A stretch of 64,000 nt of DNA from Minisyncoccia bacterium (lineage in GTDB: Bacteria; Patescibacteriota; Minisyncoccia; UBA6257; 2-01-FULL-56-20). Below the pieces are notes generated by a model. It was not told the origin of the DNA. It worked only from the letters and a program-made list of their open reading frames with translations, and ran no database searches. The stretch is from positions 130,246-194,245 of the forward strand of contig JBEKML010000001.1 in the NCBI GenBank assembly GCA_050008535.1, written 5' to 3'. Of the stretch, positions 1-64,000 are shown one piece after another; position 1 is the first letter of the stretch; the number at the start of each line of letters is the position of its first letter. A program made the translations under genes and the position numbers.

Positions 1-362
1 ACGCGGCAACCATCATCGCTACGGAAAACACCTACGACGAGTTCTCTGGCGATGAATTGGAAGCGATCTTCTCGGCGCTCTCCGGAGCCGGTTTCACGAA
101 CGTGGAGATCATGACCGGCATGAACGAAGCCGATGGGGTCTTGGGCGAAAACGCGCTTGCCGCCATCATCCAGGGCGCGCTCAAACACGGCGTACCAATG
201 GAGGACGTCGTTTCTTTCCTGACCAAAGAAGAGGCCGACCCCGACGACCTCGACGAGGAAATGAGCGACTTGGAGATCGGAATCCGAACGCGGGTTGACG
301 TGCTCCACGCGTTCCTGCATTCCAAGGACACCCCGGCCCCGACCCAAGAGCCCGGGAACTGA
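1..362 (+). CDS. Hypothetical acidic protein, 5' end truncated by the window edge (frame continues from position 3)
   Basis: Open frame from the window start to the stop at 360-362. It is followed by a strong hairpin terminator. No recognisable motif. Confidence 0.4.
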   Translation, partial: AATIIATENTYDEFSGDELEAIFSALSGAGFTNVEIMTGMNEADGVLGENALAAIIQGALKHGVPMEDVVSFLTKEEADPDDLDEEMSDLEIGIRTRVDVLHAFLHSKDTPAPTQEPGN

Positions 363-396
363 AATCTGATCAGTGAATACACCCAGCCATGCTGGT

Positions 397-431
397 GGCC
401 CACTCCCGGAGGAGTGGGCCGTTCTATTTCT
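397..431 (+). terminator. Rho-independent terminator (10-bp stem ggcccactcc/ggagtgggcc, loop cgga, then T-rich tract)
   Basis: A perfect inverted repeat directly read at 397-420, followed by gttctatttct. Confidence 0.6.
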
Positions 432-481
432 AGAAATCGTTTCAGAATGCTATCGGAATTATTTTGAAGAGAAAGATGTAT

Positions 482-519
482 TTATAAAATAGTAGGCCCG
501 GAGCATCCCGCCCCGGGCC
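482..519 (-). terminator. Putative terminator for the minus-strand gene ending at 543 (ggcccgg/ccgggcc hairpin with T-run on the minus strand)
   Basis: An inverted repeat at 495-519 is preceded on the plus strand by an A/T-rich run at 482-494. Confidence 0.4.
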
Positions 520-542
520 ACACAACAAAATCGGATCACTCC

Positions 543-1043
543 TCATCGCCACGCCCCCCTGACTGTCCGCTTTTTGCCGCAAAGCGTCGAAATCTTCAAG
601 TCGACGCTCAGCCACCCCATGGAATCTACCCCCACGGAATCAAGGATGTAGAGCCATAGGATCACGGTCCGTTCGCCGACCCCTTTCCTGCCGCGGAGGT
701 CATGGAGGTCGATCCGGGCGGCGAGTTCTTTGACGTTGCGGGGCTTAAAGCGCGCGAGCGCTTGATGAAGTATGGAGGCTGCCCTGAAAAACGGGCATCC
801 CATTCGGATCAGCCTCCGCCGAGTGAAAGTGTTTCGCCCGATTTCCAGGAGAACTCCGTCCAGGTATCCGGCGAATCTCCTCCCCGCTCTTTCTTCGATT
901 CTTTGTTTCCCCCTCATTGCCGCACCTCCCACTTCGGGATGGATGGCCTCATAGCTTGTCACCTCTTGTACGTGGAATTTTCGGAACGGCGAAGCCGCCC
1001 AAATACTGGGCATAAAAATAACATTATTTACTTGCCTAGTCAA
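543..1043 (-). CDS. Putative HhH-GPD superfamily DNA glycosylase-like protein
   Basis: The helix-hairpin-helix-like segment LHDLRGRKGVGERTVILWL resembles the LxxLPGVGxKTA motif of base-excision glycosylases. The Arg/Trp-rich composition makes frame choice uncertain. The competing plus-strand ORF 702-1112 overlaps tRNA-His and is less protein-like. Confidence 0.35.
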   Translation of the reverse strand: MTRQVNNVIFMPSIWAASPFRKFHVQEVTSYEAIHPEVGGAAMRGKQRIEERAGRRFAGYLDGVLLEIGRNTFTRRRLIRMGCPFFRAASILHQALARFKPRNVKELAARIDLHDLRGRKGVGERTVILWLYILDSVGVDSMGWLSVDLKISTLCGKKRTVRGAWR

Positions 1044-1048
1044 CTCTT

Positions 1049-1124
1049 GTGGGGTGCCTCACGGGAATTGAACCCGTATTGCCGCTGCCACAGAGCGGAG
1101 CTTTACCATTAAGCTAGAGGCACC
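1049..1124 (-). tRNA. tRNA-His (anticodon GTG) with encoded G-1 and 3' CCA
   Basis: Cloverleaf folded by eye. The acceptor stem is 8 bp including G-1:C73. The anticodon loop CTGTGGC gives GTG. The T-loop is TTCAATT. CCA is encoded (plus-strand tgg at 1049-1051). Confidence 0.85.
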
Positions 1125-1212
1125 ATTATTTCTTAACAAGTATAGCGTATTCGCTTTGACGCGTTTTTTCAAGGCCCGCGGAAATGCCGCAACGAATCTT
1201 TGTGAAAGAAGA

Positions 1213-1241
1213 TTGACCGTTTCCAGCCGTTTCTCTATAAT
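1213..1241 (+). promoter_or_regulatory. Sigma70-type promoter TTGACC-N17-TATAAT; predicted TSS about 1-3 nt before the ftsH ATG (leaderless or near-leaderless)
   Basis: ttgacc at 1213-1218, a 17-nt spacer, and tataat at 1236-1241. The ftsH ATG is at 1250 with no Shine-Dalgarno sequence. Confidence 0.55.
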
Positions 1242-1249
1242 TCCACCAT

Positions 1250-3079
1250 ATGTCCAATCTCACTAAAAATATTCTCTGGGCGATCCTCACGCTTATTGTG
1301 ATCTCGCTGCTTTTCTCTTTTTTTGTGAACCCTCCCGCCTCACCGCAAACATTGAACTTGAACCAGCTCGTGGACAAGATCAATGCCGGCCAGGTCACGA
1401 AGGTGGTGGTGAACGGCAACGACCTCGCGGTGACACAGAAAGACGGCAGCGCCGCCGTTTCCAAGAAAGAAAGCGAATCGGGAATTTCGGAGACCCTGAA
1501 AAATCTTGGCGTGAACCCGACGGCGCTCCAGGGCGTCGATCTTGAGGTGCAGGAACAGTCGGGCTGGCAGTTCTGGGCCGGGATCCTGATCCCCACGCTT
1601 CTCCCGCTCATTGCCATCGGATTCTTTTTCTGGCTCATGTTCCGCCAGGCGCGCACAGGCGTGAATCAGGCGTTCAATTTCGGCCGGTCAAACCTGCGGC
1701 TTTCCACCTTTAAAGACAAGGTTCTTTTCAAAGATGTCGCCGGCCTGAAAGAAGCGAAGGAAGAGCTTATTGAGGTCGTCGATTTCTTAAAAAATCCTAA
1801 AAAGTTCCTTGACTTGGGCGCACGGATCCCCCGCGGGATCCTGCTTATGGGACTGCCGGGGACGGGGAAAACGCTCGTTGCGCGCGCGGTCGCGGGCGAG
1901 AGCGGCGTACCGTTCTTTTATATCTCCGCATCGGAGTTCGTTGAAATGTTCGTGGGCGTGGGCGCCTCGCGCACGCGTGACGCCTTCATGACGGCCAAGC
2001 GCGCTGCTCCCGCGATCCTTTTTCTTGACGAGATCGATGCGGTCGGCCGCCAGCGCGGCGCGGGCCTGGGCGGCGGGAACGACGAGCGCGAACAAACGCT
2101 CAACCAGATCCTTGTTGAGATGGACGGGTTTGACCGCGACACGCGCGTGATCGTCCTCGCCGCCACGAATCGCCCGGATATTTTGGATCCTGCGCTTCTC
2201 CGTCCCGGCCGGTTTGACCGGCGCGTCATTCTTGACCTTCCCGACCTGAACGACCGCGAAGCGATCCTCAAGATCCACGCCGAAGGAAAATTGATCGAGA
2301 AAAACGTGTCTCTCCGCAAGGTGGCCGTCCGCACCCCGGGATTCTCCGGCGCCGATCTTGCAAATCTCATGAACGAGGCGGCGATCATCGCCGCGCGGCG
2401 CGGAAAGAAGATCATCGGCCAGGATGAATTTTTTGAAGCGGCGGAGAAAGTGATCCTCGGTCCCGAACGTAAGAGCCGCGTCATCTCGCCGAAAGAAAAA
2501 GAGATCACCGCCTACCACGAAGGCGGCCACGCGCTCGTTGCCGCAGCCGTGAAGAACGCCGACCCCGTGCAGAAAGTTTCCATCATCAGCCGCGGCTTTG
2601 CCGGCGGATACACCATGAAGCTTCCCACCGAGGACCAGCACATAAAGACCCGTAGCCAGTTCCTTGCCGACCTTGCCATGATGATGGGCGGCTATGCATC
2701 GGAAAAATTGACCTTCGGCGAGATGTCCACTGGCGCGTCAAACGACCTTAAAGAGGCATCTGAACTCGCGCGGCGGCTCGTGACGAAATACGGCATGAGC
2801 GATCTTGGCCCCGTGACCTTCGGCAAGACCGAGGAACTCATCTTCCTTGGCCGCGAGATCACCGCAGAAAGAAATTATTCCGAAAAAGTGGCGGCGGAGA
2901 TAGACGCGCACGTGCACGGCTTCATCTCGCGCGCATATGACATTGCGGAAAAGATCCTCAGGGCGCACAAGCCGGCGCTCAAAAAAATAGCGGAGACCCT
3001 TATTCAGAAAGAGACGCTGGAACAGGAGGAATTCTACGGTCTTTTGAAGCCGTTCAAGATAAAACCGATCGCGGCGTAG
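1250..3079 (+). CDS. ftsH: ATP-dependent zinc metalloprotease FtsH
   Basis: N-terminal TM helices. AAA+ Walker A GLPGTGKT, the second region of homology, and the zinc motif HEGGHAL. Length is 609 aa. Confidence 0.95.
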
Positions 3080-3167
3080 AATAGAAGCCGATAAATAATT
3101 TCTTTATTTGATATAATAGAAGGGTGCGTAAAGGCCGACCCCGGGTTGGGTTTACAACTATCTATTT

Positions 3168-3383
3168 ATGAAAGCACTCCATATCATCGCATTCATCCTG
3201 CTCGTTGTTGGCGGCTTGAACTGGCTCCTTGTCGCATTCGGCTGGAATCTCGTTGACGCTATTTTCGGAGTGGGTTCCATGCTCTCGCGCATAATCTATG
3301 TGCTCGTGGGCCTCGCTGCGCTCGTTGAGCTTTTTGGGCACAAGAAGAACTGCAGGACCTGCACCGCCGGAAGCGCGATGTAA
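3168..3383 (+). CDS. DUF378-family small membrane protein
   Basis: A 71-aa two-TM protein whose N-terminal pattern MKALHIIAFILLVVGGLNWLLVA is typical of DUF378. An extended -10 (tgatataat) lies upstream at about 3105. Confidence 0.6.
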   Translation: MKALHIIAFILLVVGGLNWLLVAFGWNLVDAIFGVGSMLSRIIYVLVGLAALVELFGHKKNCRTCTAGSAM

Positions 3384-3403
3384 TATAAAGCAAATACAGA
3401 AAA

Positions 3404-3440
3404 ACGGCTCCCGCTCGGACGAGGGCCGTTTTTCTTTTTA
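3404..3440. terminator. Bidirectional rho-independent terminator between convergent genes
   Basis: The acggctcccg...cgagggccgt hairpin is followed by an 11-nt T-run on the plus strand and preceded by an A-run, so it would work on the minus strand as well. Confidence 0.6.
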
Positions 3441-3446
3441 AAGTTT

Positions 3447-3974
3447 TTAAAACTCCACCGTAATCGTCCCGTCCTCCCCTTTTTGAAACGGATGTTTTAT
3501 CTCCCTCATTTCCGTCACAAGATCGGCGGCATCAATAAATTCCTGCGGCGCGTTGCGGCCGCTTAGAATCAAAATTTTGTCTTTGGGAAAATCCTTCACC
3601 GCGCCGAGCACCTTCTCCGCCGTCAAAAGCCCGAGCGAAACCGCCACATTTACCTCGTCAAGCACCGTGAGGTGCCACGTGCCCGAATCCTTTTCCCGGA
3701 CGAACGCCGCGAGTGCCTCCCGTGCCGCTTCTTTGTGTTTTTCAATCGGCAGCTTGTCGCCCAAAATCCCCACGAACCCCAGCCCCATTTTCCGTATTTG
3801 GAATTTTTCCTTTGGAATATTGAATTGCTTCGCAAATTCGTCTTCCCCGGAGATCCACGGTCCTTTGATGAACTGGATCATGAGCGCCGCCTTCCCCCGC
3901 CCCAAAACCCGCATCATCTGGCCCAGCGATGCCGTCGTTTTTCCCTTCCCGTCGCCCGTAAAAACAATGATCAT
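3447..3974 (-). CDS. Cob(I)alamin/cob(I)yrinic acid a,c-diamide adenosyltransferase (CobO/BtuR family)
   Basis: The P-loop MIIVFTGDGKGKTTA and overall CobA/CobO-like sequence. I take the start as the ATG at 3974, overlapping the upstream stop (ATGA). The longer ORF to 4076 is also possible. Confidence 0.7.
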   Translation of the reverse strand: MIIVFTGDGKGKTTASLGQMMRVLGRGKAALMIQFIKGPWISGEDEFAKQFNIPKEKFQIRKMGLGFVGILGDKLPIEKHKEAAREALAAFVREKDSGTWHLTVLDEVNVAVSLGLLTAEKVLGAVKDFPKDKILILSGRNAPQEFIDAADLVTEMREIKHPFQKGEDGTITVEF

Positions 3975-4273
3975 TCCTTCCGCCGCCTTTCTCTCGCCGT
4001 GATCTTTTTCCCCAGCCATACCGAAACCGCCGCGGCAAGCACGGTAATGATCACGGCATAGGAAAGCTGCTCCCAAAGCGAGCCCGCGCCGCCGAACAGG
4101 TTCTCAAACAGATGTTTCAAGGCGTCGTCCCACGCAAGCGCCGCGATCAATCCCAGCGCCGCGATGACAAGCGTCACGATCCGCTCGCCAACGTGCGATT
4201 GCACGCGGTCCAGTTCATATTTTTCCCAAAATTTTTCCAACTCGGAGATTTCCGTTTTTTCCCTCGGGTCCAT
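3971..4273 (-). CDS. Small two-TM membrane protein (hypothetical), translationally coupled to the cobO-like gene
   Basis: A 100-aa protein with two hydrophobic helices. Its stop overlaps the downstream start. Confidence 0.45.
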   Translation of the reverse strand: MDPREKTEISELEKFWEKYELDRVQSHVGERIVTLVIAALGLIAALAWDDALKHLFENLFGGAGSLWEQLSYAVIITVLAAAVSVWLGKKITARERRRKE

Positions 4274-4312
4274 GAAAAAATGATAGCATCATCCGTGCGG
4301 GTTGAGAATATG

Positions 4313-4384
4313 TGGGCGCGGTAGGATTCGAACCTACAACCGGACGTGTATAAGACGTCTGCTCTGCCGTTGAGCTACGCGCCC
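4313..4384 (-). tRNA. tRNA with anticodon TAT (reads AUA; tRNA-Ile UAU type)
   Basis: Manual cloverleaf: acceptor GGGCGCG/CGCGCCC, D-stem GCTC/GAGC, anticodon stem GACGT/ACGTC with loop CTTATAC, T-arm GTAGG-TTCGAAT-CCTAC, discriminator A, no encoded CCA. Confidence 0.7.
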
Positions 4385-4389
4385 GTCGG

Positions 4390-4983
4390 TTACTTGCCTA
4401 CTATAGCATCAAACCGGTCCATTGCCTGCCCGGCTTGACTGTTGAAATTGTTGATCGCGTTCACGTCGGTATTGATCTGGTTCACGAGCGCCTGCACCTC
4501 CACGTTTGTGCCCCCCTGTCCCGTAAAACGATTGCGGAGCACATCAAGAAGTTTCCCCAGGTCGGCACTGTAATTAATAAGCTGATTGATAAGCGCCAAC
4601 CGGTTGGAAATGGATTCCAGCGCCGCCTGCCGCGCATTGAAATCGGAAATTTCGGAAAGCGCTTTTGTCATCTGCCCGACCTGCGCCGAAAGCTCCACCG
4701 CTTGATCGCGGATCTGTTGGCTCTGGGCAACAAGGCCGGTCGTAAGCGTAAGCGCGTTCGCATAATCCTGTTTTTGATCAAGTGTGTTCACTTGTTCCAG
4801 AGAAACCATTGATTGGTTGGAAAGATTCACAATGTTTTGCGCAATGATGGCGCCCTGCATGCGCGCATCAACAAAATCCTGCGGAACGCCGCCTTTTCCC
4901 TGCGTAAACCAGACGACAACATAGCCCAAAATCACAACAGCCGCGAAGGTCACGATAACTTTTGTCCGGCGGGAACCAAGCAT
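4390..4983 (-). CDS. Hypothetical N-terminally membrane-anchored coiled-coil protein
   Basis: One N-terminal TM helix followed by a Gln/Asn/Ala-rich predicted coiled coil. The tRNA lies immediately downstream on the same strand. Confidence 0.45.
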   Translation of the reverse strand: MLGSRRTKVIVTFAAVVILGYVVVWFTQGKGGVPQDFVDARMQGAIIAQNIVNLSNQSMVSLEQVNTLDQKQDYANALTLTTGLVAQSQQIRDQAVELSAQVGQMTKALSEISDFNARQAALESISNRLALINQLINYSADLGKLLDVLRNRFTGQGGTNVEVQALVNQINTDVNAINNFNSQAGQAMDRFDAIVGK

Positions 4984-5116
4984 TTGATTACATCATTTTT
5001 ACCAGAAAATCTTGAAAATGGCAAGTGAAAATGCTACTTTATTACTACGTTCCGGACACCGGCAAAGGTGCGCGAACGCAATGATAAAATGCGCGAGCGC
5101 AACCACGGCGCCCCGC

Positions 5117-5187
5117 GCGGGTATCGTATAACGGCATTACCGCAGGTTTCCAACCTGCTGACAGGGGTTCGACTCCCCTTACCCGCT
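5117..5187 (+). tRNA. tRNA-Gly (anticodon TCC)
   Basis: Acceptor GCGGGTA/TACCCGC, anticodon stem GCAGG/CCTGC with loop TTTCCAA, T-arm AGGGG-TTCGACT-CCCCT, discriminator U. Confidence 0.8.
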
Positions 5188-5262
5188 CACTCACCGCAAG
5201 AAGCACTAAGGTTTGACGAGTTGCTTTATTGGGACTATATAAAGAATAGGAGGTAAACGCTC

Positions 5263-6012
5263 ATGCGTTTCGGTCGGTCCATTGCAATAGCGGTAGCCGC
5301 GAGCGCGGTTGCTGTGCTGTTCTTTTACCCCGTGATGGTGGCTGGCGGCGGAATCCACGAGGGCACAGAGGTCAAACCGATCTTAATCTCGTGGGATTGC
5401 GGGCGGCTTCGGGTTGAGGCGGCCGGACGGCTGCTTGATGAGAACAAGCCCGTGCCGACAGAGGAAGAGGCCCCCTATGCCACCCTGAGCTACGTTATCG
5501 ACATGGACAGAAGAACCATGTCCGACGGGCGCACAGAAGAGAGCTTCTCTCCCCAAGAGGCGGGGATCATCCGCCCGTTCCTGAACATCGCGGAGCGGTA
5601 CTTCGGGGATGTACTTGGAGAACCCCCCACGAGCTTCGCGTGGTCCCCGGATGTCGGGCCGGTCGCCAAGGTTACAACAAAGGGAGGCGAGGCCCTCATC
5701 AATTTTCAAGCTTCAATGATGATCAAGGGGAAAGCGTCACAGCCAGAGCGCATCACCGCGTACGGCAACCACACGGTGTGGATCGCCATAAACGCAGTGC
5801 AAGTCTACTGCATGGAATCGGTTGAATGGTGGATCAATCAGCGGGGACACGCCCCTTCCCTGCCCTCGCCGCGGCTACGCCGGCACAAACCGTCGACGCC
5901 CGAAGAACCACCGCCCGCCGAGGTGCTGCCTAATCGAATCAGCGGCACCGCGCGTGGTGCTGTTCACTTCCGCCCCAGGACTCTCTGGGGCGGTCTTCTT
6001 TGTAAAAAGTAG
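5263..6012 (+). CDS. Hypothetical secreted protein (signal peptide)
   Basis: Strong RBS aggagg 8 nt upstream. N-terminal hydrophobic signal. No recognisable domain. Confidence 0.45.
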   Translation: MRFGRSIAIAVAASAVAVLFFYPVMVAGGGIHEGTEVKPILISWDCGRLRVEAAGRLLDENKPVPTEEEAPYATLSYVIDMDRRTMSDGRTEESFSPQEAGIIRPFLNIAERYFGDVLGEPPTSFAWSPDVGPVAKVTTKGGEALINFQASMMIKGKASQPERITAYGNHTVWIAINAVQVYCMESVEWWINQRGHAPSLPSPRLRRHKPSTPEEPPPAEVLPNRISGTARGAVHFRPRTLWGGLLCKK

Positions 6013-6077
6013 AGGTCGGTTTCCCATCCACCCATTTACAAACGAAACGCGCGGGACCGATCGTGGCCCCGCGCTGT

Positions 6078-6674
6078 CTATCCCGCCCTTCGTTCATCTT
6101 GTCTTCGCCACAGCGGAACGTCTCTTGCCCTTTGCTGTAGCGCACTTCTTGCAGTGTCGATGGCTTGCCTCGTTTTACCGAGACTCAATCCAATCTGCGC
6201 AGCGATCTCCCCACACGGCCTCCCTTCTACCTCGTGCTGGAAGAAGGCAAACCTCCCGTAATTAGGGATGTTGTGGAGGCGGAAGACGCGGCCCACAAAG
6301 GCCTGTTCGCTCCCATTCCCAAAAGAAATCTTGCGCGGCGGCTCAACGGAAAGCCCGCGTTCTTCCTCGCGAAACAGGGTGGTCTCGGTGTGGTTATCGT
6401 ATTTCCTTCGCCAGCGAGTTTTGCGCTCGCCATTCAGGATATTTCGGGCAATCTTGAACACCCACGCCTCAAACGCCCCCTGGCTATCGCCGAAAAACAG
6501 ATGTTGTTTTTCGAACGCCCGCAGGAAAGTCGCCTGCACGAGATCTTCGGCGGTCGCATTGAGATCTACTCTCCAACGCTCCCGCCACATCACCCTCGTA
6601 AACATCCGCCATAGCGCTCTCCTCCTCGTTTCAAAGCAGAGGACGAGCGCCGTTTCAAAATCAAACTCTTGCAT
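6078..6674 (-). CDS. ECF-type RNA polymerase sigma-70 family factor
   Basis: Region 2 DLVQATFLRAFEK and a region 4 helix-turn-helix GEIAAQIGLSLGKTRQAIDTARSAL. No adjacent anti-sigma gene was recognised. Confidence 0.65.
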   Translation of the reverse strand: MQEFDFETALVLCFETRRRALWRMFTRVMWRERWRVDLNATAEDLVQATFLRAFEKQHLFFGDSQGAFEAWVFKIARNILNGERKTRWRRKYDNHTETTLFREEERGLSVEPPRKISFGNGSEQAFVGRVFRLHNIPNYGRFAFFQHEVEGRPCGEIAAQIGLSLGKTRQAIDTARSALQQRARDVPLWRRQDERRAG

Positions 6675-6948
6675 TCGTCCTCCCCTCCCAAGGAGTTAAC
6701 AGCTGGGATAAAAGTACATTACAATAATGACCCCGTCAAGTAAATTCGCTGGTTATTAAAAGCAAATCACCCAGGTCGCAAGGACGAGGGTGGTTTGATG
6801 AAACTGCGCTTAATCTGCGCGTGATGGCCTGGCCGGCCAACATTCCGGATAATGCCGGATAAAGAAAGTATGATGATGACGAATCAACTACTTTTAGTTT
6901 ATCGCTACAGAAAGCCCCGTCAAACACATTCTGTGGACAACCTCTGGA

Positions 6949-8154
6949 TTACCTTATTTTAAGCCGAAAAAGGTGTCGTTTGCCGAGCCGCACCACTTCG
7001 CCGCCAGCAAGCAAAATGTCCTCCTGTGGTTTCTTTTTGGTTTCTCCATTGATATCAAATCCACCCTGTTCAATAAGGCGCCGCGCATCGCTTTTGCTTC
7101 CCACTACGCCCGAGGCGAGTACAAGATCAAGTGCCGTCATCGTTCGCGTTTTAAGCACAAGCTCCGGAAGATCGCTGGGGATCTCTTTTTTTGAAAATAC
7201 TTTCTCAAAATGTTCCTGCGCGAGCCGTGCCGCTTTTTCGTCGTGAATTTTCTTGACGATCTCAAAAGCCACCTTCGCTTTCGCCTGTCGCGGTCCCGTC
7301 CTCAAAATGTTTTTAATTTCGTTGAGTGGGACGCGGGTACAATTCACCAAAAGGACCTCTATCATTTCGTCGGGCTGCGCCATAATCGCTCCGTACATTT
7401 CTTCCGGCAGGGAAGAAAGAAAAACGCCGGTGCCGCGGCTTTTTGACATCAACTCCCCCGTTTTTGGATTCTCCATCAAATTCACCGCAACCACGAATTT
7501 TTCCTTATTCTTCAGGCGTCCCAGAAGAGTGCGACCGGCGAGCGCATTAAAAATTTGATCGGTGCCGCATAGCTCAATGTCAGTATCAAGCGCAACGCTG
7601 TCGTATCCCTGCATGAGAGGATATAAAAACTCGTTGAGATGGATTGGTATATTCTCTTTTATGCGCTTTTCAAACATATCCCTCTTCACCATCTGTTGGA
7701 CGGTGAAATACGCCGCGAGTTCAATGACCTCCTCAAGAGAAAGCTTGGAAAGCCATTGGCTATTGTAGACGAGGCGGGGCGGATTTTTTTTGTCGTTAAA
7801 ATCCAGAAGGTTCTTTATTTGCGGGATCCATGCCTTCACGTTCTTTTCCACTTCCGCCTTGCTCATCCTTTTCCTTGCGCCGGAGCGCTCGCTCGGATCC
7901 CCAATCCGCGCGGTAAAGTCGCCGACAAGAAAAATGGCCTCGTGCCCCAGTTGCCGGAATTCTTCCAAGAGCATCAAATTTTTAGCGTGGCTCAAGTGCA
8001 GCGCTGGGCTGGTTGGATCAAATCCAATATAGATCCTCAGGCGTTCCCCCGACAGCATCTTTTTCAGCAGATCGTTTTGAACGGGAAGAACTTCCTTAAT
8101 GATGCCCCGATCAAATATTTCAGCGATTCTTTTTTTGTTGGTGATCACCCCCAT
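6949..8154 (-). CDS. tyrS: Tyrosine--tRNA ligase
   Basis: Class I HIGH-type motif (ALHLSHA) and a KMSKS-type motif (LMSKS). C-terminal S4 RNA-binding domain. Length is 401 aa. Confidence 0.9.
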   Translation of the reverse strand: MGVITNKKRIAEIFDRGIIKEVLPVQNDLLKKMLSGERLRIYIGFDPTSPALHLSHAKNLMLLEEFRQLGHEAIFLVGDFTARIGDPSERSGARKRMSKAEVEKNVKAWIPQIKNLLDFNDKKNPPRLVYNSQWLSKLSLEEVIELAAYFTVQQMVKRDMFEKRIKENIPIHLNEFLYPLMQGYDSVALDTDIELCGTDQIFNALAGRTLLGRLKNKEKFVVAVNLMENPKTGELMSKSRGTGVFLSSLPEEMYGAIMAQPDEMIEVLLVNCTRVPLNEIKNILRTGPRQAKAKVAFEIVKKIHDEKAARLAQEHFEKVFSKKEIPSDLPELVLKTRTMTALDLVLASGVVGSKSDARRLIEQGGFDINGETKKKPQEDILLAGGEVVRLGKRHLFRLKIR

Positions 8155-8237
8155 ATGTTCAAGTATAAATCAAAACCTGCCCTAACAACAAAGTTCTCTT
8201 CGAGAACTTTGTTGTGCGCGCCATCGTTCCCCAAGCC

Positions 8238-8849
8238 TTATTTCCCCTCCTGCTTTGCGTTCTTGATGATCTCGTCGATCACGCCGTAGGTCTTCGCCTC
8301 GTCGGCGGAAAGCCAAAAGTCGCGGTCGGTGTCCTTTTCGATCTTGGAAAGTGGTTGCCCGGTGTGTTTCGAAAGCAGTTCGTTGAGCTGCTGCTTGGTC
8401 TTCACGATCTGTTTGGCCGCGATCTCAATCTCGATCGCCTGCCCTTCCGCGCCGCCCATCACCTGGTGGAGCAGGATCTGCGAATTCGGCAGTACGAACC
8501 GCTTCCCCTTCTGCCCGGCCGCGAGCAGGAATGCGCCCATGGACGCCGCGATCCCCACGCACATCGTTGAAACGTCCGCTCCCACGTATTGCATGGTGTC
8601 GTAGATCGCCATGCCGGCCGTGACCGAGCCGCCCGGACTATTAATATAGAGCTTGATGTCTTTCTTTTGGTCCTCGTGGTCAAGAAAGAGAAGCTGCGCG
8701 ATCACGGTGTTCGCCACTGCATCGTTGATCGACCCGCCCAAAAAGATAATGCGTTCCTTAAGCAGGCGCGAATAGATGTCATATGCGCGCTCGCCGTACT
8801 GCGACTTCTCAATAACCGTCGGGATTAGATATTGGTTTTCTGGTTCCAT
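8238..8849 (-). CDS. clpP: ATP-dependent Clp protease proteolytic subunit
   Basis: The sequence is strongly ClpP-like across its whole length, including the catalytic Ser region [15 protein letters not shown] hairpin (aacaaagttctc/gagaactttgtt, 8189-8218) lies downstream. Confidence 0.95.
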
Positions 8850-8872
8850 GTTTTTTGTATTATAGCGCTATT

Positions 8873-10891
8873 TTATAAGAATGGTACGAGCAACAAGGCA
8901 ATAATGTTGATGATCTTGATGACCGGGTTGATCGCGGGACCGGCGGTATCTTTGTAAGGATCGCCGACCGTATCGCCCGTGACGGCCGCTTTGTGCGCTT
9001 CCGAACCCTTGCCGCCCAGATTTCCTTCCTCTATGTACTTTTTCGCATTGTCCCACGCCGCGCCGCCGGAGGTCATGGAAATCGCAACGAAGATACCGGT
9101 CACAATGGAGCCGACGAGCAGTCCGCCGAGTGCGAGCGGTCCCAACACGAACGCCACAAGGATCGGCAGGAGCACCGGCAGAAGCGCGGGCACGATCATT
9201 TCTTTGATCGCGGCCGAGGTTACGATGTCCACGCACTTCGCGTAATCCGGCTTCGCGGTGCCTGCCATGATGCCGGGGATCTCTTTGAATTGCCGGCGCA
9301 CTTCTTTGACGACGCTGCCTGCCGCCTTGCTCACCGCGCGCATGGAGATGGACGCAAAAAGATACGGGATCATGCCGCCGATCAAAAGTCCCACGATTAT
9401 TTTTGGGTTGCTCAGGTCAAACGAGATCGCACCGCCACCATGCTTGTTCTGCAAGTCCTGCACGTACGAAGAAAAGAGTACGACCGCGGCGAGTCCCGCC
9501 GAACCGATCGCATAACCCTTCGTGACGGCCTTCGTTGTGTTTCCTACTGCATCAAGCGCATCGGTCACTTTGCGCACATGGTCCGGAAGACCCGCCATTT
9601 CCGCGATACCGCCGGCATTATCGGTAATCGGACCGAACGCATCTATCGCGACTACGATCCCCGCCATAGAGAGCATGCTCATTGTGGCGAGCGCGATGCC
9701 ATAGAGGCCGCTCACTGAATACGCCGCAAGGATTCCCGCAACGATCACGACTACCGGCAACGCCGTTGATTCCATGCCGACTGAAAGCCCGGTGATAATG
9801 TTCGTGCCATGCCCCGTCGTTGACGATTCGGCGATTGACCGCACCGGCCGGAATTTCTTTGATGTGTAATATTCCGTGATCAAAACGGTGAGCGCGGTTA
9901 TCAATATCCCCACAAGCATCGGAAAGAAAAGTTGTGAGAAGGTCATGCTGCCGACCGCGGCACCGTTCGCGCCATTGGCCGCTGCCACGTAGCCGCTTGC
10001 CAAAAACCAAAATCCGACGAGCGAAAGAATGCTCGCGGCGATAAGTCCTTTATAGAGCGCGCCCATGATCGCTCCGCTTTTTCCAAGCCGGACAAAGAAT
10101 ATGCCGAGGACGGAACTAATGATGGAAATACCCCCAATCACAAGCGGTAAAAGCACTACGCTTTCTGACCCCGGGAACATCAGGCTCCCCAGGATCATCG
10201 CGGCAATCGCCGTCACGGCATATGTTTCGAAAAGGTCGGCTGCCATGCCGGCGCAATCGCCCACGTTGTCGCCCACGTTGTCCGCGATCACCGCCGGATT
10301 CCGCGGATCGTCTTCCGGAATGCCCGCTTCAACTTTCCCGACCAAGTCCGCTCCCACGTCCGCGCCTTTCGTGAAGATGCCGCCGCCCAAGCGCGCGAAG
10401 ACGGAGATCAAACTGCCGCCGAATCCCAATCCGATGAGCGCGCGTACGTCGTGCGTGATCGCGTAGAAACCGGAAACGGAAAGCAGCGCAAGGCCGACCA
10501 CGAGCAACCCCGTGACCGATCCGCCCTCAAATGCAATACTAAGCGCCCGCGCGAGTCCCGCCTTCGCCGCTTCCGCCGTTTTCACGTTCGCGCGCACCGA
10601 CATGTTCATGCCAATGTAGCCCGCCAGAGCCGATGCGAACGCGCCGATAACAAACCCCGCCATCGTAGTCCATCCCAAAAATACGCCGATAAGAATGGCC
10701 ACCACCACCGCAACCAAGGCGACCGTCTTATACTGCCGGTTCAAATAGGCCTTCGCGCCAATCTGGATCGCGCGCGCGATCTCCTGCATTTTTTGATCGC
10801 CCGCCGGCGCTTTGGAGATCTTTAAGATTAATACAAACGCGAACACAATGGCGACCACACTGCTTCCCAACGAAAATAAGATTGGCGACAT
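8873..10891 (-). CDS. hppA: Membrane-bound proton-translocating pyrophosphatase (H+-PPase)
   Basis: A 672-aa polytopic protein. It carries the conserved [19 protein letters not shown] and DNVGDNVGD motifs of V-type PPases. Confidence 0.95.
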
Positions 10892-10911
10892 GTTTTTATT
10901 TTATATTATTT

Positions 10912-12177
10912 TTACGTGATGATGTCTTCCTTTTCGTCGTCCGTTTCCGGCACCGCGATCTGATCTGATTCCGGCGCGCCCGCAGTACCGCCCTCCTGCG
11001 TTTCCTCCGGCCGCGTCTGCGAACGCACGTCAATCTTCCAGCCCGTGAGCTTCGCCGCAAGCCGCACGTTCTGTCCGCCCTTGCCGATCGCCAGGCTCAA
11101 CTGGTTTTCCGGAACGTACGCGCGCGCTTCGCGCCGCGGGAGGATATCCACCTTCTCCACCTTCGCCGGCGAGAGCGCGTTCGCAATGAATTTCTCGGGG
11201 TCTTCCGACCACTCCGCGATGTCGATTTTTTCGTTGCCCAGCTCATTATTCACCGCCATTACGCGGGTTCCCCGCTGTCCCACAAGCGCACCTACGGGGT
11301 CAACGCCTTCTTGTTTTGATGCGACCGCCACCTTCGTCCGGTTCCCCGGCTCGCGCGCAATAGCTTGTATCTCGATCGCTCCCTCCGCAAGTTCCGGCAC
11401 TTCCATGCGGAAAAGTTCTATGACGAATTTAGGATGCGAGCGCGAAAGGATGATCCCCGGAAGCCGCGTGTCCTCCTGGACCGCAAGCACCAAGAATCGC
11501 AGCCGCTCACCCGCACGGTAATGCTCTCCCGGAATAGATTCGTTCGCGAACATCACGCCAATCGTCCTTCCAAGATCAATAAACACATTCCCCCGTTCGA
11601 ATCGCTGCACCAGACCGCTCACGATCTGTCCCTCTTTGTCGCGCCACTCATTCAAGATGGAATCGCGCTCCGATTCGCGGAGTTTTTGCAAAATAACCTG
11701 TTTCGCCGTCTGCGCCGCGATCCTTCCAAAATCATCATGCATTTCAAGCGGAAAGGTAATTTCCTCGCCAAGCGCCGCGTCCTTTTTTACTTTTTTCGCA
11801 TCTTCAAGCGTAATGTGCCGTTCAGGATTGAACCGCGGAAGTTTCTCTTCTTCCTCGGCAATCACCGCTTCTTGTTCCCTTTTCCCTCTTTTTTTGGCCT
11901 CACCCTTTTTCTCTTCCTTCTCCCTTTCCTCTGCTTCTTCCATATCAGAAACAAAACGCACCGTCGTTTCATCAACCACCATTTTTACCTGCCAAAACTT
12001 CAGTTCGCCGGTTGCCTGGTCAAGCTCGCACTTCACCACTTCCCCGCGCTGGCCATACTCTCTCTTGTATGCGGCGGCTATCGATGACTCAATGACCTCA
12101 AGTACCTTCCCGGGTTCCAGGCCTTTTTCTTCTGCAACCTGTTTCAATGCCTTTGATAATTCCTTTATGTTGAGCAT
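10912..12177 (-). CDS. nusA: Transcription termination/antitermination factor NusA (with an acidic/basic low-complexity insertion)
   Basis: N-terminal NusA domain, S1 domain and two KH domains. A Lys/Glu-rich insert (EEREKEEKKGEAKKRGKREQE) is present. Confidence 0.9.
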   Translation of the reverse strand: MLNIKELSKALKQVAEEKGLEPGKVLEVIESSIAAAYKREYGQRGEVVKCELDQATGELKFWQVKMVVDETTVRFVSDMEEAEEREKEEKKGEAKKRGKREQEAVIAEEEEKLPRFNPERHITLEDAKKVKKDAALGEEITFPLEMHDDFGRIAAQTAKQVILQKLRESERDSILNEWRDKEGQIVSGLVQRFERGNVFIDLGRTIGVMFANESIPGEHYRAGERLRFLVLAVQEDTRLPGIILSRSHPKFVIELFRMEVPELAEGAIEIQAIAREPGNRTKVAVASKQEGVDPVGALVGQRGTRVMAVNNELGNEKIDIAEWSEDPEKFIANALSPAKVEKVDILPRREARAYVPENQLSLAIGKGGQNVRLAAKLTGWKIDVRSQTRPEETQEGGTAGAPESDQIAVPETDDEKEDIIT

Positions 12178-12212
12178 ATTAAGTTTTTTTGATTGTCCCC
12201 CCCCGTTTCTTT

Positions 12213-12237
12213 AAAAAAGTCCGCTCACGAGCGGACC
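12213..12237 (-). terminator. Rho-independent terminator downstream of yraN (minus strand)
   Basis: The gtccgctcacgagcggac hairpin at 12219-12236 is followed on the minus strand by a 6-nt T-run. Confidence 0.6.
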
Positions 12238-12277
12238 AGCACTACAAAAGGATAATATCGCGATTCCCGGGAATTTG

Positions 12278-12664
12278 TCAAATGTTCTCGTAGTGCCGAA
12301 TATCAGACGCCTTGCCGTCGGCTCCGATATCAACCGCCAAAAGATCGATTCGCCATCCTTTTTCTTCGTCAACGATCTCTGGATGCTGCCGCGCAAAAAA
12401 TTCGCATGTTCTGCTTATCTTTCTTAGTTTTGCCCCAGTCAAATTATCTTCTGGCATCAATCTTGCAAAACTAGCTATCCCCCCTCCTGTCGTAAAAGAT
12501 TTAACCTCGCAAAATACCAGAGTTCCGTCGTCAGATCTAGCAATAATATCAATCTCATCCGACTTTCTCCTATAATTTCTTTCAAAAACCCTCCATCCTC
12601 TTTTAATAAGATATTCATAAGCAATATCCTCGCCTAATTTCCCGATTTTTATCCTATTTTCCAT
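12278..12664 (-). CDS. yraN: YraN/UPF0102 family endonuclease
   Basis: A 128-aa protein with the typical YraN N-terminus GEDIAYEYLIKRGWRVFERNYR and a restriction-endonuclease-like fold signature. Confidence 0.8.
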   Translation of the reverse strand: MENRIKIGKLGEDIAYEYLIKRGWRVFERNYRRKSDEIDIIARSDDGTLVFCEVKSFTTGGGIASFARLMPEDNLTGAKLRKISRTCEFFARQHPEIVDEEKGWRIDLLAVDIGADGKASDIRHYENI

Positions 12665-12679
12665 AAAAACTATTTTAAA

Positions 12680-12797
12680 TGTGTTTAGCGTAAAACATAT
12701 TTAAAAATCAAATTTATGGCAATTTTTATGAAAATCATCATTTTTCTATTTTAATTGTGTTTAGCGTAAAACACTTTGTAAAACAATTTTGTTTTAC
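12680..12797. repeat. Operator-like repeat set: 18-nt direct repeat tgtgtttagcgtaaaaca (12680-12697 and 12756-12773) plus an inverted repeat gtaaaaca-attt-tgttttac (12778-12797)
   Basis: Read directly. The 8-mer GTAAAACA occurs four times (three direct, one inverted) in an AT-rich divergent intergenic region. Confidence 0.6.
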
Positions 12798-12810
12798 AGC
12801 AGCAAAATCA

Positions 12811-12960
12811 AGCTTATCGGGTTTTGCCGGATTCAATCAATTAATCCGGCAATGCGGCAAAAAGTGAGGTAATCCGGCAAAATTTAATGAAAATTTAATA
12901 ATTGCCGGATTATGCTTGCCGGAAAGGAATTTCGATAACTTTTAAGGATTTCCACAGGCC
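12811..12960. repeat. Cluster of ccggcaa / ttgccgg direct and inverted motifs upstream of the dksA/traR-like gene
   Basis: atccggcaa occurs three times and ttgccgga three times within 150 nt. Confidence 0.45.
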
Positions 12961-13023
12961 ATCCACAATTTCGTGGTACCGGCCACATAGAGTCCGCCAG
13001 GCGGTCTGCTAAAATGTACTCCT

Positions 13024-13356
13024 ATGGACACCAAACAACTTGATGAGTACAAACGGAAGCTTGAGAGGGAACGAACCCTCCTTCTCAATGAGATCAAACA
13101 AAACGAGAAGCCGGTCAATTTTGGGAGCGACACCGTCCGCCTCGACGAAGAAACCGACGAGACAGAAGAAATCGGCAATCAACTGGCGATTGTCCACGAT
13201 CTTAAAAACAGATTAGAAGAAATCAATGCCGCACTGGGGAAAATCCAATCAGGTGGGTATGGCATCTGTGAGCAATGCGGCAAAGCTATTGAAGCAACGG
13301 TTCTTGATATTGATCCGGAATCCCGTTTCTGCAAGCATTGCAAATCAAAGAAGTAA
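13024..13356 (+). CDS. DksA/TraR-family C4-type zinc-finger transcription factor
   Basis: C-terminal CEQCGKAIEATVLDIDPESRFCKHCK four-cysteine finger preceded by a coiled-coil. Confidence 0.75.
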   Translation: MDTKQLDEYKRKLERERTLLLNEIKQNEKPVNFGSDTVRLDEETDETEEIGNQLAIVHDLKNRLEEINAALGKIQSGGYGICEQCGKAIEATVLDIDPESRFCKHCKSKK

Positions 13357-13408
13357 GCACAAGAAATCTTTTAGAACTTTTTAATCGGCGGAATGGTATT
13401 GATGGAGG

Positions 13409-14941
13409 GTGACCATCAAGAACCTTTCCAAAGTTCATTCTGCCGAACTTGAAGGTGTTGACGCAAAACTCATAGAGGTGGAGGTTGATATAAATGTCGG
13501 CCTTCATTCTTTCACTATTGTCGGCCTCGCTGATAGAGCGTTGAATGAAGCGAGGGAAAGAGTAAATTCCGCATTGAAGAATTCCGGGGCAAAGCCGCCG
13601 AATCGGGAAAACAGAAGAATAACCATCAACCTTGCTCCAGCTGATGTTAAAAAGGCTGGATCGCATTATGATCTTGCGATCGCGCTCGGCTATCTCCTCG
13701 CCACAAAACAGATCAAGACATTTGAAACTGCCGATAAAATTTTTGTCGGCGAACTTGCGCTTGATGGGAGATTGCGACCGGTGAATGGCGCGCTCAATAT
13801 CGCACAGATGGCAAGCAATTTGGGCCTTAAATATTTCTTCTTGCCGAAACAAAACGCAAATGAGGCGGCGGCGATCCGGGGGATAAAAATAGTTCCACTC
13901 AAGAATCTCGGTGATGCAATCGCCATCTTGGAAGAAAGAGGGGATGCCGAAGTAATAAAATCACCGAACCCCGTCGCCGAAAAAAAGAGCGTCTTCCCCG
14001 ATTTTTCAGAAATTGTCGGCCAGGAAAACGCAAAGCGTGCGCTTACTATCGCAGCCGCTGGTAGCCACAACGTCCTTATGATCGGTCCGCCCGGGGTGGG
14101 AAAAAGCATGCTTGCAAGGGCGTTTGCGGGAATATTGCCGAATCTTACGATCCCCGAAGCCATAGAGATCACGAAAATTTGGAGTGCTGCTGGATTGAGC
14201 CCTGGACGGCTTGTAGAGCAACGCCCGTTCCGCATGCCGCACCAGACCGCATCCATCACTGCGCTTATGGGCGGCGGCCAGGATCCAAAACCAGGCGAGA
14301 TAAGCCTTGCACATCGGGGCGTGCTTTTTCTCGATGAACTGCCGGAATTCCAAAGAAACGCGCTTGAGGCGCTCCGTGAACCGATGGAGTCGGGGATAAT
14401 CCGCATCGCACGAGCAAAACAAAGCATCGCATTCCCTGCAAGATTCACGCTTATCGCCGCAATGAACCCTTGCCCATGCGGTTATTATGGCGACGTGGAA
14501 AAGGAGTGCAGATGCAGCGCCTATGAAGTCATAAAATATCAAAAAAGAATATCGGGGCCGCTTCTGGATCGCATTGACCTCCAGATAAAAGTAGGCCGCG
14601 TGAAGATCTGCGAACTACGAAAAGGGGATTCGCGCGAGGCAGCGAGCCGGGATATCAAACGCCCAGTTGAATCGGCGAGAAGTCTCCAAATGGAACGATT
14701 CAAGCGTCTGAATATTGTGACGAATGCGGAGATGAGCTCCCACGAGGCGCAATCAATGGCACGCCTTCTGCCGGACGCGGAAAAATTTCTGGAAACTTTT
14801 GACAGGAGCCGCATCTCGCCGCGCAGCTATTATCGCATTCTTAAGGTCGCACGCACCATCGCCGATCTTGAAGCTTGTACGTGCGTATCCGCCGAACACC
14901 TCGCCGAGGCCTTCAGCTACCGCCTGCGGGAGGAGGTCTAA
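13409..14941 (+). CDS. comM: YifB/ComM family Mg-chelatase-like AAA+ ATPase
   Basis: N-terminal Lon-like domain and an AAA+ module with Walker A GPPGVGKS. Length is 510 aa. Confidence 0.9.
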   Translation: MTIKNLSKVHSAELEGVDAKLIEVEVDINVGLHSFTIVGLADRALNEARERVNSALKNSGAKPPNRENRRITINLAPADVKKAGSHYDLAIALGYLLATKQIKTFETADKIFVGELALDGRLRPVNGALNIAQMASNLGLKYFFLPKQNANEAAAIRGIKIVPLKNLGDAIAILEERGDAEVIKSPNPVAEKKSVFPDFSEIVGQENAKRALTIAAAGSHNVLMIGPPGVGKSMLARAFAGILPNLTIPEAIEITKIWSAAGLSPGRLVEQRPFRMPHQTASITALMGGGQDPKPGEISLAHRGVLFLDELPEFQRNALEALREPMESGIIRIARAKQSIAFPARFTLIAAMNPCPCGYYGDVEKECRCSAYEVIKYQKRISGPLLDRIDLQIKVGRVKICELRKGDSREAASRDIKRPVESARSLQMERFKRLNIVTNAEMSSHEAQSMARLLPDAEKFLETFDRSRISPRSYYRILKVARTIADLEACTCVSAEHLAEAFSYRLREEV

Positions 14942-14966
14942 TGTTTTATTGATATAATGAATAGCA

Positions 14967-16586
14967 ATGATCACGAGGGCCCTCAAGAAGATCGAAGGTG
15001 TCACTGCGCCGCTTTGGCAGTGGGGCGCGGGATTCGTGGGCATCCTTTTCGTCAGATTCTTTCTTGAAAACTTTTCAAATCCGGTACTGAGCTTTCCCGG
15101 CATCCCCGATGCGGCGACGCTTGTCCACTACTTCCTTTTCTATTTCGGCGTTTTTATTTCCTCCTCGCTTATTTTGTGCATCTTCGTTCCCAATATCACA
15201 AAGGTTACGAAGTTCCTCTTTTTTGGATTCCCCATCCTTTGGCTCCCCCCCATCGTTGACCTTATTGTTTCGCATGGCGGGGGATACCGCATGGCTTATG
15301 TGTTCCCCACGAACATTATTTCGTTTTTCGCTACCGCACTTTGGTCGCCCACCATCTCTCCCCTCGGCGGCGTCACCCCCGGCATTCACGCGGAACTCGT
15401 CGTCATTATTATTGGCATCCTGGGATATGTTTTCATTAAAACGCGGAGTGTCGGAAAATCGGTGGGTGCGACCGTTCTTATTTATTGCGCGTGGGTTTTT
15501 TGGATAGCATTTCCCGCCTTCCTTGGAAAGATCGCCGGCGTCCCCTCGTTCGCCCTTCTTATATCGGCATTTTCCTCGCCCCGCCTGCTGCAGAATCTGA
15601 TCCAGCCGAATCTCCTGCCCTCCTACGCGCACGCAGCCGAGGTGGTATTCAATGGGGGAATATCGGTCATTTTTTATGTTTTAGATTTTCTCCTTATGGT
15701 CGTCTGGGCGATTCTCTATAACGTGAAATTTGCGCGGGCGATCGCAAAGAATCTTCGGTTTACCCGTCTTGTTTATTATGTGAGCCTGGTTGTGATCGGG
15801 GCCCTCGTCGCCGTCCGGATGTTCCCGCCGCAATCGCCCACAAGCTGGATTGATATTTTCCTTTTTGCCTCTCTCGTCATAAGCTATTTCTGCGCATGGG
15901 CTTTTGCCGTCGGGATAAACGACCTTGCAGACATAAAAATTGACGCGGCGAGCAATCCAGATCGGCCGCTTCCTTCCGGTGCCGCTACTGCATCCGATTT
16001 CGGGAACGCCAATTCATTCTTTCTTGTTTGGCTGCTTGTTGGCGGATTTATCTGCGGCTATTGGACATTCTTCACTGTTCTTGTTTTTACCGCGGCGTAC
16101 TATATTTATTCTGCTCCGCCCTTGCGGATGAAGCGCGTTCCGATTCTTCCGTCTTTTCTCATATCGCTCGCGAGCTTGTCGGCGTTCACGGCGGGATTTT
16201 ATTTCATTGACACGAACAAATTTGTCTTTGATCTTCCGATGCGTCTCGCTGCGCTTATCGTTGTTCACATCACACTCGCGGCAAATCTCAAGGACATCAA
16301 GGATATTGCGGGCGACCGCGCGGACGGCATATGGACCATCCCCGTACTTTTTGGGAAAGAGAAGGGGAAGCAAATCGTGGGGGCCATGTTTGCGGTGGCA
16401 TTCCTTGCCGTGCCCACAATACTTCACAGCTGGACATTGTTCCTCCCGTCGCTTATGGCGGCGATACTGGGCTATATATTCACCGTCATGAAAAATTACC
16501 GCGAGGGGAGGGTCTTCGCCCTCTATTTCGCCTATGTTGGCGTGGCGGGGATACTTCTGTGGATGCTGCCTGTCGCCCAGTGGTAG
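14967..16586 (+). CDS. UbiA-family prenyltransferase fused to an N-terminal ~260-aa polytopic membrane domain
   Basis: The C-terminal half carries both Asp-rich UbiA motifs (NDLADIKIDAASNPDRP and DIKDIAGDRADG). The N-terminal half is an unrelated multi-TM region. Confidence 0.65.
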   Translation: MITRALKKIEGVTAPLWQWGAGFVGILFVRFFLENFSNPVLSFPGIPDAATLVHYFLFYFGVFISSSLILCIFVPNITKVTKFLFFGFPILWLPPIVDLIVSHGGGYRMAYVFPTNIISFFATALWSPTISPLGGVTPGIHAELVVIIIGILGYVFIKTRSVGKSVGATVLIYCAWVFWIAFPAFLGKIAGVPSFALLISAFSSPRLLQNLIQPNLLPSYAHAAEVVFNGGISVIFYVLDFLLMVVWAILYNVKFARAIAKNLRFTRLVYYVSLVVIGALVAVRMFPPQSPTSWIDIFLFASLVISYFCAWAFAVGINDLADIKIDAASNPDRPLPSGAATASDFGNANSFFLVWLLVGGFICGYWTFFTVLVFTAAYYIYSAPPLRMKRVPILPSFLISLASLSAFTAGFYFIDTNKFVFDLPMRLAALIVVHITLAANLKDIKDIAGDRADGIWTIPVLFGKEKGKQIVGAMFAVAFLAVPTILHSWTLFLPSLMAAILGYIFTVMKNYREGRVFALYFAYVGVAGILLWMLPVAQW

Positions 16587-16614
16587 CCTCTCTAAATTAG
16601 CTAGCCCGCACGGC

Positions 16615-17718
16615 CTATCCTTTCACAAAAGGATTCTGTGCGCCGTATACCTCGAAATGCACGTGGCATCCGGTTGCATCTCCGGTCTCGCCCATAAGTC
16701 CGACGGTCTGCCCCTGCTTCACATAATCGCCGATTTGCACGAAAACTTTTTCGAGGTGGGCGTAACGGGTGCGCACGCTGTCGCCGAAGGGATGCTCTAT
16801 AAGCACAAAGTTCCCATAGCCCTCGTTCCAACCGTCAACGGCATAAGGGACGTCTTCGTCGGGGATCACAAGCCCTTCCGCCGCGGCGACCACCGGCGTA
16901 CCGCAGGAATTCGCAATGTCAACGGCATTATAGTGATGAAGGATCCCCCAATCGTAACCGTTCGTGGGCATAACAAACTCGCTATCATAATTCGGCAATG
17001 CCGCTGCGCTCGCAAGGATATTGGCGCTTTTCCCTCCGGGAATGATAACGGACATTCCCGGGTCAAGTGAAGCAAAATTCACCGAATGATTGAATTGAAG
17101 CACCCTGTCCTCGGAAACTCCGAAGTCATTGGCGATGGACGCGAGGGTGTCGCCGCTCCGCGCTTGATAGACCACGCCGGAGGTCGGCAGTATATTCAGC
17201 TCCTGGCCTGTTTTCAAAAGGTTCGCCCTCACACCGGGATTGGCGCTTACAATAGTATCGACTGAAATCCCAAAATAGGCCGCAATTTTCGAAAGATTAT
17301 CTCCTTTCCGAACTTGGTACGAAATGACGCCCGAACGATCGAAGGCAGGACCGACCGGCACGCCGGAATCTTTTATTGTAGCGTTGTCGGATGAATCGGC
17401 GTCCGCAAAGACGGCATTGGGATACTCCGCGCTCGCGCCGCTAACGACCGATCCGGCAGTTGCCCCTCCGACGCTGGCGCCGAGTACCGCCGATTGACCG
17501 GACTCCGCTCCTTCGGCGCTAGAGATAAGAGGGGAAGGGCCGGGTCCCCCAAGAATCCCCCTTTCCTCAATGAGAGCCGTTTTCTTTGATAAAACTAAAC
17601 CGGCCGAAACAAGACAGCCTATAACCAAAAAAACGGCCAGTGTTAATGGCTTATTCTTCCTATATAATTGTCTTACTATCGTACCAATAGAAATAAGCAT
17701 AGCACGTATGTCATCCAC
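16615..17718 (-). CDS. Membrane-anchored LysM-domain M23 family metallopeptidase
   Basis: Two LysM repeats and a C-terminal M23 domain with HxH (GCHVHFEVY). Confidence 0.8.
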   Translation of the reverse strand: MDDIRAMLISIGTIVRQLYRKNKPLTLAVFLVIGCLVSAGLVLSKKTALIEERGILGGPGPSPLISSAEGAESGQSAVLGASVGGATAGSVVSGASAEYPNAVFADADSSDNATIKDSGVPVGPAFDRSGVISYQVRKGDNLSKIAAYFGISVDTIVSANPGVRANLLKTGQELNILPTSGVVYQARSGDTLASIANDFGVSEDRVLQFNHSVNFASLDPGMSVIIPGGKSANILASAAALPNYDSEFVMPTNGYDWGILHHYNAVDIANSCGTPVVAAAEGLVIPDEDVPYAVDGWNEGYGNFVLIEHPFGDSVRTRYAHLEKVFVQIGDYVKQGQTVGLMGETGDATGCHVHFEVYGAQNPFVKG

Positions 17719-19630
17719 ACATCAAGCAGAAGGAGAAAAAAGCCGGAAAAACAAGGTTTTTCAACTAAATCCGGCCCAAAAGTCGGCGGCGGAAGCACCT
17801 GTTTCGCCTTTATTAATAGTGGCCGGCGCGGGGACCGGGAAAACAAGGACTCTCACGAGCCGGATGGTTTACCTGATAGATGGGGGAACGCCCCCTGAAA
17901 AAATATGCGCCATAACCTTCACCAACAAGGCCGCCCAAGAGATGAGGAACCGGATAAGCCGCGAGGAACCCTTTATTGGCACTTTCCACTCGCTCGGCGC
18001 AAGGATCTTGCGGGGCGAGTGCCGCAGGCTCGGGCGGACGCCGAACTTCGTGATATTCGACGATCACGATTCTTTTGATCTCATAAAAAAGATCGTCAAA
18101 AAATCTTTGGTGAACGATAAAAACAAAAAAAATACTCCTGCATTTTTCGCGCGACAGATATCAAAAATAAAAAATATTGATAGCGCGCTTGATGGCCTTA
18201 AGGAACCGCCGGAGCGGGCAGCGCTCATCCGGGATGTTTTTCACGAGTACGAAGCGGCGCTTGCGAGAAATAACGCATTTGATTTTGATGACCTCATTGA
18301 GAAGCCAGTTGCGCTTTTCGGGCAGCATCCCGAAGTCCTTGAAAAATATCGCGCAAAGTTCGATGCGCTCCTCGTTGACGAATATCAGGATATTAATCCA
18401 AAACAATACGAATTCGTAAAGCTTCTCGCCGGAGGGCACAACAATTTGAGCGTGGTGGGAGACGACGAACAAACTATTTATAGCTGGCGCTATGCCGACA
18501 TAAGAACCTTTCTTGATTTTGACAAGGACTGGCCCGGCGCGAAAATTCATTTCCTTGAAGAAAATTATCGCTCGACGGCCACTATTATCCGCGCGGCCGC
18601 GGCGGTCGCGGAGAACAACCGTTATCGCACACCGAAAAAACTGTGGACGCAAAAACCCGAAGGGGAACGCATCGTTCTTTTTGAAGCATGGGGCGAGAAC
18701 GAAGAAGCGGCGTGGATCGCGGAGGAAGCTAAAAAAATAAAGAGGGGAGAGGAACGCGCGGAGGTGGCGATCCTCTACCGCACGAATGCGCAGTCGCGCG
18801 CGATAGAACAGGCGCTCATTCGCCACGACCTCGCCTATCAGATCTTCGGTGGATTGAAATTTTACGAACGGCGCGAGGTGAAGGATGTGGTCGCCGCACT
18901 GCGCTCCGCCGCGAACGATCGCGACGAAATAGCGCGCGAACGACTGGAAAAAAACCTTTCAAAAAGGAAGTTTGCCGAATTCAAGCGGAAGATTGGCGCG
19001 GTAAAACATCCGAAGCCGCACGAGATCATCAAGATTTTCCTTGAGATCTTCGGCTACTTCGACTATCTGGAGGAAAATTTCGTGAACGCCGACGAGCGCG
19101 AAGAAAACATCGGAGAGCTCATTGTTTTTGCCTCCGGATTCGAGGATTTGCCCGAATTGCTTGAGAAAATAAGCCTTTTGCAGGCAGCCGACGATGAAAC
19201 AAACGGGCAAAAGGGAGGGAGAAGGGGAGGCGACCGCGACGGAGAAAGAAAAAATAAAATAAATTTGATGACCATCCATCTCGCAAAGGGACTTGAATTT
19301 GAAAACGTGTTCATTGCGGGCGCCGCCGAAGGGCTCCTCCCGCACATCCGCTCGATCGACGACGAGCGTTCCCTTGAAGAAGAACGGCGGTTGATGTATG
19401 TTGCGATGACCCGCGCAAAGAAAAAATTATATATTGGTTTCTATGGAATGCCGTCGCGGTTCATCGCGGAGATACCGGAGGAGTGCATCACGCTCGCGCC
19501 AACCGAGGGGATGGGCGGCCTCGCGGGGGGAATGAGCGGCGATGAAATGAACGGCAACGGAACGGATGATGACGCGGAGGGTGCAGGCAAGAATACCGAT
19601 GGCGAAGAAAAAATAATTGAAATTGACTGA
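17708..19630 (+). CDS. pcrA: UvrD/PcrA/Rep-family superfamily-1 DNA helicase
   Basis: Walker A AGAGTGKT, DEYQD motif and helicase motifs III-VI. A Gly/Arg-rich insert is present near the C-terminus. The start is placed at the internal ATG (MSSTHQ). Confidence 0.85.
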   Translation: MSSTHQAEGEKSRKNKVFQLNPAQKSAAEAPVSPLLIVAGAGTGKTRTLTSRMVYLIDGGTPPEKICAITFTNKAAQEMRNRISREEPFIGTFHSLGARILRGECRRLGRTPNFVIFDDHDSFDLIKKIVKKSLVNDKNKKNTPAFFARQISKIKNIDSALDGLKEPPERAALIRDVFHEYEAALARNNAFDFDDLIEKPVALFGQHPEVLEKYRAKFDALLVDEYQDINPKQYEFVKLLAGGHNNLSVVGDDEQTIYSWRYADIRTFLDFDKDWPGAKIHFLEENYRSTATIIRAAAAVAENNRYRTPKKLWTQKPEGERIVLFEAWGENEEAAWIAEEAKKIKRGEERAEVAILYRTNAQSRAIEQALIRHDLAYQIFGGLKFYERREVKDVVAALRSAANDRDEIARERLEKNLSKRKFAEFKRKIGAVKHPKPHEIIKIFLEIFGYFDYLEENFVNADEREENIGELIVFASGFEDLPELLEKISLLQAADDETNGQKGGRRGGDRDGERKNKINLMTIHLAKGLEFENVFIAGAAEGLLPHIRSIDDERSLEEERRLMYVAMTRAKKKLYIGFYGMPSRFIAEIPEECITLAPTEGMGGLAGGMSGDEMNGNGTDDDAEGAGKNTDGEEKIIEID

Positions 19631-20460
19631 TGCCCAACAAATTTCTCGGACAACATTTTTTGAAGAATGCGGCGATCGCGCAAAAGATCGTCGCCGCGCT
19701 CCAGCCGGAACACGGCGACGTTATTTTTGAAATCGGCGCGGGGCACGGCGAGCTTACGCGGCTCCTTGCGGAAGCCTGCACAAAGAACGGATGCGAACTT
19801 TTCGCGATCGAAAAAGACCGGCACCTCGCGGGTGAGCTCGCGCAGCGATTTAAAACGAATGGCGTGGAAATTATTGCGGATGATGCATTGGCATTTTTCA
19901 CATCATCGCTCCCCGAAAAATCGCGGGGCCGCTCATATAAAATCGTCGGCAACATCCCCTATTATTTCACTGGCCGCCTGTTCCGGGTCGTGAGCGAACT
20001 CGAGGCGAAGCCAGCGCGATGCGTCCTCATGGTCCAGAAAGAGGTGGCGGAGCGGATCGCCGCAAAACCGCCGAAGATGAACCGGCTTGCGGCAAGCGTA
20101 CAATTCTGGGCAGACGTAAAAGTGATAGCTCCGGTCCCTAGAGAAAATTTCCTGCCGGCGCCCAAGGTGGATTCCGCAATCATATCGCTGGACTTAACCA
20201 ATGACAAAAAGCGTGCAGAAAACATCCCGGCGGATCACTACTATGCGGCGGTACGAAGCCTCTTTGCGCAGCCAAGGAAGACTGTGCTCAACAACTTGGG
20301 AGGGCACGGGACGCAGGAAGAGAGGGAAATGGCCGCATCCATTTTAAAAAAAATCGGTGTCCCGCAAGAATCGAGGCCGCAAAACCTTACCGTGGAAGAA
20401 ATCATGGCAATTGCAAAAGCCATCCTTAATGAGCGTTTTGGGGATAACCACATGGCTTGA
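19630..20460 (+). CDS. rsmA: 16S rRNA (adenine1518/1519-N6)-dimethyltransferase RsmA/KsgA
   Basis: GQHFL, the SAM-binding EIGAGHGELT motif and NIPYY. The start overlaps the pcrA stop (TGATG). Confidence 0.9.
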   Translation: MPNKFLGQHFLKNAAIAQKIVAALQPEHGDVIFEIGAGHGELTRLLAEACTKNGCELFAIEKDRHLAGELAQRFKTNGVEIIADDALAFFTSSLPEKSRGRSYKIVGNIPYYFTGRLFRVVSELEAKPARCVLMVQKEVAERIAAKPPKMNRLAASVQFWADVKVIAPVPRENFLPAPKVDSAIISLDLTNDKKRAENIPADHYYAAVRSLFAQPRKTVLNNLGGHGTQEEREMAASILKKIGVPQESRPQNLTVEEIMAIAKAILNERFGDNHMA

Positions 20461-20488
20461 CAGCGCCTTTGCGCTATAATCTATATAA

Positions 20489-22276
20489 ATGATAGACGTA
20501 AAGAAACTGGTCGTCGGGTTTCTGGTTTTGGCTGCCGCGACGGGCTCTTCGGCTTTCATTATCTCAACCACCAGCACCCTCTCCGCAAACAACGCCTCAC
20601 CACCGCCTTCAAGCCCCGTAGCCGCCCCACTGCTCAGCGGTAATGCATTCGTGGCTCAACCTGCGGTTCCGGACATGAGCGACGTCGGCGTCGCGGGGCT
20701 TACCGATCCAACCCTCACCTCTTCAACCGAGACACAAGCAACGGACCCAAACAATCTTACCGAGGTGTTGGCGGGTTCGTTTCTCAACAACCTCGTCTCG
20801 GCGAACCCTGCCGGCGTTCAGACGGGACCGGATGGCAACACGATGCTCATAGCGCCGGACAACGGCGCGATCATCGCCCAACTCACAAAGAACGATGCGT
20901 TTAAAAAACTCCCCATCCCCAATTGGGATATAGAAGCGGCGGAGCAACCGATTATGATCGAAACGAGTTCTTCCCCGAATGCTTTAGCAAATTACAGCGA
21001 TGCGGTAAAAAATATCTTTAACCAGTATTTTGTAGAAACCAATCTCCAGAGCATGCTCGATCAAAACGCCGACCCGAACGCCGCCGGCTACGTTCATGAC
21101 CAAATCCAGAGCGCATTGCAAAACGTCGGCGGACTCAAGGTCCCGGCGGCGGCGGCGGATTTTCAAAAAAGCATCGTGAAGCTCTTGGTTTACGAAAAGA
21201 ATCTGGCGGAACTTGTCCGGAGCGCTTCGGGCGACGACCCCCTTAAGGCCGTGCTCGTTTTTCAAACGCAACGCGAGAAGTACTCCGCCACGCTTCAAGA
21301 TTTCAAAAACGAGCTGCAAAAAAATCCCGCAGGACAAATATTTTCTTCCAATGGAGATTCCCGGCAAGAACGTTCTGGCGTAGCCGTATTTCTCCGGAAC
21401 CTCGTTGGGATAAAAACCGCCAACGCCCAATGGCTGACGTTTGATGCGTCGAATTTTGCGCAAATGCTCCTTGACTATGCAAACAACATCATTCTCCAGA
21501 TTCTCAAAAATTTGATCATGAAGCTGATGCAGAATACCGTCCTGAAATGGATCAGCGGCAAGGGTGTCCCGCGCTTCATACAGAACTGGGGCAGGACGCT
21601 TGTGAACTCCTATACCACCGCAGCGGTCAATGCAATAGATCAACAAATGGCGTGCATCAATCCATCGCTCGCCCCGCGGCTAAGTGTCCTTTTTCAAGTT
21701 CCCTCTTTTAATAATGGAGGTGGCGGATTCTGCGCCATCCAGTTTCAAAATCAGTTGGCCGGAAACAAGCTGACGCAGTTTTACAACAGCTTCGAACAAG
21801 GCGGCGTTGATTCCTACCTGAAGCTGTTCCAGCCGGGCGGCAACGACTTCGGCATCCTTATAGACATCCAAGACCAGGCAATGGCGGCAGGAGGGAACAG
21901 CAAGAATGCCACACAGGCGAAATCCGCCGCTAACCAGGGATGGACCGGCAACGAACAATGCGCCGATGGTAGCGATCCGAACGGGGTGCACAATCATTGT
22001 ATAGACTCAAAGGGTGTTGGATCCTATACCAATCCAGATGGGACCTGCGACCCCGGTCTCTTCTCGGAAGAAGTAGGAAATGGCGGCAAATGCGCCAACG
22101 GCGAAGATCCTCTCACTACATCCCCCGGCCAGGTTACGGGACAGGTATTCAACTCAACAGTGAAGGGCGGCCCTGAACTCGTCACTGCAGCGAACGACAT
22201 TGTGGGACTCTTAAATGCCTTCCTTACTTCCCTCCTTAACTCCCTTGCAAGCGCCGCTATAAATTCCCTCAAGTAA
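20489..22276 (+). CDS. Hypothetical secreted/membrane-anchored protein (first gene of the T4SS-like cluster)
   Basis: N-terminal signal anchor. Gln/Asn/Ala-rich. No recognisable domain. Confidence 0.45.
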   Translation: MIDVKKLVVGFLVLAAATGSSAFIISTTSTLSANNASPPPSSPVAAPLLSGNAFVAQPAVPDMSDVGVAGLTDPTLTSSTETQATDPNNLTEVLAGSFLNNLVSANPAGVQTGPDGNTMLIAPDNGAIIAQLTKNDAFKKLPIPNWDIEAAEQPIMIETSSSPNALANYSDAVKNIFNQYFVETNLQSMLDQNADPNAAGYVHDQIQSALQNVGGLKVPAAAADFQKSIVKLLVYEKNLAELVRSASGDDPLKAVLVFQTQREKYSATLQDFKNELQKNPAGQIFSSNGDSRQERSGVAVFLRNLVGIKTANAQWLTFDASNFAQMLLDYANNIILQILKNLIMKLMQNTVLKWISGKGVPRFIQNWGRTLVNSYTTAAVNAIDQQMACINPSLAPRLSVLFQVPSFNNGGGGFCAIQFQNQLAGNKLTQFYNSFEQGGVDSYLKLFQPGGNDFGILIDIQDQAMAAGGNSKNATQAKSAANQGWTGNEQCADGSDPNGVHNHCIDSKGVGSYTNPDGTCDPGLFSEEVGNGGKCANGEDPLTTSPGQVTGQVFNSTVKGGPELVTAANDIVGLLNAFLTSLLNSLASAAINSLK

Positions 22277-22279
22277 CCT

Positions 22280-24631
22280 ATGAAGAAAAAATTTCTTAAG
22301 TTTTCCGTCCCTCTTGGATTTTTGCTTTTCCTCGGGTCCACACACTTCGCTTGTGCCGCCGACGCTCCCTCGACTCCCCCGGTCTCTTTCTCCCTTTTTG
22401 GATTGGGCGATCTCGCTTATATAGTCATTAGTAGGATAGCCTTCGGGATAAGCTATTTGATGGCCGTCGTCGGCGCTATTGTAATCGCTATGGAATCATG
22501 GCTCGTCGGGGTCATGCTAAACATAAACACCACCGTCTTTGATTCGCCAGTCGTTCAGAAAGGATTTGGTGTTACGTTATCCATCGCCAACCTCGGCTTC
22601 GTCCTTGGCATTATCGTGATCGCGATCGCCACAATTCTGCGCAGGGAAACGTACGGGATAAAGAAAATACTCTGGAAGCTTGTTTTTGCCGCCGTCCTCG
22701 TCAATTTCAGCCTGGTCATTATGGGGCCCATCTTCGGCTTCGCGAATTCCCTCACCCAATATTTCTTGAATTGCATTGATCCGTCCGTCAGTTGCAACGC
22801 CCCAAGCGGATTCACCGCCATGACCTCCATGAATGATTTTGCGGAAAGGCTTGCGGGGGCATTCAATCCACAAAGAGATTTTCTTTCCCTCGAAACAACA
22901 GCGAATACAAACGATCCAAAACTTGATAATATCGCCGGAGCGGCCTCCATCGGAGGAGCCAGCTTCGGGAAAATGATCGTCCCTATTTTATCGATGGTAT
23001 TTGTCGCCGTGGCCCTTATTGTCATTGTTATAGTGCTTGCCGTATTCGTCTTCATGCTCCTCGTACGCTATGTCTACATCGCCATCCTCGCGGTGCTCAT
23101 GCCTTTCGCATGGCTCGCGTGGATATTCCCCAGCCTTTCCAGCCATTGGAAGAAATGGTGGGACACCTTTTTCCGGTGGACATTCTTTGCTCCCATCGTG
23201 GTCTTTTTCCTCTGGCTTGCAATTGCGACGGCGGCGTCCATGAGCGAACCAACGACCAAATCTAATTTCGCCATGTACACCAGCAATAGTAACGAGCTCT
23301 GGGCGCCGATCGCAAACTTTCTCACCAACCTTTTCTCTCCGCTTATCCAAAACCTCCTAAATGAATTTATCCTTGTTGGACTTATGGTGGGAGGCATGAT
23401 CGCCGCGAACAAAATGAGTATCACGGGAGCGAGCGCGGCCGTGGGCGCCGTGAAGTCGGTTGGCAACGCGATGCAGGGGTACGCAACCAAACAAGCGAAG
23501 AAGGGCGCGCGCTGGACCTATCAGAGGGCCGGCGGCGCAAAACTAAACGAGAGGTTACAAAAGAGCAGGATTCCATTTACCTCTGCGCTTGGGAGAAGCA
23601 TGGCGGGCGTTACGGAAAAAGGAGGAAAGGACCTGGTTAAGGAAGCCGCAACGCAACTCAAGCTCGCGGGGATGAGCGACGAACAGCTCTTGATGGCAGC
23701 ACAAGGGGCAAGAGGCAAAGAAAACACTCTTGCAGTTCTCGCTGAGGCGCAGAAGCGCGGGATATTGAATAAGGTAGGGAAAATCGGCGGAGAAGAAAAT
23801 CTCAGCGCCTGGCTCGAGAAAAACCAGAGAACTTTTGGGGATTACGACCACGGAAAGCTTCATGGTGACGTCAACTTTGCCCTTGACTCGGACGAACGAA
23901 TGCGGAGAATTGCCAAAGCGCAAGGGGAGGCAAGGGCGATGGCGGGAGCGGTAGATGTTCACGGAATCCTGGGAGCGCCAGGGACGTTGGTATCGGCAGA
24001 AAGACTAGCTGAAGAAGCTAGGACACTTAGAAAACAAGCTAAAGACCCCATAGACGTGATGGCGGCAGAAAGCTCTTTAAAGAATGCGAATGATGCCCTC
24101 AGGAAAGCAGCTGATGAAGTGGAGGTGTCCGATGAGGTGGGCAAAGACGGGAAAACGCTCTTGGGTGGGCCTGCGGATCAGATGGTGAAAGCCGGGGAAC
24201 TCATGCGCGCGGCGGCGGAAGAATTCTTTAAGAATATAGACAGGGCCGATATTGCAAAATTCAAGCCGGGACAGATCTTCGGCGGCACGGCAAGCTTCGG
24301 CTTGTCCAGGGAAGCCATTGAGGCACTAAGCGAGGGGGTCGCCCATGGTCTGGCCGTGAAAACTCCTGCTCTTATGCCATCGCTAATTGGGAAGTTGGAT
24401 TCTTCAGAAAGACTCCAGCGTTTTGCTGATACTTATAGGGCCGCGATCGAAAAAGCTGCAACGGCGGCAGGGGGAGGAAGGATTAGCGCAACAGATGTCA
24501 CAAAATTAACCGAAGCGCTTAAGAGCGCTATGGGTAACCGCCTCGTTTGGGATTCTGGCGCTGCTGCTGCTCCTACGCCCACACCCACGCCAGCGCCCAC
24601 ACCGCCACCTGGTGGCGCGCCACGCCCATAA
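22280..24631 (+). CDS. VirB6/TrbL-like polytopic membrane protein with a long hydrophilic C-terminal extension ending in a PT-rich tail
   Basis: Signal peptide, then more than six TM helices in a TrbL-like arrangement. The C-terminal ~400 aa is a soluble coiled/charged region ending PTPTPTPAPTPPP. Confidence 0.5.
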   Translation: MKKKFLKFSVPLGFLLFLGSTHFACAADAPSTPPVSFSLFGLGDLAYIVISRIAFGISYLMAVVGAIVIAMESWLVGVMLNINTTVFDSPVVQKGFGVTLSIANLGFVLGIIVIAIATILRRETYGIKKILWKLVFAAVLVNFSLVIMGPIFGFANSLTQYFLNCIDPSVSCNAPSGFTAMTSMNDFAERLAGAFNPQRDFLSLETTANTNDPKLDNIAGAASIGGASFGKMIVPILSMVFVAVALIVIVIVLAVFVFMLLVRYVYIAILAVLMPFAWLAWIFPSLSSHWKKWWDTFFRWTFFAPIVVFFLWLAIATAASMSEPTTKSNFAMYTSNSNELWAPIANFLTNLFSPLIQNLLNEFILVGLMVGGMIAANKMSITGASAAVGAVKSVGNAMQGYATKQAKKGARWTYQRAGGAKLNERLQKSRIPFTSALGRSMAGVTEKGGKDLVKEAATQLKLAGMSDEQLLMAAQGARGKENTLAVLAEAQKRGILNKVGKIGGEENLSAWLEKNQRTFGDYDHGKLHGDVNFALDSDERMRRIAKAQGEARAMAGAVDVHGILGAPGTLVSAERLAEEARTLRKQAKDPIDVMAAESSLKNANDALRKAADEVEVSDEVGKDGKTLLGGPADQMVKAGELMRAAAEEFFKNIDRADIAKFKPGQIFGGTASFGLSREAIEALSEGVAHGLAVKTPALMPSLIGKLDSSERLQRFADTYRAAIEKAATAAGGGRISATDVTKLTEALKSAMGNRLVWDSGAAAAPTPTPTPAPTPPPGGAPRP

Positions 24632-24638
24632 AACCATC

Positions 24639-25655
24639 ATGTTAACTATTTCTAGGCAGCAAGCGCTTAAAAGATGGGACACCATTCCCGAAGCCCTTCA
24701 TGTTGCGCTCTTTTCCGATGCCAACACCGATTTCATCCGGAAAACATGCGAAGCCGAACATGTCCCCGCCGAAAAAATAAGTGATATCGCAGGGATCGCC
24801 GGCTACGTACTGCTTGGTTTCCTTCACCCGGAAGATCTCGCAGAAGAGTTGAAGGAGGCCACTGGCATAAACCCGCAGGTTTGCACGTCGGTCGCGAGCG
24901 CTATAAACTCCAGAATCTTCACGCCACTCAAATCAGAACTTGATAAAATTTATGAACCTCTTTCAACGCTTGGTAATGATGGTTCCGCCGGCCCGAAAAT
25001 CATAGAAGAGATCCAGGCCATGACGGGGACGGCTCCGCGGATAACAATCAGTGCTGCGCCGACGGCGCCCACAAAGCCAAGCTTGTCCGATGCGGGATGG
25101 TCAAAAACGACTGTTGAGCAGCCGGTGGTGCGGCTAAGCCAGACGCCGCCTGCCCCGCCCGTCGCAAAACCAACAATACCGACGTCGGCGCCGGCGCCAA
25201 CAATGCCGCCAAAGAAATCCGTTGGTGAATTTGAACGGTTAGCAATGCAAAGCAGTGCTCTAAAGCCGCAAGTGGCGGCTCCCATGGCATCCGCAGCGCC
25301 GGCGGCGTTGGCGATACCCACACCAAAGCCCGCCGAACCCGCGCCGGTCATCATCCACGAGGACGCAGTATTCAGACCGCAGCAAAAAGCGCCCGATTTT
25401 CATTTCGCGCTCCCCACCGAAAAAATTGACATGCAAAAACCGGCCGGGCCGCCGGCCTTGGGGGCCGCCGTTCTTGAGTTTGGGAAAACGCCGGCGGCGT
25501 CCGCGCCAAAACCGTCGGCTTCAACGCCGCGCGTGGTCCACTATACGGAATACCAACCGACCCCGAAGGGAACCGGGACGCCACCGACCTCCCCGCAAGG
25601 TCCGCGGCAAATAACCGAGGTCACCGCACCCCCGCCGCCACCGCCCAAAAAATAG
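24639..25655 (+). CDS. Hypothetical proline/alanine-rich protein
   Basis: Low complexity (PAPPVAKPTIPTSAPAPT). The start was chosen at MLTISRQQ. Confidence 0.35.
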   Translation: MLTISRQQALKRWDTIPEALHVALFSDANTDFIRKTCEAEHVPAEKISDIAGIAGYVLLGFLHPEDLAEELKEATGINPQVCTSVASAINSRIFTPLKSELDKIYEPLSTLGNDGSAGPKIIEEIQAMTGTAPRITISAAPTAPTKPSLSDAGWSKTTVEQPVVRLSQTPPAPPVAKPTIPTSAPAPTMPPKKSVGEFERLAMQSSALKPQVAAPMASAAPAALAIPTPKPAEPAPVIIHEDAVFRPQQKAPDFHFALPTEKIDMQKPAGPPALGAAVLEFGKTPAASAPKPSASTPRVVHYTEYQPTPKGTGTPPTSPQGPRQITEVTAPPPPPPKK

Positions 25656-25667
25656 AAAGGTGGGCGG

Positions 25668-25690
25668 CCCCGGCGAAAGCCGGGGTTTTT
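25668..25690 (+). terminator. Rho-independent terminator (ccccggc-gaaa-gccgggg followed by ttttt)
   Basis: Read directly. A TATAAT box at 25700-25705 follows, 6 nt before the prgI-like ATG. Confidence 0.6.
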
Positions 25691-25711
25691 GATTCGTATT
25701 ATAATAAACTC

Positions 25712-26221
25712 ATGCAGTTCCAAGTCCCGCAATTCATTGAAACCGAGGATAAGATCGTTGGGCCGCTTTCTCTTCGGCAATTTATCTATGTGGGTGTCGG
25801 TGTCGGCATCTCCGGCATGCTTTTTTTTATCCTTCAGTTTTGGCTGTGGGTGATCATCGCGGTCATTCTTGTTGGCGGTTCTGTTGCCATCGCATTCGTG
25901 AAGATCGGGGGGAGGCCGCTCGCGAAGGTCGTTCTCTCGGCTTTCAATTTTTATTGGAAGCCGCAGACCTATGTTTGGCAACCGGAGCACCCGCAACTTG
26001 AAAGAAGCAAGGCGCCGGCCGAAACCAAAGTACCCGCGAGGAACACAGTGATCGAAAAGATTGCCGAGGGAACGGCGCTCCATAAGAGCTGGGAAGACGT
26101 TCAAACCGGCAAAAAAATGTCCGCCAAACAGTTCACGGAGCAGAAAATGTCCGGCCGCTACGAGATTTTCCGGAAACTTATGGGCGATCGCGAAGCAGCG
26201 CGGAGAGTGGACTATCGCTGA
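25712..26221 (+). CDS. PrgI-family (VirB3-like) small membrane protein
   Basis: The N-terminal pattern VPQFIETEDKIVGPLSLRQFIYVGVG followed by two TM helices is typical of PrgI/TcpE proteins encoded just upstream of VirB4 in Gram-positive-type T4SS. Confidence 0.55.
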   Translation: MQFQVPQFIETEDKIVGPLSLRQFIYVGVGVGISGMLFFILQFWLWVIIAVILVGGSVAIAFVKIGGRPLAKVVLSAFNFYWKPQTYVWQPEHPQLERSKAPAETKVPARNTVIEKIAEGTALHKSWEDVQTGKKMSAKQFTEQKMSGRYEIFRKLMGDREAARRVDYR

Positions 26222-26243
26222 TAACAATGGGAAAATAGAGCCA

Positions 26244-26921
26244 ATGGCACCTAAACAAGATCTTGGCAATTCACTCGACCTCGTAAACATCAAGGAGATC
26301 CGGAACGATACGGTCATCGTGAAGAGCGGTGGCATGCGGCAGATCATAATGGTCGGCGGTGTGAATTTCGCGCTTAAATCGGAAATGGAGCAGAATATCA
26401 TGACGCAGGCGTACCAGAATTTCCTGAACGGCATTGATTTTCCGCTGCAGATCGTAGTTCATTCACGAAAAGTGAATATTGATAAATATATAGAAACGCT
26501 CCTTGTGCGGAAGGAAGCGGAGGAATCGGCATTGCTCCAGAACCAGATCGAGGAATACGTTGGGTTTATAAAAGGGTTCGTACAAAAGAACGCGATCATG
26601 GAAAAAACGTTCCTTGTGGTTGTCCCGTTCTACCCGGCGAACATCCTCCCCACTAAAAAAACCGCCTCAAGGTTCCTCCCTTTCCTTAAGAAAAAGCAGA
26701 ATGCGACCGAGGAAGCGAAGGATGCCGTGGAGGCCGAACGTATTCTCGCGGAGAACTTCGCGCAACTTGGCCAGCGGGTGGCCCAGGTAACGAACGGCCT
26801 TTCTGCCATCGGGCTTGAGACTACCGTCCTGAACGATGAGGCGCTTATCGAGCTCTTCTATAATTTCTACAACCCGCAGACTATTGAGAGAAAAAACATG
26901 GTTCTGCCCCAAGAAAAATAA
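26244..26921 (+). CDS. VirB4/PrgJ-like ATPase, N-terminal fragment (225 aa)
   Basis: DLVNIKEIRNDTVIVKSGGMRQIIMVGGVNFALKSEMEQ matches the conserved N-terminus of Gram-positive VirB4 homologues. The ORF ends with TAA 1 nt before the next ATG. Confidence 0.6.
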   Translation: MAPKQDLGNSLDLVNIKEIRNDTVIVKSGGMRQIIMVGGVNFALKSEMEQNIMTQAYQNFLNGIDFPLQIVVHSRKVNIDKYIETLLVRKEAEESALLQNQIEEYVGFIKGFVQKNAIMEKTFLVVVPFYPANILPTKKTASRFLPFLKKKQNATEEAKDAVEAERILAENFAQLGQRVAQVTNGLSAIGLETTVLNDEALIELFYNFYNPQTIERKNMVLPQEK

Positions 26922-26922
26922 C

Positions 26923-28656
26923 ATGCCCGACGAAAACCAGGATAAATTCAAGGACGTAAAACAGATCATTGCGCCGGCGGGCGCCCAGGTGTTCCCAAGC
27001 TATTTAAAGATCGGCGACAAGCTTGCGAAGACCTTTTTCGTCTTCTCCTATCCGCGCTACCTTGCGACGGGATGGTTCGAGCCGCTTATCAACCTTCCCA
27101 ATCTTTTTGATATTTCGATCTTTATAAATCCGATCGATACCGGCACGGCGCTCAAAAATCTCCGCAAGAAAGCGGGGCAGCTGGAGTCCCAAATGAACGA
27201 CGAACAGGACAAGGGGCTTGTGCGGAACCCGATGCTTGAGACCGCCATCAAAGACGTGGAGAATCTGCGCGACGCGCTTCAACAGTCGGAAGAGAAACTT
27301 TTTGACACCGGTGTTTATATTACGATCTATGCCGACGACAGCCAGGAGCTTGCCCGTCTTGAAAGTAAGCTTGTTACGATGATGGAGGCAAAGCTCATCT
27401 ATCTCAAGCCCGCGCTCTTTGAACAACTTGAAGGGCTTTCCTCCGTCCTTCCCCTCGATGAGGATAGCGTCCAGGTCTACACGCCGATGGACACGAACCC
27501 TATTTCCTCGTTTTTCCCGTTCGTCTCGGAAGACCTCTCGTCAAACCAGGGGATCATGTACGGCATCAATTTGCATAATAATAATTTGGTGATCTTCGAC
27601 CGCTTCTCGCTTGAGAACGCGAACCAGGTGGTCTTCGCGAAATCCGGTTCGGGAAAATCCTACACGACAAAGCTCGAGATCGTCCGCTCGCTTATGGCGG
27701 GCGTGGACATGGTGCTTGTGATCGACCCCGAGAACGAATATCAACGGCTTGCGAACACTTTTGGCGGCAGCATGTTCAACATCTCGCTCTCTTCGCACGA
27801 GCATATCAATCCGTTCGATCTTCCGCTTATCCCGGAGGGTGAAACACCGTCGGATGTCCTGCGCTCGCACATCGTGACCCTCGCAAGCTTATTGAAGCTG
27901 ATGTTGGGCAAGCTCACGCCGGAAGAAGATTCGATCCTTGACCGTGCGATCACCGAAACCTACGCCTCGCGCGAGATCGTCATTGATGCCGACTTTACCG
28001 GGAAGGAAGCGCCGCTTTTGGGCGATCTCGAAGTCGTGCTCCGCAACCTTGAGGGCGGCAAAGGCCTGGCGGAAAAACTCTATAAATACACCAAGGGGAG
28101 CTTCGCCGGGTTCTTGAATCAGCCGACCAATATTGATATCAATAATCGCCTTATTATTTTCTCCATCCGCGACCTTGAAGAGGAATTGCGTCCGATCGGG
28201 ATGTTCGTCGTCTTGAATTTCATCTGGAGCCTGATCCGCGCAAAACTCGCGAAGCGGCTGCTCTTTATTGATGAGGCGTGGATCATGATGAAGAACGAGG
28301 ACAGCGCCACGTTTCTTTTTGGCCTCGTAAAGCGCGCCCGTAAATACTTCCTGGGCGTATCCACCATCACGCAGGACGTGGAGGACTTTTTGCGCTCGCC
28401 GTACGGCCGGCCCATCATCACAAACTCGTCCCTGCAGATGCTTTTGAAACAGGCGCCGGCGACCATAGACGTCGTCGCGAAAGCGTTTGACCTTACCGAT
28501 GCCGAGAAAAATTTCTTGCTCAGCGCGGAGGTCGGCACCGGCATCTTCTTCGCCGGCAAGCGCCACGTGGCCATCCAAATCGTGCCATCGTATTTTGAGG
28601 ATCAGATCATCACCACGAACCCCGAGCAGCTGCTTGAGGAGAAAAAGGAACAATAG
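26923..28656 (+). CDS. VirB4/TraC-family conjugal-transfer ATPase, C-terminal portion with the ATPase domain
   Basis: CagE/TrbE/VirB4-type region (FFVFSYPRYLATGW), Walker A AKSGSGKSY and Walker B LLFIDEAW. Length is 577 aa. Confidence 0.85.
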   Translation: MPDENQDKFKDVKQIIAPAGAQVFPSYLKIGDKLAKTFFVFSYPRYLATGWFEPLINLPNLFDISIFINPIDTGTALKNLRKKAGQLESQMNDEQDKGLVRNPMLETAIKDVENLRDALQQSEEKLFDTGVYITIYADDSQELARLESKLVTMMEAKLIYLKPALFEQLEGLSSVLPLDEDSVQVYTPMDTNPISSFFPFVSEDLSSNQGIMYGINLHNNNLVIFDRFSLENANQVVFAKSGSGKSYTTKLEIVRSLMAGVDMVLVIDPENEYQRLANTFGGSMFNISLSSHEHINPFDLPLIPEGETPSDVLRSHIVTLASLLKLMLGKLTPEEDSILDRAITETYASREIVIDADFTGKEAPLLGDLEVVLRNLEGGKGLAEKLYKYTKGSFAGFLNQPTNIDINNRLIIFSIRDLEEELRPIGMFVVLNFIWSLIRAKLAKRLLFIDEAWIMMKNEDSATFLFGLVKRARKYFLGVSTITQDVEDFLRSPYGRPIITNSSLQMLLKQAPATIDVVAKAFDLTDAEKNFLLSAEVGTGIFFAGKRHVAIQIVPSYFEDQIITTNPEQLLEEKKEQ

Positions 28657-28676
28657 CGACCACCGGGCGCACGCAC

Positions 28677-29576
28677 ATGGACGACGAAAACAAGGAGGAA
28701 GGTAAAATAGATTGGTTCAGCACCGAGGCGGTCACCATTTTCACCACCGCGTTCATTGGCGATGTTCTTTGTGTTCTGTTCTTGCCTCACTATATTGCCG
28801 GTGCCATGGCATATAGTTTTTTATGGCCGAAAACGCATGGCTTTCTGGCAAAAACGGTTCTCGTCATAGCATTTTTGATCCCCATTCCTTTTATCCTTTC
28901 TTTGGGCGCGTGGCTCGCGATATTCCTATCTAACAAGATCATCGCTGCTATCGCCACGCAGGTGGTGATCCAAGCCGTCGCAGCCGGCACGGGCGGCGCC
29001 GGAGAGGCACTTGAAGTGGGTGCCGTCGCCGCAGAAACAGCGGAGGTGGGGGCGGCAGCGGCCGAAGCAGGGGCGGCGGCGACAGAGGTTGGCGCGACAG
29101 CAGTAGAAACGGGGGCGGCGGCAGGCGGAACAACAGGAGCGGGCGCAGCAGCGGCAGAAACAGGAGGGGTGGCGGCAGAAGGGACCGAAGCAGCGGGAGC
29201 CGCCGGAGGAGGTGCCAGGGTCACGGGAGAGGGCGTAGGCGCAGGGGAAGGCGCAGGGGAAGGCGCTGCTGGAGAGGCTGGCGCACCCGAGGTGGAGCCA
29301 GAGGCACTTGGCGAAGAAAGAGAACCGATGGAAAAACTCGAAAAAGAACTTTTTAAGGAAACACCAAAAACAGAGGGTCCTGCCGAGGCTCCGGAAGAGG
29401 AGACGCCCCAAAAAGAGGAAACCGACGCCGAGAAAAAGACCCGCGAGGCTCGCGAAAGAGCTGAAAAGATTAAGGAATGGATGGATCGGCTCCGACCGAA
29501 GGAAGAGGAGGAAGAAGGCAAGGCGGAGGACGAAGAGGAAGAAAATGGCGGAGAAGATATGCCCTTGGCGGCATAA
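28677..29576 (+). CDS. Membrane protein with a long Ala/Gly/Glu/Thr low-complexity region and an acidic C-terminus
   Basis: N-terminal TM helices, then (A/G/E/T)n repeats encoded by GCN-rich DNA. The C-terminus is a Glu/Lys-rich tail. Confidence 0.4.
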   Translation: MDDENKEEGKIDWFSTEAVTIFTTAFIGDVLCVLFLPHYIAGAMAYSFLWPKTHGFLAKTVLVIAFLIPIPFILSLGAWLAIFLSNKIIAAIATQVVIQAVAAGTGGAGEALEVGAVAAETAEVGAAAAEAGAAATEVGATAVETGAAAGGTTGAGAAAAETGGVAAEGTEAAGAAGGGARVTGEGVGAGEGAGEGAAGEAGAPEVEPEALGEEREPMEKLEKELFKETPKTEGPAEAPEEETPQKEETDAEKKTREARERAEKIKEWMDRLRPKEEEEEGKAEDEEEENGGEDMPLAA

Positions 29577-29592
29577 AAGAAGGCGATAAACA

Positions 29593-30315
29593 ATGTGGTA
29601 CAATAAAAGTATGGTGCAAAATGGTTTTTTAAAAAAAGCTGTGTTTGCTATACTAATTGTAATTTTCACGCTCTTCGTCGTTCTCCAAACCAACGCCCAA
29701 ACGGCACAGCCCTCCTTGCCACAATTTTTGGTGACTTGGCGCGCCCTCAATAGTTTTGTACCGCCACTTTATGTCGGGAAGGTCCTCCCGGGAGCCAGGT
29801 CGCGGATCACGGCCTCGCTCGAACTTGTTTCCAATGGAAAACTCGTTAACCTAAAATCGCAGACGATTTATTGGTATTTAAACGACAACCTTCTGGGCGG
29901 CGGCGCCGGAATGCAACGCATAACCTTTTCCCCTTACGACGGCACGGCCGGTACGCTTGTGTTGAGGATTGAACTGCCGGATTTTGGAGGAAAACTTCTG
30001 ATGCACGAGGTGACAATCCCCGTTGTAAGGCCGGTGGCAGTGATCTACGCGCCCTACCCCAACGACCAATTTTCAGGAAGCCAGGCGACCGTAAAAGCGT
30101 TGCCTTATTTTTTCAACGCATCTTCATCGGCGCTTGCTTTTGAATGGTCCGTCAATGGTGTCTCCGTAGAAAGCAAAGAGGGGCCCGATATCCTTCATGT
30201 TAATCTCCCCGGTGACACCCCGTCCAATTCTAAAGTCAACATCTCGCTCACCATGCAGAACCCGGGGGACTCAACCATGGCCATCGCGTCAAAAAACCTC
30301 ATTTACCAAAAATAG
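29593..30315 (+). CDS. Hypothetical secreted protein
   Basis: Signal anchor FAILIVIFTLFVVL. No domain recognised. Confidence 0.4.
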   Translation: MWYNKSMVQNGFLKKAVFAILIVIFTLFVVLQTNAQTAQPSLPQFLVTWRALNSFVPPLYVGKVLPGARSRITASLELVSNGKLVNLKSQTIYWYLNDNLLGGGAGMQRITFSPYDGTAGTLVLRIELPDFGGKLLMHEVTIPVVRPVAVIYAPYPNDQFSGSQATVKALPYFFNASSSALAFEWSVNGVSVESKEGPDILHVNLPGDTPSNSKVNISLTMQNPGDSTMAIASKNLIYQK

Positions 30316-30317
30316 TT

Positions 30318-30791
30318 ATGAACTTGTTCATTGCAATCGCTCATGCGGCGACCGTCAACCTCAACATCCCCGGGTCAAGCGTTCCCTCCGCCGACATCCC
30401 AGGCATTATTAGAAATATTTATGACTTCGCCCTTCTCGCCGCGGGCATCCTTGCCTTCGGGGCCATCGTCTGGGGCGGGATCAGGTATGCCACAGGGAAA
30501 GGGAATCCCTCATCGGAGACCGAAGGCAAGAGCTGGATCACGAACGCCCTCCTTGGGCTCCTGCTCCTGGTGGGCGCCTATATCGTCCTCTACACCATCA
30601 ATCCAGACATCGTCTCATTGCAGATAACGGGGGTCACGCCGCTTAGCGGGGCGCCAGCGGGGACCGCTGGCAACTCCGGCGCAGGGACGGGAGGGGGAGT
30701 AGCCAGTGGCCAATCGTGTCGTTTTGACAGAGACTGCGCATCGCTATCGTGCAAGCTTGATGTTAGTAAAGACGGATGGTATTGCAAATAA
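30318..30791 (+). CDS. VirB2/TrbC-like pilin candidate
   Basis: Signal sequence followed by two hydrophobic helices separated by a short polar loop (ALLAAGILAFGAIVWGG ... ALLGLLLLVGAYIVLY), the hallmark topology of T4SS pilins. Cys-containing C-terminal tail. Confidence 0.5.
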   Translation: MNLFIAIAHAATVNLNIPGSSVPSADIPGIIRNIYDFALLAAGILAFGAIVWGGIRYATGKGNPSSETEGKSWITNALLGLLLLVGAYIVLYTINPDIVSLQITGVTPLSGAPAGTAGNSGAGTGGGVASGQSCRFDRDCASLSCKLDVSKDGWYCK

Positions 30792-30792
30792 A

Positions 30793-32043
30793 ATGACTAG
30801 GCGCTATTTAATCATTGGGGTTGTCATCATCGTCATCCTTGGGCTGGTCGCTATTTGGTGGTTCTTCTTGCGTGGCACAACGACCCCGCCGGCGCCGGCC
30901 GGGAGCACGGGAATTCTCCCGCAGACGGGGGGGGCGCAAACCGGCACGGGGACCAGCGGCAATCTCCCCTCCGGCGGGAATCCTGTCGCGGGCATCCCGA
31001 ACGCCGCAACGAAATTTGGCGTTGTGTCGGATGAGCCCGTCCTCGCTTATTTTGTGGATGCAGGAAACAATGTGATCATTGTTGAGCCGGATGGGAAAAT
31101 TGCACGCGTCACGAACGGCCAAACTACTTTCTTAAGTTCGTCACAAATTGCAAACTTGATGGCTGCCAGTTTCTCGTATGACGGCGCGAAGGCGTTGGTA
31201 AGTTTCGGCGATCGGGACAATCCACAAACCAGCATTTTTGATCTCGCCACAAAAGCCTGGGCCCCGCTCACGATGGGTATTATTTCCCCTGTCTGGTCGC
31301 CAAGCGATTATCGCATTGCCTATCTCGCCTCCAATACGGACGGCACGAAAACGCTCGCCACGCTTAACGCCGCAAAAACAACCGCCAAGCCGAGCACGCT
31401 CCTTTCCCTAAACGCGCAGGATCTTTCCCTTGTTTGGCCCAGCAAGAACAACATCGTTCTCTCCGAGAAACCCAGCGCGCTCACGAACGGATCTGCTCTG
31501 CTCTTTAACCTCCAAAACCAAACACTCACTCCTATAACCCTTGAAGTGTCCGGCTTTGAAGCGCTCTGGAATGGTAACGCAACAAGCGCAGCCGCAACTC
31601 CTTTTGGCCTTGTGTTTTCTGCAAACACCCCGCGGCCAGGCGGACGACTGCGGCTGATCAACCCTTCCGGGAATACCGTGCAGAGCGTAAATTTCCTCAC
31701 CCTGCCTTCAAAATGTCTTTTCCACCGCGAAAGCCCCGTGCTCCCGCCCGGCGCTTCTTCCACCACCTCCACGGTACCGGTGGCGCCGTACCTTGCGCTT
31801 TATTGTGCGGTGCCAGAGGACCAGGACGAGCTCTCAAGTGCCCGGTTGCCCGACGATTATGAACAGATGGCGCTTTTCACCGCAGATGCCTTCTATGGTA
31901 TCCACACCGACACCGGTGCGATGGACAGCGTCTTCTCTCCGCCGCAGAACATGGATGCCGCGGACCTGGGCATTTTCAACCACATACTTTTCTTCATCAA
32001 CCGCTACGACCAAAAGCTGTACGCTATTTCGCTCACCCAATAA
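30793..32043 (+). CDS. Membrane-anchored hypothetical protein (possible beta-propeller-like periplasmic domain)
   Basis: N-terminal TM helix, a Gly/Thr/Pro linker, then a Ser/Thr/Asn-rich region. Last gene of the plus-strand cluster. Confidence 0.4.
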   Translation: MTRRYLIIGVVIIVILGLVAIWWFFLRGTTTPPAPAGSTGILPQTGGAQTGTGTSGNLPSGGNPVAGIPNAATKFGVVSDEPVLAYFVDAGNNVIIVEPDGKIARVTNGQTTFLSSSQIANLMAASFSYDGAKALVSFGDRDNPQTSIFDLATKAWAPLTMGIISPVWSPSDYRIAYLASNTDGTKTLATLNAAKTTAKPSTLLSLNAQDLSLVWPSKNNIVLSEKPSALTNGSALLFNLQNQTLTPITLEVSGFEALWNGNATSAAATPFGLVFSANTPRPGGRLRLINPSGNTVQSVNFLTLPSKCLFHRESPVLPPGASSTTSTVPVAPYLALYCAVPEDQDELSSARLPDDYEQMALFTADAFYGIHTDTGAMDSVFSPPQNMDAADLGIFNHILFFINRYDQKLYAISLTQ

Positions 32044-32046
32044 CTA

Positions 32047-32487
32047 CTATAAGATCGGCTTGATGATCACGTACCGTTCCTTCCCTTCACCGACGGATTC
32101 CGTCGTCACCTCGGGATGGATCGCAAGCTCGACGTGCACGAGGCGCCGCTCATAAGAGTTCATTACCGGAAGCGGCACTTCGGCTTTTGTCGTGAGCGCC
32201 TTCTTCGCCGCCGCGCGCGCGAGCTCCATGATAAGATTTTCCCGTTCCTGCCGATAATTATTCACATCAAGAAAGATGAGGTCGATCGCATTTTTTTTGG
32301 CGATCATTTGGAATAAATGGTTTACGCTTTCTACGATGCTGGGAAGGTTCTCTTTAAGAAAGCCTCCGCCGTCGTAAATGAAAAGTGAACCGCGCTTTTC
32401 TTCCGGCTTGATCTCTATGTGGTAATCGCGGAATCCCATGAACTCAACGATGTTTTTCACGAGCGTCTCCCAGTTCTCCATTTTCAC
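32047..32487 (-). CDS. jag: Jag/KhpB-like RNA-binding protein (KH + R3H domains)
   Basis: C-terminal R3H motif MNSYERRLVHVELA. It sits downstream of yidC as in the canonical rnpA-yidC-jag operon. Confidence 0.75.
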   Translation of the reverse strand: MKMENWETLVKNIVEFMGFRDYHIEIKPEEKRGSLFIYDGGGFLKENLPSIVESVNHLFQMIAKKNAIDLIFLDVNNYRQERENLIMELARAAAKKALTTKAEVPLPVMNSYERRLVHVELAIHPEVTTESVGEGKERYVIIKPIL

Positions 32488-32563
32488 GTTACTATTCCAT
32501 ACTTCCGCCGCAAAATCAAGGACGGGACGGCGGATTTACTGGAAAACGTAACTCCCCGCGGGA

Positions 32564-35203
32564 TTAGTACGAATCGCAAGTATCCTGCCCTGCCGAAGTG
32601 TACGTTGGAGTGAACAGGCCCATTTGTTGTATGAGTGCCTTCATGGCGCTGTCCTGACTACCCCAAACAGCACAGTTAATGGGTTCCACTTGGATTTGCT
32701 TGGTGGTTACAGAAGACAGGGGGAGCTGATTTGTGATTATATTGGTTTGTGCAGCGGCCGGGACTGGCACAAGCGCATAATACTGGCCCGAACCCTGAGC
32801 CATAAACTGGTAGTCGGGAGTGTAGCACTCGCTCTGCCAATAGGTGACTGTCTGCACTTTCGGCGTGAGGCACGTCACGGTTACTTGGTGGGTTTCTGGA
32901 GCGACATAGGGAACCCATTTGGCGTTTACGCTGACCTTGATGGTAGAGGTTATGGCTGGCGAGGACGAGTCCTTGACTATAAATGAAGCCTGACCTCGCC
33001 CGACGCCGGTGATGCTGAGGTTCGTGCCGGAAAGGAGCACCGTTGCCACTCCTGCGCCCGGCGGGGTCGCCACACTATAAGGCGCCGTGCCAGCGATTAT
33101 GGCTATGTTAATCGTATCGTCAACCCTGATCACGGGATTTTGTTGTGAGATGGTCACTAAGCCCGGGCTGCTGACCGGACCACTTTCAGGGCAAACGGCT
33201 GTGGTGGGCACAAGATCCGTCGAGCGGCCCAGGGATCCGTCGTAGTTGGGATTGAACAATATGGGCGGGGTGGAGCGCGCTTTGGTCCACCACTCATGTA
33301 AGGTGTAGCGATAATCAACTGGGGGGAGTAGTGGATCGCCACCCTGCATGGTGTACACATCGTATTTAGTAGATGCTGGGGTGAGTTTGTAGAGGTTGTT
33401 CCACCCGGTTCCCAACGACTTACCTTTTATAAAATTATCAGCTTCTATTCTGGCGTATTGATCTATGCCTTCTTGGGTCGTATCTGGTCCGTAATTTATT
33501 ATGCTTCGCGCGTGGTCGTACACGGTCTGCCAGCTCAGGGTTTCTCCAAGTGCTTTCCCGCCATTAGCCACAATATCTGGGGTGGACGCCGCAGCGGTAG
33601 CCATCAATTGATAAGCTTGCTTTAGTAAAGTAGAGGCGGTGCATCGTTCCGGAGTGACGGTCCATTTGGTGACTTGGTCTATTTGTGTACATGCCCAAGG
33701 TTTGTCTGAGGGTACGGTACAGCTTCCGGCGGTTGGGGTAGGGATGGTTGAGCTAGTACTGCCTATTCTGGTTTGCATACCAGCCACGTTCTGTGAAATC
33801 CTGCTTATGGCCGGCGAAAAGAGGTCGGCGAGGTCGGACGCGGAAATGCCGTTCTGCTGCAACAGGGTCATCTGGCTTTGTATCTCCTGTAATTGCTGTG
33901 CGGACTCTTGAAGGATCGAGTCTAATGAGTTTTGAATTGCGTTAAGCGTGCTAGTTGACCCATATGGTGGGAGGGTAGTCCCACCGGCCTGGGCTTGGGT
34001 TAAAGTTTGTGGTTGTGCGTTGGCAGCCGTGGTGGCGGAATTTTGTATATTGGCCAAGTTTTGCGAAATCTGGTTTATGGCCGGCGAAAAGAGGTCGGCG
34101 AGGTCGGACGCGGAAATGCCGCTCTGCTGCAACAGGGTCATCTGGCTTTGTATTTCCTGCAGCTGCTGTGTGGATTCTTGAAGGACTTGATTCCATGAGG
34201 ATGAGGATTGGGTAGTGGCAAAAAACGGCGTAGAGCTCGATGTAGAAGTAACCACAGCGCCGGTTCCGCCGTTGTTTGATTGATTTTGGTTATATGCCGC
34301 CGGTGCCGGGGCATTGCAATGGTTGCTTATGTCATTTGGCACGACGTTCTGCCACGTCGAGGCAGTTACAAGGGCGTCTGTACCTATGGTCATGTCGCCA
34401 CAGGAAGTGTGCAGCGTGCAACTTAAATTGATGGTATAAGGAAGGCCCGTATTGAAATCCACGCCTATGGGCCCCATCCCCATCACTGCCGGTGCGCAAC
34501 TCACGTCATATCCCAAAGACCTTCCTATCCCCTCTGCAACCCGCGCCTCGTCGGCCGCCGCATAAAAGTTTGCGTGCTCGGGCGCGCACAGGCCGCCGGT
34601 TTCCGCTCCGGAACACACATTGATTCTCACATAACCGCCGTTGGGGCTGGGAACGAGACAGGTATTTGCGGAGGCATTATACGTATATGGAACGCATGCC
34701 GCTTGGGCCAGCGCAACGTCCGGGCGGCACATCGTGAAATTCGGGTTGGAAGGTGTCTCGTATCCCGTGCATGACGATGTGGAATTATACAATCCCGACG
34801 AATTCACCGTTACCTGGCCAGCAGGACATGACTCAGCCACGTCGCAGGGGGTATAGCTTGAAAGGTCGGCCTTGCACCCACGAAGCTGAATGGCGCAGCC
34901 GGGGACTGTTTTCTGGCACTTCAGGCTCTGGTTCCCGCCGCATTCGGTCGGATCAGGAGGGGGAGGAGGGGGAGGAGTTATTTTTTGGTCATCCGGACAG
35001 GTAGTGTTCAACATGCAACCGAATGGGCTCGTACAACCATTTATTTCCACCTTGCACCAATCGGCTTTTATGGTACAAGCCCGGGAGGCGTCCGAGCACA
35101 CGGCCCCTATTGCCGCATTCGCGGTCTCATATGAACGCATGACAACCGCAAAAAAGGCGACGACAACAACTAGCCCAACGGCAAAAAACAGATATTTTTT
35201 CAT
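32564..35203 (-). CDS. Giant Cys-rich secreted repeat protein (paralogue A)
   Basis: Signal anchor, a PPPPPPPDP linker, many Cys, and two tandem ~60-aa repeats of the form (QQLQEIQSQMTLLQQ[NS]GISASDLADLFSPAI..). Length is 879 aa. Confidence 0.7.
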   Translation of the reverse strand: MKKYLFFAVGLVVVVAFFAVVMRSYETANAAIGAVCSDASRACTIKADWCKVEINGCTSPFGCMLNTTCPDDQKITPPPPPPPDPTECGGNQSLKCQKTVPGCAIQLRGCKADLSSYTPCDVAESCPAGQVTVNSSGLYNSTSSCTGYETPSNPNFTMCRPDVALAQAACVPYTYNASANTCLVPSPNGGYVRINVCSGAETGGLCAPEHANFYAAADEARVAEGIGRSLGYDVSCAPAVMGMGPIGVDFNTGLPYTINLSCTLHTSCGDMTIGTDALVTASTWQNVVPNDISNHCNAPAPAAYNQNQSNNGGTGAVVTSTSSSTPFFATTQSSSSWNQVLQESTQQLQEIQSQMTLLQQSGISASDLADLFSPAINQISQNLANIQNSATTAANAQPQTLTQAQAGGTTLPPYGSTSTLNAIQNSLDSILQESAQQLQEIQSQMTLLQQNGISASDLADLFSPAISRISQNVAGMQTRIGSTSSTIPTPTAGSCTVPSDKPWACTQIDQVTKWTVTPERCTASTLLKQAYQLMATAAASTPDIVANGGKALGETLSWQTVYDHARSIINYGPDTTQEGIDQYARIEADNFIKGKSLGTGWNNLYKLTPASTKYDVYTMQGGDPLLPPVDYRYTLHEWWTKARSTPPILFNPNYDGSLGRSTDLVPTTAVCPESGPVSSPGLVTISQQNPVIRVDDTINIAIIAGTAPYSVATPPGAGVATVLLSGTNLSITGVGRGQASFIVKDSSSPAITSTIKVSVNAKWVPYVAPETHQVTVTCLTPKVQTVTYWQSECYTPDYQFMAQGSGQYYALVPVPAAAQTNIITNQLPLSSVTTKQIQVEPINCAVWGSQDSAMKALIQQMGLFTPTYTSAGQDTCDSY
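33750..34181. repeat. Tandem ~210-nt repeat pair inside paralogue A, near-identical to 36180-36609
   Basis: Antisense six-frame peptides ...LMAGEKRSARSDAEMPFCCNRVIWLCISCNCCADS recur at 33639-33911, 33948-34181, 36127-36342 and 36379-36609. Boundaries are approximate. Confidence 0.7.
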
Positions 35204-35246
35204 ACCTATAGTATATCACGTTGCCGCAAATCGTCGCCGCTACTTA

Positions 35247-37784
35247 TTACTGAACCTGAATATATCTGCCCGAAGAATTGCCGAACCACCTTACTCCTTC
35301 CCAAACCATCTGCCAGGTAAAGGGGAGATAGCCACTCAGACCAGAGGATGCGCTCGGGGCGGTAGCGGTAAAAACGAAAATTGCTGTTCCGCTGGGAGCC
35401 ACTTGATCTACCGGCAATTCCACCCGGCTTCCTAGGCCCCAATTGAGATTGCCGTAACCGGGGCTGATCGATTGGTAGCCCAAGCGATAGGGGTGCGCGT
35501 CATTTTTGACCCAGGTCGTCTGGCCGGTGTTTTTCACGACAACGGTGGCGGTGAATTGTTGCCCCGGAGAAGCAGTGGCGGGGACGGTAACGCTCTGGAT
35601 CAAGGCGTCGTTCGTCGGAGGAACTATACTAATGACGTTGGGGCTAGCGGATTGATAACCGATCCATTGGCGGTCGTTGAAATTCCCGGAAATTTCGTGT
35701 ATTAAAGTGAAGTTGGTCCCATTGTTACTCCCTAAAATCTGGTGAACGCCGCAGGTGTTATCGGAACCGCCCATCATCATTCTTACCTCCATGATGGGTT
35801 GCGAGGAGCCGAGATCAAGAGTGATCCATTGTGTGTAAGCGTGAGGGTTTGGAACGCCCGCCAGCACAACACATTTAGTTGGGGCGCCGTTGCTCCCCGA
35901 ATAAGCCCCATTCCATCCGGTGTAGATATCCCCATCGTAGGCATCTTGGGGTTTGCTCCCGCATCCTTGAGGGGTGCAATTCCACGAAGGAGTCCAGTTG
36001 GCAGAAGGGATCTGCCCGACCGTGCTGCTCACTATCGCAATTTTGCCGCTTGGCCCGTAGACCTCAATTTCCCGCCAATCAATCCATCCCGAATCCTCTG
36101 TGGTGTTTATTTTGATATAGCGGTATGTGCCAAGAGAGGTTGTGGTAGTTGTTGCTGCCGTTGAGGTGGGGGCGGTTGAGCTAGTGTTGCCGCTTACGTT
36201 GTTTTGTACGCCAGCCACGTTCTGTGAAATTCTGCTTATGGCCGGCGAAAAGAGGTCGGCGAGGTCGGATGCGGAAATGCCGTTCTGCTGCAATAGGGTC
36301 ATCTGGCTCTGTATCTCCTGTAATTGCTGCGCGGATTCTTGAAGGATCGCATCCGATGAACCCTGAATTGCGGCGAGCGTGCTGGATGATCCATATAGCG
36401 GGACGGTTCCTCCGGCTTGGGCTTGGGTTAGGGTTTGGGGCTGTGCGTTGGCGGCCGTAGTGGCGGAATTTTGTATATTGGCCAGGCTTTGCGAGATCTG
36501 GTTTATAGTCGGCGAAAAGAGGGCGGAGAGGTCGGCCCCGGAAATGCCGTTCTGCTGCAATAGGGTCATCTGGCTCTGTATCTCCTGTAATTGCTGCGCG
36601 GATTGTTGAAGGACCTGGCTCCACGAGGATGAGGATTGGGTGGTGGCAAGGGATGGCCCGGATGTTGCAGATGAGAGGTTGGATTGGTATTGATCCTTCG
36701 CAACAAATTTGTGGTAGTAAATCATATACTCATCCGAGGTCATTGGACCAATACCTGTCACGTTCGTCCACGTTCCTCCGGCATATGTCTGCGCCAGCGC
36801 CCCATATTGATTACCAAATGCGGTCCTCGCGGCACAAAGCCTGGTAATTTGATCCAGTGACATATCGGCCGTAATGTTTGTCCGTACGTCAATGCCGGTT
36901 GCCGCCAGGTATGCCGCGACGTCTTGCGCCAATTGAGCGCCGGTAGGGGGAGCGCCGGGGCCCACATACAACCACACTCCCGTCTGAGGATCCCTCGCCC
37001 AATTACTCATAGTGACATCTTCTAGAGACAGGCCGTCCTGTATTACGAGGTCTTTTGCATAAGTGTTGAGGGCGCTCCAGACCGTATCGTTGATTGGCAC
37101 CACTGAAATTGTTGAGGTGGCCACAGTGGCCGCAGGAGGAACGCTTTGCACCAAATGCAACACGTTGGTTTGGTACGTTGCCTCGGTCGGTACGAGTGCG
37201 TAGTATGGCGAATCGAACGGTGTCGGTGATTGGCCGGCAGCTAGTGCGTAGAATCGATAATCTGGGGTAAAACACTGCGTCCCGAACATAAGGTTGGATG
37301 GTTGGTACGGGGTAACGCATGCCACTGTTGTGTTGGTTATATTGGCTGCGTTGGCCGATGCCGGAGAATTAGCCGAGTTCGGGGTGGACGTCACTGTAAA
37401 GCTAATCTGGCTCGATGCACTACTATTGGAAAGGTTAACGGACTCAACCCAAGAGCCGATGTCCGCGGACCGAAACGAGCCGGTAAGGGTCCAATTCCCG
37501 TTCGCATCTGTCGTCCCAAAGTTGGCAGTACAACTTGGATATTGGGTATTGTTTTGATTGGCGCAGAAGGTGAAAGAGGTGCGGCTCGGACCCGAAACCC
37601 GCAGGTTCCAAGCGTCGCCGACGGAGAACGCGGCCGTTGTCGCATAGTTGATGGTGAGGCTCACGTTGGTCGCGGCATTAGCGACCATCACGCCGCACAA
37701 TCCCACAAGCGCGGCGATTACGACCGCAGCGACCAGCCCCGAACCAAACAAGGGGTGTTTTTTCATAACTTTATTATACACCAC
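35247..37784 (-). CDS. Giant secreted repeat protein with C-terminal discoidin (F5/8 type C)-like and Ig-like domains (paralogue B)
   Basis: Signal peptide, the same two tandem repeats as paralogue A, then AYDGDIYTGWNG...QWITLDLGSSQPIMEVRMMMGG (discoidin-like) and an NBR1/Ig-like TVVVKNTGQTTW segment. Length is 845 aa. Confidence 0.7.
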   Translation of the reverse strand: MVYNKVMKKHPLFGSGLVAAVVIAALVGLCGVMVANAATNVSLTINYATTAAFSVGDAWNLRVSGPSRTSFTFCANQNNTQYPSCTANFGTTDANGNWTLTGSFRSADIGSWVESVNLSNSSASSQISFTVTSTPNSANSPASANAANITNTTVACVTPYQPSNLMFGTQCFTPDYRFYALAAGQSPTPFDSPYYALVPTEATYQTNVLHLVQSVPPAATVATSTISVVPINDTVWSALNTYAKDLVIQDGLSLEDVTMSNWARDPQTGVWLYVGPGAPPTGAQLAQDVAAYLAATGIDVRTNITADMSLDQITRLCAARTAFGNQYGALAQTYAGGTWTNVTGIGPMTSDEYMIYYHKFVAKDQYQSNLSSATSGPSLATTQSSSSWSQVLQQSAQQLQEIQSQMTLLQQNGISGADLSALFSPTINQISQSLANIQNSATTAANAQPQTLTQAQAGGTVPLYGSSSTLAAIQGSSDAILQESAQQLQEIQSQMTLLQQNGISASDLADLFSPAISRISQNVAGVQNNVSGNTSSTAPTSTAATTTTTSLGTYRYIKINTTEDSGWIDWREIEVYGPSGKIAIVSSTVGQIPSANWTPSWNCTPQGCGSKPQDAYDGDIYTGWNGAYSGSNGAPTKCVVLAGVPNPHAYTQWITLDLGSSQPIMEVRMMMGGSDNTCGVHQILGSNNGTNFTLIHEISGNFNDRQWIGYQSASPNVISIVPPTNDALIQSVTVPATASPGQQFTATVVVKNTGQTTWVKNDAHPYRLGYQSISPGYGNLNWGLGSRVELPVDQVAPSGTAIFVFTATAPSASSGLSGYLPFTWQMVWEGVRWFGNSSGRYIQVQ
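36180..36609. repeat. Tandem ~210-nt repeat pair inside paralogue B (copy of 33750-34181)
   Basis: Same evidence as above. Boundaries are approximate. Confidence 0.7.
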
Positions 37785-37818
37785 ACAATATACCCGATTA
37801 AGTTAAGCGTGGGGGCTG

Positions 37819-38538
37819 TTAAATTGCCGCAACTTCTCCCTTTTTAAAATGCTTGTTGATGACAACTTGTTGGAGTATTGAGAAAAGCGACGTAACGAGC
37901 CAGTAGAGGCCCACGGCGGCGGGCAAGTTGTAGAAAATAAAGATGGTGATAATGGGGCCTATAAAGGTCATCTGCCGCGCCATTTTTTCAGTAGAGGAGA
38001 GTGGGGCGGTACGATCGGGGTTTTGATAAATAGCAAGGCGTGCCTGAAAATATTGGGCGACCGCTGCGAGGAGAATGAGGATAATGCTTGGTTTTGCAAG
38101 GTTAATAAGGCCGAGGAAAAGCGGATTTATGGTTTGTGGTTGTGGGATAAAGGAATAAAGTCCCTGGAGCTCGCCGGGGGTGAGGCCGGAACGCACTACC
38201 CAATAGAGCGCGATCATAATCGGTAGTTGGACAATAATAAGAAAGATGCTTGAGAATGGATTTACGCCGTGCTCTTTGTAAAGTTCCATCAGCGCCTGTG
38301 CTTGTTTTTCTTTGTCGTTTTTATGTGTTTCTTGGATCTTTTTGATCTTTGGCTGGATGCGCTGCATCGCCATTTGTTGTTTGGTGCTTTTATGGAAAAG
38401 CGGATAGAGGATAAGTCGGATAAGAATGGTGACAAGAATAACCGCGATCCCGAAGTCCCGGAACGCGATCGTCCCATAAAAATAAACAAGGATGTTTAAA
38501 ATGGGTTGGTAGAAAATAACTTGGTAGAGGTAGGTCAT
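37819..38538 (-). CDS. yidC: Membrane protein insertase YidC/Oxa1 family (short form)
   Basis: A 239-aa protein with five TM helices and conserved YidC core motifs (LPIMIALYWV, GLYWLVTSLFSILQQ). Confidence 0.9.
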   Translation of the reverse strand: MTYLYQVIFYQPILNILVYFYGTIAFRDFGIAVILVTILIRLILYPLFHKSTKQQMAMQRIQPKIKKIQETHKNDKEKQAQALMELYKEHGVNPFSSIFLIIVQLPIMIALYWVVRSGLTPGELQGLYSFIPQPQTINPLFLGLINLAKPSIILILLAAVAQYFQARLAIYQNPDRTAPLSSTEKMARQMTFIGPIITIFIFYNLPAAVGLYWLVTSLFSILQQVVINKHFKKGEVAAI

Positions 38539-39047
38539 TTTTTTATATCTTTACTTTTCCCGATTGTTTCCAAAAGCAACGTTCTAAATTGTTTTTTTTT
38601 AAGCGAACTTGTTTTGGAAGACACCACAAGAAGAAAATCTTTTCCCGCCCCTGCGTCATGGACGGTCTGAAATACTGCTCTTGCTTGTCGTTTCAAAAAA
38701 TTTCTTTTCACTGCGTTTTTATTGGCAGCCGTTCCCACAACAATCCCTATTCTATTTCTCGCCTTGTGGTTTTCTTTTGTCTTTAATAAAAAATAGGGCG
38801 TCGCCACCGTCTGCCGCCAACCCGAACGGAATTCCTGACTTGGCAGCCGCGACGGTTTTAAAAGCATCACAAAAGAGTGTATTTCTCCCCGCTTCAGACG
38901 ACCAACCGGCGCCTTTTTTTTGTTCTTCGGCGCGCGAGCACTCGGCGGCCACCGGGCGAACGTTGCCTTTTTAGAAATCCATGCGTCCGTTTGCGTTTTT
39001 TCTTTTTGGGATTGTAGGTAAACGACATCTTGAGGATTGTAGCACAC
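38535..39047 (-). CDS. rnpA: Ribonuclease P protein component; long ORF whose 5' third overlaps rpmH out of frame
   Basis: The conserved RnpA segment [12 protein letters not shown]...[11 protein letters not shown]...[15 protein letters not shown] is present. The only in-frame ATG upstream of the conserved RLKR motif is at 39047. Alternative internal starts (GTG/ATG at 38870/38867) would remove that motif. The stop overlaps the yidC start. Confidence 0.75.
38894..39028 (-). CDS. rpmH: 50S ribosomal protein L34
   Basis: Hand translation gives [44 protein letters not shown] (44 aa), a good L34 match. This ORF is absent from the supplied track because it is under 60 aa. Confidence 0.85.
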
Positions 39048-39091
39048 GAATTTGGAGTGTGCTAGTTTTTTATGTGTTGTTTATTAAGTGG

Positions 39092-39111
39092 TTATACACA
39101 TACCATCCACA
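39092..39111. promoter_or_regulatory. DnaA-box-like sequences (TTATACACA at 39092-39100 and cCATCCACA at 39103-39111) upstream of dnaA
   Basis: Compared by eye with the consensus TTATCCACA. They lie in the rpmH-dnaA intergenic region. Confidence 0.45.
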
Positions 39112-39175
39112 AATCATTTGATTTGACTCTTTGACGCGCCAGGCGTAAGAGTTAATAATAAACAGAACAACAATC

Positions 39176-40528
39176 ATGGATCTCGAAAAGCTTTGGCAAT
39201 CAACATTGGGGGAGATGGAGATCCAGCTCACAAAGGCTAATTTCTCGATGTGGCTGAAGGATAGCCGGCTTGTGGACAGAAAGGATGGCACGTTTTACGT
39301 TGCCTTGCCGAGTAATTTTGCGAAAACATGGATCGAAGATAAGTACTACAAGAATATTCTGGGAATTTTGCGGAATGCGGATAGTTCGGTTAAAAAAATC
39401 GAGTTTGTAATCAACCCCCAGGACGCGGTGCCCCAAAAGAATATTGCGGGAATAAAAGACTTTGGAAAAATTGATTCGGCGGAGCTTGAGTTCAGCGGCG
39501 TGGATCCAATAACCAATCTCAATCCGCACTACACCCTCTCCTCGTTTGTGGTGGGTTCCTCAAATGAGCTTGCCTTCGCGGCCGCAAAGGCAATCACCGA
39601 AGAAATCGGGAAGTACAACCCCTTCTTTGTGTATGGCGGCGTTGGATTGGGAAAGACACACCTTATACAGGCGGTGGGAAATGAGATTTTTTCAAAATAC
39701 CAAAAAAAAGTAAGGCCCAAATATGTTCCCTCGGAACAATTTACCCGCGAGGTGGTTTGGGGGCTGCGGAATGACCGCATAGAAAGTGTAAAAAAGAAAT
39801 ATCGGGATGTAGATGTGTTGATAATCGACGACATTCAATTCATTGGTGGAAAAGAAAAAACCGAGGAAGAGTTTTTCCACACTTTTAATGCGCTGTATGA
39901 AAATAACAAACAGATCATTATTTCCTCCGACCGACCACCACAATCACTTCCTACACTTGAAGAACGCCTGCGGTCGCGCTTTGAGGGTGGTTTTGTGGCT
40001 GATATCGGCTACCCGGAGTACGAGATGCGGGTAGCCATCATCCGCAACAAGCTTTCTTTGGCCCGGCGCGAGCTGAGCGAGGAGATAATTGACCTTCTTG
40101 CGCGGCGGCTCAGAAAGAACATCCGTGAGCTTGAGGGGGTGCTCAAAAAACTCCTTTTCCTACAGGAACAAAAACAAACCGAGCTTACTAAGGCGGCAGT
40201 GGAGGAGCTCATAGAGAAATCAACTAAAAATCTATCAAAGCGGGTGAATGATGCCCAGATATTGAAAGCGGTCGCTGAATTCTTTGGCGTTTCAATTGAG
40301 GACATCATAAGCCACAACAGGAGGAAGGAGGTTGTTGAGCCGCGCCAGATCGCAATGTACTTACTTCGGGAAATCTCCGAGCTTTCTTACCCATATATTG
40401 GGGAGAAGATGGGGAGGGACCACACCACCGCCATCCACTCATACGAGAAGATCAACCAGGAAATCAACAGAAGTCCCGCGTTTAACCAAAAGATATTAAC
40501 AATAAAAGATATCATTTATAAAAGCTAG
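39176..40528 (+). CDS. dnaA: Chromosomal replication initiator protein DnaA
   Basis: AAA+ domain with GGVGLGKTHL and a C-terminal DNA-binding domain (IAMYLLREISELSYPYIGEKMGRDHTT). Confidence 0.95.
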   Translation: MDLEKLWQSTLGEMEIQLTKANFSMWLKDSRLVDRKDGTFYVALPSNFAKTWIEDKYYKNILGILRNADSSVKKIEFVINPQDAVPQKNIAGIKDFGKIDSAELEFSGVDPITNLNPHYTLSSFVVGSSNELAFAAAKAITEEIGKYNPFFVYGGVGLGKTHLIQAVGNEIFSKYQKKVRPKYVPSEQFTREVVWGLRNDRIESVKKKYRDVDVLIIDDIQFIGGKEKTEEEFFHTFNALYENNKQIIISSDRPPQSLPTLEERLRSRFEGGFVADIGYPEYEMRVAIIRNKLSLARRELSEEIIDLLARRLRKNIRELEGVLKKLLFLQEQKQTELTKAAVEELIEKSTKNLSKRVNDAQILKAVAEFFGVSIEDIISHNRRKEVVEPRQIAMYLLREISELSYPYIGEKMGRDHTTAIHSYEKINQEINRSPAFNQKILTIKDIIYKS

Positions 40529-40545
40529 ATAAGGAAAAAACAACC

Positions 40546-40554
40546 ATATCCACA
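40546..40554. promoter_or_regulatory. DnaA box aTATCCACA followed by a ~55-nt AT-rich tract (candidate oriC/DNA-unwinding element) between dnaA and dnaN
   Basis: One mismatch to TTATCCACA. The tract at 40555-40612 is more than 80% A+T. Confidence 0.5.
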
Positions 40555-40612
40555 AATTAAATCTTTATTAATAACAACAATAAGATTTTAATAAACTATT
40601 AATACTACTCTT

Positions 40613-41725
40613 ATGAAATTTGTTGCGATCCGATCAAACATCAAAGAAGCTGTTTCAATCACCGAGCGGGTGATTGGGGAAAACCTCAACCTCCCCATTC
40701 TTAAAAATGTTCTTATTGAAACCGGGAATGAGGGAATTACTTTTACCACCACAAATCTTGAGCTCGCAATCACTTGTTTTGTTTCAGGAAAGGTGATTGA
40801 GGGTGGGAAAGTGACCGTCCCACTCCCGCTTTTTTCAAACCTTATCACCAACCTTCAAACCGACCGGTTAAATTTCAGCAAAAAAAACAACACCCTTGAG
40901 GTCAAAACGGATAATTATACGGCGATCCTCCAGGGGCTTCCCGCGGAGGATTTCCCCATAACCCCCAAAATAAAAAACCCAAACGAAAACCTGACCATAA
41001 AAAGCGCTCTTCTCAAAGAAGGGATCCAACAAACCATTGTAGCGTCGCAATTTTCCGACCTCCGTCCCGAGCTGAACGTCATCCTTTTTGATTTTTCCCT
41101 TGATACTCTCCGGCTGGTCGCAACGGACGGCTTCCGTCTTGCGGAGAAATCCATCCCGCAAAACTTTTTCACCTCAAATTATAAAGAACCATTCAAGGTT
41201 TTAATTCCTTTAAAAACCGCCCAAGAGGTCCTTCGGATGTCGAAAGACGAGGAGATGGTAAAGATCTTCCGCGACGAAAACCAAATTCTATTTAAAACCG
41301 AGCGTGCAGAACTTATTTCCCGCCTCACCGAAGGAAACTTCCCCGATTATTCACCGATCATTCCTAAAAAATTTACTACGGAAGTGATAGCGAACAAGGA
41401 AGAGTTTTCAAATGCAGTAAGGCTGGCCGGGATTTTTGGGCAGAAAAACAGCGAAGCAAAAATTATAGTGCGCCAAGATAAAAAAACAATGGAAGTAAGT
41501 TCGGCGGACCAGGTGCTTGGCGAGAACTCATACCTCCTACCCGCGAAGATCAAAGGGGAACCCATAGAGGCGTTCTTCAACTGGCGGTATCTCACCGACC
41601 CACTAAAAGCGATAAAAACAGAAGAGATATTCGTTGGCTTCCAGGAGGAGAACAACCCGGCGCTCCTCCGGCCCATGGGAGATAATTCGTACTTCTACAT
41701 TTTAAAACCCATCCTCAAGTCCTAG
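40613..41725 (+). CDS. dnaN: DNA polymerase III beta sliding clamp
   Basis: A 370-aa protein with three-domain clamp architecture and the conserved N-terminus MKFVAIRSNIKEAV. Confidence 0.9.
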   Translation: MKFVAIRSNIKEAVSITERVIGENLNLPILKNVLIETGNEGITFTTTNLELAITCFVSGKVIEGGKVTVPLPLFSNLITNLQTDRLNFSKKNNTLEVKTDNYTAILQGLPAEDFPITPKIKNPNENLTIKSALLKEGIQQTIVASQFSDLRPELNVILFDFSLDTLRLVATDGFRLAEKSIPQNFFTSNYKEPFKVLIPLKTAQEVLRMSKDEEMVKIFRDENQILFKTERAELISRLTEGNFPDYSPIIPKKFTTEVIANKEEFSNAVRLAGIFGQKNSEAKIIVRQDKKTMEVSSADQVLGENSYLLPAKIKGEPIEAFFNWRYLTDPLKAIKTEEIFVGFQEENNPALLRPMGDNSYFYILKPILKS

Positions 41726-44184
41726 TGATAGACAACAACACTGCTTACCCCTGCGTTTCCTGATGCGCCGGAGGCTTGTATTTCAAGAAGGTTTTGTCCA
41801 TTGATCGACCGCGGGGAGAACGACCAGGAAAAAACATAATTCGTTCCAAAAGACCCGGAGAAATCCTGCGCTACAATACCATTCCAACGCACGGTTATTT
41901 TGGTCATCGGCTCTATAGCGGTTAACTTCGCGGATATATTCACGACGCCCGTTATAAAATAACCCGGCGAAGGATTGTTGATGGTGATCTGTGGGGGATT
42001 ATAAGAAAGAGGCATCTGCGGCGCAGACACGGAGACGGGCTGGTTGTAGTCTTTAAAATTCGCCATATTCTCCGAAGCCCAGGCCAAAAGATCGGTTTCC
42101 CAATTGTGAAATTGCGAATCGGCATCGGGGTTTGTGGGCGGCGGGCCGTCCGGATTATTTTTATCCACATAATAGAGGATGGTATGGAGCTGGTTGTTGT
42201 AAAGATAGTTGCCGGCGAGGATCGGCTTCGTCGGGTTTGTGGGATCCGGTCGCGCGAATGTTCCGGTCGGTTGGTTTGTAAGCGCCTGTTGCATGAACGC
42301 ATGCCAGGTCGGGATCGCCGCAAGGATGCTTGAGCCGTTTCGCTGCATGGCGGTGTCGTCATTATTTCCCGCCCAGACGCCAACCACAAAAGAGGGCGTG
42401 TAACCAATCGCCCATGCGTCTTTATAGTCATTTGAAGTTCCTGTTTTAAGCGCCACATCGTACCCCGGGAAAACGGTAAGGTTTAAGCTGTTCTGGAAAA
42501 GCCCACTCCGGGCATTCGTATCTGAGAGAATGTTATTAACAAGACGGACGGACTGCGGGTCGGCGACTTGCACTGATTGGTCGGTATAGGATTCAAGGGT
42601 GTTGCCGTTAGAATCTTTCACTTGAAGGATTATGGCCTGGCTATGTTTTACTCCATCCTGAGAAAGCGTCGAATACGCCTCCACGAGGTCGGCAAGCCGC
42701 ACGGCGCCGCCGCCGAGGACGAGCGAGAGGCCGTAGGTATCGGGGCTTGTGAGCGTGGTAAGCCCGAAATTATAAGCATTCTCGACGGCGTTTTTAATGC
42801 CGACAAGATAAAGCGTTTCCACGGCGGGGACGTTGACTGATTGCGCAAGCGCGTTTCGCATCGACATCGGCCCCTGAAACCCCTCTTCAAAATCCTGGGG
42901 GTGGAAGCATTGCTGGTTATTGTTATTGAAATCGGGGATGGCCGGACAGGATGGATACGTACTGAACTCCGTAGGGACGTCAAAGAGCGTCGTGTCGGGC
43001 GTATATCCTTTTTGGAACGCGGTGAGGTATACAAATGGTTTAAGCGCCGATCCCGGTTGCCGGAGCCCTTGGGTGGCGACGTTGAAGTTCGGTTCGAATT
43101 TACAATTTAATCCGGGCGTACAGCCGACGGGAAGCGACGAGGTTGCGAAATAATCCCGCGAACCCACCATGGCGAGCACCTGCCCGGTTTTGGGATCCTG
43201 CGCCACAAGTGCCGCGTTATAACCCTGATAAAGTTTCTGGTTTTGTGCAGCACCTTGTTCCACCGCCGCCTCCGCTTCTTGCTGCAGGTTCCAATCGAGC
43301 GTTGTGATCACCCTAAGGCCGCCGCGGTTGGCCAGGTTTTCGCCGTATTTTTGAACAAGATAATCTTGCACCGCCATCACGAAATGCGGCGCTTTGATGG
43401 TGCCCGTCGACTGCGGCTGGAATATTATTTTATATGCCAACGCCTCATTCAGTTGATTTTTTGTGATCTTCCCCAGCGCATACATCTTTTGGAGCACGAG
43501 CCTTTGCCGTTTAAGAAGATCGTTCACGTGGCCGCCCCAGGGAGAATAGTAGGTTGGTGCCTGGGGAACTGCGGCAAGGAGCGCACTTTGTGCAAGGTTG
43601 AGGCTCTGGACGGGTTTATCAAAATACGCCTCGCTTGCCTCCTCAACGCCCGCGATCGTTGATCCATAAGAAACCTCATTAAGATAAAGACCGAGTATTT
43701 CGTTCTTGGAATAATATTCATTGAGCCTGATCGCAAGGATAAGCTCTTTTATCTTTCGCGAGACGGTTTGGTTGAGCGTGAGGAATGCGGTCCGCGCGAG
43801 TTGCTGGGTGATGGTGGACCCGCCCTGCGCGAGCGATCCGGAGGTGACGTCCACATAAAGCGCCCGCAGGATCCCTTTCCAGTCGAACGCCGGTTCGTTA
43901 TAAAAATTTTCATCTTCAATCGAAACCGTTGCATCTTTCAGGGCTTGCGGGATTTGATCAAAGGGGACCACTGTCCTCCGCTCGCCGGAACTGATCTCAT
44001 AAAGAAGGACGGTCCCCGTGCGGTCATAGATCTTTGTGGACTGGCTGATTTGTTGGTTCGATATTTCCTCGATGGAAGGGAGTGTTTTTATGAAAAAGAG
44101 GATGATAAGGAAAAAGACGATAAATCCCGCCGCCACCGCGATGCCAAAAATCTGGAACGATCGCACTATGCTTCTTTTTCGCAT
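41722..44184 (-). CDS. Bifunctional class A penicillin-binding protein (glycosyltransferase + transpeptidase, PBP1A-like)
   Basis: N-terminal TM helix, the GT51 motif QGGSTITQQLAR, the transpeptidase motifs SALKPF (SxxK) and KTGTSND (KTG), and a C-terminal extension. Confidence 0.9.
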   Translation of the reverse strand: MRKRSIVRSFQIFGIAVAAGFIVFFLIILFFIKTLPSIEEISNQQISQSTKIYDRTGTVLLYEISSGERRTVVPFDQIPQALKDATVSIEDENFYNEPAFDWKGILRALYVDVTSGSLAQGGSTITQQLARTAFLTLNQTVSRKIKELILAIRLNEYYSKNEILGLYLNEVSYGSTIAGVEEASEAYFDKPVQSLNLAQSALLAAVPQAPTYYSPWGGHVNDLLKRQRLVLQKMYALGKITKNQLNEALAYKIIFQPQSTGTIKAPHFVMAVQDYLVQKYGENLANRGGLRVITTLDWNLQQEAEAAVEQGAAQNQKLYQGYNAALVAQDPKTGQVLAMVGSRDYFATSSLPVGCTPGLNCKFEPNFNVATQGLRQPGSALKPFVYLTAFQKGYTPDTTLFDVPTEFSTYPSCPAIPDFNNNNQQCFHPQDFEEGFQGPMSMRNALAQSVNVPAVETLYLVGIKNAVENAYNFGLTTLTSPDTYGLSLVLGGGAVRLADLVEAYSTLSQDGVKHSQAIILQVKDSNGNTLESYTDQSVQVADPQSVRLVNNILSDTNARSGLFQNSLNLTVFPGYDVALKTGTSNDYKDAWAIGYTPSFVVGVWAGNNDDTAMQRNGSSILAAIPTWHAFMQQALTNQPTGTFARPDPTNPTKPILAGNYLYNNQLHTILYYVDKNNPDGPPPTNPDADSQFHNWETDLLAWASENMANFKDYNQPVSVSAPQMPLSYNPPQITINNPSPGYFITGVVNISAKLTAIEPMTKITVRWNGIVAQDFSGSFGTNYVFSWSFSPRSINGQNLLEIQASGASGNAGVSSVVVYH

Positions 44185-44203
44185 GTTCCCTTATTATCAA
44201 ATA

Positions 44204-44256
44204 AAAACAGCCCTCTCCGCAACGGCGTGCACCAGCGCACGGCGGGGGCTGTTTTT
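44204..44256 (-). terminator. Long hairpin (aaaaacagccc...gggctgttttt, nested inner stem) acting as a minus-strand terminator immediately upstream of the PBP1A start
   Basis: An 11-bp outer stem with the T-run built in. A GATAAT box lies between the hairpin and the PBP ATG at 44184. Confidence 0.5.
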
Positions 44257-44260
44257 CCCA

Positions 44261-44443
44261 CTATTCGGCGCCGAGATCCTCGCCGTCCTCGTCGGCCGCC
44301 TCTTCTTTTTCTTTCGTCACCCCGTCTACGTCGTCCTCTTCGTCATCCTCAAGGTCCTTTTCATCCCCAACACCCAATCCTTTGTCGTCTTCGTCGCTTA
44401 ACGGCACGAACGCGAGGTTTAAAATTTTTAGCTCACTTACCAT
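44261..44443 (-). CDS. Small highly acidic protein (hypothetical)
   Basis: A 60-aa ORF with about 45% Asp/Glu. It sits between ruvC and the terminator hairpin. Coding status is uncertain. Confidence 0.3.
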   Translation of the reverse strand: MVSELKILNLAFVPLSDEDDKGLGVGDEKDLEDDEEDDVDGVTKEKEEAADEDGEDLGAE

Positions 44444-44510
44444 TGATGCCGAGATAATTCACGACCTTTCTTTTTTATTTCCAATTAGTATAGGGGAGCA
44501 CGTCACCGTG

Positions 44511-45002
44511 TCAATCCCCAGAAATCCTCTGGCCGCCCAGCGCCATAATAGCAAGCGCCAAAGCATCACTTGCGTCGTCAATTACGGTAAGGTCGTGCTT
44601 CCCAAGAATGAGGCGGACCATCTTGAGGACCGCTTTTTTGTCCGCAAAACCATAACCCGTTACGCCGAGCTTCACCTCGTTCGGCGCATATTCCCTTATG
44701 GGGATGCCTGCTTCCTGCGCCGCAAGCAGGATCACGCCGCGCGCCTGCGCCACGGCAATGGCCGTCTTTTGATTTTTGGCAAAATAAAGCTTTTCAACTC
44801 CGAGGATCTCCGGTTTGTATTTTTTAACAAGCTTGCCTATTTCCTCTTTTGTCTCGCAGAGCGCCGAGGCGTCGTCCACGCTTTTTATTTTGAGGATCCC
44901 TGCGGTTACAAAAACAAGGCCGCCCTTTTCATCGCGGACGACGCCGTAACCGATCCGCCGTGTCCCCGGATCGATGCCCAGGGCGGTCACGCTATTCCGC
45001 AT
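44511..45002 (-). CDS. ruvC: Crossover junction endodeoxyribonuclease RuvC
   Basis: ALGIDPGTRRIGYGV catalytic N-terminus and the C-terminal DDASDALALAI acidic motif. The start is placed at MRNSVTALGIDPG. Confidence 0.85.
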   Translation of the reverse strand: MRNSVTALGIDPGTRRIGYGVVRDEKGGLVFVTAGILKIKSVDDASALCETKEEIGKLVKKYKPEILGVEKLYFAKNQKTAIAVAQARGVILLAAQEAGIPIREYAPNEVKLGVTGYGFADKKAVLKMVRLILGKHDLTVIDDASDALALAIMALGGQRISGD

Positions 45003-45531
45003 TGGTGAACACTTTTTGGATATCATCGCCGTCTTCAATGGCTGCGACGAGCGCAGCAAGTTTTTTCGCATCTTCTTCGGGCAATATCTGGGGAAATTTT
45101 GCTTTCCACGATCGCTCGGCCCCGTCCATCACTGGCTCGAATGCCCAACGGACGCTCCCTGCCTCTGCCCATTTTCCGCCGAGTTCCTTTAGTGTTAATT
45201 TTACTTCCTGGATAGTTCTGTTCCGATTATCGCTGATCGCCTCGATTATGATCGCGGCACCCCCGGGTCCGTACGCTTCAAACGTAAGCTCCTCAAGATC
45301 TCCGCCGGATTCGGAAGCCCGTTTCACCGCGCGTTCAATGTTTTCTTGCGGCACGCTTTCTTCTTTCGCCTTCATGATCGCCGTCCGGAGCCGGGGGTTG
45401 AAGTCGGGATTCGGCTCCGATTTCGCCGCAGCGGAAATCGCCACCAAAAGCCTCGAAAAAACCTTCCCGCGCTTTTGGTCGGTGATTTCCTTTTTGTGTT
45501 TTATTCCTGCCCAATGCGAGTGACCCGACAT
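44992..45531 (-). CDS. YebC/PmpR-family transcriptional regulator (short form)
   Basis: MSGHSHWAGIKHKKEITDQKRGKVF N-terminus. It lies upstream of ruvC as usual. Confidence 0.8.
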   Translation of the reverse strand: MSGHSHWAGIKHKKEITDQKRGKVFSRLLVAISAAAKSEPNPDFNPRLRTAIMKAKEESVPQENIERAVKRASESGGDLEELTFEAYGPGGAAIIIEAISDNRNRTIQEVKLTLKELGGKWAEAGSVRWAFEPVMDGAERSWKAKFPQILPEEDAKKLAALVAAIEDGDDIQKVFTNAE

Positions 45532-45557
45532 TTCGCTTAGATTATACCACCTTCTTA

Positions 45558-47273
45558 TTGCCTATTTTTACGATGAGTTCTAGAATCAATGCAATGGCCG
45601 ACTTAGAGACCGACGACCTTAAGGCGAAACTCGCGAAACTTCACAGGGAGGGAGAGGAACGCGCCGCGGAGCGGTTGGCAGAGCGGCTCCATCTCCCTTA
45701 TACGGATCTTTCCAAGAAGCCGGTTTCTCTTGATGCGGTGCGGGTTATCCCCGAGGATAGGGCACGCAATGCGAAGGCGGCAAGCATTGAGTCGCGGGCA
45801 AAAAAGATCGCCGTAGCGATGGCAAATCCGGAGCTCCCTGCCGCGAAAGAGCTCATTCAGTGGCTAGAAAGCGGACACTACGAGGTGAAGGTGTTCGTTG
45901 TTTCTTTATCAAGCTTGGAGGCGGCGTGGCACTTCTATAAATTCGTGAAGCCGGAAACGGAGCGGATCACCGGAAAGGTAAGCATCACAAAAGAACGGAT
46001 AGAAGAATTAAGGACGCACCTTATAAGCCTCGATGCCATCCGAAAAGAATTTGAAGGCCTGGATTTCGCGAAAGTATCTCCAGTGACGATGATCGAGATC
46101 ATGCTTGGGGGGGCGCTTGCGATGCGTGCCTCCGACATCCACACCGAGGCGGAGGAAAAAACGGCGAAGATACGCTTCCGCGTCGACGGGCTGCTGCATG
46201 ACGTGATTGATAATGTCCCCCCCCGCGTTTACCAAGCACTTGTTTCACGCATCAAGCTCTTGTCGGAGATGAAGCTCAATGTGCATGACGAGGCGCAGGA
46301 TGGCCGGTTCACTATCGGCCTCGCGGATAAAGAAATTGAAATGCGCGTATCCGTCATTCCCGCAGAGTTCGGCGAGACGATCGTGATGCGGGTGCTTGAT
46401 CCCTCCGCGACGAGAGTGGGGCTCCCCGACCTCGGCCTCCGCGAGGATAACCTTGTGATCGTAAAAAAACAACTTGAGCGTCCAAACGGGCTCATTTTGA
46501 ATACTGGCCCGACCGGCTCCGGGAAAACCACGACGCTTTATGCGTTTCTCCGCACCCTTAACAGCCCCGAAATAAAGATCATTACTCTCGAAGACCCTAT
46601 TGAGTACCGTATTGTGGGCATCGAGCAGACGCAGGTGGATGAGGAGTCGGGTTATACCTTTGCAAGCGGCCTCCGCGCCATTGTCCGGCAGGACCCGGAC
46701 GTGATCCTGGTGGGCGAGGTGCGCGACCTTGAAACCGCAGACATCGCCATGCAGGCGGCCCTGACCGGCCACCTTGTGCTCTCCACGCTCCACACAAACG
46801 ACGCCGTAGGCGCCGTGCCCCGCCTTATCAACCTTGGCGTGAAGGCGGTGAGTATCGGGCCGGCGCTTGCGCTCGTGATCGCCCAGCGTCTTGTGCGCGT
46901 ACTTTGCCCGGATTGCAAAAAACAGACACAACCAGATGATGCGCTTAAGGCAAAGATCAAAAAATTCCTTGACCGGCTGCCAGCGAAGGTGAATAGATCA
47001 AATTATGCAAATTTCAAGATCTATGAGCCGGCGGGCTGTACAAAATGCAACAATATCGGTTATAAAGGTCGCGTAGGGGTCTTTGAATTTTTAGAAGGCG
47101 GGCCGGACCTCGAGCAGACGATCCTTAAAGAGGCGTCCGAGATCGCGCTCCGCGAAGTGGCGAAGCGTCAGGGGATGGTCACCATGCAAGAAGACGGGAT
47201 CTTAAAGGTCCTTGAGGGGAAGACGACGTTTGGCGAAGTGGAGAATATAACCGGGGTGATCGAGTGGCCGTAG
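45558..47273 (+). CDS. pilB: Type IV pilus assembly / type II secretion family ATPase (PilB/GspE)
   Basis: Walker A GPTGSGKTT, Asp and His boxes, and a C-terminal tetracysteine motif (CPDCKK...CTKCNNIGYKGRVG). Confidence 0.85.
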   Translation: MPIFTMSSRINAMADLETDDLKAKLAKLHREGEERAAERLAERLHLPYTDLSKKPVSLDAVRVIPEDRARNAKAASIESRAKKIAVAMANPELPAAKELIQWLESGHYEVKVFVVSLSSLEAAWHFYKFVKPETERITGKVSITKERIEELRTHLISLDAIRKEFEGLDFAKVSPVTMIEIMLGGALAMRASDIHTEAEEKTAKIRFRVDGLLHDVIDNVPPRVYQALVSRIKLLSEMKLNVHDEAQDGRFTIGLADKEIEMRVSVIPAEFGETIVMRVLDPSATRVGLPDLGLREDNLVIVKKQLERPNGLILNTGPTGSGKTTTLYAFLRTLNSPEIKIITLEDPIEYRIVGIEQTQVDEESGYTFASGLRAIVRQDPDVILVGEVRDLETADIAMQAALTGHLVLSTLHTNDAVGAVPRLINLGVKAVSIGPALALVIAQRLVRVLCPDCKKQTQPDDALKAKIKKFLDRLPAKVNRSNYANFKIYEPAGCTKCNNIGYKGRVGVFEFLEGGPDLEQTILKEASEIALREVAKRQGMVTMQEDGILKVLEGKTTFGEVENITGVIEWP

Positions 47274-47507
47274 CTGGCTCAAACCTGGGGGCAAATTCCT
47301 CGCGAAAGGAAGTTAAACCCTTTTATCAAAAGATAGAAGGGACTAGAATTACTCAAAGGAGAGAACCAGCCGGAACCGGTTCATCCTGAAAAATTTAGAA
47401 ATAATTCCCGCCCCCAGATTTGAATCAACTACCGACAATGGTAATGTTAGCATATAATAACGGCCTTGTCAAGGGGGTGGGGAAAGAGTCCCTTTTGTAG
47501 GGTTACT

Positions 47508-48509
47508 ATGAAGAAAATAAAAAACAATCTCAACAAGGACGATCAAAATATTGACCTTACCCTCCGGCCGACGAACTGGGACGAGTACGTCGGCCAAGAA
47601 AAGATCAAAAGCAATCTTAAGGTGATCCTCGAGGCGGCAAAGGGCCGCGGCGAGGCCGCAGACCATCTTTTGTTCTCCGGTCCTGCGGGGCTCGGAAAGA
47701 CGACGCTCGCCTATCTCGTTGCGCGCGAACTCGGCGGGATGGTGAAGACCACCTCCGGCCCCGCGCTTGAGAAGACCGGTGACCTTGCTGCTATTCTCAC
47801 CAATCTTTCGCCCGGCGAAATTCTTTTTATTGACGAAGCGCACCGTGTGAACCCGATAATTGAAGAAGTTTTGTATCCTGCGATGGAGTCGCGGAAATTG
47901 CATCTTGTGGTTGGGAAAGGCCCGTCGGCACGGACACTCTCGCTCGATCTGCCTCCCTTCACTCTGATCGCAGCCACGACGCGCGAGAATCTTCTTTCGC
48001 AGCCCTTGCGGTCGCGCTTCGGCGCTACGCTCCGCCTCGGATATTACACGATTGAGGACATAAAAAAGATATTGCACCGTTCGGCGAGGATTTTAAATAT
48101 TGAAGCGACGCCGGACGCGATCGAGATCCTTGCGCGCGCGGCGCGCGGGACGCCGCGCGTAGCCAACCGCCTCCTGCGCCGCGCGCGCGACTTCGCCGAA
48201 GTGCACGGCGCGAAGGTGATAGACGCCGAATCGGCCCTAAAAACCCTTGAAATGCTTGAAATTGACGAAGCGGGGCTGGAGCCGAACGATCGCCGGCTTT
48301 TAATGATCATTATTGAGAAATTCAACGGCGGCCCGGTGGGGATCAATACCCTTTCTGCAGCGCTTTCCGAGGACAAGGGCGTGATCGAAGACATCTACGA
48401 ACCGTATTTGATGACGCTCGGCTTCCTCCAGCGCTCCTCGGCCGGCCGTATCGTGCTGCCTGCGGCGTATAAGCATTTGAAAATTAGGGGCAAGGAGGAG
48501 CTGCTATAA
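47508..48509 (+). CDS. ruvB: Holliday junction branch migration helicase RuvB
   Basis: RPTNWDEYVGQEK and Walker A GPAGLGKTTLA. The start is placed at MKKIKNN. Confidence 0.9.
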   Translation: MKKIKNNLNKDDQNIDLTLRPTNWDEYVGQEKIKSNLKVILEAAKGRGEAADHLLFSGPAGLGKTTLAYLVARELGGMVKTTSGPALEKTGDLAAILTNLSPGEILFIDEAHRVNPIIEEVLYPAMESRKLHLVVGKGPSARTLSLDLPPFTLIAATTRENLLSQPLRSRFGATLRLGYYTIEDIKKILHRSARILNIEATPDAIEILARAARGTPRVANRLLRRARDFAEVHGAKVIDAESALKTLEMLEIDEAGLEPNDRRLLMIIIEKFNGGPVGINTLSAALSEDKGVIEDIYEPYLMTLGFLQRSSAGRIVLPAAYKHLKIRGKEELL

Positions 48510-48517
48510 GACCCGCG

Positions 48518-49492
48518 ATGCCCGGATTAATTCTCCTTTCTGTCGGAATCGCGGCGGTCATGGGCGGCATTTTTTGCATCGGCGTGATAATAATGAGCAA
48601 AGCGGCTCGGAAAAGTATGCCGTCTTCGGTTTCAGGAGGCGGGGCACTCGACGCGGGATCAAAAGACGGGCTCCCCGCTATCGATGAATCTATCGAGAAC
48701 GTCAGCGCGAGCACCAATCATTTTCTTCAGAAGCATCCTTCGTATATTGTCATCCCATTGGTTGTGGTGATTGTTCTTGAGGCGATATTTATTTTAGCGA
48801 GCGCAAGGGATCCCCGTGTTTATGTCGCTCCGCTCATCCTGCCATTGATCGGCTATAGTATCGCCCGAAATCGTATTCAGCACGAATTCATGAAGCAGTT
48901 CGCATCGGCGAACGGTTTTTCTTATACCCCGGGAGGTTCACTTGATGGTCTTGACGGATCTCTTTTTCAAATCGGCAACAGCCGGTCAGTGGCCGATGTT
49001 GTGAGCGGCCAATTTCAGAACCGACCCATTTCGCTTTTCACTTATACGTACGTGACCGGCTCCGGGAAATCCGAGCAAACTCACACCTACACGATCTATG
49101 AGCTGCAGTTCGACGTTACGCTTCCTGATATCCTGCTTGAAAACGCAAGCCATGCGTTCGGCGGATCACTATTCGAGAAATTATCAGGAAAGGAATTTAT
49201 CAAGCTCGAAGGCGATTTCAATAAATATTTTTCGCTGTGCATCCCCCGGGGATACGAAACGGAGGCGCTCGAGATATTTACGCCCGATGTCATGGAAGAG
49301 CTTATTGAAAAAGCCAAGGCGTTCAGCTTGGAGATCGTGAATGGCCACCTCTTCATCTATAACAACGGCACCGTGGGGACAAAGCAGGGCCTCTACGACC
49401 TCTATGCCCTCGCGCAATATTTCATTGAAAAACTAGGACCAGTGCTTGCGCGGATGAAACCGTCCGTTGAGGCGATGGAACAATTTAAATAG
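48518..49492 (+). CDS. Hypothetical membrane protein
   Basis: Two N-terminal TM helices and a C-terminal soluble domain. No motif recognised. Confidence 0.4.
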   Translation: MPGLILLSVGIAAVMGGIFCIGVIIMSKAARKSMPSSVSGGGALDAGSKDGLPAIDESIENVSASTNHFLQKHPSYIVIPLVVVIVLEAIFILASARDPRVYVAPLILPLIGYSIARNRIQHEFMKQFASANGFSYTPGGSLDGLDGSLFQIGNSRSVADVVSGQFQNRPISLFTYTYVTGSGKSEQTHTYTIYELQFDVTLPDILLENASHAFGGSLFEKLSGKEFIKLEGDFNKYFSLCIPRGYETEALEIFTPDVMEELIEKAKAFSLEIVNGHLFIYNNGTVGTKQGLYDLYALAQYFIEKLGPVLARMKPSVEAMEQFK

Positions 49493-49523
49493 TTTTTAAT
49501 CTTGGCACGTTATAGTTCTCTGC

Positions 49524-50096
49524 GTGGTCTTCATCAACGAATGGCTTCCGAATCCGGTTGGCGTGGACGCGGCCGGTGAATTCATAGAGCTTTACAACAG
49601 CGGGTCCGGCGCGGTTGGCTTGGATGGATGGGTTCTGGCGACGGGGAAGAATAAAAAGTTTTCGCTTATGGGGCGGAGCATTCCTGCGTATGGATATCTT
49701 GTTTTGAAAAAGAGTGCGACGAAATTGGCGCTGCGGAATGCGGACGGGGAGTTGTCGCTGTACGGTCCGGGCGGCGCTTTGGTTGATAGTGGTGATTTTT
49801 TAGGCAGCGCGCTCACGGGAAAAAGTTTCTCGCGCGTTGATTATGGCGTCGGCCCGGCGCAGCATTTTGCGTTCGTTGATCCGACGCCTGGCGCGCCGAA
49901 TAAAGCGACACCCATTGTGATTGCCGACCACACGTATCCTGTGGGCGTTCCTCTAGGCCATCAATTGGAAAGTTTTGGTTTTTTCGGGATAATGATGGGA
50001 ACGGCAGTGTTGTTCGTGGGACTTGTTGTTTATGTCATTAAAACAAACAAAGACCTATCGGAGCTTTTCTTCCGAAGAGACGAAGAGGTTTGGTGA
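49524..50096 (+). CDS. Lamin-tail-domain (LTD) protein with a C-terminal TM anchor
   Basis: INEWLPNPVGVDAAGEFIELYNSG is the characteristic LTD N-terminal strand motif. Confidence 0.6.
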   Translation: MVFINEWLPNPVGVDAAGEFIELYNSGSGAVGLDGWVLATGKNKKFSLMGRSIPAYGYLVLKKSATKLALRNADGELSLYGPGGALVDSGDFLGSALTGKSFSRVDYGVGPAQHFAFVDPTPGAPNKATPIVIADHTYPVGVPLGHQLESFGFFGIMMGTAVLFVGLVVYVIKTNKDLSELFFRRDEEVW

Positions 50097-50514
50097 AAAA
50101 CTTGGGAAGAAAATAAAACCAGGGGAGAACGCTGCGGTCTTTGCTCTGGCAGGCGAACTTGGTGCGGGGAAGACCACGTTCGTGCAGGGATTTTTCAGGG
50201 GGCTCGGCCTCAAAAAGCGGGCGCCAAGCCCTACGTTCATTATCATGCGGCGGCACGCTTTATCGCGTGTGCCGCATGCGGCGCGTACGCAGCGTAGATC
50301 ATTTACGGACGTTTTCCATGTGGATGCGTACCGCCTGAAAAGCGCGAAGCACCTTGCCGCGCTTGATTTTGAAAATGTTTTGTTGGATCCGTGGAACGTT
50401 GTGCTCATTGAGTGGGCTGACCGTGTAAAAAAGATCCTTCCCAAGGATACGGTTTGGTTGCATTTCCGGCACGGAAGGCATGAGAACGAAAGAAGTATTA
50501 TTATGAAGCGATAG
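50032..50514 (+). CDS. tsaE: tRNA threonylcarbamoyladenosine biosynthesis protein TsaE
   Basis: P-loop ALAGELGAGKTTFVQG. The start overlaps the 3' end of the LTD gene by about 65 nt. Confidence 0.75.
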   Translation: MSLKQTKTYRSFSSEETKRFGEKLGKKIKPGENAAVFALAGELGAGKTTFVQGFFRGLGLKKRAPSPTFIIMRRHALSRVPHAARTQRRSFTDVFHVDAYRLKSAKHLAALDFENVLLDPWNVVLIEWADRVKKILPKDTVWLHFRHGRHENERSIIMKR

Positions 50515-50526
50515 CGCCCGCCATCC

Positions 50527-51480
50527 ATGAAGACACTTCTCCTTATTGATGCGAATTCCATCATCCACCGCTCGTTCCACGCATTGCCGCCGTTCACGAC
50601 GCCTGACGGGCGGCCTTCCGGCGCGCTCTATGGCATCGCGAGCATCCTTTTAAAGCTTTGGCGCGAGGAGCGGCCGGAATACGCAGCGGCGCTGTTTGAC
50701 CGGCCGGAGCCGACCTTCCGCGACAAAATATATGCGGAATACAAAGCCCAGCGCCCGCCTACGGCCGACGAACTTATCTCGCAGATCATTGAAGCGCACA
50801 AATTATTTGGCGCGTTCGGGATAAAGACATTTGAGAAGCCGGGATTTGAAGCGGACGATCTTATCGCGACCCTCGCAGAAAAATTCGGCGGGAAGGAGGG
50901 AAACGGAGGGGACGACCTGCGCGTGGAGATACTCACCGGCGACCGCGACACGCTGCAGCTTGTGCGCGACGAGAAGATCGTGGTGAGGACCTTTAATAAG
51001 GGTGTGAGCGATACATCGATCTATGACGAAAAAGCGGTAATTGAAAAATACGGTCTTGCCCCGGCGCAGCTCGTTGATTACAAATCGCTTGTTGGCGACC
51101 CATCGGACAACATTAAGGGTGTGCCGGGCGTAGGACCAAAAACGGCGACGGAGCTGCTCAAAAAATTCGGCAGCGTAGAGGAAATCTATAAACACCTGCC
51201 GGACGACCCGAAATTGGAGAAAAGATTCGGGCAGTATAAAAAAGACGCGGAACTTTCCCGTGAACTTGTGGTGCTTGAGCGGCACGTGCCGGTGGAAGTG
51301 CCCACGCTTGAAGTTCTTACGACGGAAAAAGAGCCCGTCGGCACGAAGGCCTATTTTGAAACAATGGGGTTTGCCACGCTTTTGAAGCGGCTGGAAACCA
51401 AGGGAGTTCCACCGGCAAAGAGCGCGGCGGATGGTGCGGCAGATCATCCGACAAAAGGCATCCAGGGAAGGATTTTTTAG
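50527..51480 (+). CDS. 5'-3' exonuclease (FEN/Pol I N-terminal domain-like, stand-alone)
   Basis: LLLIDANSIIHRSFHA, FEADDLIATLA and a helix-3-turn-helix region. No polymerase domain. Confidence 0.85.
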   Translation: MKTLLLIDANSIIHRSFHALPPFTTPDGRPSGALYGIASILLKLWREERPEYAAALFDRPEPTFRDKIYAEYKAQRPPTADELISQIIEAHKLFGAFGIKTFEKPGFEADDLIATLAEKFGGKEGNGGDDLRVEILTGDRDTLQLVRDEKIVVRTFNKGVSDTSIYDEKAVIEKYGLAPAQLVDYKSLVGDPSDNIKGVPGVGPKTATELLKKFGSVEEIYKHLPDDPKLEKRFGQYKKDAELSRELVVLERHVPVEVPTLEVLTTEKEPVGTKAYFETMGFATLLKRLETKGVPPAKSAADGAADHPTKGIQGRIF

Positions 51481-52837
51481 TGGTACAATTAAAAGACGCT
51501 TGAACAGAGGATCCTCACGATTTAAAAAAATTATTGCGTGGCCGGAATTCCGGCCGGCCTGGGTTTTGCTTGCGACGGTCATTGCGGCGTTTATTCTCGA
51601 TGTCGCCGGCTTTTCGAACAACCTCCTCTTGTTCATTGAAGGAGGGCTCTTCGTCATTATTCTCGTCCTCGCGATGGCGACCGCCTATCGGGCGGCGGGG
51701 GCGGACCGGGATACCAAAGTCGAGCGCAACGAGCTCAAGAGCATTTTAGAGAGTTTGGATGACGCGTTGATCGTCTACGACGAGAATTTTCGGGCGGTCT
51801 TTTTTAATCCTACCGCCGAACGCCTCTTCAAGCTGTCCGCAAAAACCGTTCTTGGCCATGTGTTCGCCCCACAAGACATCGAACGGCAGGGATGGCGGAC
51901 GCTCGTCCAGGTCATCTTTCCGTCGCTCGCTCCCCGCGTGGTCACGCGCACAAAGGAAGGGGAATACCCGCAGGTACTTGATCTTTCCTTCACCGATCCG
52001 GCGTTGGAATTCCGCGTGACGACGGCGCCGATCAATGATGAGAACGGGCAATTGCTCGCGTTCATGAAAATCGTCCGTGACCGCACGGCGCAGATCACCG
52101 TGCTTCGTTCGCAGAGCGATTTCGTAACGGTGGCATCGCACCAACTCCGCGGTCCCCTCACTGACATCAATTGGGCGTTGCAGTCCCTCGCGCGCGCGCC
52201 GGAGCTTGCTGCGAACAACAAGGCTGTCGTTGAAAACGCGCTCGCCGCAAGCCAGGGACTCATTCAGCGCATCGAAGGCCTCCTTAACATCTCAAAAATG
52301 GAGGAAGGGCAGTTTGGTTATAAGTTCCAGGAAGCGGACATCATAGATTTTATAGGGAAGATCTTGGCGGGCGTTCTTCCCGCCACGCGCAAGGCGGGCG
52401 TGAAGATTTATTTTGATCGGCCGTCGGGGGAATTCCCCAAAATCGCCATTGACACAGAACGGCTCTCGCTCGCGCTCACCAATATCCTGGAAAATGCCAT
52501 ACGGTACAACGTGGAGAACGGCGAGGTAATCGTGAAAGTGGATGTGATGCCCGGAAAACCATTTATAGAGGTGAGCGTGAGAGATACGGGGATCGGCATC
52601 CCCCAGGAAGCCATAGGGAAAATTTTCACCAAATTCTATCGGGCGGACAATGCCATGAAGTCACAAACGGAGGGATCAGGGCTCGGCCTCTACATTGCAA
52701 AGAGCATTATAACGGCGCACGGCGGGGAAACTTGGGTGGAATCGGAACTGAATCGCGGCACCACCGTGCATTTTACGCTGCCGACCGATCTTAACCTTAT
52801 CCCCAAGCACGAAGGGGGTCCGGAGGGGTTCTATTAA
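51431..52837 (+). CDS. Sensor histidine kinase (TM + PAS-like + HisKA + HATPase_c), orphan
   Basis: H-box VASHQLRGPLTDI and a G2 box GSGLGLYIAKSII. The start is ambiguous (ATG 51431 overlaps the upstream gene; TTG at 51500 is possible). No response regulator is adjacent. Confidence 0.75.
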   Translation: MVRQIIRQKASREGFFSGTIKRRLNRGSSRFKKIIAWPEFRPAWVLLATVIAAFILDVAGFSNNLLLFIEGGLFVIILVLAMATAYRAAGADRDTKVERNELKSILESLDDALIVYDENFRAVFFNPTAERLFKLSAKTVLGHVFAPQDIERQGWRTLVQVIFPSLAPRVVTRTKEGEYPQVLDLSFTDPALEFRVTTAPINDENGQLLAFMKIVRDRTAQITVLRSQSDFVTVASHQLRGPLTDINWALQSLARAPELAANNKAVVENALAASQGLIQRIEGLLNISKMEEGQFGYKFQEADIIDFIGKILAGVLPATRKAGVKIYFDRPSGEFPKIAIDTERLSLALTNILENAIRYNVENGEVIVKVDVMPGKPFIEVSVRDTGIGIPQEAIGKIFTKFYRADNAMKSQTEGSGLGLYIAKSIITAHGGETWVESELNRGTTVHFTLPTDLNLIPKHEGGPEGFY

Positions 52838-52907
52838 TAATTCAATATCCACAGTTTTTGAGGTTTTGGCGCTTGCGGAGCTGCCGAAAAACGCGCACAA
52901 TCAGAAG

Positions 52908-54551
52908 GTGAAAACGCTGAAGTATATTTTTGTCGTCGGCGGGGTGATGTCGGGGGTTGGGAAAGGCGTCGCTGCGGCATCCATCGGAAAAATCTTGCAG
53001 TCGCGCGGGCTCGAGGTCACCTCCATCAAGATCGATCCTTATGTGAATGTTGACGCGGGCACCATGAACCCCACCGAGCACGGCGAGGTTTTTGTTTTGG
53101 ATGACGGCACGGAGTGCGATCAGGACATGGGGAACTACGAACGGTTCCTGAATAGAGATTTTTCCAAGGCTAATTATATGACGACGGGCAGCATATATCT
53201 TTCCGTGATCAATCGTGAAAGGAATCTGGGATACGGCGGCCGCTGCGTGGAGGTGGTGCCCGATATCCCTCTCGAGGTCATCCGCCGGATTCGGGAGGCG
53301 GCGCGGATAAATAGGGCGGACATCGCCGTCATAGAAGTCGGGGGGACCGCGGGGGAATATCAAAACATCCTTTTCCTCGAAGCCATCAGGATCTTAAAAG
53401 TGAAGCATCCGCACGACGTTCTCCTTGTCCTTGTGAGCCATGTGCCGTCTTTGGGGGCCGGCGGTACGGAGCTCAAAACGAAACCAACGCAATATGCCGC
53501 CCGGACCCTCAACGGTGCCGGCTTGCAAGCGGATTTGATCCTTGGCCGCGCGACGATCCCGCTGGACGAGAAACGAAAAGAGAAGATCGCGTTTGTCTGC
53601 GGATTGGTCTCAAAGGAAGACGTGATCTCTGCGCCCGACGTTTCAAATTTGTACGAGATCCCCGTTAATTTTGAAAGAGACAAGTTGGGAGAAAGAATTT
53701 TGCAGAAACTTTCCCTCCGCGCAGGCAAGAGGGACCTCAAGGATTGGAAGCGCTTCGCGGAACGGGTCCGCGGCGCGAAAAACGTGGTGAAGATAGGCAT
53801 CGTTGGCAAATATTTCTCGAGCGGCAAGTTTATCCTCACCGATTCCTATATCTCGGTGATCGAGGCGATCAAGCATGCGGCGGCGCACTGGAAAGTGAGG
53901 CCGGTCATTGAGTGGCTGGAGTCGGAGCAGTTCGAAAAAGGCAAGCGGCAACTTCGAAAATTGGACGAGTATGCCGGCATCATCGTGCCGGGTGGTTTCG
54001 GGAGCCGCGGCATCGAAGGAAAACTGGCCGCCATCCGGTATTGCAGGGAAAACAAGATTCCTTATCTCGGGCTTTGCTACGGGATGCAGCTCGCTGTCGT
54101 GGAATTCGCACGGGACGTTTTGAAGCTTCGCGGCGCGAATACGACGGAGATCGATCCAAAGACCAAGTACCCCGTGATAGACATCCTTCCCGAGCAGAAA
54201 AAATTGATGGAAGAAAAGAATTACGGCGGTACCATGCGGCTCGGCGCCTATCCGGCCGTCCTGAAGAAGGGGACGATCGCGCAGGCGGCCTATGGGAAAA
54301 CCAGCATTTCCGAGCGGCATCGACACCGCTACGAAGTGAATCCTGTTTTCATCAAGCGTCTTGAAAGCAAGGGAATGGTGTTTTCCGGCCAGTCGCCCGA
54401 CCGGCGCCTGATGGAGATAATGGAGCTTCCCCGCGAGAAACATCCGTTCTTCGCCGGCTCTCAATTCCATCCCGAGCTCAAATCACGGCCGCTCAATCCA
54501 CATCCGTTGTTCCGCGAGTTCATGCACGCGGCCGCGAAACGGAAGGTTTAG
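52908..54551 (+). CDS. pyrG: CTP synthase
   Basis: KYIFVVGGVMSGVGKG synthetase domain and a C-terminal glutamine amidotransferase domain (GLCYGMQL). A GTG start at 52908 is preferred over the upstream ATG at 52866. Confidence 0.9.
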   Translation: MKTLKYIFVVGGVMSGVGKGVAAASIGKILQSRGLEVTSIKIDPYVNVDAGTMNPTEHGEVFVLDDGTECDQDMGNYERFLNRDFSKANYMTTGSIYLSVINRERNLGYGGRCVEVVPDIPLEVIRRIREAARINRADIAVIEVGGTAGEYQNILFLEAIRILKVKHPHDVLLVLVSHVPSLGAGGTELKTKPTQYAARTLNGAGLQADLILGRATIPLDEKRKEKIAFVCGLVSKEDVISAPDVSNLYEIPVNFERDKLGERILQKLSLRAGKRDLKDWKRFAERVRGAKNVVKIGIVGKYFSSGKFILTDSYISVIEAIKHAAAHWKVRPVIEWLESEQFEKGKRQLRKLDEYAGIIVPGGFGSRGIEGKLAAIRYCRENKIPYLGLCYGMQLAVVEFARDVLKLRGANTTEIDPKTKYPVIDILPEQKKLMEEKNYGGTMRLGAYPAVLKKGTIAQAAYGKTSISERHRHRYEVNPVFIKRLESKGMVFSGQSPDRRLMEIMELPREKHPFFAGSQFHPELKSRPLNPHPLFREFMHAAAKRKV

Positions 54552-54592
54552 CGTTTTGAAATCGCGCCGCCGCGCGGTATCATCATTCTTGT

Positions 54593-55408
54593 ATGTTCAT
54601 CTTCCTCTACGGGCCGGACGACTATCGCCGGATACAAAAGAAAAAAGAGATCATAGCGGAGTTCAAGAAGAAACATTCCGCATTCGGACTCGGCATTTTT
54701 GATCTTGAGGCCGACGGCGGCATTGATAATTTTTTGGCATTTGCGGGAAGCCAGTCCATTTTCGAAACGGCGAAGCTCGCGGTTTTGGAGAACGCGTTCG
54801 TGCCGGAGGCGGAGAAGCTTGCGAAGATGTTAAAGCCGCTTGCGGCCGAAAAGGGGACCACTATTTTACTTGCCGAGAGAGAGAAGCCGGTGAAGGCATT
54901 TTCGTTTCTCCTTGAAAAGCCGTCACTCGCGCAAAAATTTGAAAATTTGGAGGGGCCGGAATGGGGCGCGTTTATAAGATCCGAGGCACAGAAGATCGAT
55001 CTGAGATTGGAAGGATCCGCGGTGCAATTTTTGGGGACGGTGTATCAGGGAAATTCCTGGGCTCTCGTCACGGAGCTTCAAAAACTAAGCGCACTCAAGG
55101 CGTCGCGCGGGCGCGGCGGCGAAGCGGCTCATGCGGCGACCGTTGAAAAAGGGGATCTGGACGTGCTTGACCTCGAAGCCGCGCCGAATTACTGGGCGCT
55201 CATAAACGGCCTCAAGAGCTATGACGCGCGGACACGCCTTTTTGCGCTTGAAAAATTATTCGCCGCGAACGACCCGCCGCCGAAAATTTTCAACATTTTG
55301 GCCGCGCAGGCGGGTGAAAAAATCCCGCGCATGGCGGAATATGACCTTGCGGTGAAATCGGGGAAAATGGATTACGAGGAAGTCTTGCTTGACCTTGCGA
55401 TCAGTTGA
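54593..55408 (+). CDS. holA: DNA polymerase III delta subunit (HolA)-like
   Basis: MFIFLYGPDDYRRIQKKKEI N-terminus, size and clamp-loader delta-like pattern. Confidence 0.55.
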   Translation: MFIFLYGPDDYRRIQKKKEIIAEFKKKHSAFGLGIFDLEADGGIDNFLAFAGSQSIFETAKLAVLENAFVPEAEKLAKMLKPLAAEKGTTILLAEREKPVKAFSFLLEKPSLAQKFENLEGPEWGAFIRSEAQKIDLRLEGSAVQFLGTVYQGNSWALVTELQKLSALKASRGRGGEAAHAATVEKGDLDVLDLEAAPNYWALINGLKSYDARTRLFALEKLFAANDPPPKIFNILAAQAGEKIPRMAEYDLAVKSGKMDYEEVLLDLAIS

Positions 55409-55647
55409 GCGAGGCGTGATTTCAGCCGATTCGCCTTATTTTTTTCGATCACCCTTGTTTTCACCGCCTTATCAAGCGCCCTGAAGACCGACGGCAGCAT
55501 TTTTTGCGCCTCGTCCATCTTTTTGCCGGCGACCAATTTCCGGTAGCTCGTAACCGCCTTTTTATAGGCCTCTTTCTTTACGACGTTCCGTGCGCGCCGC
55601 GTCAAGTTCTGCCGCCAGGCCTTTTTCGCCGATGAAGTGATTGGCAT
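55372..55647 (-). CDS. rpsT: 30S ribosomal protein S20
   Basis: An 91-aa basic protein, MPITSSAKKAWRQNLTRRARN. Its 3' end overlaps holA convergently by 37 nt. Confidence 0.85.
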   Translation of the reverse strand: MPITSSAKKAWRQNLTRRARNVVKKEAYKKAVTSYRKLVAGKKMDEAQKMLPSVFRALDKAVKTRVIEKNKANRLKSRLAQLIARSSKTSS

Positions 55648-55689
55648 ATAGGGCTAAGAATACAGGGAAAATCAGGCAAAGACAATGGC

Positions 55690-55718
55690 TTGACACAGTA
55701 TGTTTTATATGCTAACAT
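55690..55718 (+). promoter_or_regulatory. Sigma70-like promoter TTGACA-N17-TAACAT upstream of a small ORF
   Basis: ttgaca at 55690-55695 and taacat at 55713-55718. An RBS aaggagg follows at 55724-55730. Confidence 0.45.
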
Positions 55719-55741
55719 TTGGCAAGGAGGCGGTAGTCATC

Positions 55742-55870
55742 ATGAAGAAGAGCGTAGCACTTCTTGTGTGTATCGGTTTCTTCTGGATATTGCTCTCATC
55801 GTCCACGTGGCAATTCCTCGCGGACAAGATGAGCGGCATCGCGCGGCTCCTGGCGGGAGCCGCACGATAA
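55742..55870 (+). CDS. Small hydrophobic ORF (43 aa, MKKSVALLVCIGFFWILLSSSTWQFLADKMSGIARLLAGAAR) with a strong SD
   Basis: Hand-translated; it falls below the 60-aa cutoff of the ORF track. It has a signal-peptide-like or single-TM character. Confidence 0.35.
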   Translation: MKKSVALLVCIGFFWILLSSSTWQFLADKMSGIARLLAGAAR

Positions 55871-55983
55871 GCGCGGAATGCACATTTCCGCCCGGATACG
55901 GGCCCCTGGCGACAGCGGGCCCTTCAAGTTTTTTTAGCCTTTCTTTTTGGGGTCTTTCATGGAATTTGCGGTATACTTTGAAT

Positions 55984-56562
55984 ATGCTTTACAGCGTTTC
56001 GGGAAAAGTGGCACTAAAGTCCGACCGGTTCGCCGTGATTGAGGCGGGAGGATTGGGCTTGAAAATTTCAATGAGCGGACGGACCCTTGCGGCATTGCCT
56101 GCCGCGGGGAACGGAGCGAAGATTTTTACCTATCTGCATATGCGCGAGGACGGACTGGAACTCTACGGTTTTTTGTCAGAAAAGGACCTCGCGTTTTTTG
56201 AGATGCTTATTTCGGTATCGGGCGTGGGGCCGCGGTCGGCGCTTGCGATTCTGGACGTGGCAAAGTTGGACGAGCTTGCAGCGGCAATAAAAGAAGGCCG
56301 GCCGGATTTGCTCACCCGCGCGTCCGGCATCGGGAGGAAAACGGCGGAGCGGATCATCGTGGAACTCCGTACAAAAGTCCAATCCGCGAAATCGGGACTG
56401 GTTATTGAAAAAATGGAAGGCGATGCGGATATTGTTGAGGCGCTTACGAATCTTGGCTATCGGCGCGAGGAGGCGCGCGCGGCACTTGCAAAAGTAGATC
56501 AGAAAATACGCGGCACGGAGGAGCGCCTCAAGGCCGCGCTTGCGATACTTTCAAAAAAATAG
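55984..56562 (+). CDS. ruvA: Holliday junction DNA helicase RuvA
   Basis: OB-fold N-terminus, the two HhH motifs (ISVSGVGPRSALAIL, ASGIGRKTAERIIVEL) and a C-terminal domain III. The start is at the internal ATG 55984. Confidence 0.85.
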   Translation: MLYSVSGKVALKSDRFAVIEAGGLGLKISMSGRTLAALPAAGNGAKIFTYLHMREDGLELYGFLSEKDLAFFEMLISVSGVGPRSALAILDVAKLDELAAAIKEGRPDLLTRASGIGRKTAERIIVELRTKVQSAKSGLVIEKMEGDADIVEALTNLGYRREEARAALAKVDQKIRGTEERLKAALAILSKK

Positions 56563-56577
56563 CTCAAGAACGACCGT

Positions 56578-57882
56578 ATGGCAGCAATAGACACCATAAA
56601 ACGTTCCCGCATCGCAAAACTTTTCTACCATTCCCCGCGCCTTGTTTCGGCCTATCACCGTTTTTGGGCGTGGTTCGGCGCGGTCACGAACGGGCATCCG
56701 AGCAAAAAAATATTCGTGATCGGCGTCACGGGCACAAAAGGGAAAACGACTACGCTGGAACTTTTGAATGCCATGCTTGAGGCGGCGGGACGCCGGACGG
56801 CGCTTCTCTCGTCGCTCCGCGTGAAGATCGGCGCGACAAGTGAAAAAAATAACCTTGGGAACACCATGCCCGGCCACGGTTACATCCAGAAATTCCTGAA
56901 GCGCGCCTTAGGGGCGCAATGCACGTACGCGCTTGTTGAGGTTGCCTCGCAGGGCATTGTTTCGCACCGCCACGAATTTATTGATTGGAAGGTCGGCGTA
57001 CTTACGAATCTTGCGCCGGAACACATTGAATCGCATGGCTCTTTCGAGAACTACCGAAAAGCAAAGTTGGATTTCCTGAAATACGTCCTCGCGCGCGGCG
57101 GCGCGGTGTTTTTGAATCGCGATGACCAGCACTTCCCATTTTTTAACAAAGTGCTTGAAAACCAAAAAACAGTTCCTTATTCAAAAGACGACAAGGGACT
57201 GAAAAATTATTTTTCAAAAATTGAATCGCCGCACTTCGCGAGACGCGGATCTGCGCCGAAGTTTGTCCTGACCGATTTTAACAGGGAGAATGCCGCCGCG
57301 GCAGCCACGGTTGCGAAAATTTTGGGCATTGATGAGACGGCCATCGAGCGCGCACTCGGCTCTTTTGAGGGCGTTCCGGGGAGAATGGAATTTATGACAA
57401 AAGGGCCGTATACCGCGATCGTTGATTATGCCCACACGCCGGATTCACTTGAGGCGGCCTACGTGGCGGCGCGGCCGAAGCCGAACGCGAACTATCCCAA
57501 TGCGCGCCTTATTTGCGTTTTGGGAGCTGCGGGAGGCGGACGTGACAAATGGAAGCGTCCGGAGTTCGGCAGGATCGCGGGGGCCTATTGCGACGAGATC
57601 ATTCTTACCACCGAAGATCCCTACGACGAAGACCCTGCGGAAATCATTCAGGAAATCAAAAGCGGGATTTTGTCCGAGGACGCGGAAGCGGTGGATCTCT
57701 ATGAGGTTCCGGACCGTCGCGAAGCGATAAAAAAAGCAGTTGCGCTCGCGCGGCCTGGGGACGTTGTGATCGGGACGGGCAAGGGAAGCGAGGATTGGAT
57801 TCATGTGGCAAGGGGGCAAAAAATTTCCTGGAGCGAAAGGCGGGCGTTTGAGGAAGCGCTTGAGGAAAAAGAGTATAATTAA
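56578..57882 (+). CDS. Mur ligase family protein (MurE-like UDP-N-acetylmuramoyl-tripeptide ligase lacking the N-terminal domain)
   Basis: ATP-binding GVTGTKGKTTT and the DYAHTPDSLEAAY motif. At 434 aa it is shorter than a canonical MurE. Confidence 0.6.
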   Translation: MAAIDTIKRSRIAKLFYHSPRLVSAYHRFWAWFGAVTNGHPSKKIFVIGVTGTKGKTTTLELLNAMLEAAGRRTALLSSLRVKIGATSEKNNLGNTMPGHGYIQKFLKRALGAQCTYALVEVASQGIVSHRHEFIDWKVGVLTNLAPEHIESHGSFENYRKAKLDFLKYVLARGGAVFLNRDDQHFPFFNKVLENQKTVPYSKDDKGLKNYFSKIESPHFARRGSAPKFVLTDFNRENAAAAATVAKILGIDETAIERALGSFEGVPGRMEFMTKGPYTAIVDYAHTPDSLEAAYVAARPKPNANYPNARLICVLGAAGGGRDKWKRPEFGRIAGAYCDEIILTTEDPYDEDPAEIIQEIKSGILSEDAEAVDLYEVPDRREAIKKAVALARPGDVVIGTGKGSEDWIHVARGQKISWSERRAFEEALEEKEYN

Positions 57883-57889
57883 ACCCAAC

Positions 57890-59236
57890 ATGAAACTGAC
57901 ATTTTACGGCGGCGTGGGCGAGGTGACCGGGGCGAACTATTTTTTGGAGTCCGGCGGGACGAATATTATGGTGGATTGCGGCCTGCACCAGGGGAGCCAC
58001 TATGCGGAGCGACAGAATTTCGAACCGTTCCCATACGATGCAAAAGAAATAAGCGCCGTGTTCATAACACATTCCCACCTTGACCACACTGGCCGTTTGC
58101 CGTCGCTTATCCGTGCGGGATTCAAGGGGACGATCTATTCCACCCCTGCGACGAAGGATTTTGCGGAATTCATGCTTCTGGATTCGGAACATCTTCTTGA
58201 AAAAGAAGCGGAGCGCGAAAGGCGGCCGGTGCTCTATACGACGGAGGATATCGTACAGGCGCGGCAGCACTGGCAAGGGCTTCAGTATCACAGTCCCGTC
58301 ACGGTGGGCCCTTTTACGGTTGAACTTTTTGATGCTGGGCATATTTTGGGCTCGGCGATCATAAAAGTGCAAGCGGAAGGAAAGACGATCGTCTTCTCCG
58401 GGGACCTTGGCAATTCTCCCGCGCCGATCATACAACCGACAGAAAAAATAGATAAGGCGGATTATTGCGTGATTGAATCAACCTACGGCGACCGCGTGCA
58501 TGAGGACGTGGACAAGCGCAGGGAACAACTGGAAGACGTGGTGGAGGATACAGTGAAAGCCGGCGGCACGCTCATGATCCCGACCTTTGCTATGGAGCGG
58601 ACGCAGGAATTGCTCTACCACCTACACCAGCTTTTCAAAGAGGGCCGCGTTCCCCGCGTGCCGGTCTTTATCGACAGTCCCTTGGCCATCAAGCTCACGG
58701 CGGTCTACAAAAAATACGAAAATTATTTTAATCCCGAAACGCAGCACATCGCGAAGTCCGGTGATGACATTTTAAACTTCCCCGGGCTTCGGCTCACGCT
58801 CACGACGGAGCAGTCAAAAGAGATCAATGGTGTCCCGCCGCCGAAGGTGGTGATCGCGGGCTCAGGCATGTCGAACGGCGGCCGCATTTTGCATCACGAG
58901 ATGCGCTACCTTCCCGATCCAAAGAGCACCATTCTTTTTATCGGTTATCAGGCAAATGGATCGCTCGGCAGGCAGATCTTGGACGGCGCGCAGGAAGTGC
59001 ACATTTTTGGCGAGAAAATTCCCGTGCGGTGCAAAAAGGTGAACATTCCGGGGTATTCCGCGCACGCCGACCAGCCGCTTCTTTTAGGATGGCTTTCTCC
59101 CATGCGCCAGTCGCTCAAAAAAGTATTCGTTGTGCAGGGCGAGGAACAGTCAAGCGACGCTTTAATGCACAAGATCGTGGATGACCTTGCGATCACGGCC
59201 GAGGTGCCGAAGCCGGGCGAAACGGTGGTATTATAA
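57890..59236 (+). CDS. beta-CASP family MBL-fold ribonuclease (RNase J / CPSF-like)
   Basis: HSHLDHTG metal motif, beta-CASP region and the C-terminal RNA-MBL motif. Confidence 0.75.
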   Translation: MKLTFYGGVGEVTGANYFLESGGTNIMVDCGLHQGSHYAERQNFEPFPYDAKEISAVFITHSHLDHTGRLPSLIRAGFKGTIYSTPATKDFAEFMLLDSEHLLEKEAERERRPVLYTTEDIVQARQHWQGLQYHSPVTVGPFTVELFDAGHILGSAIIKVQAEGKTIVFSGDLGNSPAPIIQPTEKIDKADYCVIESTYGDRVHEDVDKRREQLEDVVEDTVKAGGTLMIPTFAMERTQELLYHLHQLFKEGRVPRVPVFIDSPLAIKLTAVYKKYENYFNPETQHIAKSGDDILNFPGLRLTLTTEQSKEINGVPPPKVVIAGSGMSNGGRILHHEMRYLPDPKSTILFIGYQANGSLGRQILDGAQEVHIFGEKIPVRCKKVNIPGYSAHADQPLLLGWLSPMRQSLKKVFVVQGEEQSSDALMHKIVDDLAITAEVPKPGETVVL

Positions 59237-59240
59237 AGCT

Positions 59241-59837
59241 ATGGCGAACGATAAAAAATCCGATTCTCAAGAAGCCGCCTCGGCCTATTTGAAATATAAA
59301 ATTTGTATTTCCGGCTCCGCTGTGACCGACATAGCGACGCCGGGTACGCTGGAGAAGACCGAAGCGATGGGGCGCATGATCGCAGAGAAAGGAATGGTCC
59401 TTATCACAGGCGCCACGACCGGCATTCCTTATTGGGCGGCGAAGGGGGCAAAGGAAGCCGGCGGCATCGTGATCGGCCTCTCACCTGCCGCGTCAAAGAG
59501 CGCGCACATAAAGAGCTATCACCTGCCGACGGATTACCACGACCTTATTGTCTACACCGGCTTTGATTATTCCGGGCGAAACCTGCTCCTCACGCGCACT
59601 GCCGATGCCGTGATCACGATTTGCGGCCGCGTGGGCACTTTGAATGAATTTACGATCGCGTTTGAGGATAAAAAACCACAAGGGGTTCTTACGGGGACGG
59701 GCGGAGAGAGCGACGAGATCGAGCGGATATTGGACATTGCGCACCGCGGCACGGGGAAAGTGGTGTTTGATCCCGACCCAAAGTCGCTTCTGGATAAGGT
59801 TGTCGCAATGGTCAAGGCGGAGGAAAAAGAGTTGTAA
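59241..59837 (+). CDS. LOG/TIGR00725-family Rossmann-fold protein
   Basis: ICISGSA...GMVLITGATTGIPYWAAKGAKEAGGIVIGL pattern. Confidence 0.5.
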   Translation: MANDKKSDSQEAASAYLKYKICISGSAVTDIATPGTLEKTEAMGRMIAEKGMVLITGATTGIPYWAAKGAKEAGGIVIGLSPAASKSAHIKSYHLPTDYHDLIVYTGFDYSGRNLLLTRTADAVITICGRVGTLNEFTIAFEDKKPQGVLTGTGGESDEIERILDIAHRGTGKVVFDPDPKSLLDKVVAMVKAEEKEL

Positions 59838-59862
59838 AGGTCGCAAAGGAAAATACTAAACA

Positions 59863-60159
59863 ATGGCCAAAAAGGAAGCTACAAAAGCAGCGAAGGCTCC
59901 AAAAGAGAAAACCCCGACGCCGATCGGCGAGGTGACCCACTTTTACAATAAGATCGGCGTCGCGATCGTGAAGTTCAATAAGGCGGTTCCTGTGGGGACG
60001 AAGCTTGCGTTCAAGGGTGCCACGACGGATTTTGAAGAGACGGTGGACTCCATGCAATATGATCATAAGCCGATCGACTCCGCCCCAAAAGGCGAACAAG
60101 TGGGCATCAAGGTGAAAGAAAGCGTTCGTGAGGGGGATCTGGTGTACCCCGTGGAATGA
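59863..60159 (+). CDS. Small stand-alone EF-Tu domain-2-like beta-barrel protein
   Basis: IGEVTHFYNKIGVAIVKFNKAVPVGTKLAFKG...VGIKVKESVREGDLVY resembles translation-factor domain II. Confidence 0.45.
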   Translation: MAKKEATKAAKAPKEKTPTPIGEVTHFYNKIGVAIVKFNKAVPVGTKLAFKGATTDFEETVDSMQYDHKPIDSAPKGEQVGIKVKESVREGDLVYPVE

Positions 60160-61271
60160 GGCCGGCCTCGGGCGGGTTTTTTAAGGTCGCTGCAATCGTT
60201 GCTGCGGCGACGGTGGGGGACGGCGTCTTCGCGCTGCCATTCGTATTTTATAAAGCCGGCTGGCTCCTCGGCCTTTTTTATTTGATCGTGCTTGCCGGCT
60301 TCGTGAGTGCCGCACACGTGGTGTATCTAAAAACGCTTGAAAAAATCGGCGAGAAGGAACGGCTCTTGGGGCTCGCAGGGAAATATTTCGGCCGCAGCGG
60401 ATTTTGGGTTGGGTTTGTGGCGATCGTGCTGGGCCTAATCCTCACGCTCGTCGCCTATCTTATTTTGGGCACACAGTTCGTCCAACTTGCGGCTCCGTCG
60501 GTTTCCCCCAATGTTGCGTTTTTTGTCTTTTGGCTTTTCACCGCAGTTCCCATTTTCTTAAACGATCGTCGCGTGGTCAAACTTGAACTTGTGGGCATCG
60601 CCTGCACTTCGGCCATCATAGTTTTTATCTTTGCAAGCGCATGGCCCGCTGTGATATTCGCGGGCATCCCCCTGGTCAACGGGCAAAATTTTTTCCTGCC
60701 GTTCGGTGTCATCCTCTTTGCGCTCGCCGGCTGGACAAGCGTGGAGCCCGCATATGAATCGCGGAAGAAGTCTGGCGCGTCATCCGACCCGTGGCGCGCG
60801 CTTGCCGCGGGATCGTTCGTGGCGGCGCTCTTATATACCATGTTTATTGTGGGCATACTGGGGTCCACGCCCGCGGCCACGCCCGACACTGTCTCTGGCC
60901 TCACTTCCTGGCCTATTTGGAAAAAAGAGATCATCGCTATTTTCGGTCTGCTTGCGGTCGCGACCATTTATCTGCCGATTTCCCATGAGATAAAAAACGC
61001 GCTGGAAAAGGACCTTGGGTGGAACGGGTCCGTGTCGCGCTTCCTGATCTTATTCGTGCCGCTCGTTTTTATCGGCCTCGGCTTGCGCAGTTTTCTCACT
61101 GTGGCTGGCATTGTGGGCGGCGCGTTCATCGGTGCGCAATACCTCCTTATTGTCGCCGTCGGCCGCCGCGCACTTATGCTCTCTGCCGCGAAGAATTTTT
61201 TTCTCGATCTTATCGCGGTCGTCTTCGCCGCTGCCGCCGTTTACGAAGTGTGGACTTTCGTAGTACACTAG
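60156..61271 (+). CDS. Polytopic membrane transporter (amino-acid permease-like, ~11 TM)
   Basis: A 371-aa highly hydrophobic protein with topology resembling aromatic amino acid/APC-superfamily permeases. Confidence 0.45.
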   Translation: MRPASGGFFKVAAIVAAATVGDGVFALPFVFYKAGWLLGLFYLIVLAGFVSAAHVVYLKTLEKIGEKERLLGLAGKYFGRSGFWVGFVAIVLGLILTLVAYLILGTQFVQLAAPSVSPNVAFFVFWLFTAVPIFLNDRRVVKLELVGIACTSAIIVFIFASAWPAVIFAGIPLVNGQNFFLPFGVILFALAGWTSVEPAYESRKKSGASSDPWRALAAGSFVAALLYTMFIVGILGSTPAATPDTVSGLTSWPIWKKEIIAIFGLLAVATIYLPISHEIKNALEKDLGWNGSVSRFLILFVPLVFIGLGLRSFLTVAGIVGGAFIGAQYLLIVAVGRRALMLSAAKNFFLDLIAVVFAAAAVYEVWTFVVH

Positions 61272-61300
61272 CGACGTAGCGGCACCCCGGGCGCCGCATT

Positions 61301-61372
61301 GCCCTCGTAGTTCAACGGACAGAATATCTCCCTCCGAAGGAGCAGATTGAGGTTCAATTCCTCACGGGGGCA
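61301..61372 (+). tRNA. tRNA-Arg (anticodon CCG)
   Basis: Acceptor GCCCTCG/CGGGGGC (one G-U pair), D-stem GTTC/GAAT, anticodon stem with loop CTCCGAA, T-arm TGAGG-TTCAATT-CCTCA, discriminator A. Confidence 0.7.
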
Positions 61373-61380
61373 CGAGCAAG

Positions 61381-61435
61381 GCAAAAAGGGTTCGGGAAGA
61401 GTACTAAGAAGGGCTCTTCCCGAACCCTTTTTGCC
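61381..61435. terminator. 21-bp perfect inverted repeat (gcaaaaagggttcgggaagag / ctcttcccgaaccctttttgc), a probable bidirectional terminator
   Basis: Read directly. Mirrored six-frame peptides on both strands (EQGKKGSGR..LPEPFLPCS) are a by-product of the palindrome. Confidence 0.55.
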
Positions 61436-61481
61436 TTGCTCGTTAAAACTCACTCGCCATCAGAACATTCTTAAAACAACT

Positions 61482-62660
61482 TCACGCAATATCCTTCGCC
61501 ACTTTTGCGTCGCGGATGGCGTACATCCTGCGGGAGTAGATGGTCTTCATCGTCTTGTCGGTTGCGTAGCCGATGGCCGCGAGGATTAGGAAATAGAGCG
61601 CGCCGACCATCGTGAATGACGGCGGCTTTTGGGTGAACAGGCTGATGAGCGTGGCGCCGACGCCCATTGAGGTGATGATGGCGAGGTTCTTCACCGAACT
61701 CTCCGTGCTTTTTGCCTGGATGCTCCCGAAAAGATCCAGCGCCGACTGGACGTAATTCTTGGTCATGCCCCAGATGTCCTTGATGTATTCCAGCGTGTCG
61801 GCAAGCGTTTCGTGCTTGAATTCAAGCACGCCGAGAAATTTTTCGAGGTCGCGATTGTCTTTTATGATCGTCCCGCGCGTTTTGAGGTATGTTCCCATCT
61901 GGTTGATCCGCGCCTCGATAAGATTGATAGTCTTCGCGTAGCTTTCAATTTTTTCCTTGAAGGCGCCCACTTCCTTGCCGCGGATGCTACCCTTCTCTTT
62001 TACTTCCGCAATGCGTTCCCAAATGATCCGGTGGAGGTTCAGATACCGGTGCAGCTGCGCCTTGAATTCCCGGATAAAGATCTGCTCATTGATGAAACAC
62101 TCGACATTCTCCATGGATTCCGAGATGTTATTGATCACATAAAGCTTGTCCCCGCGGTAGATCTCAAATTCCTTCTTGCGGACGTCGAAATATTCTTTTT
62201 CGTTGAATGCTGCGAAAATTTCTTTTATGTCCTTCTGCGCCGCTTTTTTGAGGACGACGAAATAGGGATAGATCGTTTTTATGTTCGCGAGCTCTTTCGG
62301 GATCGGTGCGCCCAAACTGAAGATGTAGCTGATGCCGGGCGAGAGCTTCTCTTCGTAGTAAGAGGTAAGTGCTTTAATATCCTCCGAAAGCGTGTTTGTA
62401 TTTTCCTTGCTCAAAACCACAAGTCCGTCCTCGTAGATCTTTATCTCCACGCCCGTTTTGCTTTTGACGTCTATCCAATCAAGACGCGAAACCTCCATGC
62501 GGACCGTGGCGATATCCATCGCGTTTCGGAGCGCCTTCAGTTTTTCCTTATCGAGCTCGAGCGGCGACGCCGCGCTTTCCAAAAAATCGTAGATCTCCGA
62601 CAGGTGTAGCGTCGTCCTCTGGAACCATCCGCCGACGTAAATTTTTTGGGCTTTTGACAC
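61482..62660 (-). CDS. Hypothetical protein with coiled-coil body and two C-terminal TM helices
   Basis: A 392-aa Lys/Glu-rich protein with a C-terminal hydrophobic hairpin. No GMN-type or other motif recognised. Confidence 0.4.
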   Translation of the reverse strand: MSKAQKIYVGGWFQRTTLHLSEIYDFLESAASPLELDKEKLKALRNAMDIATVRMEVSRLDWIDVKSKTGVEIKIYEDGLVVLSKENTNTLSEDIKALTSYYEEKLSPGISYIFSLGAPIPKELANIKTIYPYFVVLKKAAQKDIKEIFAAFNEKEYFDVRKKEFEIYRGDKLYVINNISESMENVECFINEQIFIREFKAQLHRYLNLHRIIWERIAEVKEKGSIRGKEVGAFKEKIESYAKTINLIEARINQMGTYLKTRGTIIKDNRDLEKFLGVLEFKHETLADTLEYIKDIWGMTKNYVQSALDLFGSIQAKSTESSVKNLAIITSMGVGATLISLFTQKPPSFTMVGALYFLILAAIGYATDKTMKTIYSRRMYAIRDAKVAKDIA

Positions 62661-62811
62661 GTTTTATTAAGTATATCAATTCCATGCGTTCAACGCTAAA
62701 ATAATATGGCACATGCGTTCGTACCACCATTACTATCACGACAAAGTGTATCGGGTGTCGCGGGGCTTGCGGTGGTCCTCGGTGCAAGCTACGCATTTAT
62801 GAGAAAACAAA

Positions 62812-63435
62812 ATGGATAAAATGCCCCTGATCACCGCCCACCGCGGCGGGAAATTCTGGGAAGGCGATGATTTTTCATATATTTCCGAATCTATCCGTGA
62901 CGGTGCTGATATTATTGAGCTTGACGTGCGACTGTGCGATGGAAAATATATCGTGCAACACGCGCCATACGAAAAAGCACAGGGCTTTTTAGAAGACGCT
63001 TTTGCACGCACCGAAAATACGGCGCTGTATCTTGATATAAAAAGCCGCGATATAAAAATCAACGAGCTAATAGCGTATGTCCATTCCTTTTGCTCAAGCC
63101 ATATTATTGTCGGTTCATACCACCTGGATCTGTTGCGCAGCATTCAGGATCTTGCCGTAGAACGGAACTGCCATTGTGTTCTGCCGTGGACCGCCGTGCC
63201 GCGCGGGCGATCCGCCCACGCCGGATGGGTCAATCCATTGTGCTATTTCACCACCAAATCCCTCGCGCAAGAAATTCGGGATGCCGGATTTAAATTCGTC
63301 CCTAGTGGCAACCAGATTTTCAAAAAGCACGAGATAATGGAAAATCAATTACGCTATGCGCGATGGGGAGCATACGCCATCTCTACCCATCACGTGAAGG
63401 AAATGAAGGAGCTATTACAACAAATCAATGATTGA
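62812..63435 (+). CDS. Glycerophosphodiester phosphodiesterase-family (GDPD-like) protein
   Basis: ITAHRGG ... IIELDVRL catalytic signature near the N-terminus. Confidence 0.55.
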   Translation: MDKMPLITAHRGGKFWEGDDFSYISESIRDGADIIELDVRLCDGKYIVQHAPYEKAQGFLEDAFARTENTALYLDIKSRDIKINELIAYVHSFCSSHIIVGSYHLDLLRSIQDLAVERNCHCVLPWTAVPRGRSAHAGWVNPLCYFTTKSLAQEIRDAGFKFVPSGNQIFKKHEIMENQLRYARWGAYAISTHHVKEMKELLQQIND

Positions 63436-64000
63436 GGGAGTGTTGCAAAAACTGGCGCGGCTTATTTTTCTTCTGAAGATTCGGAGGGCCGAACACAAGA
63501 TCGGTTATAAATTGGTTTTTCATGATATTCCGCCTTGCTATATCAACGGATGGGTGAGTTGGGACATGACGGGGACGTTTAAAAGATTTGGGCTGGACAT
63601 TGAGGCTGGTGCCAACTATTGGACCATGGGGAAGATCGTTCGTGGCGATTCCTCCCGCTACGATCGGAACGCCACCGAATATGAATCCTGGCTCGGCGGA
63701 TATGTGGTAAGGCTCGCTGCCGGGCAAACCTGGACCGTAGAAGATCACTTTAAACTGGCGATTGCGGACCAAAACAGTTGGTTAAAAACATATGGCGATC
63801 CGAATCCAACGACGGACAGTTTGGGTCGGAGATTCACGACAGTAGAAACGATCCGCAGCGGTAACTATCCTGGAACTATTTATGAATGGGATTGCGCGAC
63901 GGACAGCGATGTGGGCAACCGCGACAATACATTACGGCTTCGCCTTGAGTCCATCGTGATGGCCGCCCTGTTCAACTTTTCCAATCCAAGCTTGCATTTA
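63428..64000 (+). CDS. Hypothetical protein, 3' end truncated by the window edge
   Basis: Open frame from the ATG at 63428 (overlapping the GDPD stop, ATGATTGA) to the end of the window, hand-translated as MIEGVLQKLARLIFLLKIRRAEHKIGYKLVFHDIPPCYINGW... Confidence 0.4.
   Translation, partial: MIEGVLQKLARLIFLLKIRRAEHKIGYKLVFHDIPPCYINGWVSWDMTGTFKRFGLDIEAGANYWTMGKIVRGDSSRYDRNATEYESWLGGYVVRLAAGQTWTVEDHFKLAIADQNSWLKTYGDPNPTTDSLGRRFTTVETIRSGNYPGTIYEWDCATDSDVGNRDNTLRLRLESIVMAALFNFSNPSLHL

Follow-up and report, generated by a model that had tools for sequence, protein, structure and literature searches.

The Patescibacteria clade's type IV secretion system (T4SS) has been described in its Paceibacteria arrangement by Quinonero-Coronel et al. 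(2025, PMC12102498). There the system comprises a VirB4 of the MPF_FATA type with TrsD next to virB4, PrgI/VirB3, VirB6 and a PF18895 pilin, and its chromosomal loci lie near dnaA, dnaN, ksgA (rsmA), rnpA and rpmH, with no relaxase or coupling protein (T4CP) nearby. Almost all ultra-small Patescibacteria have a relaxase-free chromosomal cluster of this kind next to their replication origin. A comparable cluster is found in Southlakia epibionticum ML1, a member of the Saccharimonadia (SEML1_0006-0019, PMC10633639). Wang et al. (2023, PMC10633639) report that Saccharibacteria cannot grow epibiotically without the T4SS and the pilins belonging to it, and the Patescibacteria T4SS is the only one reported to be essential for the survival of its own cell (PMC12857230). 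A pilus conduit has been proposed (PMC12857230 section 22), and tubes that extend to the host and are possibly T4SS pili have been reported for a Minisyncoccota parasite in culture (bioRxiv 10.64898/2026.06.21.733656). Further points of comparison are the Gram-positive systems of pCF10 (Prg/Pcf, Enterococcus faecalis), pGO1 and pIP501, and the diderm MPF_T systems ComB of H. pylori and Ptl of B. pertussis.

Here we analyze a cluster of ten genes within a window of 64 kb (the whole stretch of DNA under study, 64,000 nucleotides of a 496-kb contig). The same kind of T4SS has already been described in 2023-2025, and the components listed above for the Paceibacteria arrangement, the lack of a relaxase or T4CP nearby and the site near dnaA, dnaN, ksgA (rsmA) and rnpA are shared; nothing essential differs. 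Added here, compared to the available part of PMC12102498, are five conserved unannotated genes that keep their order, TrsD-VirB4 fusions in a few relatives, pilin tails that vary and are rich in Cys, and one pilin gene in place of an array. We consider it very probable that the cluster represents a core chromosomal T4SS of an uncultivated Paceibacteria (Minisyncoccia/Parcubacteria) bacterium, that it is a member of the Patescibacteria clade, whose T4SSs go back to monoderm MPF_FATA conjugation machines, and that it would serve contact and relaxase-independent macromolecule transfer. VirB4 is of the MPF_FATA type (match to NF045971 and identity to PrgJ), and its placement in the Patescibacteria clade is putative. 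The homologues of the genes next to VirB4 all come from Patescibacteria MAGs. The features are as follows, with g1, g3, g7, g8 and g10 named by their position in the cluster.

16615 to 17718, minus strand: peptidoglycan endopeptidase with two LysM domains, an M23 domain and an N-terminal TM segment (Pfam Peptidase_M23 and LysM; NCBIfam DD-endopeptidase families).
20489 to 22276, plus strand: g1, helical protein of 595 aa, secreted or N-terminally anchored, directly upstream of VirB6.
22280 to 24631, plus strand: putative extended VirB6/TrbL-like polytopic membrane protein of 783 aa (TM segments, Pfam matches of homologues, AF2/Foldseek).
24639 to 25655, plus strand: g3, 338 aa, a conserved N-terminal domain of ~110 aa followed by Pro/Ala-rich low complexity (composition, alignment).
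25666 to 25687, plus strand: terminator-like hairpin, 9-bp stem with 7 GC pairs, then a T-run (consensus scan only).
25712 to 26221, plus strand: PrgI/VirB3-like small membrane protein (PF12666).
26244 to 26921, plus strand: TrsD-like detached VirB4 N-terminal domain of 225 aa (NCBIfam profiles, fusions).
26923 to 28656, plus strand: ATPase of the VirB4 type (MPF_FATA / CD1110 family), 577 aa, without an N-terminal domain of its own (NF045971).
28677 to 29576, plus strand: g7, small polytopic membrane protein with ~3-4 TM segments in the first ~110 aa and an Ala/Gly/Glu-rich tail (composition, TM).
29593 to 30315, plus strand: g8, bitopic protein of 240 aa whose ectodomain consists of two repeated beta-rich modules (TM 13-31).
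30318 to 30791, plus strand: VirB2-like T4SS pilin (PF18895).
30793 to 32043, plus strand: g10, bitopic protein of 416 aa with an N-terminal TM (6-24), a Gly/Thr linker and an ectodomain (TM, TolB repeats).

ORF calling yields ten chromosomal genes in one direction (20489 to 32043, plus strand) separated by spacers of 1 to 56 nt, bounded by rsmA upstream (19630 to 20460) and a jag/R3H gene downstream (32047 to 32487, minus strand), with gene number, direction and flanking genes as in an earlier note based on the sequence. The distance to dnaA (39176 to 40528) is ~7 kb; rnpA (38535 to 39047) and dnaN (40613 to 41725) are located within the window as well. Refined starts are 24639 for g3, 26244 for TrsD, 26923 for VirB4 and 30793 for g10. 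Those of TrsD and VirB4 match the public gene calls on an identical contig, and that of g3 agrees with the public call on the strain-variant contig L001 only (24612 in L002). The public call for g10 in L002 measures 427 aa, putting its start near 30760 instead of at 30793. The hairpin at 25666 to 25687 falls in the 56-nt spacer that separates g3 from prgI, and may be an internal attenuator or a transcription-unit boundary.

Profile searches place PrgI, VirB4 and the pilin above curated cut-offs, while VirB6 is recognized through its homologues and fold only. The PrgI/VirB3 assignment holds with 38.4 bits on PF12666 (GA 27); the protein has one TM segment (36-54), is found in 69 loci and would serve as the membrane anchor of VirB4. 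As for VirB4, the ATPase proposed earlier is confirmed by NF045971 (CD1110 family, 404 bits against a cut-off of 325), yet it is encoded not by one gene but by two ORFs, the TrsD-like protein of 225 aa and the ATPase of 577 aa. The NF045971 match begins at profile position 159, and the ATPase aligns to residues 225-772 of pCF10 PrgJ with 28% identity (E 3e-47), a protein of the same NCBIfam family; likewise, PrgI of both systems falls in the same Pfam family. Both Walker A (AKSGSGKS, residue 239) and Walker B (LLFIDE, residue 446) are intact. The TrsD-like protein matches NF045975 VirB4_plasma (E 3.6e-10, profile 103-277) and NF041427 TrsD (E 5e-6), covers positions 10-177 of TIGR00929 and has a precomputed Pfam match to PF26593 (TraC-like). 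Given these profile matches, the PrgJ alignment that starts only at residue 225, and four related loci (L066, L017, L079 and L039) in which both parts are colinear in one ORF of 785-873 aa, we assign TrsD as the N-terminal domain of VirB4. pGO1 and pIP501 also carry a separate TrsD/TraD gene ahead of VirB4 (PMC12102498).

The 783-aa protein has a signal peptide, ~7-8 TM helices, a helical hydrophilic domain of ~400 aa and a Pro/Thr-rich end of the tail. The protein itself gives no Pfam match, but TrbL is matched by 4 of 35 homologues (best E 1e-5) and further homologues carry precomputed PF04610, PF19590 or PF19597. Its AF2 model (pLDDT 74.6) finds as best Foldseek PDB matches 8rtd_L, 8rt9_F and 7o3v_J/F/G, all of them R388 TrwI/VirB6 (prob 0.93-1.00, E 7e-3 to 0.18). 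TrwI is thereby the closest structure to the membrane domain, albeit at an identity of 12-15% and TM-scores of just 0.33-0.43, and none of the PDB matches provides a structural relative for the 400-aa helical tail. Together, the TrbL matches of homologues and the TrwI fold, though weak in score, support the view that this is an extended VirB6, in line with the VirB6/TrbL-like protein with a 400-aa tail of the earlier note. A large C-proximal hydrophilic domain also characterizes the 'extended VirB6' class of PMC12857230 (section 7).

The VirB2-type pilin candidate is found three genes 3' of virB4 and matches PF18895 T4SS_pilin with 41.4 bits (GA 26.6), whereas TrbC PF04956, the family first suggested for a search, reaches only E=0.051. 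The pilin has a two-TM core (37-55 and 73-91) that a Gly-rich linker joins to a mini-domain with 4 Cys. One pilin per syntenic locus is present in 51 of 52 species, with a tail that is hypervariable in length and Cys content among relatives. This differs from Southlakia, where six divergent pilins are found, and from the Gram-positive systems, which lack a VirB2-like pilin. A strain-level replacement that begins inside the pilin gene is possible.

Six secreted or membrane hypotheticals had been proposed. TM or signal segments are indeed present in g1, g7, g8 and g10, which are presumably membrane or surface proteins judging from these segments, but they are absent in g3 and TrsD. The clade-restricted g1 contains a conserved motif (LQILKN...WIxGxGxPRF), which matches DUF4141 below threshold, and has 6 Cys in its C-terminal region; its predicted model is helical, not NTF2, and matches nothing specific in structure. 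The two low-complexity ORFs pointed out before are g3 (P 15%, A 14%) and g7 (A 20%, E 17%, G 13%). The N-terminal block of g3 is kept across 36 aligned relatives and the gene is found in 61 loci, with no match in Pfam, NCBIfam or PDB profiles. BLAST relatives of g7 are few (16 loci); still, all 55 loci having VirB4 and g8 contain an ORF in its position (median 249 aa, A/E/G-rich), with at least two TM-like N-terminal segments in 44 of them. Between strains g7 is the most divergent gene (91.9% identity, 20 gap positions). g8 is kept in 60 loci, and its alignment has a mean column identity of 43%; it shows a weak BiPBP_C match (E 0.004) and no PDB-profile match, and by inspection its modules appear Ig-like. 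For g10, conserved in 48 loci, TolB propeller matches (NCBIfam E 0.005; PDB profile E 4.5e-4, a single repeat of ~35 residues) make a beta-propeller ectodomain probable.

Conserved adjacency, together with the membrane or secreted nature of g1, g7, g8 and g10, makes these four and g3 candidate partners of the machine. The idea that they provide its missing structural parts is upheld as far as conserved partnership is concerned, but no VirB8/9/10 fold was found (structure for g1; profiles for g3, g8 and g10). A VirB8/PrgL signal is absent in g1, g3, g8 and g10 in Pfam, NCBIfam and PDB profiles, and hhalign profile-to-sequence comparison of these four and VirB6 with all Prg/Pcf proteins (including PrgL and PrgD) gives no probability above 20. 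Pfam and NCBIfam likewise detect no VirB7-10 components in the cluster, as the earlier note had stated for VirB8/9/10. In comparison to pCF10, pGO1 and pIP501, the locus is without PcfC/VirD4, relaxase, an in-operon PrgK-type hydrolase and the PrgB adhesin, and has no detectable PrgL/VirB8.

A composition of this kind is reminiscent of ComB and Ptl, which are equally VirD4- and VirB5-less, have VirB2-like pilins and serve functions other than conjugation (ComB is also without VirB11; PMC12857230 section 20). It might therefore be argued that the locus is a competence system like ComB or archaeal Ced, which would take in DNA from the environment or the host to obtain nucleotides, given also that Patescibacteria are without de novo nucleotide synthesis (PMC10633639) and that the VirB4 ATPase domain has weak CedB/CedD matches. 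We regard this as improbable. ComB and Ptl possess a VirB7/9/10 outer-membrane core, whereas our locus is monoderm-type without such components; the CedB/CedD matches (32 bits against a cut-off of 700) cover only the generic P-loop region, and the window shows no competence gene beside the cluster. Moreover, competence in Southlakia depends on T4P/ComEC: cells with a comEC deletion lose competence yet stay viable, whereas they cannot do without the T4SS (PMC12857230 section 22, PMC10633639). Of the two roles suggested earlier, DNA uptake is thus disfavoured, whereas the link of a cell-cell interaction to episymbionts stands, with homologues that all come from Paceibacteria/Parcubacteria MAGs and with published descriptions of this system in Patescibacteria (PMC12102498, PMC10633639, PMC12857230).

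The preferred reading, a core T4SS, must also be weighed against an ordinary integrative conjugative element (ICE), or its remnant, with relaxase, coupling protein and integrase outside the examined region. VirB4 belongs to a family typical of Gram-positive conjugative elements and aligns with PrgJ. Our scans covered selected main ORFs of at least 110 aa across the 64 kb (Pfam) and the called genes ~10 kb past each end, and other parts of the 496-kb contig, or of the genome, could carry a T4CP or relaxase; distant T4CP homologues occur in most Patescibacteria (PMC12102498). On the strain-variant contig L001 a tyrosine recombinase is located ~5 kb 3' of the pilin array. The latter, however, adjoins rpsO/pnp and resembles a housekeeping XerC/D-type enzyme. 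As the earlier note had claimed for the window, no relaxase, VirD4/T4CP, VirB11 or integrase was found in these scans, and this extends to ~10 kb past either end (more than 20 genes on each side), where otherwise only housekeeping genes are present. The sole T2SSE ATPase in the window (45558 to 47273) is of the PilB/GspE type (475 bits, whereas VirB11 scores 39 bits). GC content is 0.51-0.56 over cluster and flanks, without a compositional island, and relaxases occur in just 103 of 3,035 Patescibacteria genomes (PMC12102498).

In 80 related GTDB species the order M23-UvrD-RsmA-g1-VirB6-g3-PrgI-TrsD-VirB4-g7-g8-pilin-g10-Jag-YidC-RnpA-DnaA is near-invariant, which points to a vertically inherited core genome and not to an ICE; as evidence for the same housekeeping and origin context, this is stronger than what the earlier note had available. 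Neither an integrase in the window nor any change of context across these species indicates att-type integration. The ICE reading is largely refuted already and very unlikely to be true, and the locus is, as first suspected, no conventional conjugative element. It is chromosomal core genome where pCF10, pGO1 and pIP501 are plasmids or ICEs, and the low locus tags of Southlakia, whose Gram-positive-like T4SS shares pilins in the cluster and the lack of a recognizable coupling protein or relaxase, suggest an origin-proximal position as here.

Compared with a 98.8%-identical strain, dN/dS is 0-0.26 over the cluster genes and strain differences in TrsD and VirB4 are synonymous only, indicating that the cluster is under purifying selection. 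That the cluster is decaying, with a frameshift pseudogene or assembly error splitting VirB4 into two ORFs in different frames (the TrsD stop TAA lies 1 nt ahead of the VirB4 ATG) and noise in two largely low-complexity genes, is hardly credible in view of this constraint, the intact Walker motifs, identical gene calls on independent assemblies from several samples, a split with both halves conserved in 54 of 58 related species (fused in 4 of 58), and the report that among the T4SS accessories of Patescibacteria a separate TrsD gene is the commonest, and that it is essential in Southlakia (PMC12102498).

Returning to the core T4SS, no cell-wall hydrolase is encoded inside 20489 to 32043; the syntenic LysM and M23 gene, which runs in the opposite direction, is found two genes upstream, just ahead of uvrD-rsmA-g1, with a homologue found by tblastn in 57 fetched loci. 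In Southlakia, peptidase/lysozyme genes are located directly 3' of virB4, and PMC12102498 associates VirB1-type M23/LysM proteins with virB4 in Paceibacteria. The protein is possibly a VirB1-type wall-remodelling partner, loosely attached to the system. UvrD and RsmA are as syntenic as the M23/LysM gene, and synteny alone is no proof of a role.

In the mechanism we propose, PrgI would tether the hexameric TrsD/VirB4 motor to the VirB6 platform in a single membrane. VirB4 would then pull pilin out of the membrane and polymerize a VirB2-type filament or tube on VirB6, across a thin wall that the nearby M23/LysM hydrolase possibly cuts locally beforehand. The part outside the cell or in contact with the host would consist of g1, g8 and g10, with their ectodomains, and of the pilin's variable tail rich in Cys, and the apparatus would serve a host-dependent lifestyle through contact and relaxase-independent macromolecule transfer, not conjugation. 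Essentiality was shown in Southlakia and is assumed here. As to function, we tentatively favour contact through the pilus combined with the uptake of material from the host, a reading somewhat short of probable; export of effectors is doubtful, and adhesion only is slightly less likely again. A more speculative and rather unlikely scenario is that the hypervariable tail of the single pilin forms a disulfide-rich knob on the surface of a T4SS tube and sets which host can be tapped, that recombination starting just past the conserved core swaps this knob and the downstream ectodomain genes between strains, and that a T4CP-less conduit imports host macromolecules (e.g. RNA) instead of exporting, with g1, g7, g8 and g10 replacing VirB5/VirB8-type parts.

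Summarizing, no new kind of system is added by this window, and the additions are modest: five conserved genes, specific to the clade, for envelope or accessory proteins, pilin tails that are rich in Cys and hypervariable, and a possible strain-level replacement that starts inside the pilin gene. A large part of bacterial diversity falls in the Patescibacteria, which depend on other cells. For this group the locus gives a clean and complete Paceibacteria example, with a fixed ten-gene module, a split VirB4 and a Cys-rich pilin with a variable tail. The missing wall-spanning and host-contact parts are most readily sought among the five conserved genes without an assigned role.

Ten open reading frames (ORFs) run in the same direction from 20489 to 32043 of the window with spacers of 1-56 nt, in agreement with the ten co-directional genes that an earlier note had read from the sequence. 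Start codons were refined before the following coordinates were given; g1, g3, g7, g8 and g10 denote clade-specific proteins without an assigned role.

20489-22276, plus strand, g1
22280-24631, plus strand, VirB6-like protein
24639-25655, plus strand, g3
25712-26221, plus strand, PrgI
26244-26921, plus strand, TrsD-like protein
26923-28656, plus strand, VirB4
28677-29576, plus strand, g7
29593-30315, plus strand, g8
30318-30791, plus strand, pilin
30793-32043, plus strand, g10

The TrsD and VirB4 starts match the public gene calls on an identical contig, and the g3 start matches that in L001, a contig of a close strain variant. In L002 the public call starts g3 at 24612 (347 aa) and makes g10 427 aa long, implying a start near 30760. 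Contig Ga0427963_0000021 (496 kb) of JGI 3300038451 is 100% identical to the window. Of the terminator-like hairpins on the plus strand of the cluster, the strongest (25666-25687; 9-bp stem with 7 GC pairs, T-run) falls between g3 and prgI, the one place where the genes are separated by a gap of any size; there may be two transcription units, or an attenuator.

Two components score above their curated Pfam thresholds (GA). The PrgI ORF matches PF12666, the family suggested for checking it, at 38.4 bits against 27. The pilin matches T4SS_pilin PF18895 at 41.4 bits against 26.6; TrbC (PF04956), the family first proposed for it, reaches only E = 0.051 and is replaced by PF18895. For the 783-aa polytopic protein a direct Pfam search gives no TrbL/VirB6 match even at E = 0.1, an outcome named beforehand as a possible refutation, but homologues and fold do support the assignment. 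TrbL is matched in 4 of 35 close homologues (best E 1e-5), and other homologues bear precomputed PF04610, PF19590 or PF19597. Searching the AlphaFold model (pLDDT 74.6) against 350,542 PDB chains returns R388 TrwI/VirB6 chains as the best matches (probability 0.93-1.00, E 7e-3 to 0.18), with TM-scores of only 0.33-0.43. The helical domain predicted with confidence for the C-terminal ~400 residues has no solved relative and agrees with the class of 'extended VirB6' proteins (PMC12857230, section 7). We base the VirB6 assignment on the Pfam matches in homologues, the TrwI fold match and this extended C-terminal domain together.

More distant searches yielded little. PDB sequences were searched with HMM profiles of VirB6, g1, g3, g8 and g10 and, for the pilin and TrsD, with one sequence each; the only matches were weak ones to TolB repeats for g10 and those to PKD for the g1 family. 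Family alignments compared by hhalign with every Prg/Pcf protein of pCF10, the Enterococcus faecalis conjugation system, never exceeded a probability of 20; this test is low in power, since even VirB6 against PrgH stayed within that limit.

The VirB4 ATPase (577 aa) exceeds the cut-off of NF045971 'CD1110 family' (404 against 325 bits), and its Walker A (AKSGSGKS, residue 239) and Walker B (LLFIDE, residue 446) motifs are both intact. Its match to VirB4 family profiles begins only at about position 159, and it aligns to residues 225-772 of PrgJ of pCF10 (28% identity, E 3e-47). The 225-aa ORF that stops 1 nt before its ATG matches the TrsD model as well as the N-terminal parts of VirB4 models; BLASTP finds no pairwise similarity between TrsD and PrgJ. 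Judged by these profiles and by fusions in relatives, the TrsD-like ORF is the predicted VirB4 N-terminal domain. It also corresponds to the 'TrsD' component, which ranks first in abundance among the T4SS accessories of Patescibacteria (PMC12102498). In 4 of 58 related species TrsD and VirB4 form one colinear ORF of 785-873 aa, at the following positions of the fetched loci.

L066, 13476-15833, TrsD-VirB4 fused ORF
L017, 14108-16486, TrsD-VirB4 fused ORF
L079, 13266-15653, TrsD-VirB4 fused ORF
L039, 14768-17389, TrsD-VirB4 fused ORF

The other 54 species keep two genes. The split is therefore a conserved arrangement and we reject a pseudogene or frameshift artefact; within Paceibacteria, splitting or fusion of VirB4 has occurred repeatedly.

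The proteins without an assigned role are harder to place. The description of six secreted or membrane hypotheticals holds for g1, g7, g8 and g10, which have N-terminal TM/signal segments, but not for g3 and TrsD, which have none. Two proteins are indeed of low complexity, g3 being P/A-rich and g7 A/G/E-rich. An A/E/G-rich ORF fills the g7 slot in all 55 loci examined, 44 of them with TM-like N-terminal segments; g7 itself is mostly undetected by BLAST across relatives. In g1 a sub-threshold DUF4141 motif is seen, found again in 8 of 35 relatives. Many g1 relatives have an added PKD domain that is absent from the window's g1, and the PKD matches of the g1 profile against PDB sequences fall on this C-terminal domain. 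g10 shows weak TolB-type propeller repeats (NCBIfam, PDB profile), and g8, which has no match by Pfam or PDB profile, looks like two beta-rich modules. The idea that these neighbours supply parts with VirB8, VirB9 or VirB10 folds was not borne out by the profile searches or by the g1 model: none of the proteins searched gives a signal for any of the three, and the g1 model is a helical bundle for which the fold search yields no specific match. That bundle, and an order g1-VirB6 resembling virB5-virB6, might make g1 a VirB5 analogue, which is speculation to which the fold search lends no support.

Pfam annotation of selected main ORFs of at least 110 aa shows housekeeping genes throughout the window. 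The cluster is preceded by an M23/LysM endopeptidase (minus strand), uvrD and rsmA, and followed by jag, two large unique surface proteins, yidC and rnpA (all on the minus strand), then dnaA (39176) and dnaN (40613); rsmA and jag had been recognised as its flanks before. As claimed, no relaxase, VirD4, VirB11 or integrase is found among these ORFs, and approximately 10 kb past each window end carries housekeeping genes too. GC content is flat over the cluster. With a VirB6-like family profile we collected 80 loci, each from another GTDB species and all Paceibacteria/Parcubacteria-type MAGs, and read their gene order by tblastn of the window proteins. The order suggested for checking in related genomes proved nearly invariant: M23(-) UvrD RsmA g1 VirB6 g3 PrgI TrsD VirB4 (g7) g8 pilin g10 Jag(-) YidC(-) RnpA(-) DnaA. 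This order within a housekeeping context, together with the constantly filled g7 slot, rules out an integrative conjugative or other mobile element; the ten genes stay linked as a part of the core genome.

Several other features of the window deserve mention. The one T2SSE ATPase seen, at 45558-47273 (plus strand, 571 aa, MshEN domain), was considered as VirB11 and rejected, as it is of PilB/GspE type (475 bits against 39 for VirB11); its neighbours are ruvC (44511-45071, minus strand) on one side and ruvB (47466-48509) on the other, with no other pilus genes recognised nearby. Downstream of ruvB, a 324-aa protein without a family match (48518-49492, plus strand) lies beside a lamin-tail-domain (LTD) protein (49524-50096, plus strand). 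GC drops to 0.44-0.48 against a background of 0.51-0.56 at 12001-14000, 38001-42000 and 62001-64000, the second dip spanning rnpA, dnaA and dnaN, where oriC likely lies. At 4312-4384 (minus strand) ARAGORN finds a tRNA-Ile with anticodon TAT (UAU), where Rfam confirms a tRNA only; bacteria seldom have this anticodon and mostly read AUA via a lysidine-modified CAU tRNA. The surface proteins between jag and yidC (32564-35203 and 35247-37784, both minus strand) are paralogues of 879 and 845 aa with 30 and 10 Cys and N-terminal TM/signal segments. They have ~500-nt segments in common at 85% identity and internally duplicated units of 111-134 nt, and the 845-aa protein weakly matches F5/8 type C (discoidin). 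Both are present in none of the 80 related loci, which makes them a lineage-specific insertion beside the T4SS; they may be adhesins.

The pilin tail beyond the conserved '...INP' end of TM2 is hypervariable between species. This anchor was found in 34 sequences, from the window, its L001 variant and 32 species loci; their tails are short in 11 cases, exceed 35 aa and contain 4-32 cysteines in 19, and are long without Cys in 4; the 4-Cys knob of the window and the L001 tail both belong to the 19. Over the shared part (window 16923-30666, L001 1-13743) L001 is 98.8% identical, completely so from M23 through g1 and as a mosaic afterwards: VirB6 99.8%, g3 98.6%, PrgI 95.5%, TrsD 98.7%, VirB4 99.8%, g7 91.9% (with indels), g8 97.9% and pilin core 94.5%. 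Values of dN/dS are 0-0.26 in every gene, and the changes in TrsD and VirB4 are synonymous only. Compared with the housekeeping genes on its flank, the T4SS locus looks like a hot spot of recombination. Similarity ends wholly at 30666, within the pilin gene just past the conserved core. Beyond it, where the window has g10-jag-yidC, L001 (ENA ERZ27250059 k141_123647, 13396-16393) has another, 12-Cys pilin tail, a 178-aa protein and four more PF18895 pilins; two membrane proteins and a Xer-like recombinase come next, and then rpsO and pnp. Three further assemblies break or end between 29140 and 30482. All this suggests strain-level recombination at the pilin. The L001 break itself may stem from an exchanged cassette, from a rearrangement or from a chimera in the assembly, and L001 may be either a real rearrangement or a second locus of the same genome; two metagenome scans for L001-specific strings (pilin paralogue, rpsO) gave no match and no alternative locus.

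Summarizing, the cluster is very probably a Patescibacteria-clade T4SS, a kind already published; new are this member and the extra anatomical detail. It shares all features listed for that clade (PMC12102498), i.e. an MPF_FATA-type VirB4 (as judged by family profile), adjacent TrsD, PrgI, VirB6, a PF18895 pilin, no relaxase or T4CP nearby and, for Paceibacteria, closeness to dnaA/dnaN/ksgA/rnpA. Component profiles, context and synteny thereby uphold the earlier note's view of a T4SS-like system that is not a conventional conjugative element. As to its working, the TrsD/VirB4 motor would be held by PrgI at the VirB6 platform. VirB4 would extract and polymerise pilin into a filament or tube across the monoderm envelope. 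Outside the cell, g1, g8, g10 and the pilin tail would face the host, and an opening in the wall may come from the syntenic M23/LysM hydrolase.

In the Saccharibacteria epibiont Southlakia epibionticum ML1, epibiotic growth requires the counterpart SEML1_0006-0019 together with its pilins, and a coupling protein and relaxase are not recognisable (PMC10633639). Reviews speculate that the pilus serves as a host conduit (PMC12857230, section 22), and a 2026 preprint describes tubes directed at the host, which may be T4SS pili, in a cultivated Minisyncoccota parasite acquiring host RNA (10.64898/2026.06.21.733656). We tentatively favour contact and uptake as the role of the T4SS; effector export seems less likely, adhesion alone a little less likely again, and conjugation is unlikely. 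We lean to contact and uptake because the essential T4SS function in Southlakia needs no T4CP (PMC12102498).

Follow-up and report, generated by a model that had tools for sequence, protein, structure and literature searches.

How ultrasmall episymbiotic bacteria recognize their hosts is poorly understood. Among genome-reduced bacteria, recombining adhesin gene families with repeat elements are represented by P1/MgpB of Mycoplasma. In a cultivated patescibacterium, adhesins and a type IV secretion system (T4SS) are required for epibiotic growth (PMC10633639). T4SS clusters of Patescibacteria are located near dnaA, dnaN, rnpA, rpmH, and ksgA, and no PrgB-like adhesin was found in them (PMC12102498). 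Here we describe two tandem genes located between yidC and jag in the genome of an uncultivated peat patescibacterium (Paceibacteria/Minisyncoccia-like), the products of which are concrete candidates for proteins involved in host recognition. The window, i.e., the whole stretch of DNA analyzed, comprises 64,000 nucleotides, and all features described in the following lie on its minus strand unless stated otherwise.

The housekeeping unit begins with rpmH (38894..39028), encoding the ribosomal protein L34 with 44 aa, followed by rnpA (38535..38867), for which gene calls give an RNase P protein of 110 aa from the ATG at 38867 (PF00825, 51.4 bits), and by yidC (37819..38538), which encodes a short membrane insertase of 239 aa (PF02096, 168 bits) and the start of which overlaps with the 3' end of rnpA by 4 nt. 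The genes dnaA and dnaN are divergent from rpmH-rnpA-yidC and lie on the plus strand. The order continues with a gene for a probably secreted mosaic protein of 839 aa (35247..37766), a second one for a likewise probably secreted mosaic protein of 879 aa (32564..35203), and jag, encoding an R3H-domain protein (PF01424, 57.6 bits) either from the ATG at 32481 (32047..32481, 144 aa) or from a GTG at 32487 (146 aa). The spacers from yidC over the 839-aa and the 879-aa gene to jag are 52, 43, and approximately 80 nt long. Two large open reading frames between yidC and jag on the minus strand had been reported in an earlier sequence-only reading of this DNA, and their coordinates, 32564-35203 and 35247-37784, are confirmed. 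Regarding the sizes given there, 879 aa is correct, while the 845 aa obtained from the GTG at 37784 should be replaced by 839 aa, as the ATG at 37766 is the likelier start; this ATG was also chosen by gene callers on six metagenome contigs. Calling the proteins giant is too strong for products of approximately 90 kDa each. The insert has a G+C content of 51-55%, the same as most of the window, and the locus is 99.85-100% identical across six independent contigs of one population.

In 16 of 18 related species, studied as MAGs with YidC proteins 61-82% identical, yidC is directly followed by jag, the gap measuring less than approximately 170 nt, which supports the earlier view that 5.2 kb were inserted into an otherwise contiguous gene pair. 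The remaining two species, L008 and L017, have other, unrelated sequences inserted at the yidC-jag site, so that the gap before jag has accepted three unrelated insertions. No riboswitch, small RNA, or tRNA was found when the insertion site was inspected for these elements, and the 5.2-kb insertion is, judging from the sequences compared, recent. Homologues at the same locus were detected in only one relative, L006, in which the arrangement is kept at least on the jag side and in which a single hybrid gene encodes the N-terminal half of the 839-aa protein, one repeat, and the C-terminal half of the 879-aa protein. An assembly that collapsed across the repeat could also explain this hybrid gene. 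Close homologues of both proteins were restricted to the same population and L006. Full-length word-indexed searches, in which low-complexity candidates saturated the candidate list, gave P0001 and P0002 alone, and a search with the C-terminal region added P0004. The closest full-length homologue of the 839-aa protein is P0038, which has the full 839-type architecture and is encoded in another genome between adk-map and rpsL-rpsG-fusA. Furthermore, P0092, containing an 8-Cys domain and discoidin-like sequence, is located between nusA and rpmB/rpsL, and the contigs of P0019, P0011, and P0030 are too short for gene context.

Promoter-like elements are present at several positions of the locus. 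Upstream of the 839-aa gene, a TATAAT box (37773..37778) ends 6 nt short of the ATG and would constitute a putative promoter for a leaderless or near-leaderless mRNA. Similarly, the 879-aa gene has a TATACT box (35210..35215), the end of which is also 6 nt away from the ATG, as a further putative promoter, and rpmH has a TACAAT box that begins 13 nt upstream of its ATG. Such -10-like hexamers, starting 15 to 11 nt upstream, occur at 12 of 35 start codons sampled in the window (approximately 0.5 expected), including those of both inserted genes and of rpmH and excluding those of rnpA and yidC. A two-hexamer promoter scan did not call the boxes before the two inserted genes. The promoter-like element of jag (32491..32519) consists of TTGATT, 17 nt ending in TGG, and AATAGT, with the ATG at 32481 following 9 nt later; the exact pattern is found in the window, in L006, and in 12 of the 18 related species, and near-variants were recognized by eye in the other six. 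Each inserted gene appears to have its own promoter, an assignment that is based solely on motif position, and jag likewise seems to possess a conserved one of its own in this lineage. Considering these -10-like boxes and the conserved element of jag, the insertion is probably located at a boundary between transcription units, and the sequence argues against a single obligate rpmH-rnpA-yidC-jag unit that includes the inserted genes. No terminator-like sites were found between the genes of the rpmH-to-jag stretch, and read-through from rpmH-rnpA-yidC may occur.

Both inserted proteins start with MKK and 19-23 hydrophobic residues followed by ANA|A, and a heuristic check found no further hydrophobic window in either of them, in agreement with the signal peptides already proposed for the pair. 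In the 839-aa protein the signal-like peptide (37674..37766), MKKHPLFGSGLVAAVVIAALVGLCGVMVANA followed by A, is the sole hydrophobic segment and has an equivalent in the homologue P0038. The proteins are acidic (pI 4.7), contain many Cys residues, and are rich in Ser and Thr, and both look like modular proteins that are exported by the Sec system. Their sequences do not explain how they might be attached to the surface, as neither protein shows a cell-wall anchor, a lipobox, an SLH domain, or a membrane segment at its C-terminus: an LPXTG sortase signal is absent and the C-termini (...AGQDTCDSY and ...SSGRYIQVQ) contain no hydrophobic segment, the LVGLCG of the 839-aa protein does not fit a lipobox with its Leu at position -1, and the signal region of the 879-aa protein is without Cys.

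The 839-aa protein consists of the signal-like peptide, an Ig-like N-domain, a module here called module A, a middle region, a helical cassette, a discoidin-like domain, and an NBR1-like Ig domain. The discoidin or F5-8 type C-like domain (35637..36134, residues ~545-710) reaches 27.0 bits for PF00754 (E 5e-6), just below the Pfam cut-off of 28.2, and its membership of this family is derived from homology to P0004 (29.5 bits) and P0038 (31.4 bits), both of which exceed the cut-off. For the NBR1-like Ig domain (PF16158; 35250..35609, residues ~720-839), the cut-off of which is 28 bits, 18.5 bits were obtained with the window protein, 23 bits with P0038, and 56 bits with P0004. P0004 is 50% and P0038 58% and 49% identical to the 839-aa protein. 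The assignment of both domains, as suggested by the sequence-only reading, thus holds via homologues above the cut-offs, with the window scores lying below them. Residues 252-370 have no domain assignable with Pfam.

In the 879-aa protein the signal-like peptide is followed by a pair of 6-Cys mini-modules with a polyproline run between them, an 8-Cys alpha/beta domain, the cassette, a middle domain, a Big_2-like Ig domain, and module A. Its description as a Cys-rich protein with a polyproline linker is accurate: 22 of 30 Cys residues lie in residues 36-296 and a PPPPPPP run is present. The 8-Cys alpha/beta domain (34304..34810, residues 132-300), with the pattern SGCTG[FY]E..C.PEW...RVN.YAA...GY..SC, was modeled with a pLDDT of 82 and has neither a Pfam family nor a relative in the PDB, as judged by a structure search against the PDB and a profile search against PDB sequences. 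Nearly all members of this domain family start with MKK and a hydrophobic N-terminus. The Ig domain related to Big_2 and PF13629 (32918..33166, residues ~680-762) attracts most of the 95 HMMER matches, many of these matches having 3-17 copies and dozens being proteins with tandem repeats; all four matches checked in the Ig region belong to PF13629, two of them also to Big_2 and one also to NUP210-Ig, and the window copy itself (residues 670-775) gives zero Pfam matches at E<=1. Residues 31-135 and 490-675 are without a domain assignable by Pfam. PDB sequence searches with both inserted proteins gave no match, and NCBIfam and PHROGs returned nothing useful. About half of each inserted protein has no recognizable domain.

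Both genes share the helical cassette of approximately 0.5 kb (36157..36649 in the 839-aa gene and 33729..34221 in the 879-aa gene), which contains the repeats R1 and R2; a helix-turn-helix hairpin is predicted for each of them. The two cassettes are identical at 133 of 161 aa (83%) and show 85% DNA identity over 496 nt with sharp borders. That the same pair of repeats occurs twice, one pair in each gene, had been recognized before, and only the unit of ~60 aa needs correction to ~80-90 aa, the repeat unit measuring 244 nt with 267-270 nt from start to start. With a dN/dS of 0.15 at a dS of 0.51, the cassette is, on its substitution pattern, under purifying selection. Very recent gene conversion as the cause of the similarity was ruled out because dS between cassette copies is 0.3-0.6. 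Single-sequence AlphaFold2 modeling of the whole 839-aa protein gave a pLDDT of 38, which is unusable for a fold search, and the cassette helices predicted by this low-confidence model (residues 380-405, 410-439, 461-494, and 499-528) were kept as a weak hint. Weak Pfam matches of the Q-rich helices to FYRC, H-NS N-terminal, and COP9 were taken as compositional noise. The cassette is probably a stalk or oligomerization element and might also allow the two genes to recombine with each other. Module A, with the pattern C..C.TPDY.F...YYALVP...PIN..VW, spans approximately 100 aa and is located at residues 148-252 of the 839-aa protein (37011..37325) and C-terminally in the 879-aa protein (residues ~770-865; 32609..32896). 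The two copies are 39% identical; this is an older shared module than the cassette, and it was found also in P0038 and P0056. Taking together the low dN/dS of the cassette, the homologues in other organisms, and the near identity of the locus on six contigs, both inserted genes look functional.

We consider it reasonably probable, with room left for other readings, that the two tandem genes are lineage-specific and encode Sec-exported, adhesin-like mosaic proteins, and that they occupy an incidental landing site with promoters of their own. The sequence-only reading had instead taken the position after yidC as a sign of co-expression, and a coupling of both proteins to the insertase would imply that they are co-transcribed in rpmH-rnpA-yidC-jag and need YidC for export or membrane insertion. 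The common strand, the short spacers without a terminator-like site between the genes, and the arrangement in L006, kept at least on the jag side, are consistent with such a coupling. However, 16 of 18 relatives are without any insertion, the homologues P0038 and P0092 lie in other gene contexts, and both inserted genes as well as jag possess promoter-like elements of their own. Contiguity of yidC and jag in relatives and homologues encoded elsewhere had been named in that reading as the observations that would speak against it, and this is largely the pattern found here. Moreover, proteins with large soluble domains that are exported by way of a cleavable-type signal are typically substrates of Sec and not of YidC alone. 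Altogether, we regard coupling to YidC as very unlikely. The neighborhood beyond jag offers a different partner, as a cluster with VirB4/TraG-P-loop, TraC-like, PrgI, and T4SS-pilin genes ends approximately 0.5 kb away. The proteins could be contact adhesins of this origin-proximal T4SS-like machine, in the PrgB-type role known from monoderm conjugation systems, all the more as origin-near T4SS clusters of Patescibacteria are without a known PrgB-like adhesin (PMC12102498). Yet they are encoded on the strand opposite to the cluster with jag in between, P0038 and P0092 have no T4SS genes within 6-10 kb, and, of the two other loci inspected downstream of jag, both have the pilin-side T4SS genes beside it, L006 together with the hybrid gene but L008 without these proteins. 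We regard such a role as distinctly unlikely.

The proteins might also build the envelope or act enzymatically, for instance as S-layer-like proteins, wall hydrolases, or host-acting toxins, rather than as adhesins. Large stretches of both without assignable domain, an 8-Cys domain without structural relative in the PDB, and an acidic, Ser/Thr-rich composition as in many envelope proteins would allow for this; however, searches of Pfam, NCBIfam, PHROGs, and PDB sequences yielded neither a catalytic nor an S-layer family, all recognizable domains are of the binding or spacer type, and a core envelope component would hardly show so very narrow a distribution, so that we judge this possibility unlikely. 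Finally, phage receptor-binding proteins often contain Ig-like, discoidin, and helical stalk modules, and the presence of such modules here, at a site hit independently in L008 and L017, could mean that the insertion was brought in by a phage or another mobile element, its products being, for example, receptor-binding proteins similar to tail fibres. An origin of this kind is highly improbable, since PHROGs gave no match at E<=0.01, integrase, tRNA, and flanking repeats are absent from the site, the G+C content of the insert resembles that of most of the window, and N-terminal Sec-type signals are not expected on virion proteins.

For the preferred reading, lineage-specific adhesin-like proteins at an incidental landing site, the following course of events can be envisaged. 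Each protein would have been built from modules that secreted proteins of related bacteria combine in other ways, namely Ig-like domains, discoidin (lectin-type), the 8-cysteine alpha/beta domain, module A, and the helical-hairpin cassette. The pair would have been inserted recently between the yidC stop codon and the conserved promoter-like element of jag, and each gene would be transcribed from its own putative promoter near the start codon. Given the boundary position and these putative promoters, the position would reflect a permissive landing site in the yidC-jag gap, possibly gaining origin-proximal gene dosage, with no functional tie to YidC. A putative adhesin or host-interaction role of the proteins is a reasonable inference. 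A more speculative extension, for which we see a small chance, is that the 8-Cys alpha/beta domain represents a new fold and belongs, together with module A and the cassette, to a Patescibacteria-wide kit of swappable extracellular modules, in which the cassette would mediate co-assembly of the two proteins and would also be the place where recombination exchanges binding heads between adjacent genes, the L006 hybrid being an example; if true, this would allow episymbionts to change host specificity quickly.

These findings leave current concepts unchanged and are of value mainly as a lead for the surface biology of Patescibacteria. They reveal an uncharacterized 8-Cys domain family and a clear case of module exchange between adjacent surface-protein genes. 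They also call for caution, as the conserved origin-near order rnpA-yidC-jag need not be one operon: since jag apparently has its own promoter and the gap before it tolerates unrelated insertions, adjacency to yidC should not be read as functional linkage.

Compared with described systems, the inserted proteins come closest in lifestyle to the adhesins of Saccharibacteria identified by Tn-seq in Southlakia epibionticum (PMC10633639), a member of the same phylum-level group with the same presumed lifestyle as the bacterium described here. Those adhesins are likewise secreted or surface proteins of mostly unknown sequence families that act alongside T4SS and type IV pili (PMC10633639); however, they belong to another class, Saccharimonadia, the likeness is one of lifestyle, and the window proteins are known from their genes alone. 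By sequence, the C-terminal 300 aa of the 839-aa protein, P0004, and P0038 show the same domain order as bacterial proteins with discoidin (PF00754/PF22633) and NBR1- or CARDB-like Ig domains, whereas the window copy stays just under the Pfam cut-offs, carries no glycoside hydrolase or other catalytic domain, and has N-terminal two-thirds unrelated to any described family. Modular adhesins of Gram-positive bacteria of the PrgB type share with the inserted proteins the signal peptide, a binding head, a stalk, Ig-like domains, and a monoderm-type T4SS nearby, but there is no sequence similarity, and the inserted proteins are without LPXTG or wall-binding domain. Mycoplasma P1/MgpB offers the parallel of a reduced genome with surface proteins, the internal repeats of which permit recombination between paralogues, and the L006 hybrid is what would be expected from such a process. 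In contrast to P1/MgpB, only two copies exist here without a silent-cassette archive, the six contigs of the same population show no variation, and a dS of 0.3-0.6 speaks against frequent ongoing conversion.

On the minus strand of the window, the genes follow one another in the order rpmH (38894-39028), rnpA (38535-38867), yidC (37819-38538), the gene of an 839-aa protein (35247-37766 from an ATG start; 845 aa if the GTG at 37784 is used), the gene of an 879-aa protein (32564-35203) and jag (32047-32481). The spacers measure 52 nt between yidC and the 839-aa gene, 43 nt between the two inserted genes and ~80 nt between the 879-aa gene and jag. On the plus strand, dnaA and dnaN diverge from these genes, and a T4SS-like cluster (VirB4/TraG-P-loop, TraC-like, PrgI, T4SS pilin) converges on the far side of jag. 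Six metagenome contigs carry the locus at 99.85-100% identity, one of which (496 kb) is identical over all 22,169 of 22,169 nt retrieved (100%), and the nearest public genomes are Paceibacteria/Minisyncoccia-type MAGs, several of peat or wetland origin. The G+C content is 44-47% at 38001-42000, which covers the core origin genes (most of yidC, rnpA, rpmH, dnaA and dnaN), and 50-59% in almost all of the remaining window, both inserted genes included; the cumulative GC-skew minimum lies at ~28-32 kb, several kb off dnaA. In most bacteria AUA is read by a lysidine-modified CAU tRNA, and a tRNA-Ile with the anticodon UAU (tat), detected by ARAGORN at 4312-4384 on the minus strand, may reflect a different AUA-decoding strategy.

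In both proteins encoded by the inserted genes, MKK leads into a single N-terminal hydrophobic segment and ANA|A comes after it; sequence inspection revealed no further hydrophobic segment, LPXTG motif or lipobox in either of them. Both have a pI of 4.7 and are abundant in Ser, Thr and Ala. They share a helical cassette, in which 133 of 161 aa are identical and the DNA is 85% identical across 496 nt, with a collapse of similarity just outside the borders. Its two repeats, R1 and R2 (244 nt each), are 64% identical to one another inside one gene and each was modelled, at low confidence, as a helix-turn-helix hairpin. Because dS between the genes is 0.51 and dN 0.079 (dN/dS 0.15; 0.05 in the R2 core), the cassette is neither freshly converted nor decaying, and these ratios indicate constraint on the encoded protein sequence in both of them. 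The sharing of a second element, module A (~100 aa; 39% identity between the C-terminus of the 879-aa protein, residues 761-864, and residues 148-252 of the 839-aa protein), is much older than that of the cassette.

The C-terminus of the 839-aa protein stays below the Pfam cut-offs for F5_F8_type_C (27.0 bits; cut-off 28.2) and N_BRCA1_IG (18.5 bits; cut-off 28). However, a homologue with 50% identity to it, P0004, exceeds both (29.5 and 56 bits, respectively), and a second one, P0038, reaches 31.4 bits for F5_F8_type_C, again above the cut-off; the reading as discoidin plus NBR1-like Ig domains is therefore well supported through these homologues. The whole 879-aa protein has no match of its own in Pfam, NCBIfam, PHROGs or PDB sequences. 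When 1.84 billion representatives were searched exhaustively with HMMER, 95 matches emerged, which group by domain: residues 680-762 resemble a Big_2/PF13629-type Ig-like unit, of which other proteins carry up to 17 tandem copies, and residues about 140-290 form an 8-Cys domain shared with roughly 14 proteins that mostly start with a signal-like N-terminus. None of these proteins has a Pfam assignment, and the 8-Cys domain has no structural relative in the PDB. It is joined to discoidin-like sequence in P0045 and P0092, to a domain resembling the 839-aa N-terminus in P0095, and in further family members to their own helical repeats. The 839- and 879-aa proteins are thus mosaics whose extracellular modules come from one shared pool.

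A YidC scan with one genome per species yielded 18 species (61-82% identity), in 16 of which jag lies no more than about 170 nt downstream of yidC. The other two carry unrelated insertions in the gap, of 1.5 kb in L008 (900-2407; a 222-aa ORF on the opposite strand and a 134-aa ORF) and of 1.0 kb in L017 (10718-11646; a 274-aa acidic ORF without signal peptide). New genes appear to have landed in this gap repeatedly. Solely in L006 (Jag 73% identical) was jag found to be preceded by a related gene, one ORF that is at least 796 aa long, is truncated by the contig end and combines the 839-aa N-half, one repeat and the 879-aa C-half. Recombination between the cassettes of the two genes would be expected to yield such a product, unless it stems from an assembly collapse; the hybrid suggests module exchange via the cassette. 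In another organism, P0038, which has the full 839-type architecture with a different helical region, is encoded between adk-map and rpsL-rpsG-fusA; P0092 is encoded between nusA and rpmB/rpsL. The 839-type C-terminal fragment P0004 is followed by a signal-peptide ORF (1281-1433 of its contig L088; starting MKRALGLLCFMACIVVFPFLAHA...) that is dissimilar to the 879-aa protein, and tandem secreted-protein genes may be a recurring arrangement in the group. From these comparisons it follows that the family is positionally mobile and that its yidC-jag placement is recent and limited to one narrow lineage; the coupling to YidC proposed earlier finds no comparative support.

Shine-Dalgarno motifs are nearly absent throughout the window. 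Of 35 start codons, 12 are preceded by a TATAAT-like hexamer (at least 5 of 6 positions) that begins 15 to 11 nt upstream, where ~0.5 are expected from the background rate; examples are found at 1236-1241, 14953-14958, 20475-20480 and 47453-47458, and several are accompanied by a TTGAC-like -35 element. This geometry suggests that leaderless or near-leaderless mRNAs are widespread in this organism. Both rpmH and the two inserted genes belong to the 12 (839-aa gene, TATAAT, 37773-37778; 879-aa gene, TATACT, 35210-35215; both minus strand), while rnpA and yidC are not among them. A promoter-like element of jag (32491-32519, minus strand) lies 3' of the 879-aa stop codon and consists of TTGATT, 17 nt ending in TGG (extended -10 type), AATAGT, 7-11 nt and ATG. 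L006 and 12 of the 18 related species have an exact match to this pattern, and inspection by eye showed near-variants in the remaining six. This implies that, in this lineage, jag does not simply close the rnpA-yidC operon; probably the two form separate units. On the sequence evidence, the insertion lies between the yidC end and the jag promoter-like element, probably a transcription-unit boundary; such a boundary would account for three independent insertions having been tolerated there. A sequence scan found no terminator-like structure between the genes, and read-through between yidC, the inserted genes and jag would be possible.

Within the T4SS-like cluster, two contigs that come from the same population and elsewhere match the window at 99.9% identity or more part from it between 29255 and 30441. 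One breaks at 30441, within the pilin gene, and continues with SBP_bac_1 and gyrA instead of VirB4, TraC and PrgI; the other breaks at 29255. This divergence reflects either a strain-level rearrangement or chimeric assemblies. The cluster also encodes a 299-aa protein (28677-29576, plus strand) without Pfam match, in which an N-terminal membrane region precedes a long Ala/Gly/Glu-rich low-complexity tract and an acidic Lys-rich tail; L008 has a conserved version of 311 aa.

Patescibacteria commonly have large secreted proteins that are specific to one lineage, and it comes as no surprise that such a pair landed between housekeeping genes of a compact genome. Of greater interest are the by-products: the 8-Cys domain family, which is uncharacterised, the L006 hybrid gene and the evidence on rnpA-yidC and jag as probably separate units. 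A phage or mobile-element origin of the insertion found no support in searches for flanking repeats, tRNAs and PHROGs matches. On the best-supported reading, the pair are extracellular binding proteins that an episymbiont has recently acquired or expanded; their Ig-like spacers, disulfide-rich heads, lectin-type discoidin domain and constrained helical module are as expected of adhesins. That they serve the neighbouring T4SS as its adhesins is a minority hypothesis: no PrgB-like adhesin has so far been found for Paceibacteria T4SSs (PMC12102498), but the hypothesis is weakened by L008, which retains the pilin-side cluster genes beside jag without these proteins. In a cultivated patescibacterium, genetic work showed that epibiotic growth depends on several adhesins and a T4SS (PMC10633639). 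The origin-proximal neighbourhood of the window, T4SS cluster included, agrees with that described for Paceibacteria, in which a T4SS cluster lies near dnaA, dnaN, rnpA, rpmH and ksgA (PMC12102498).
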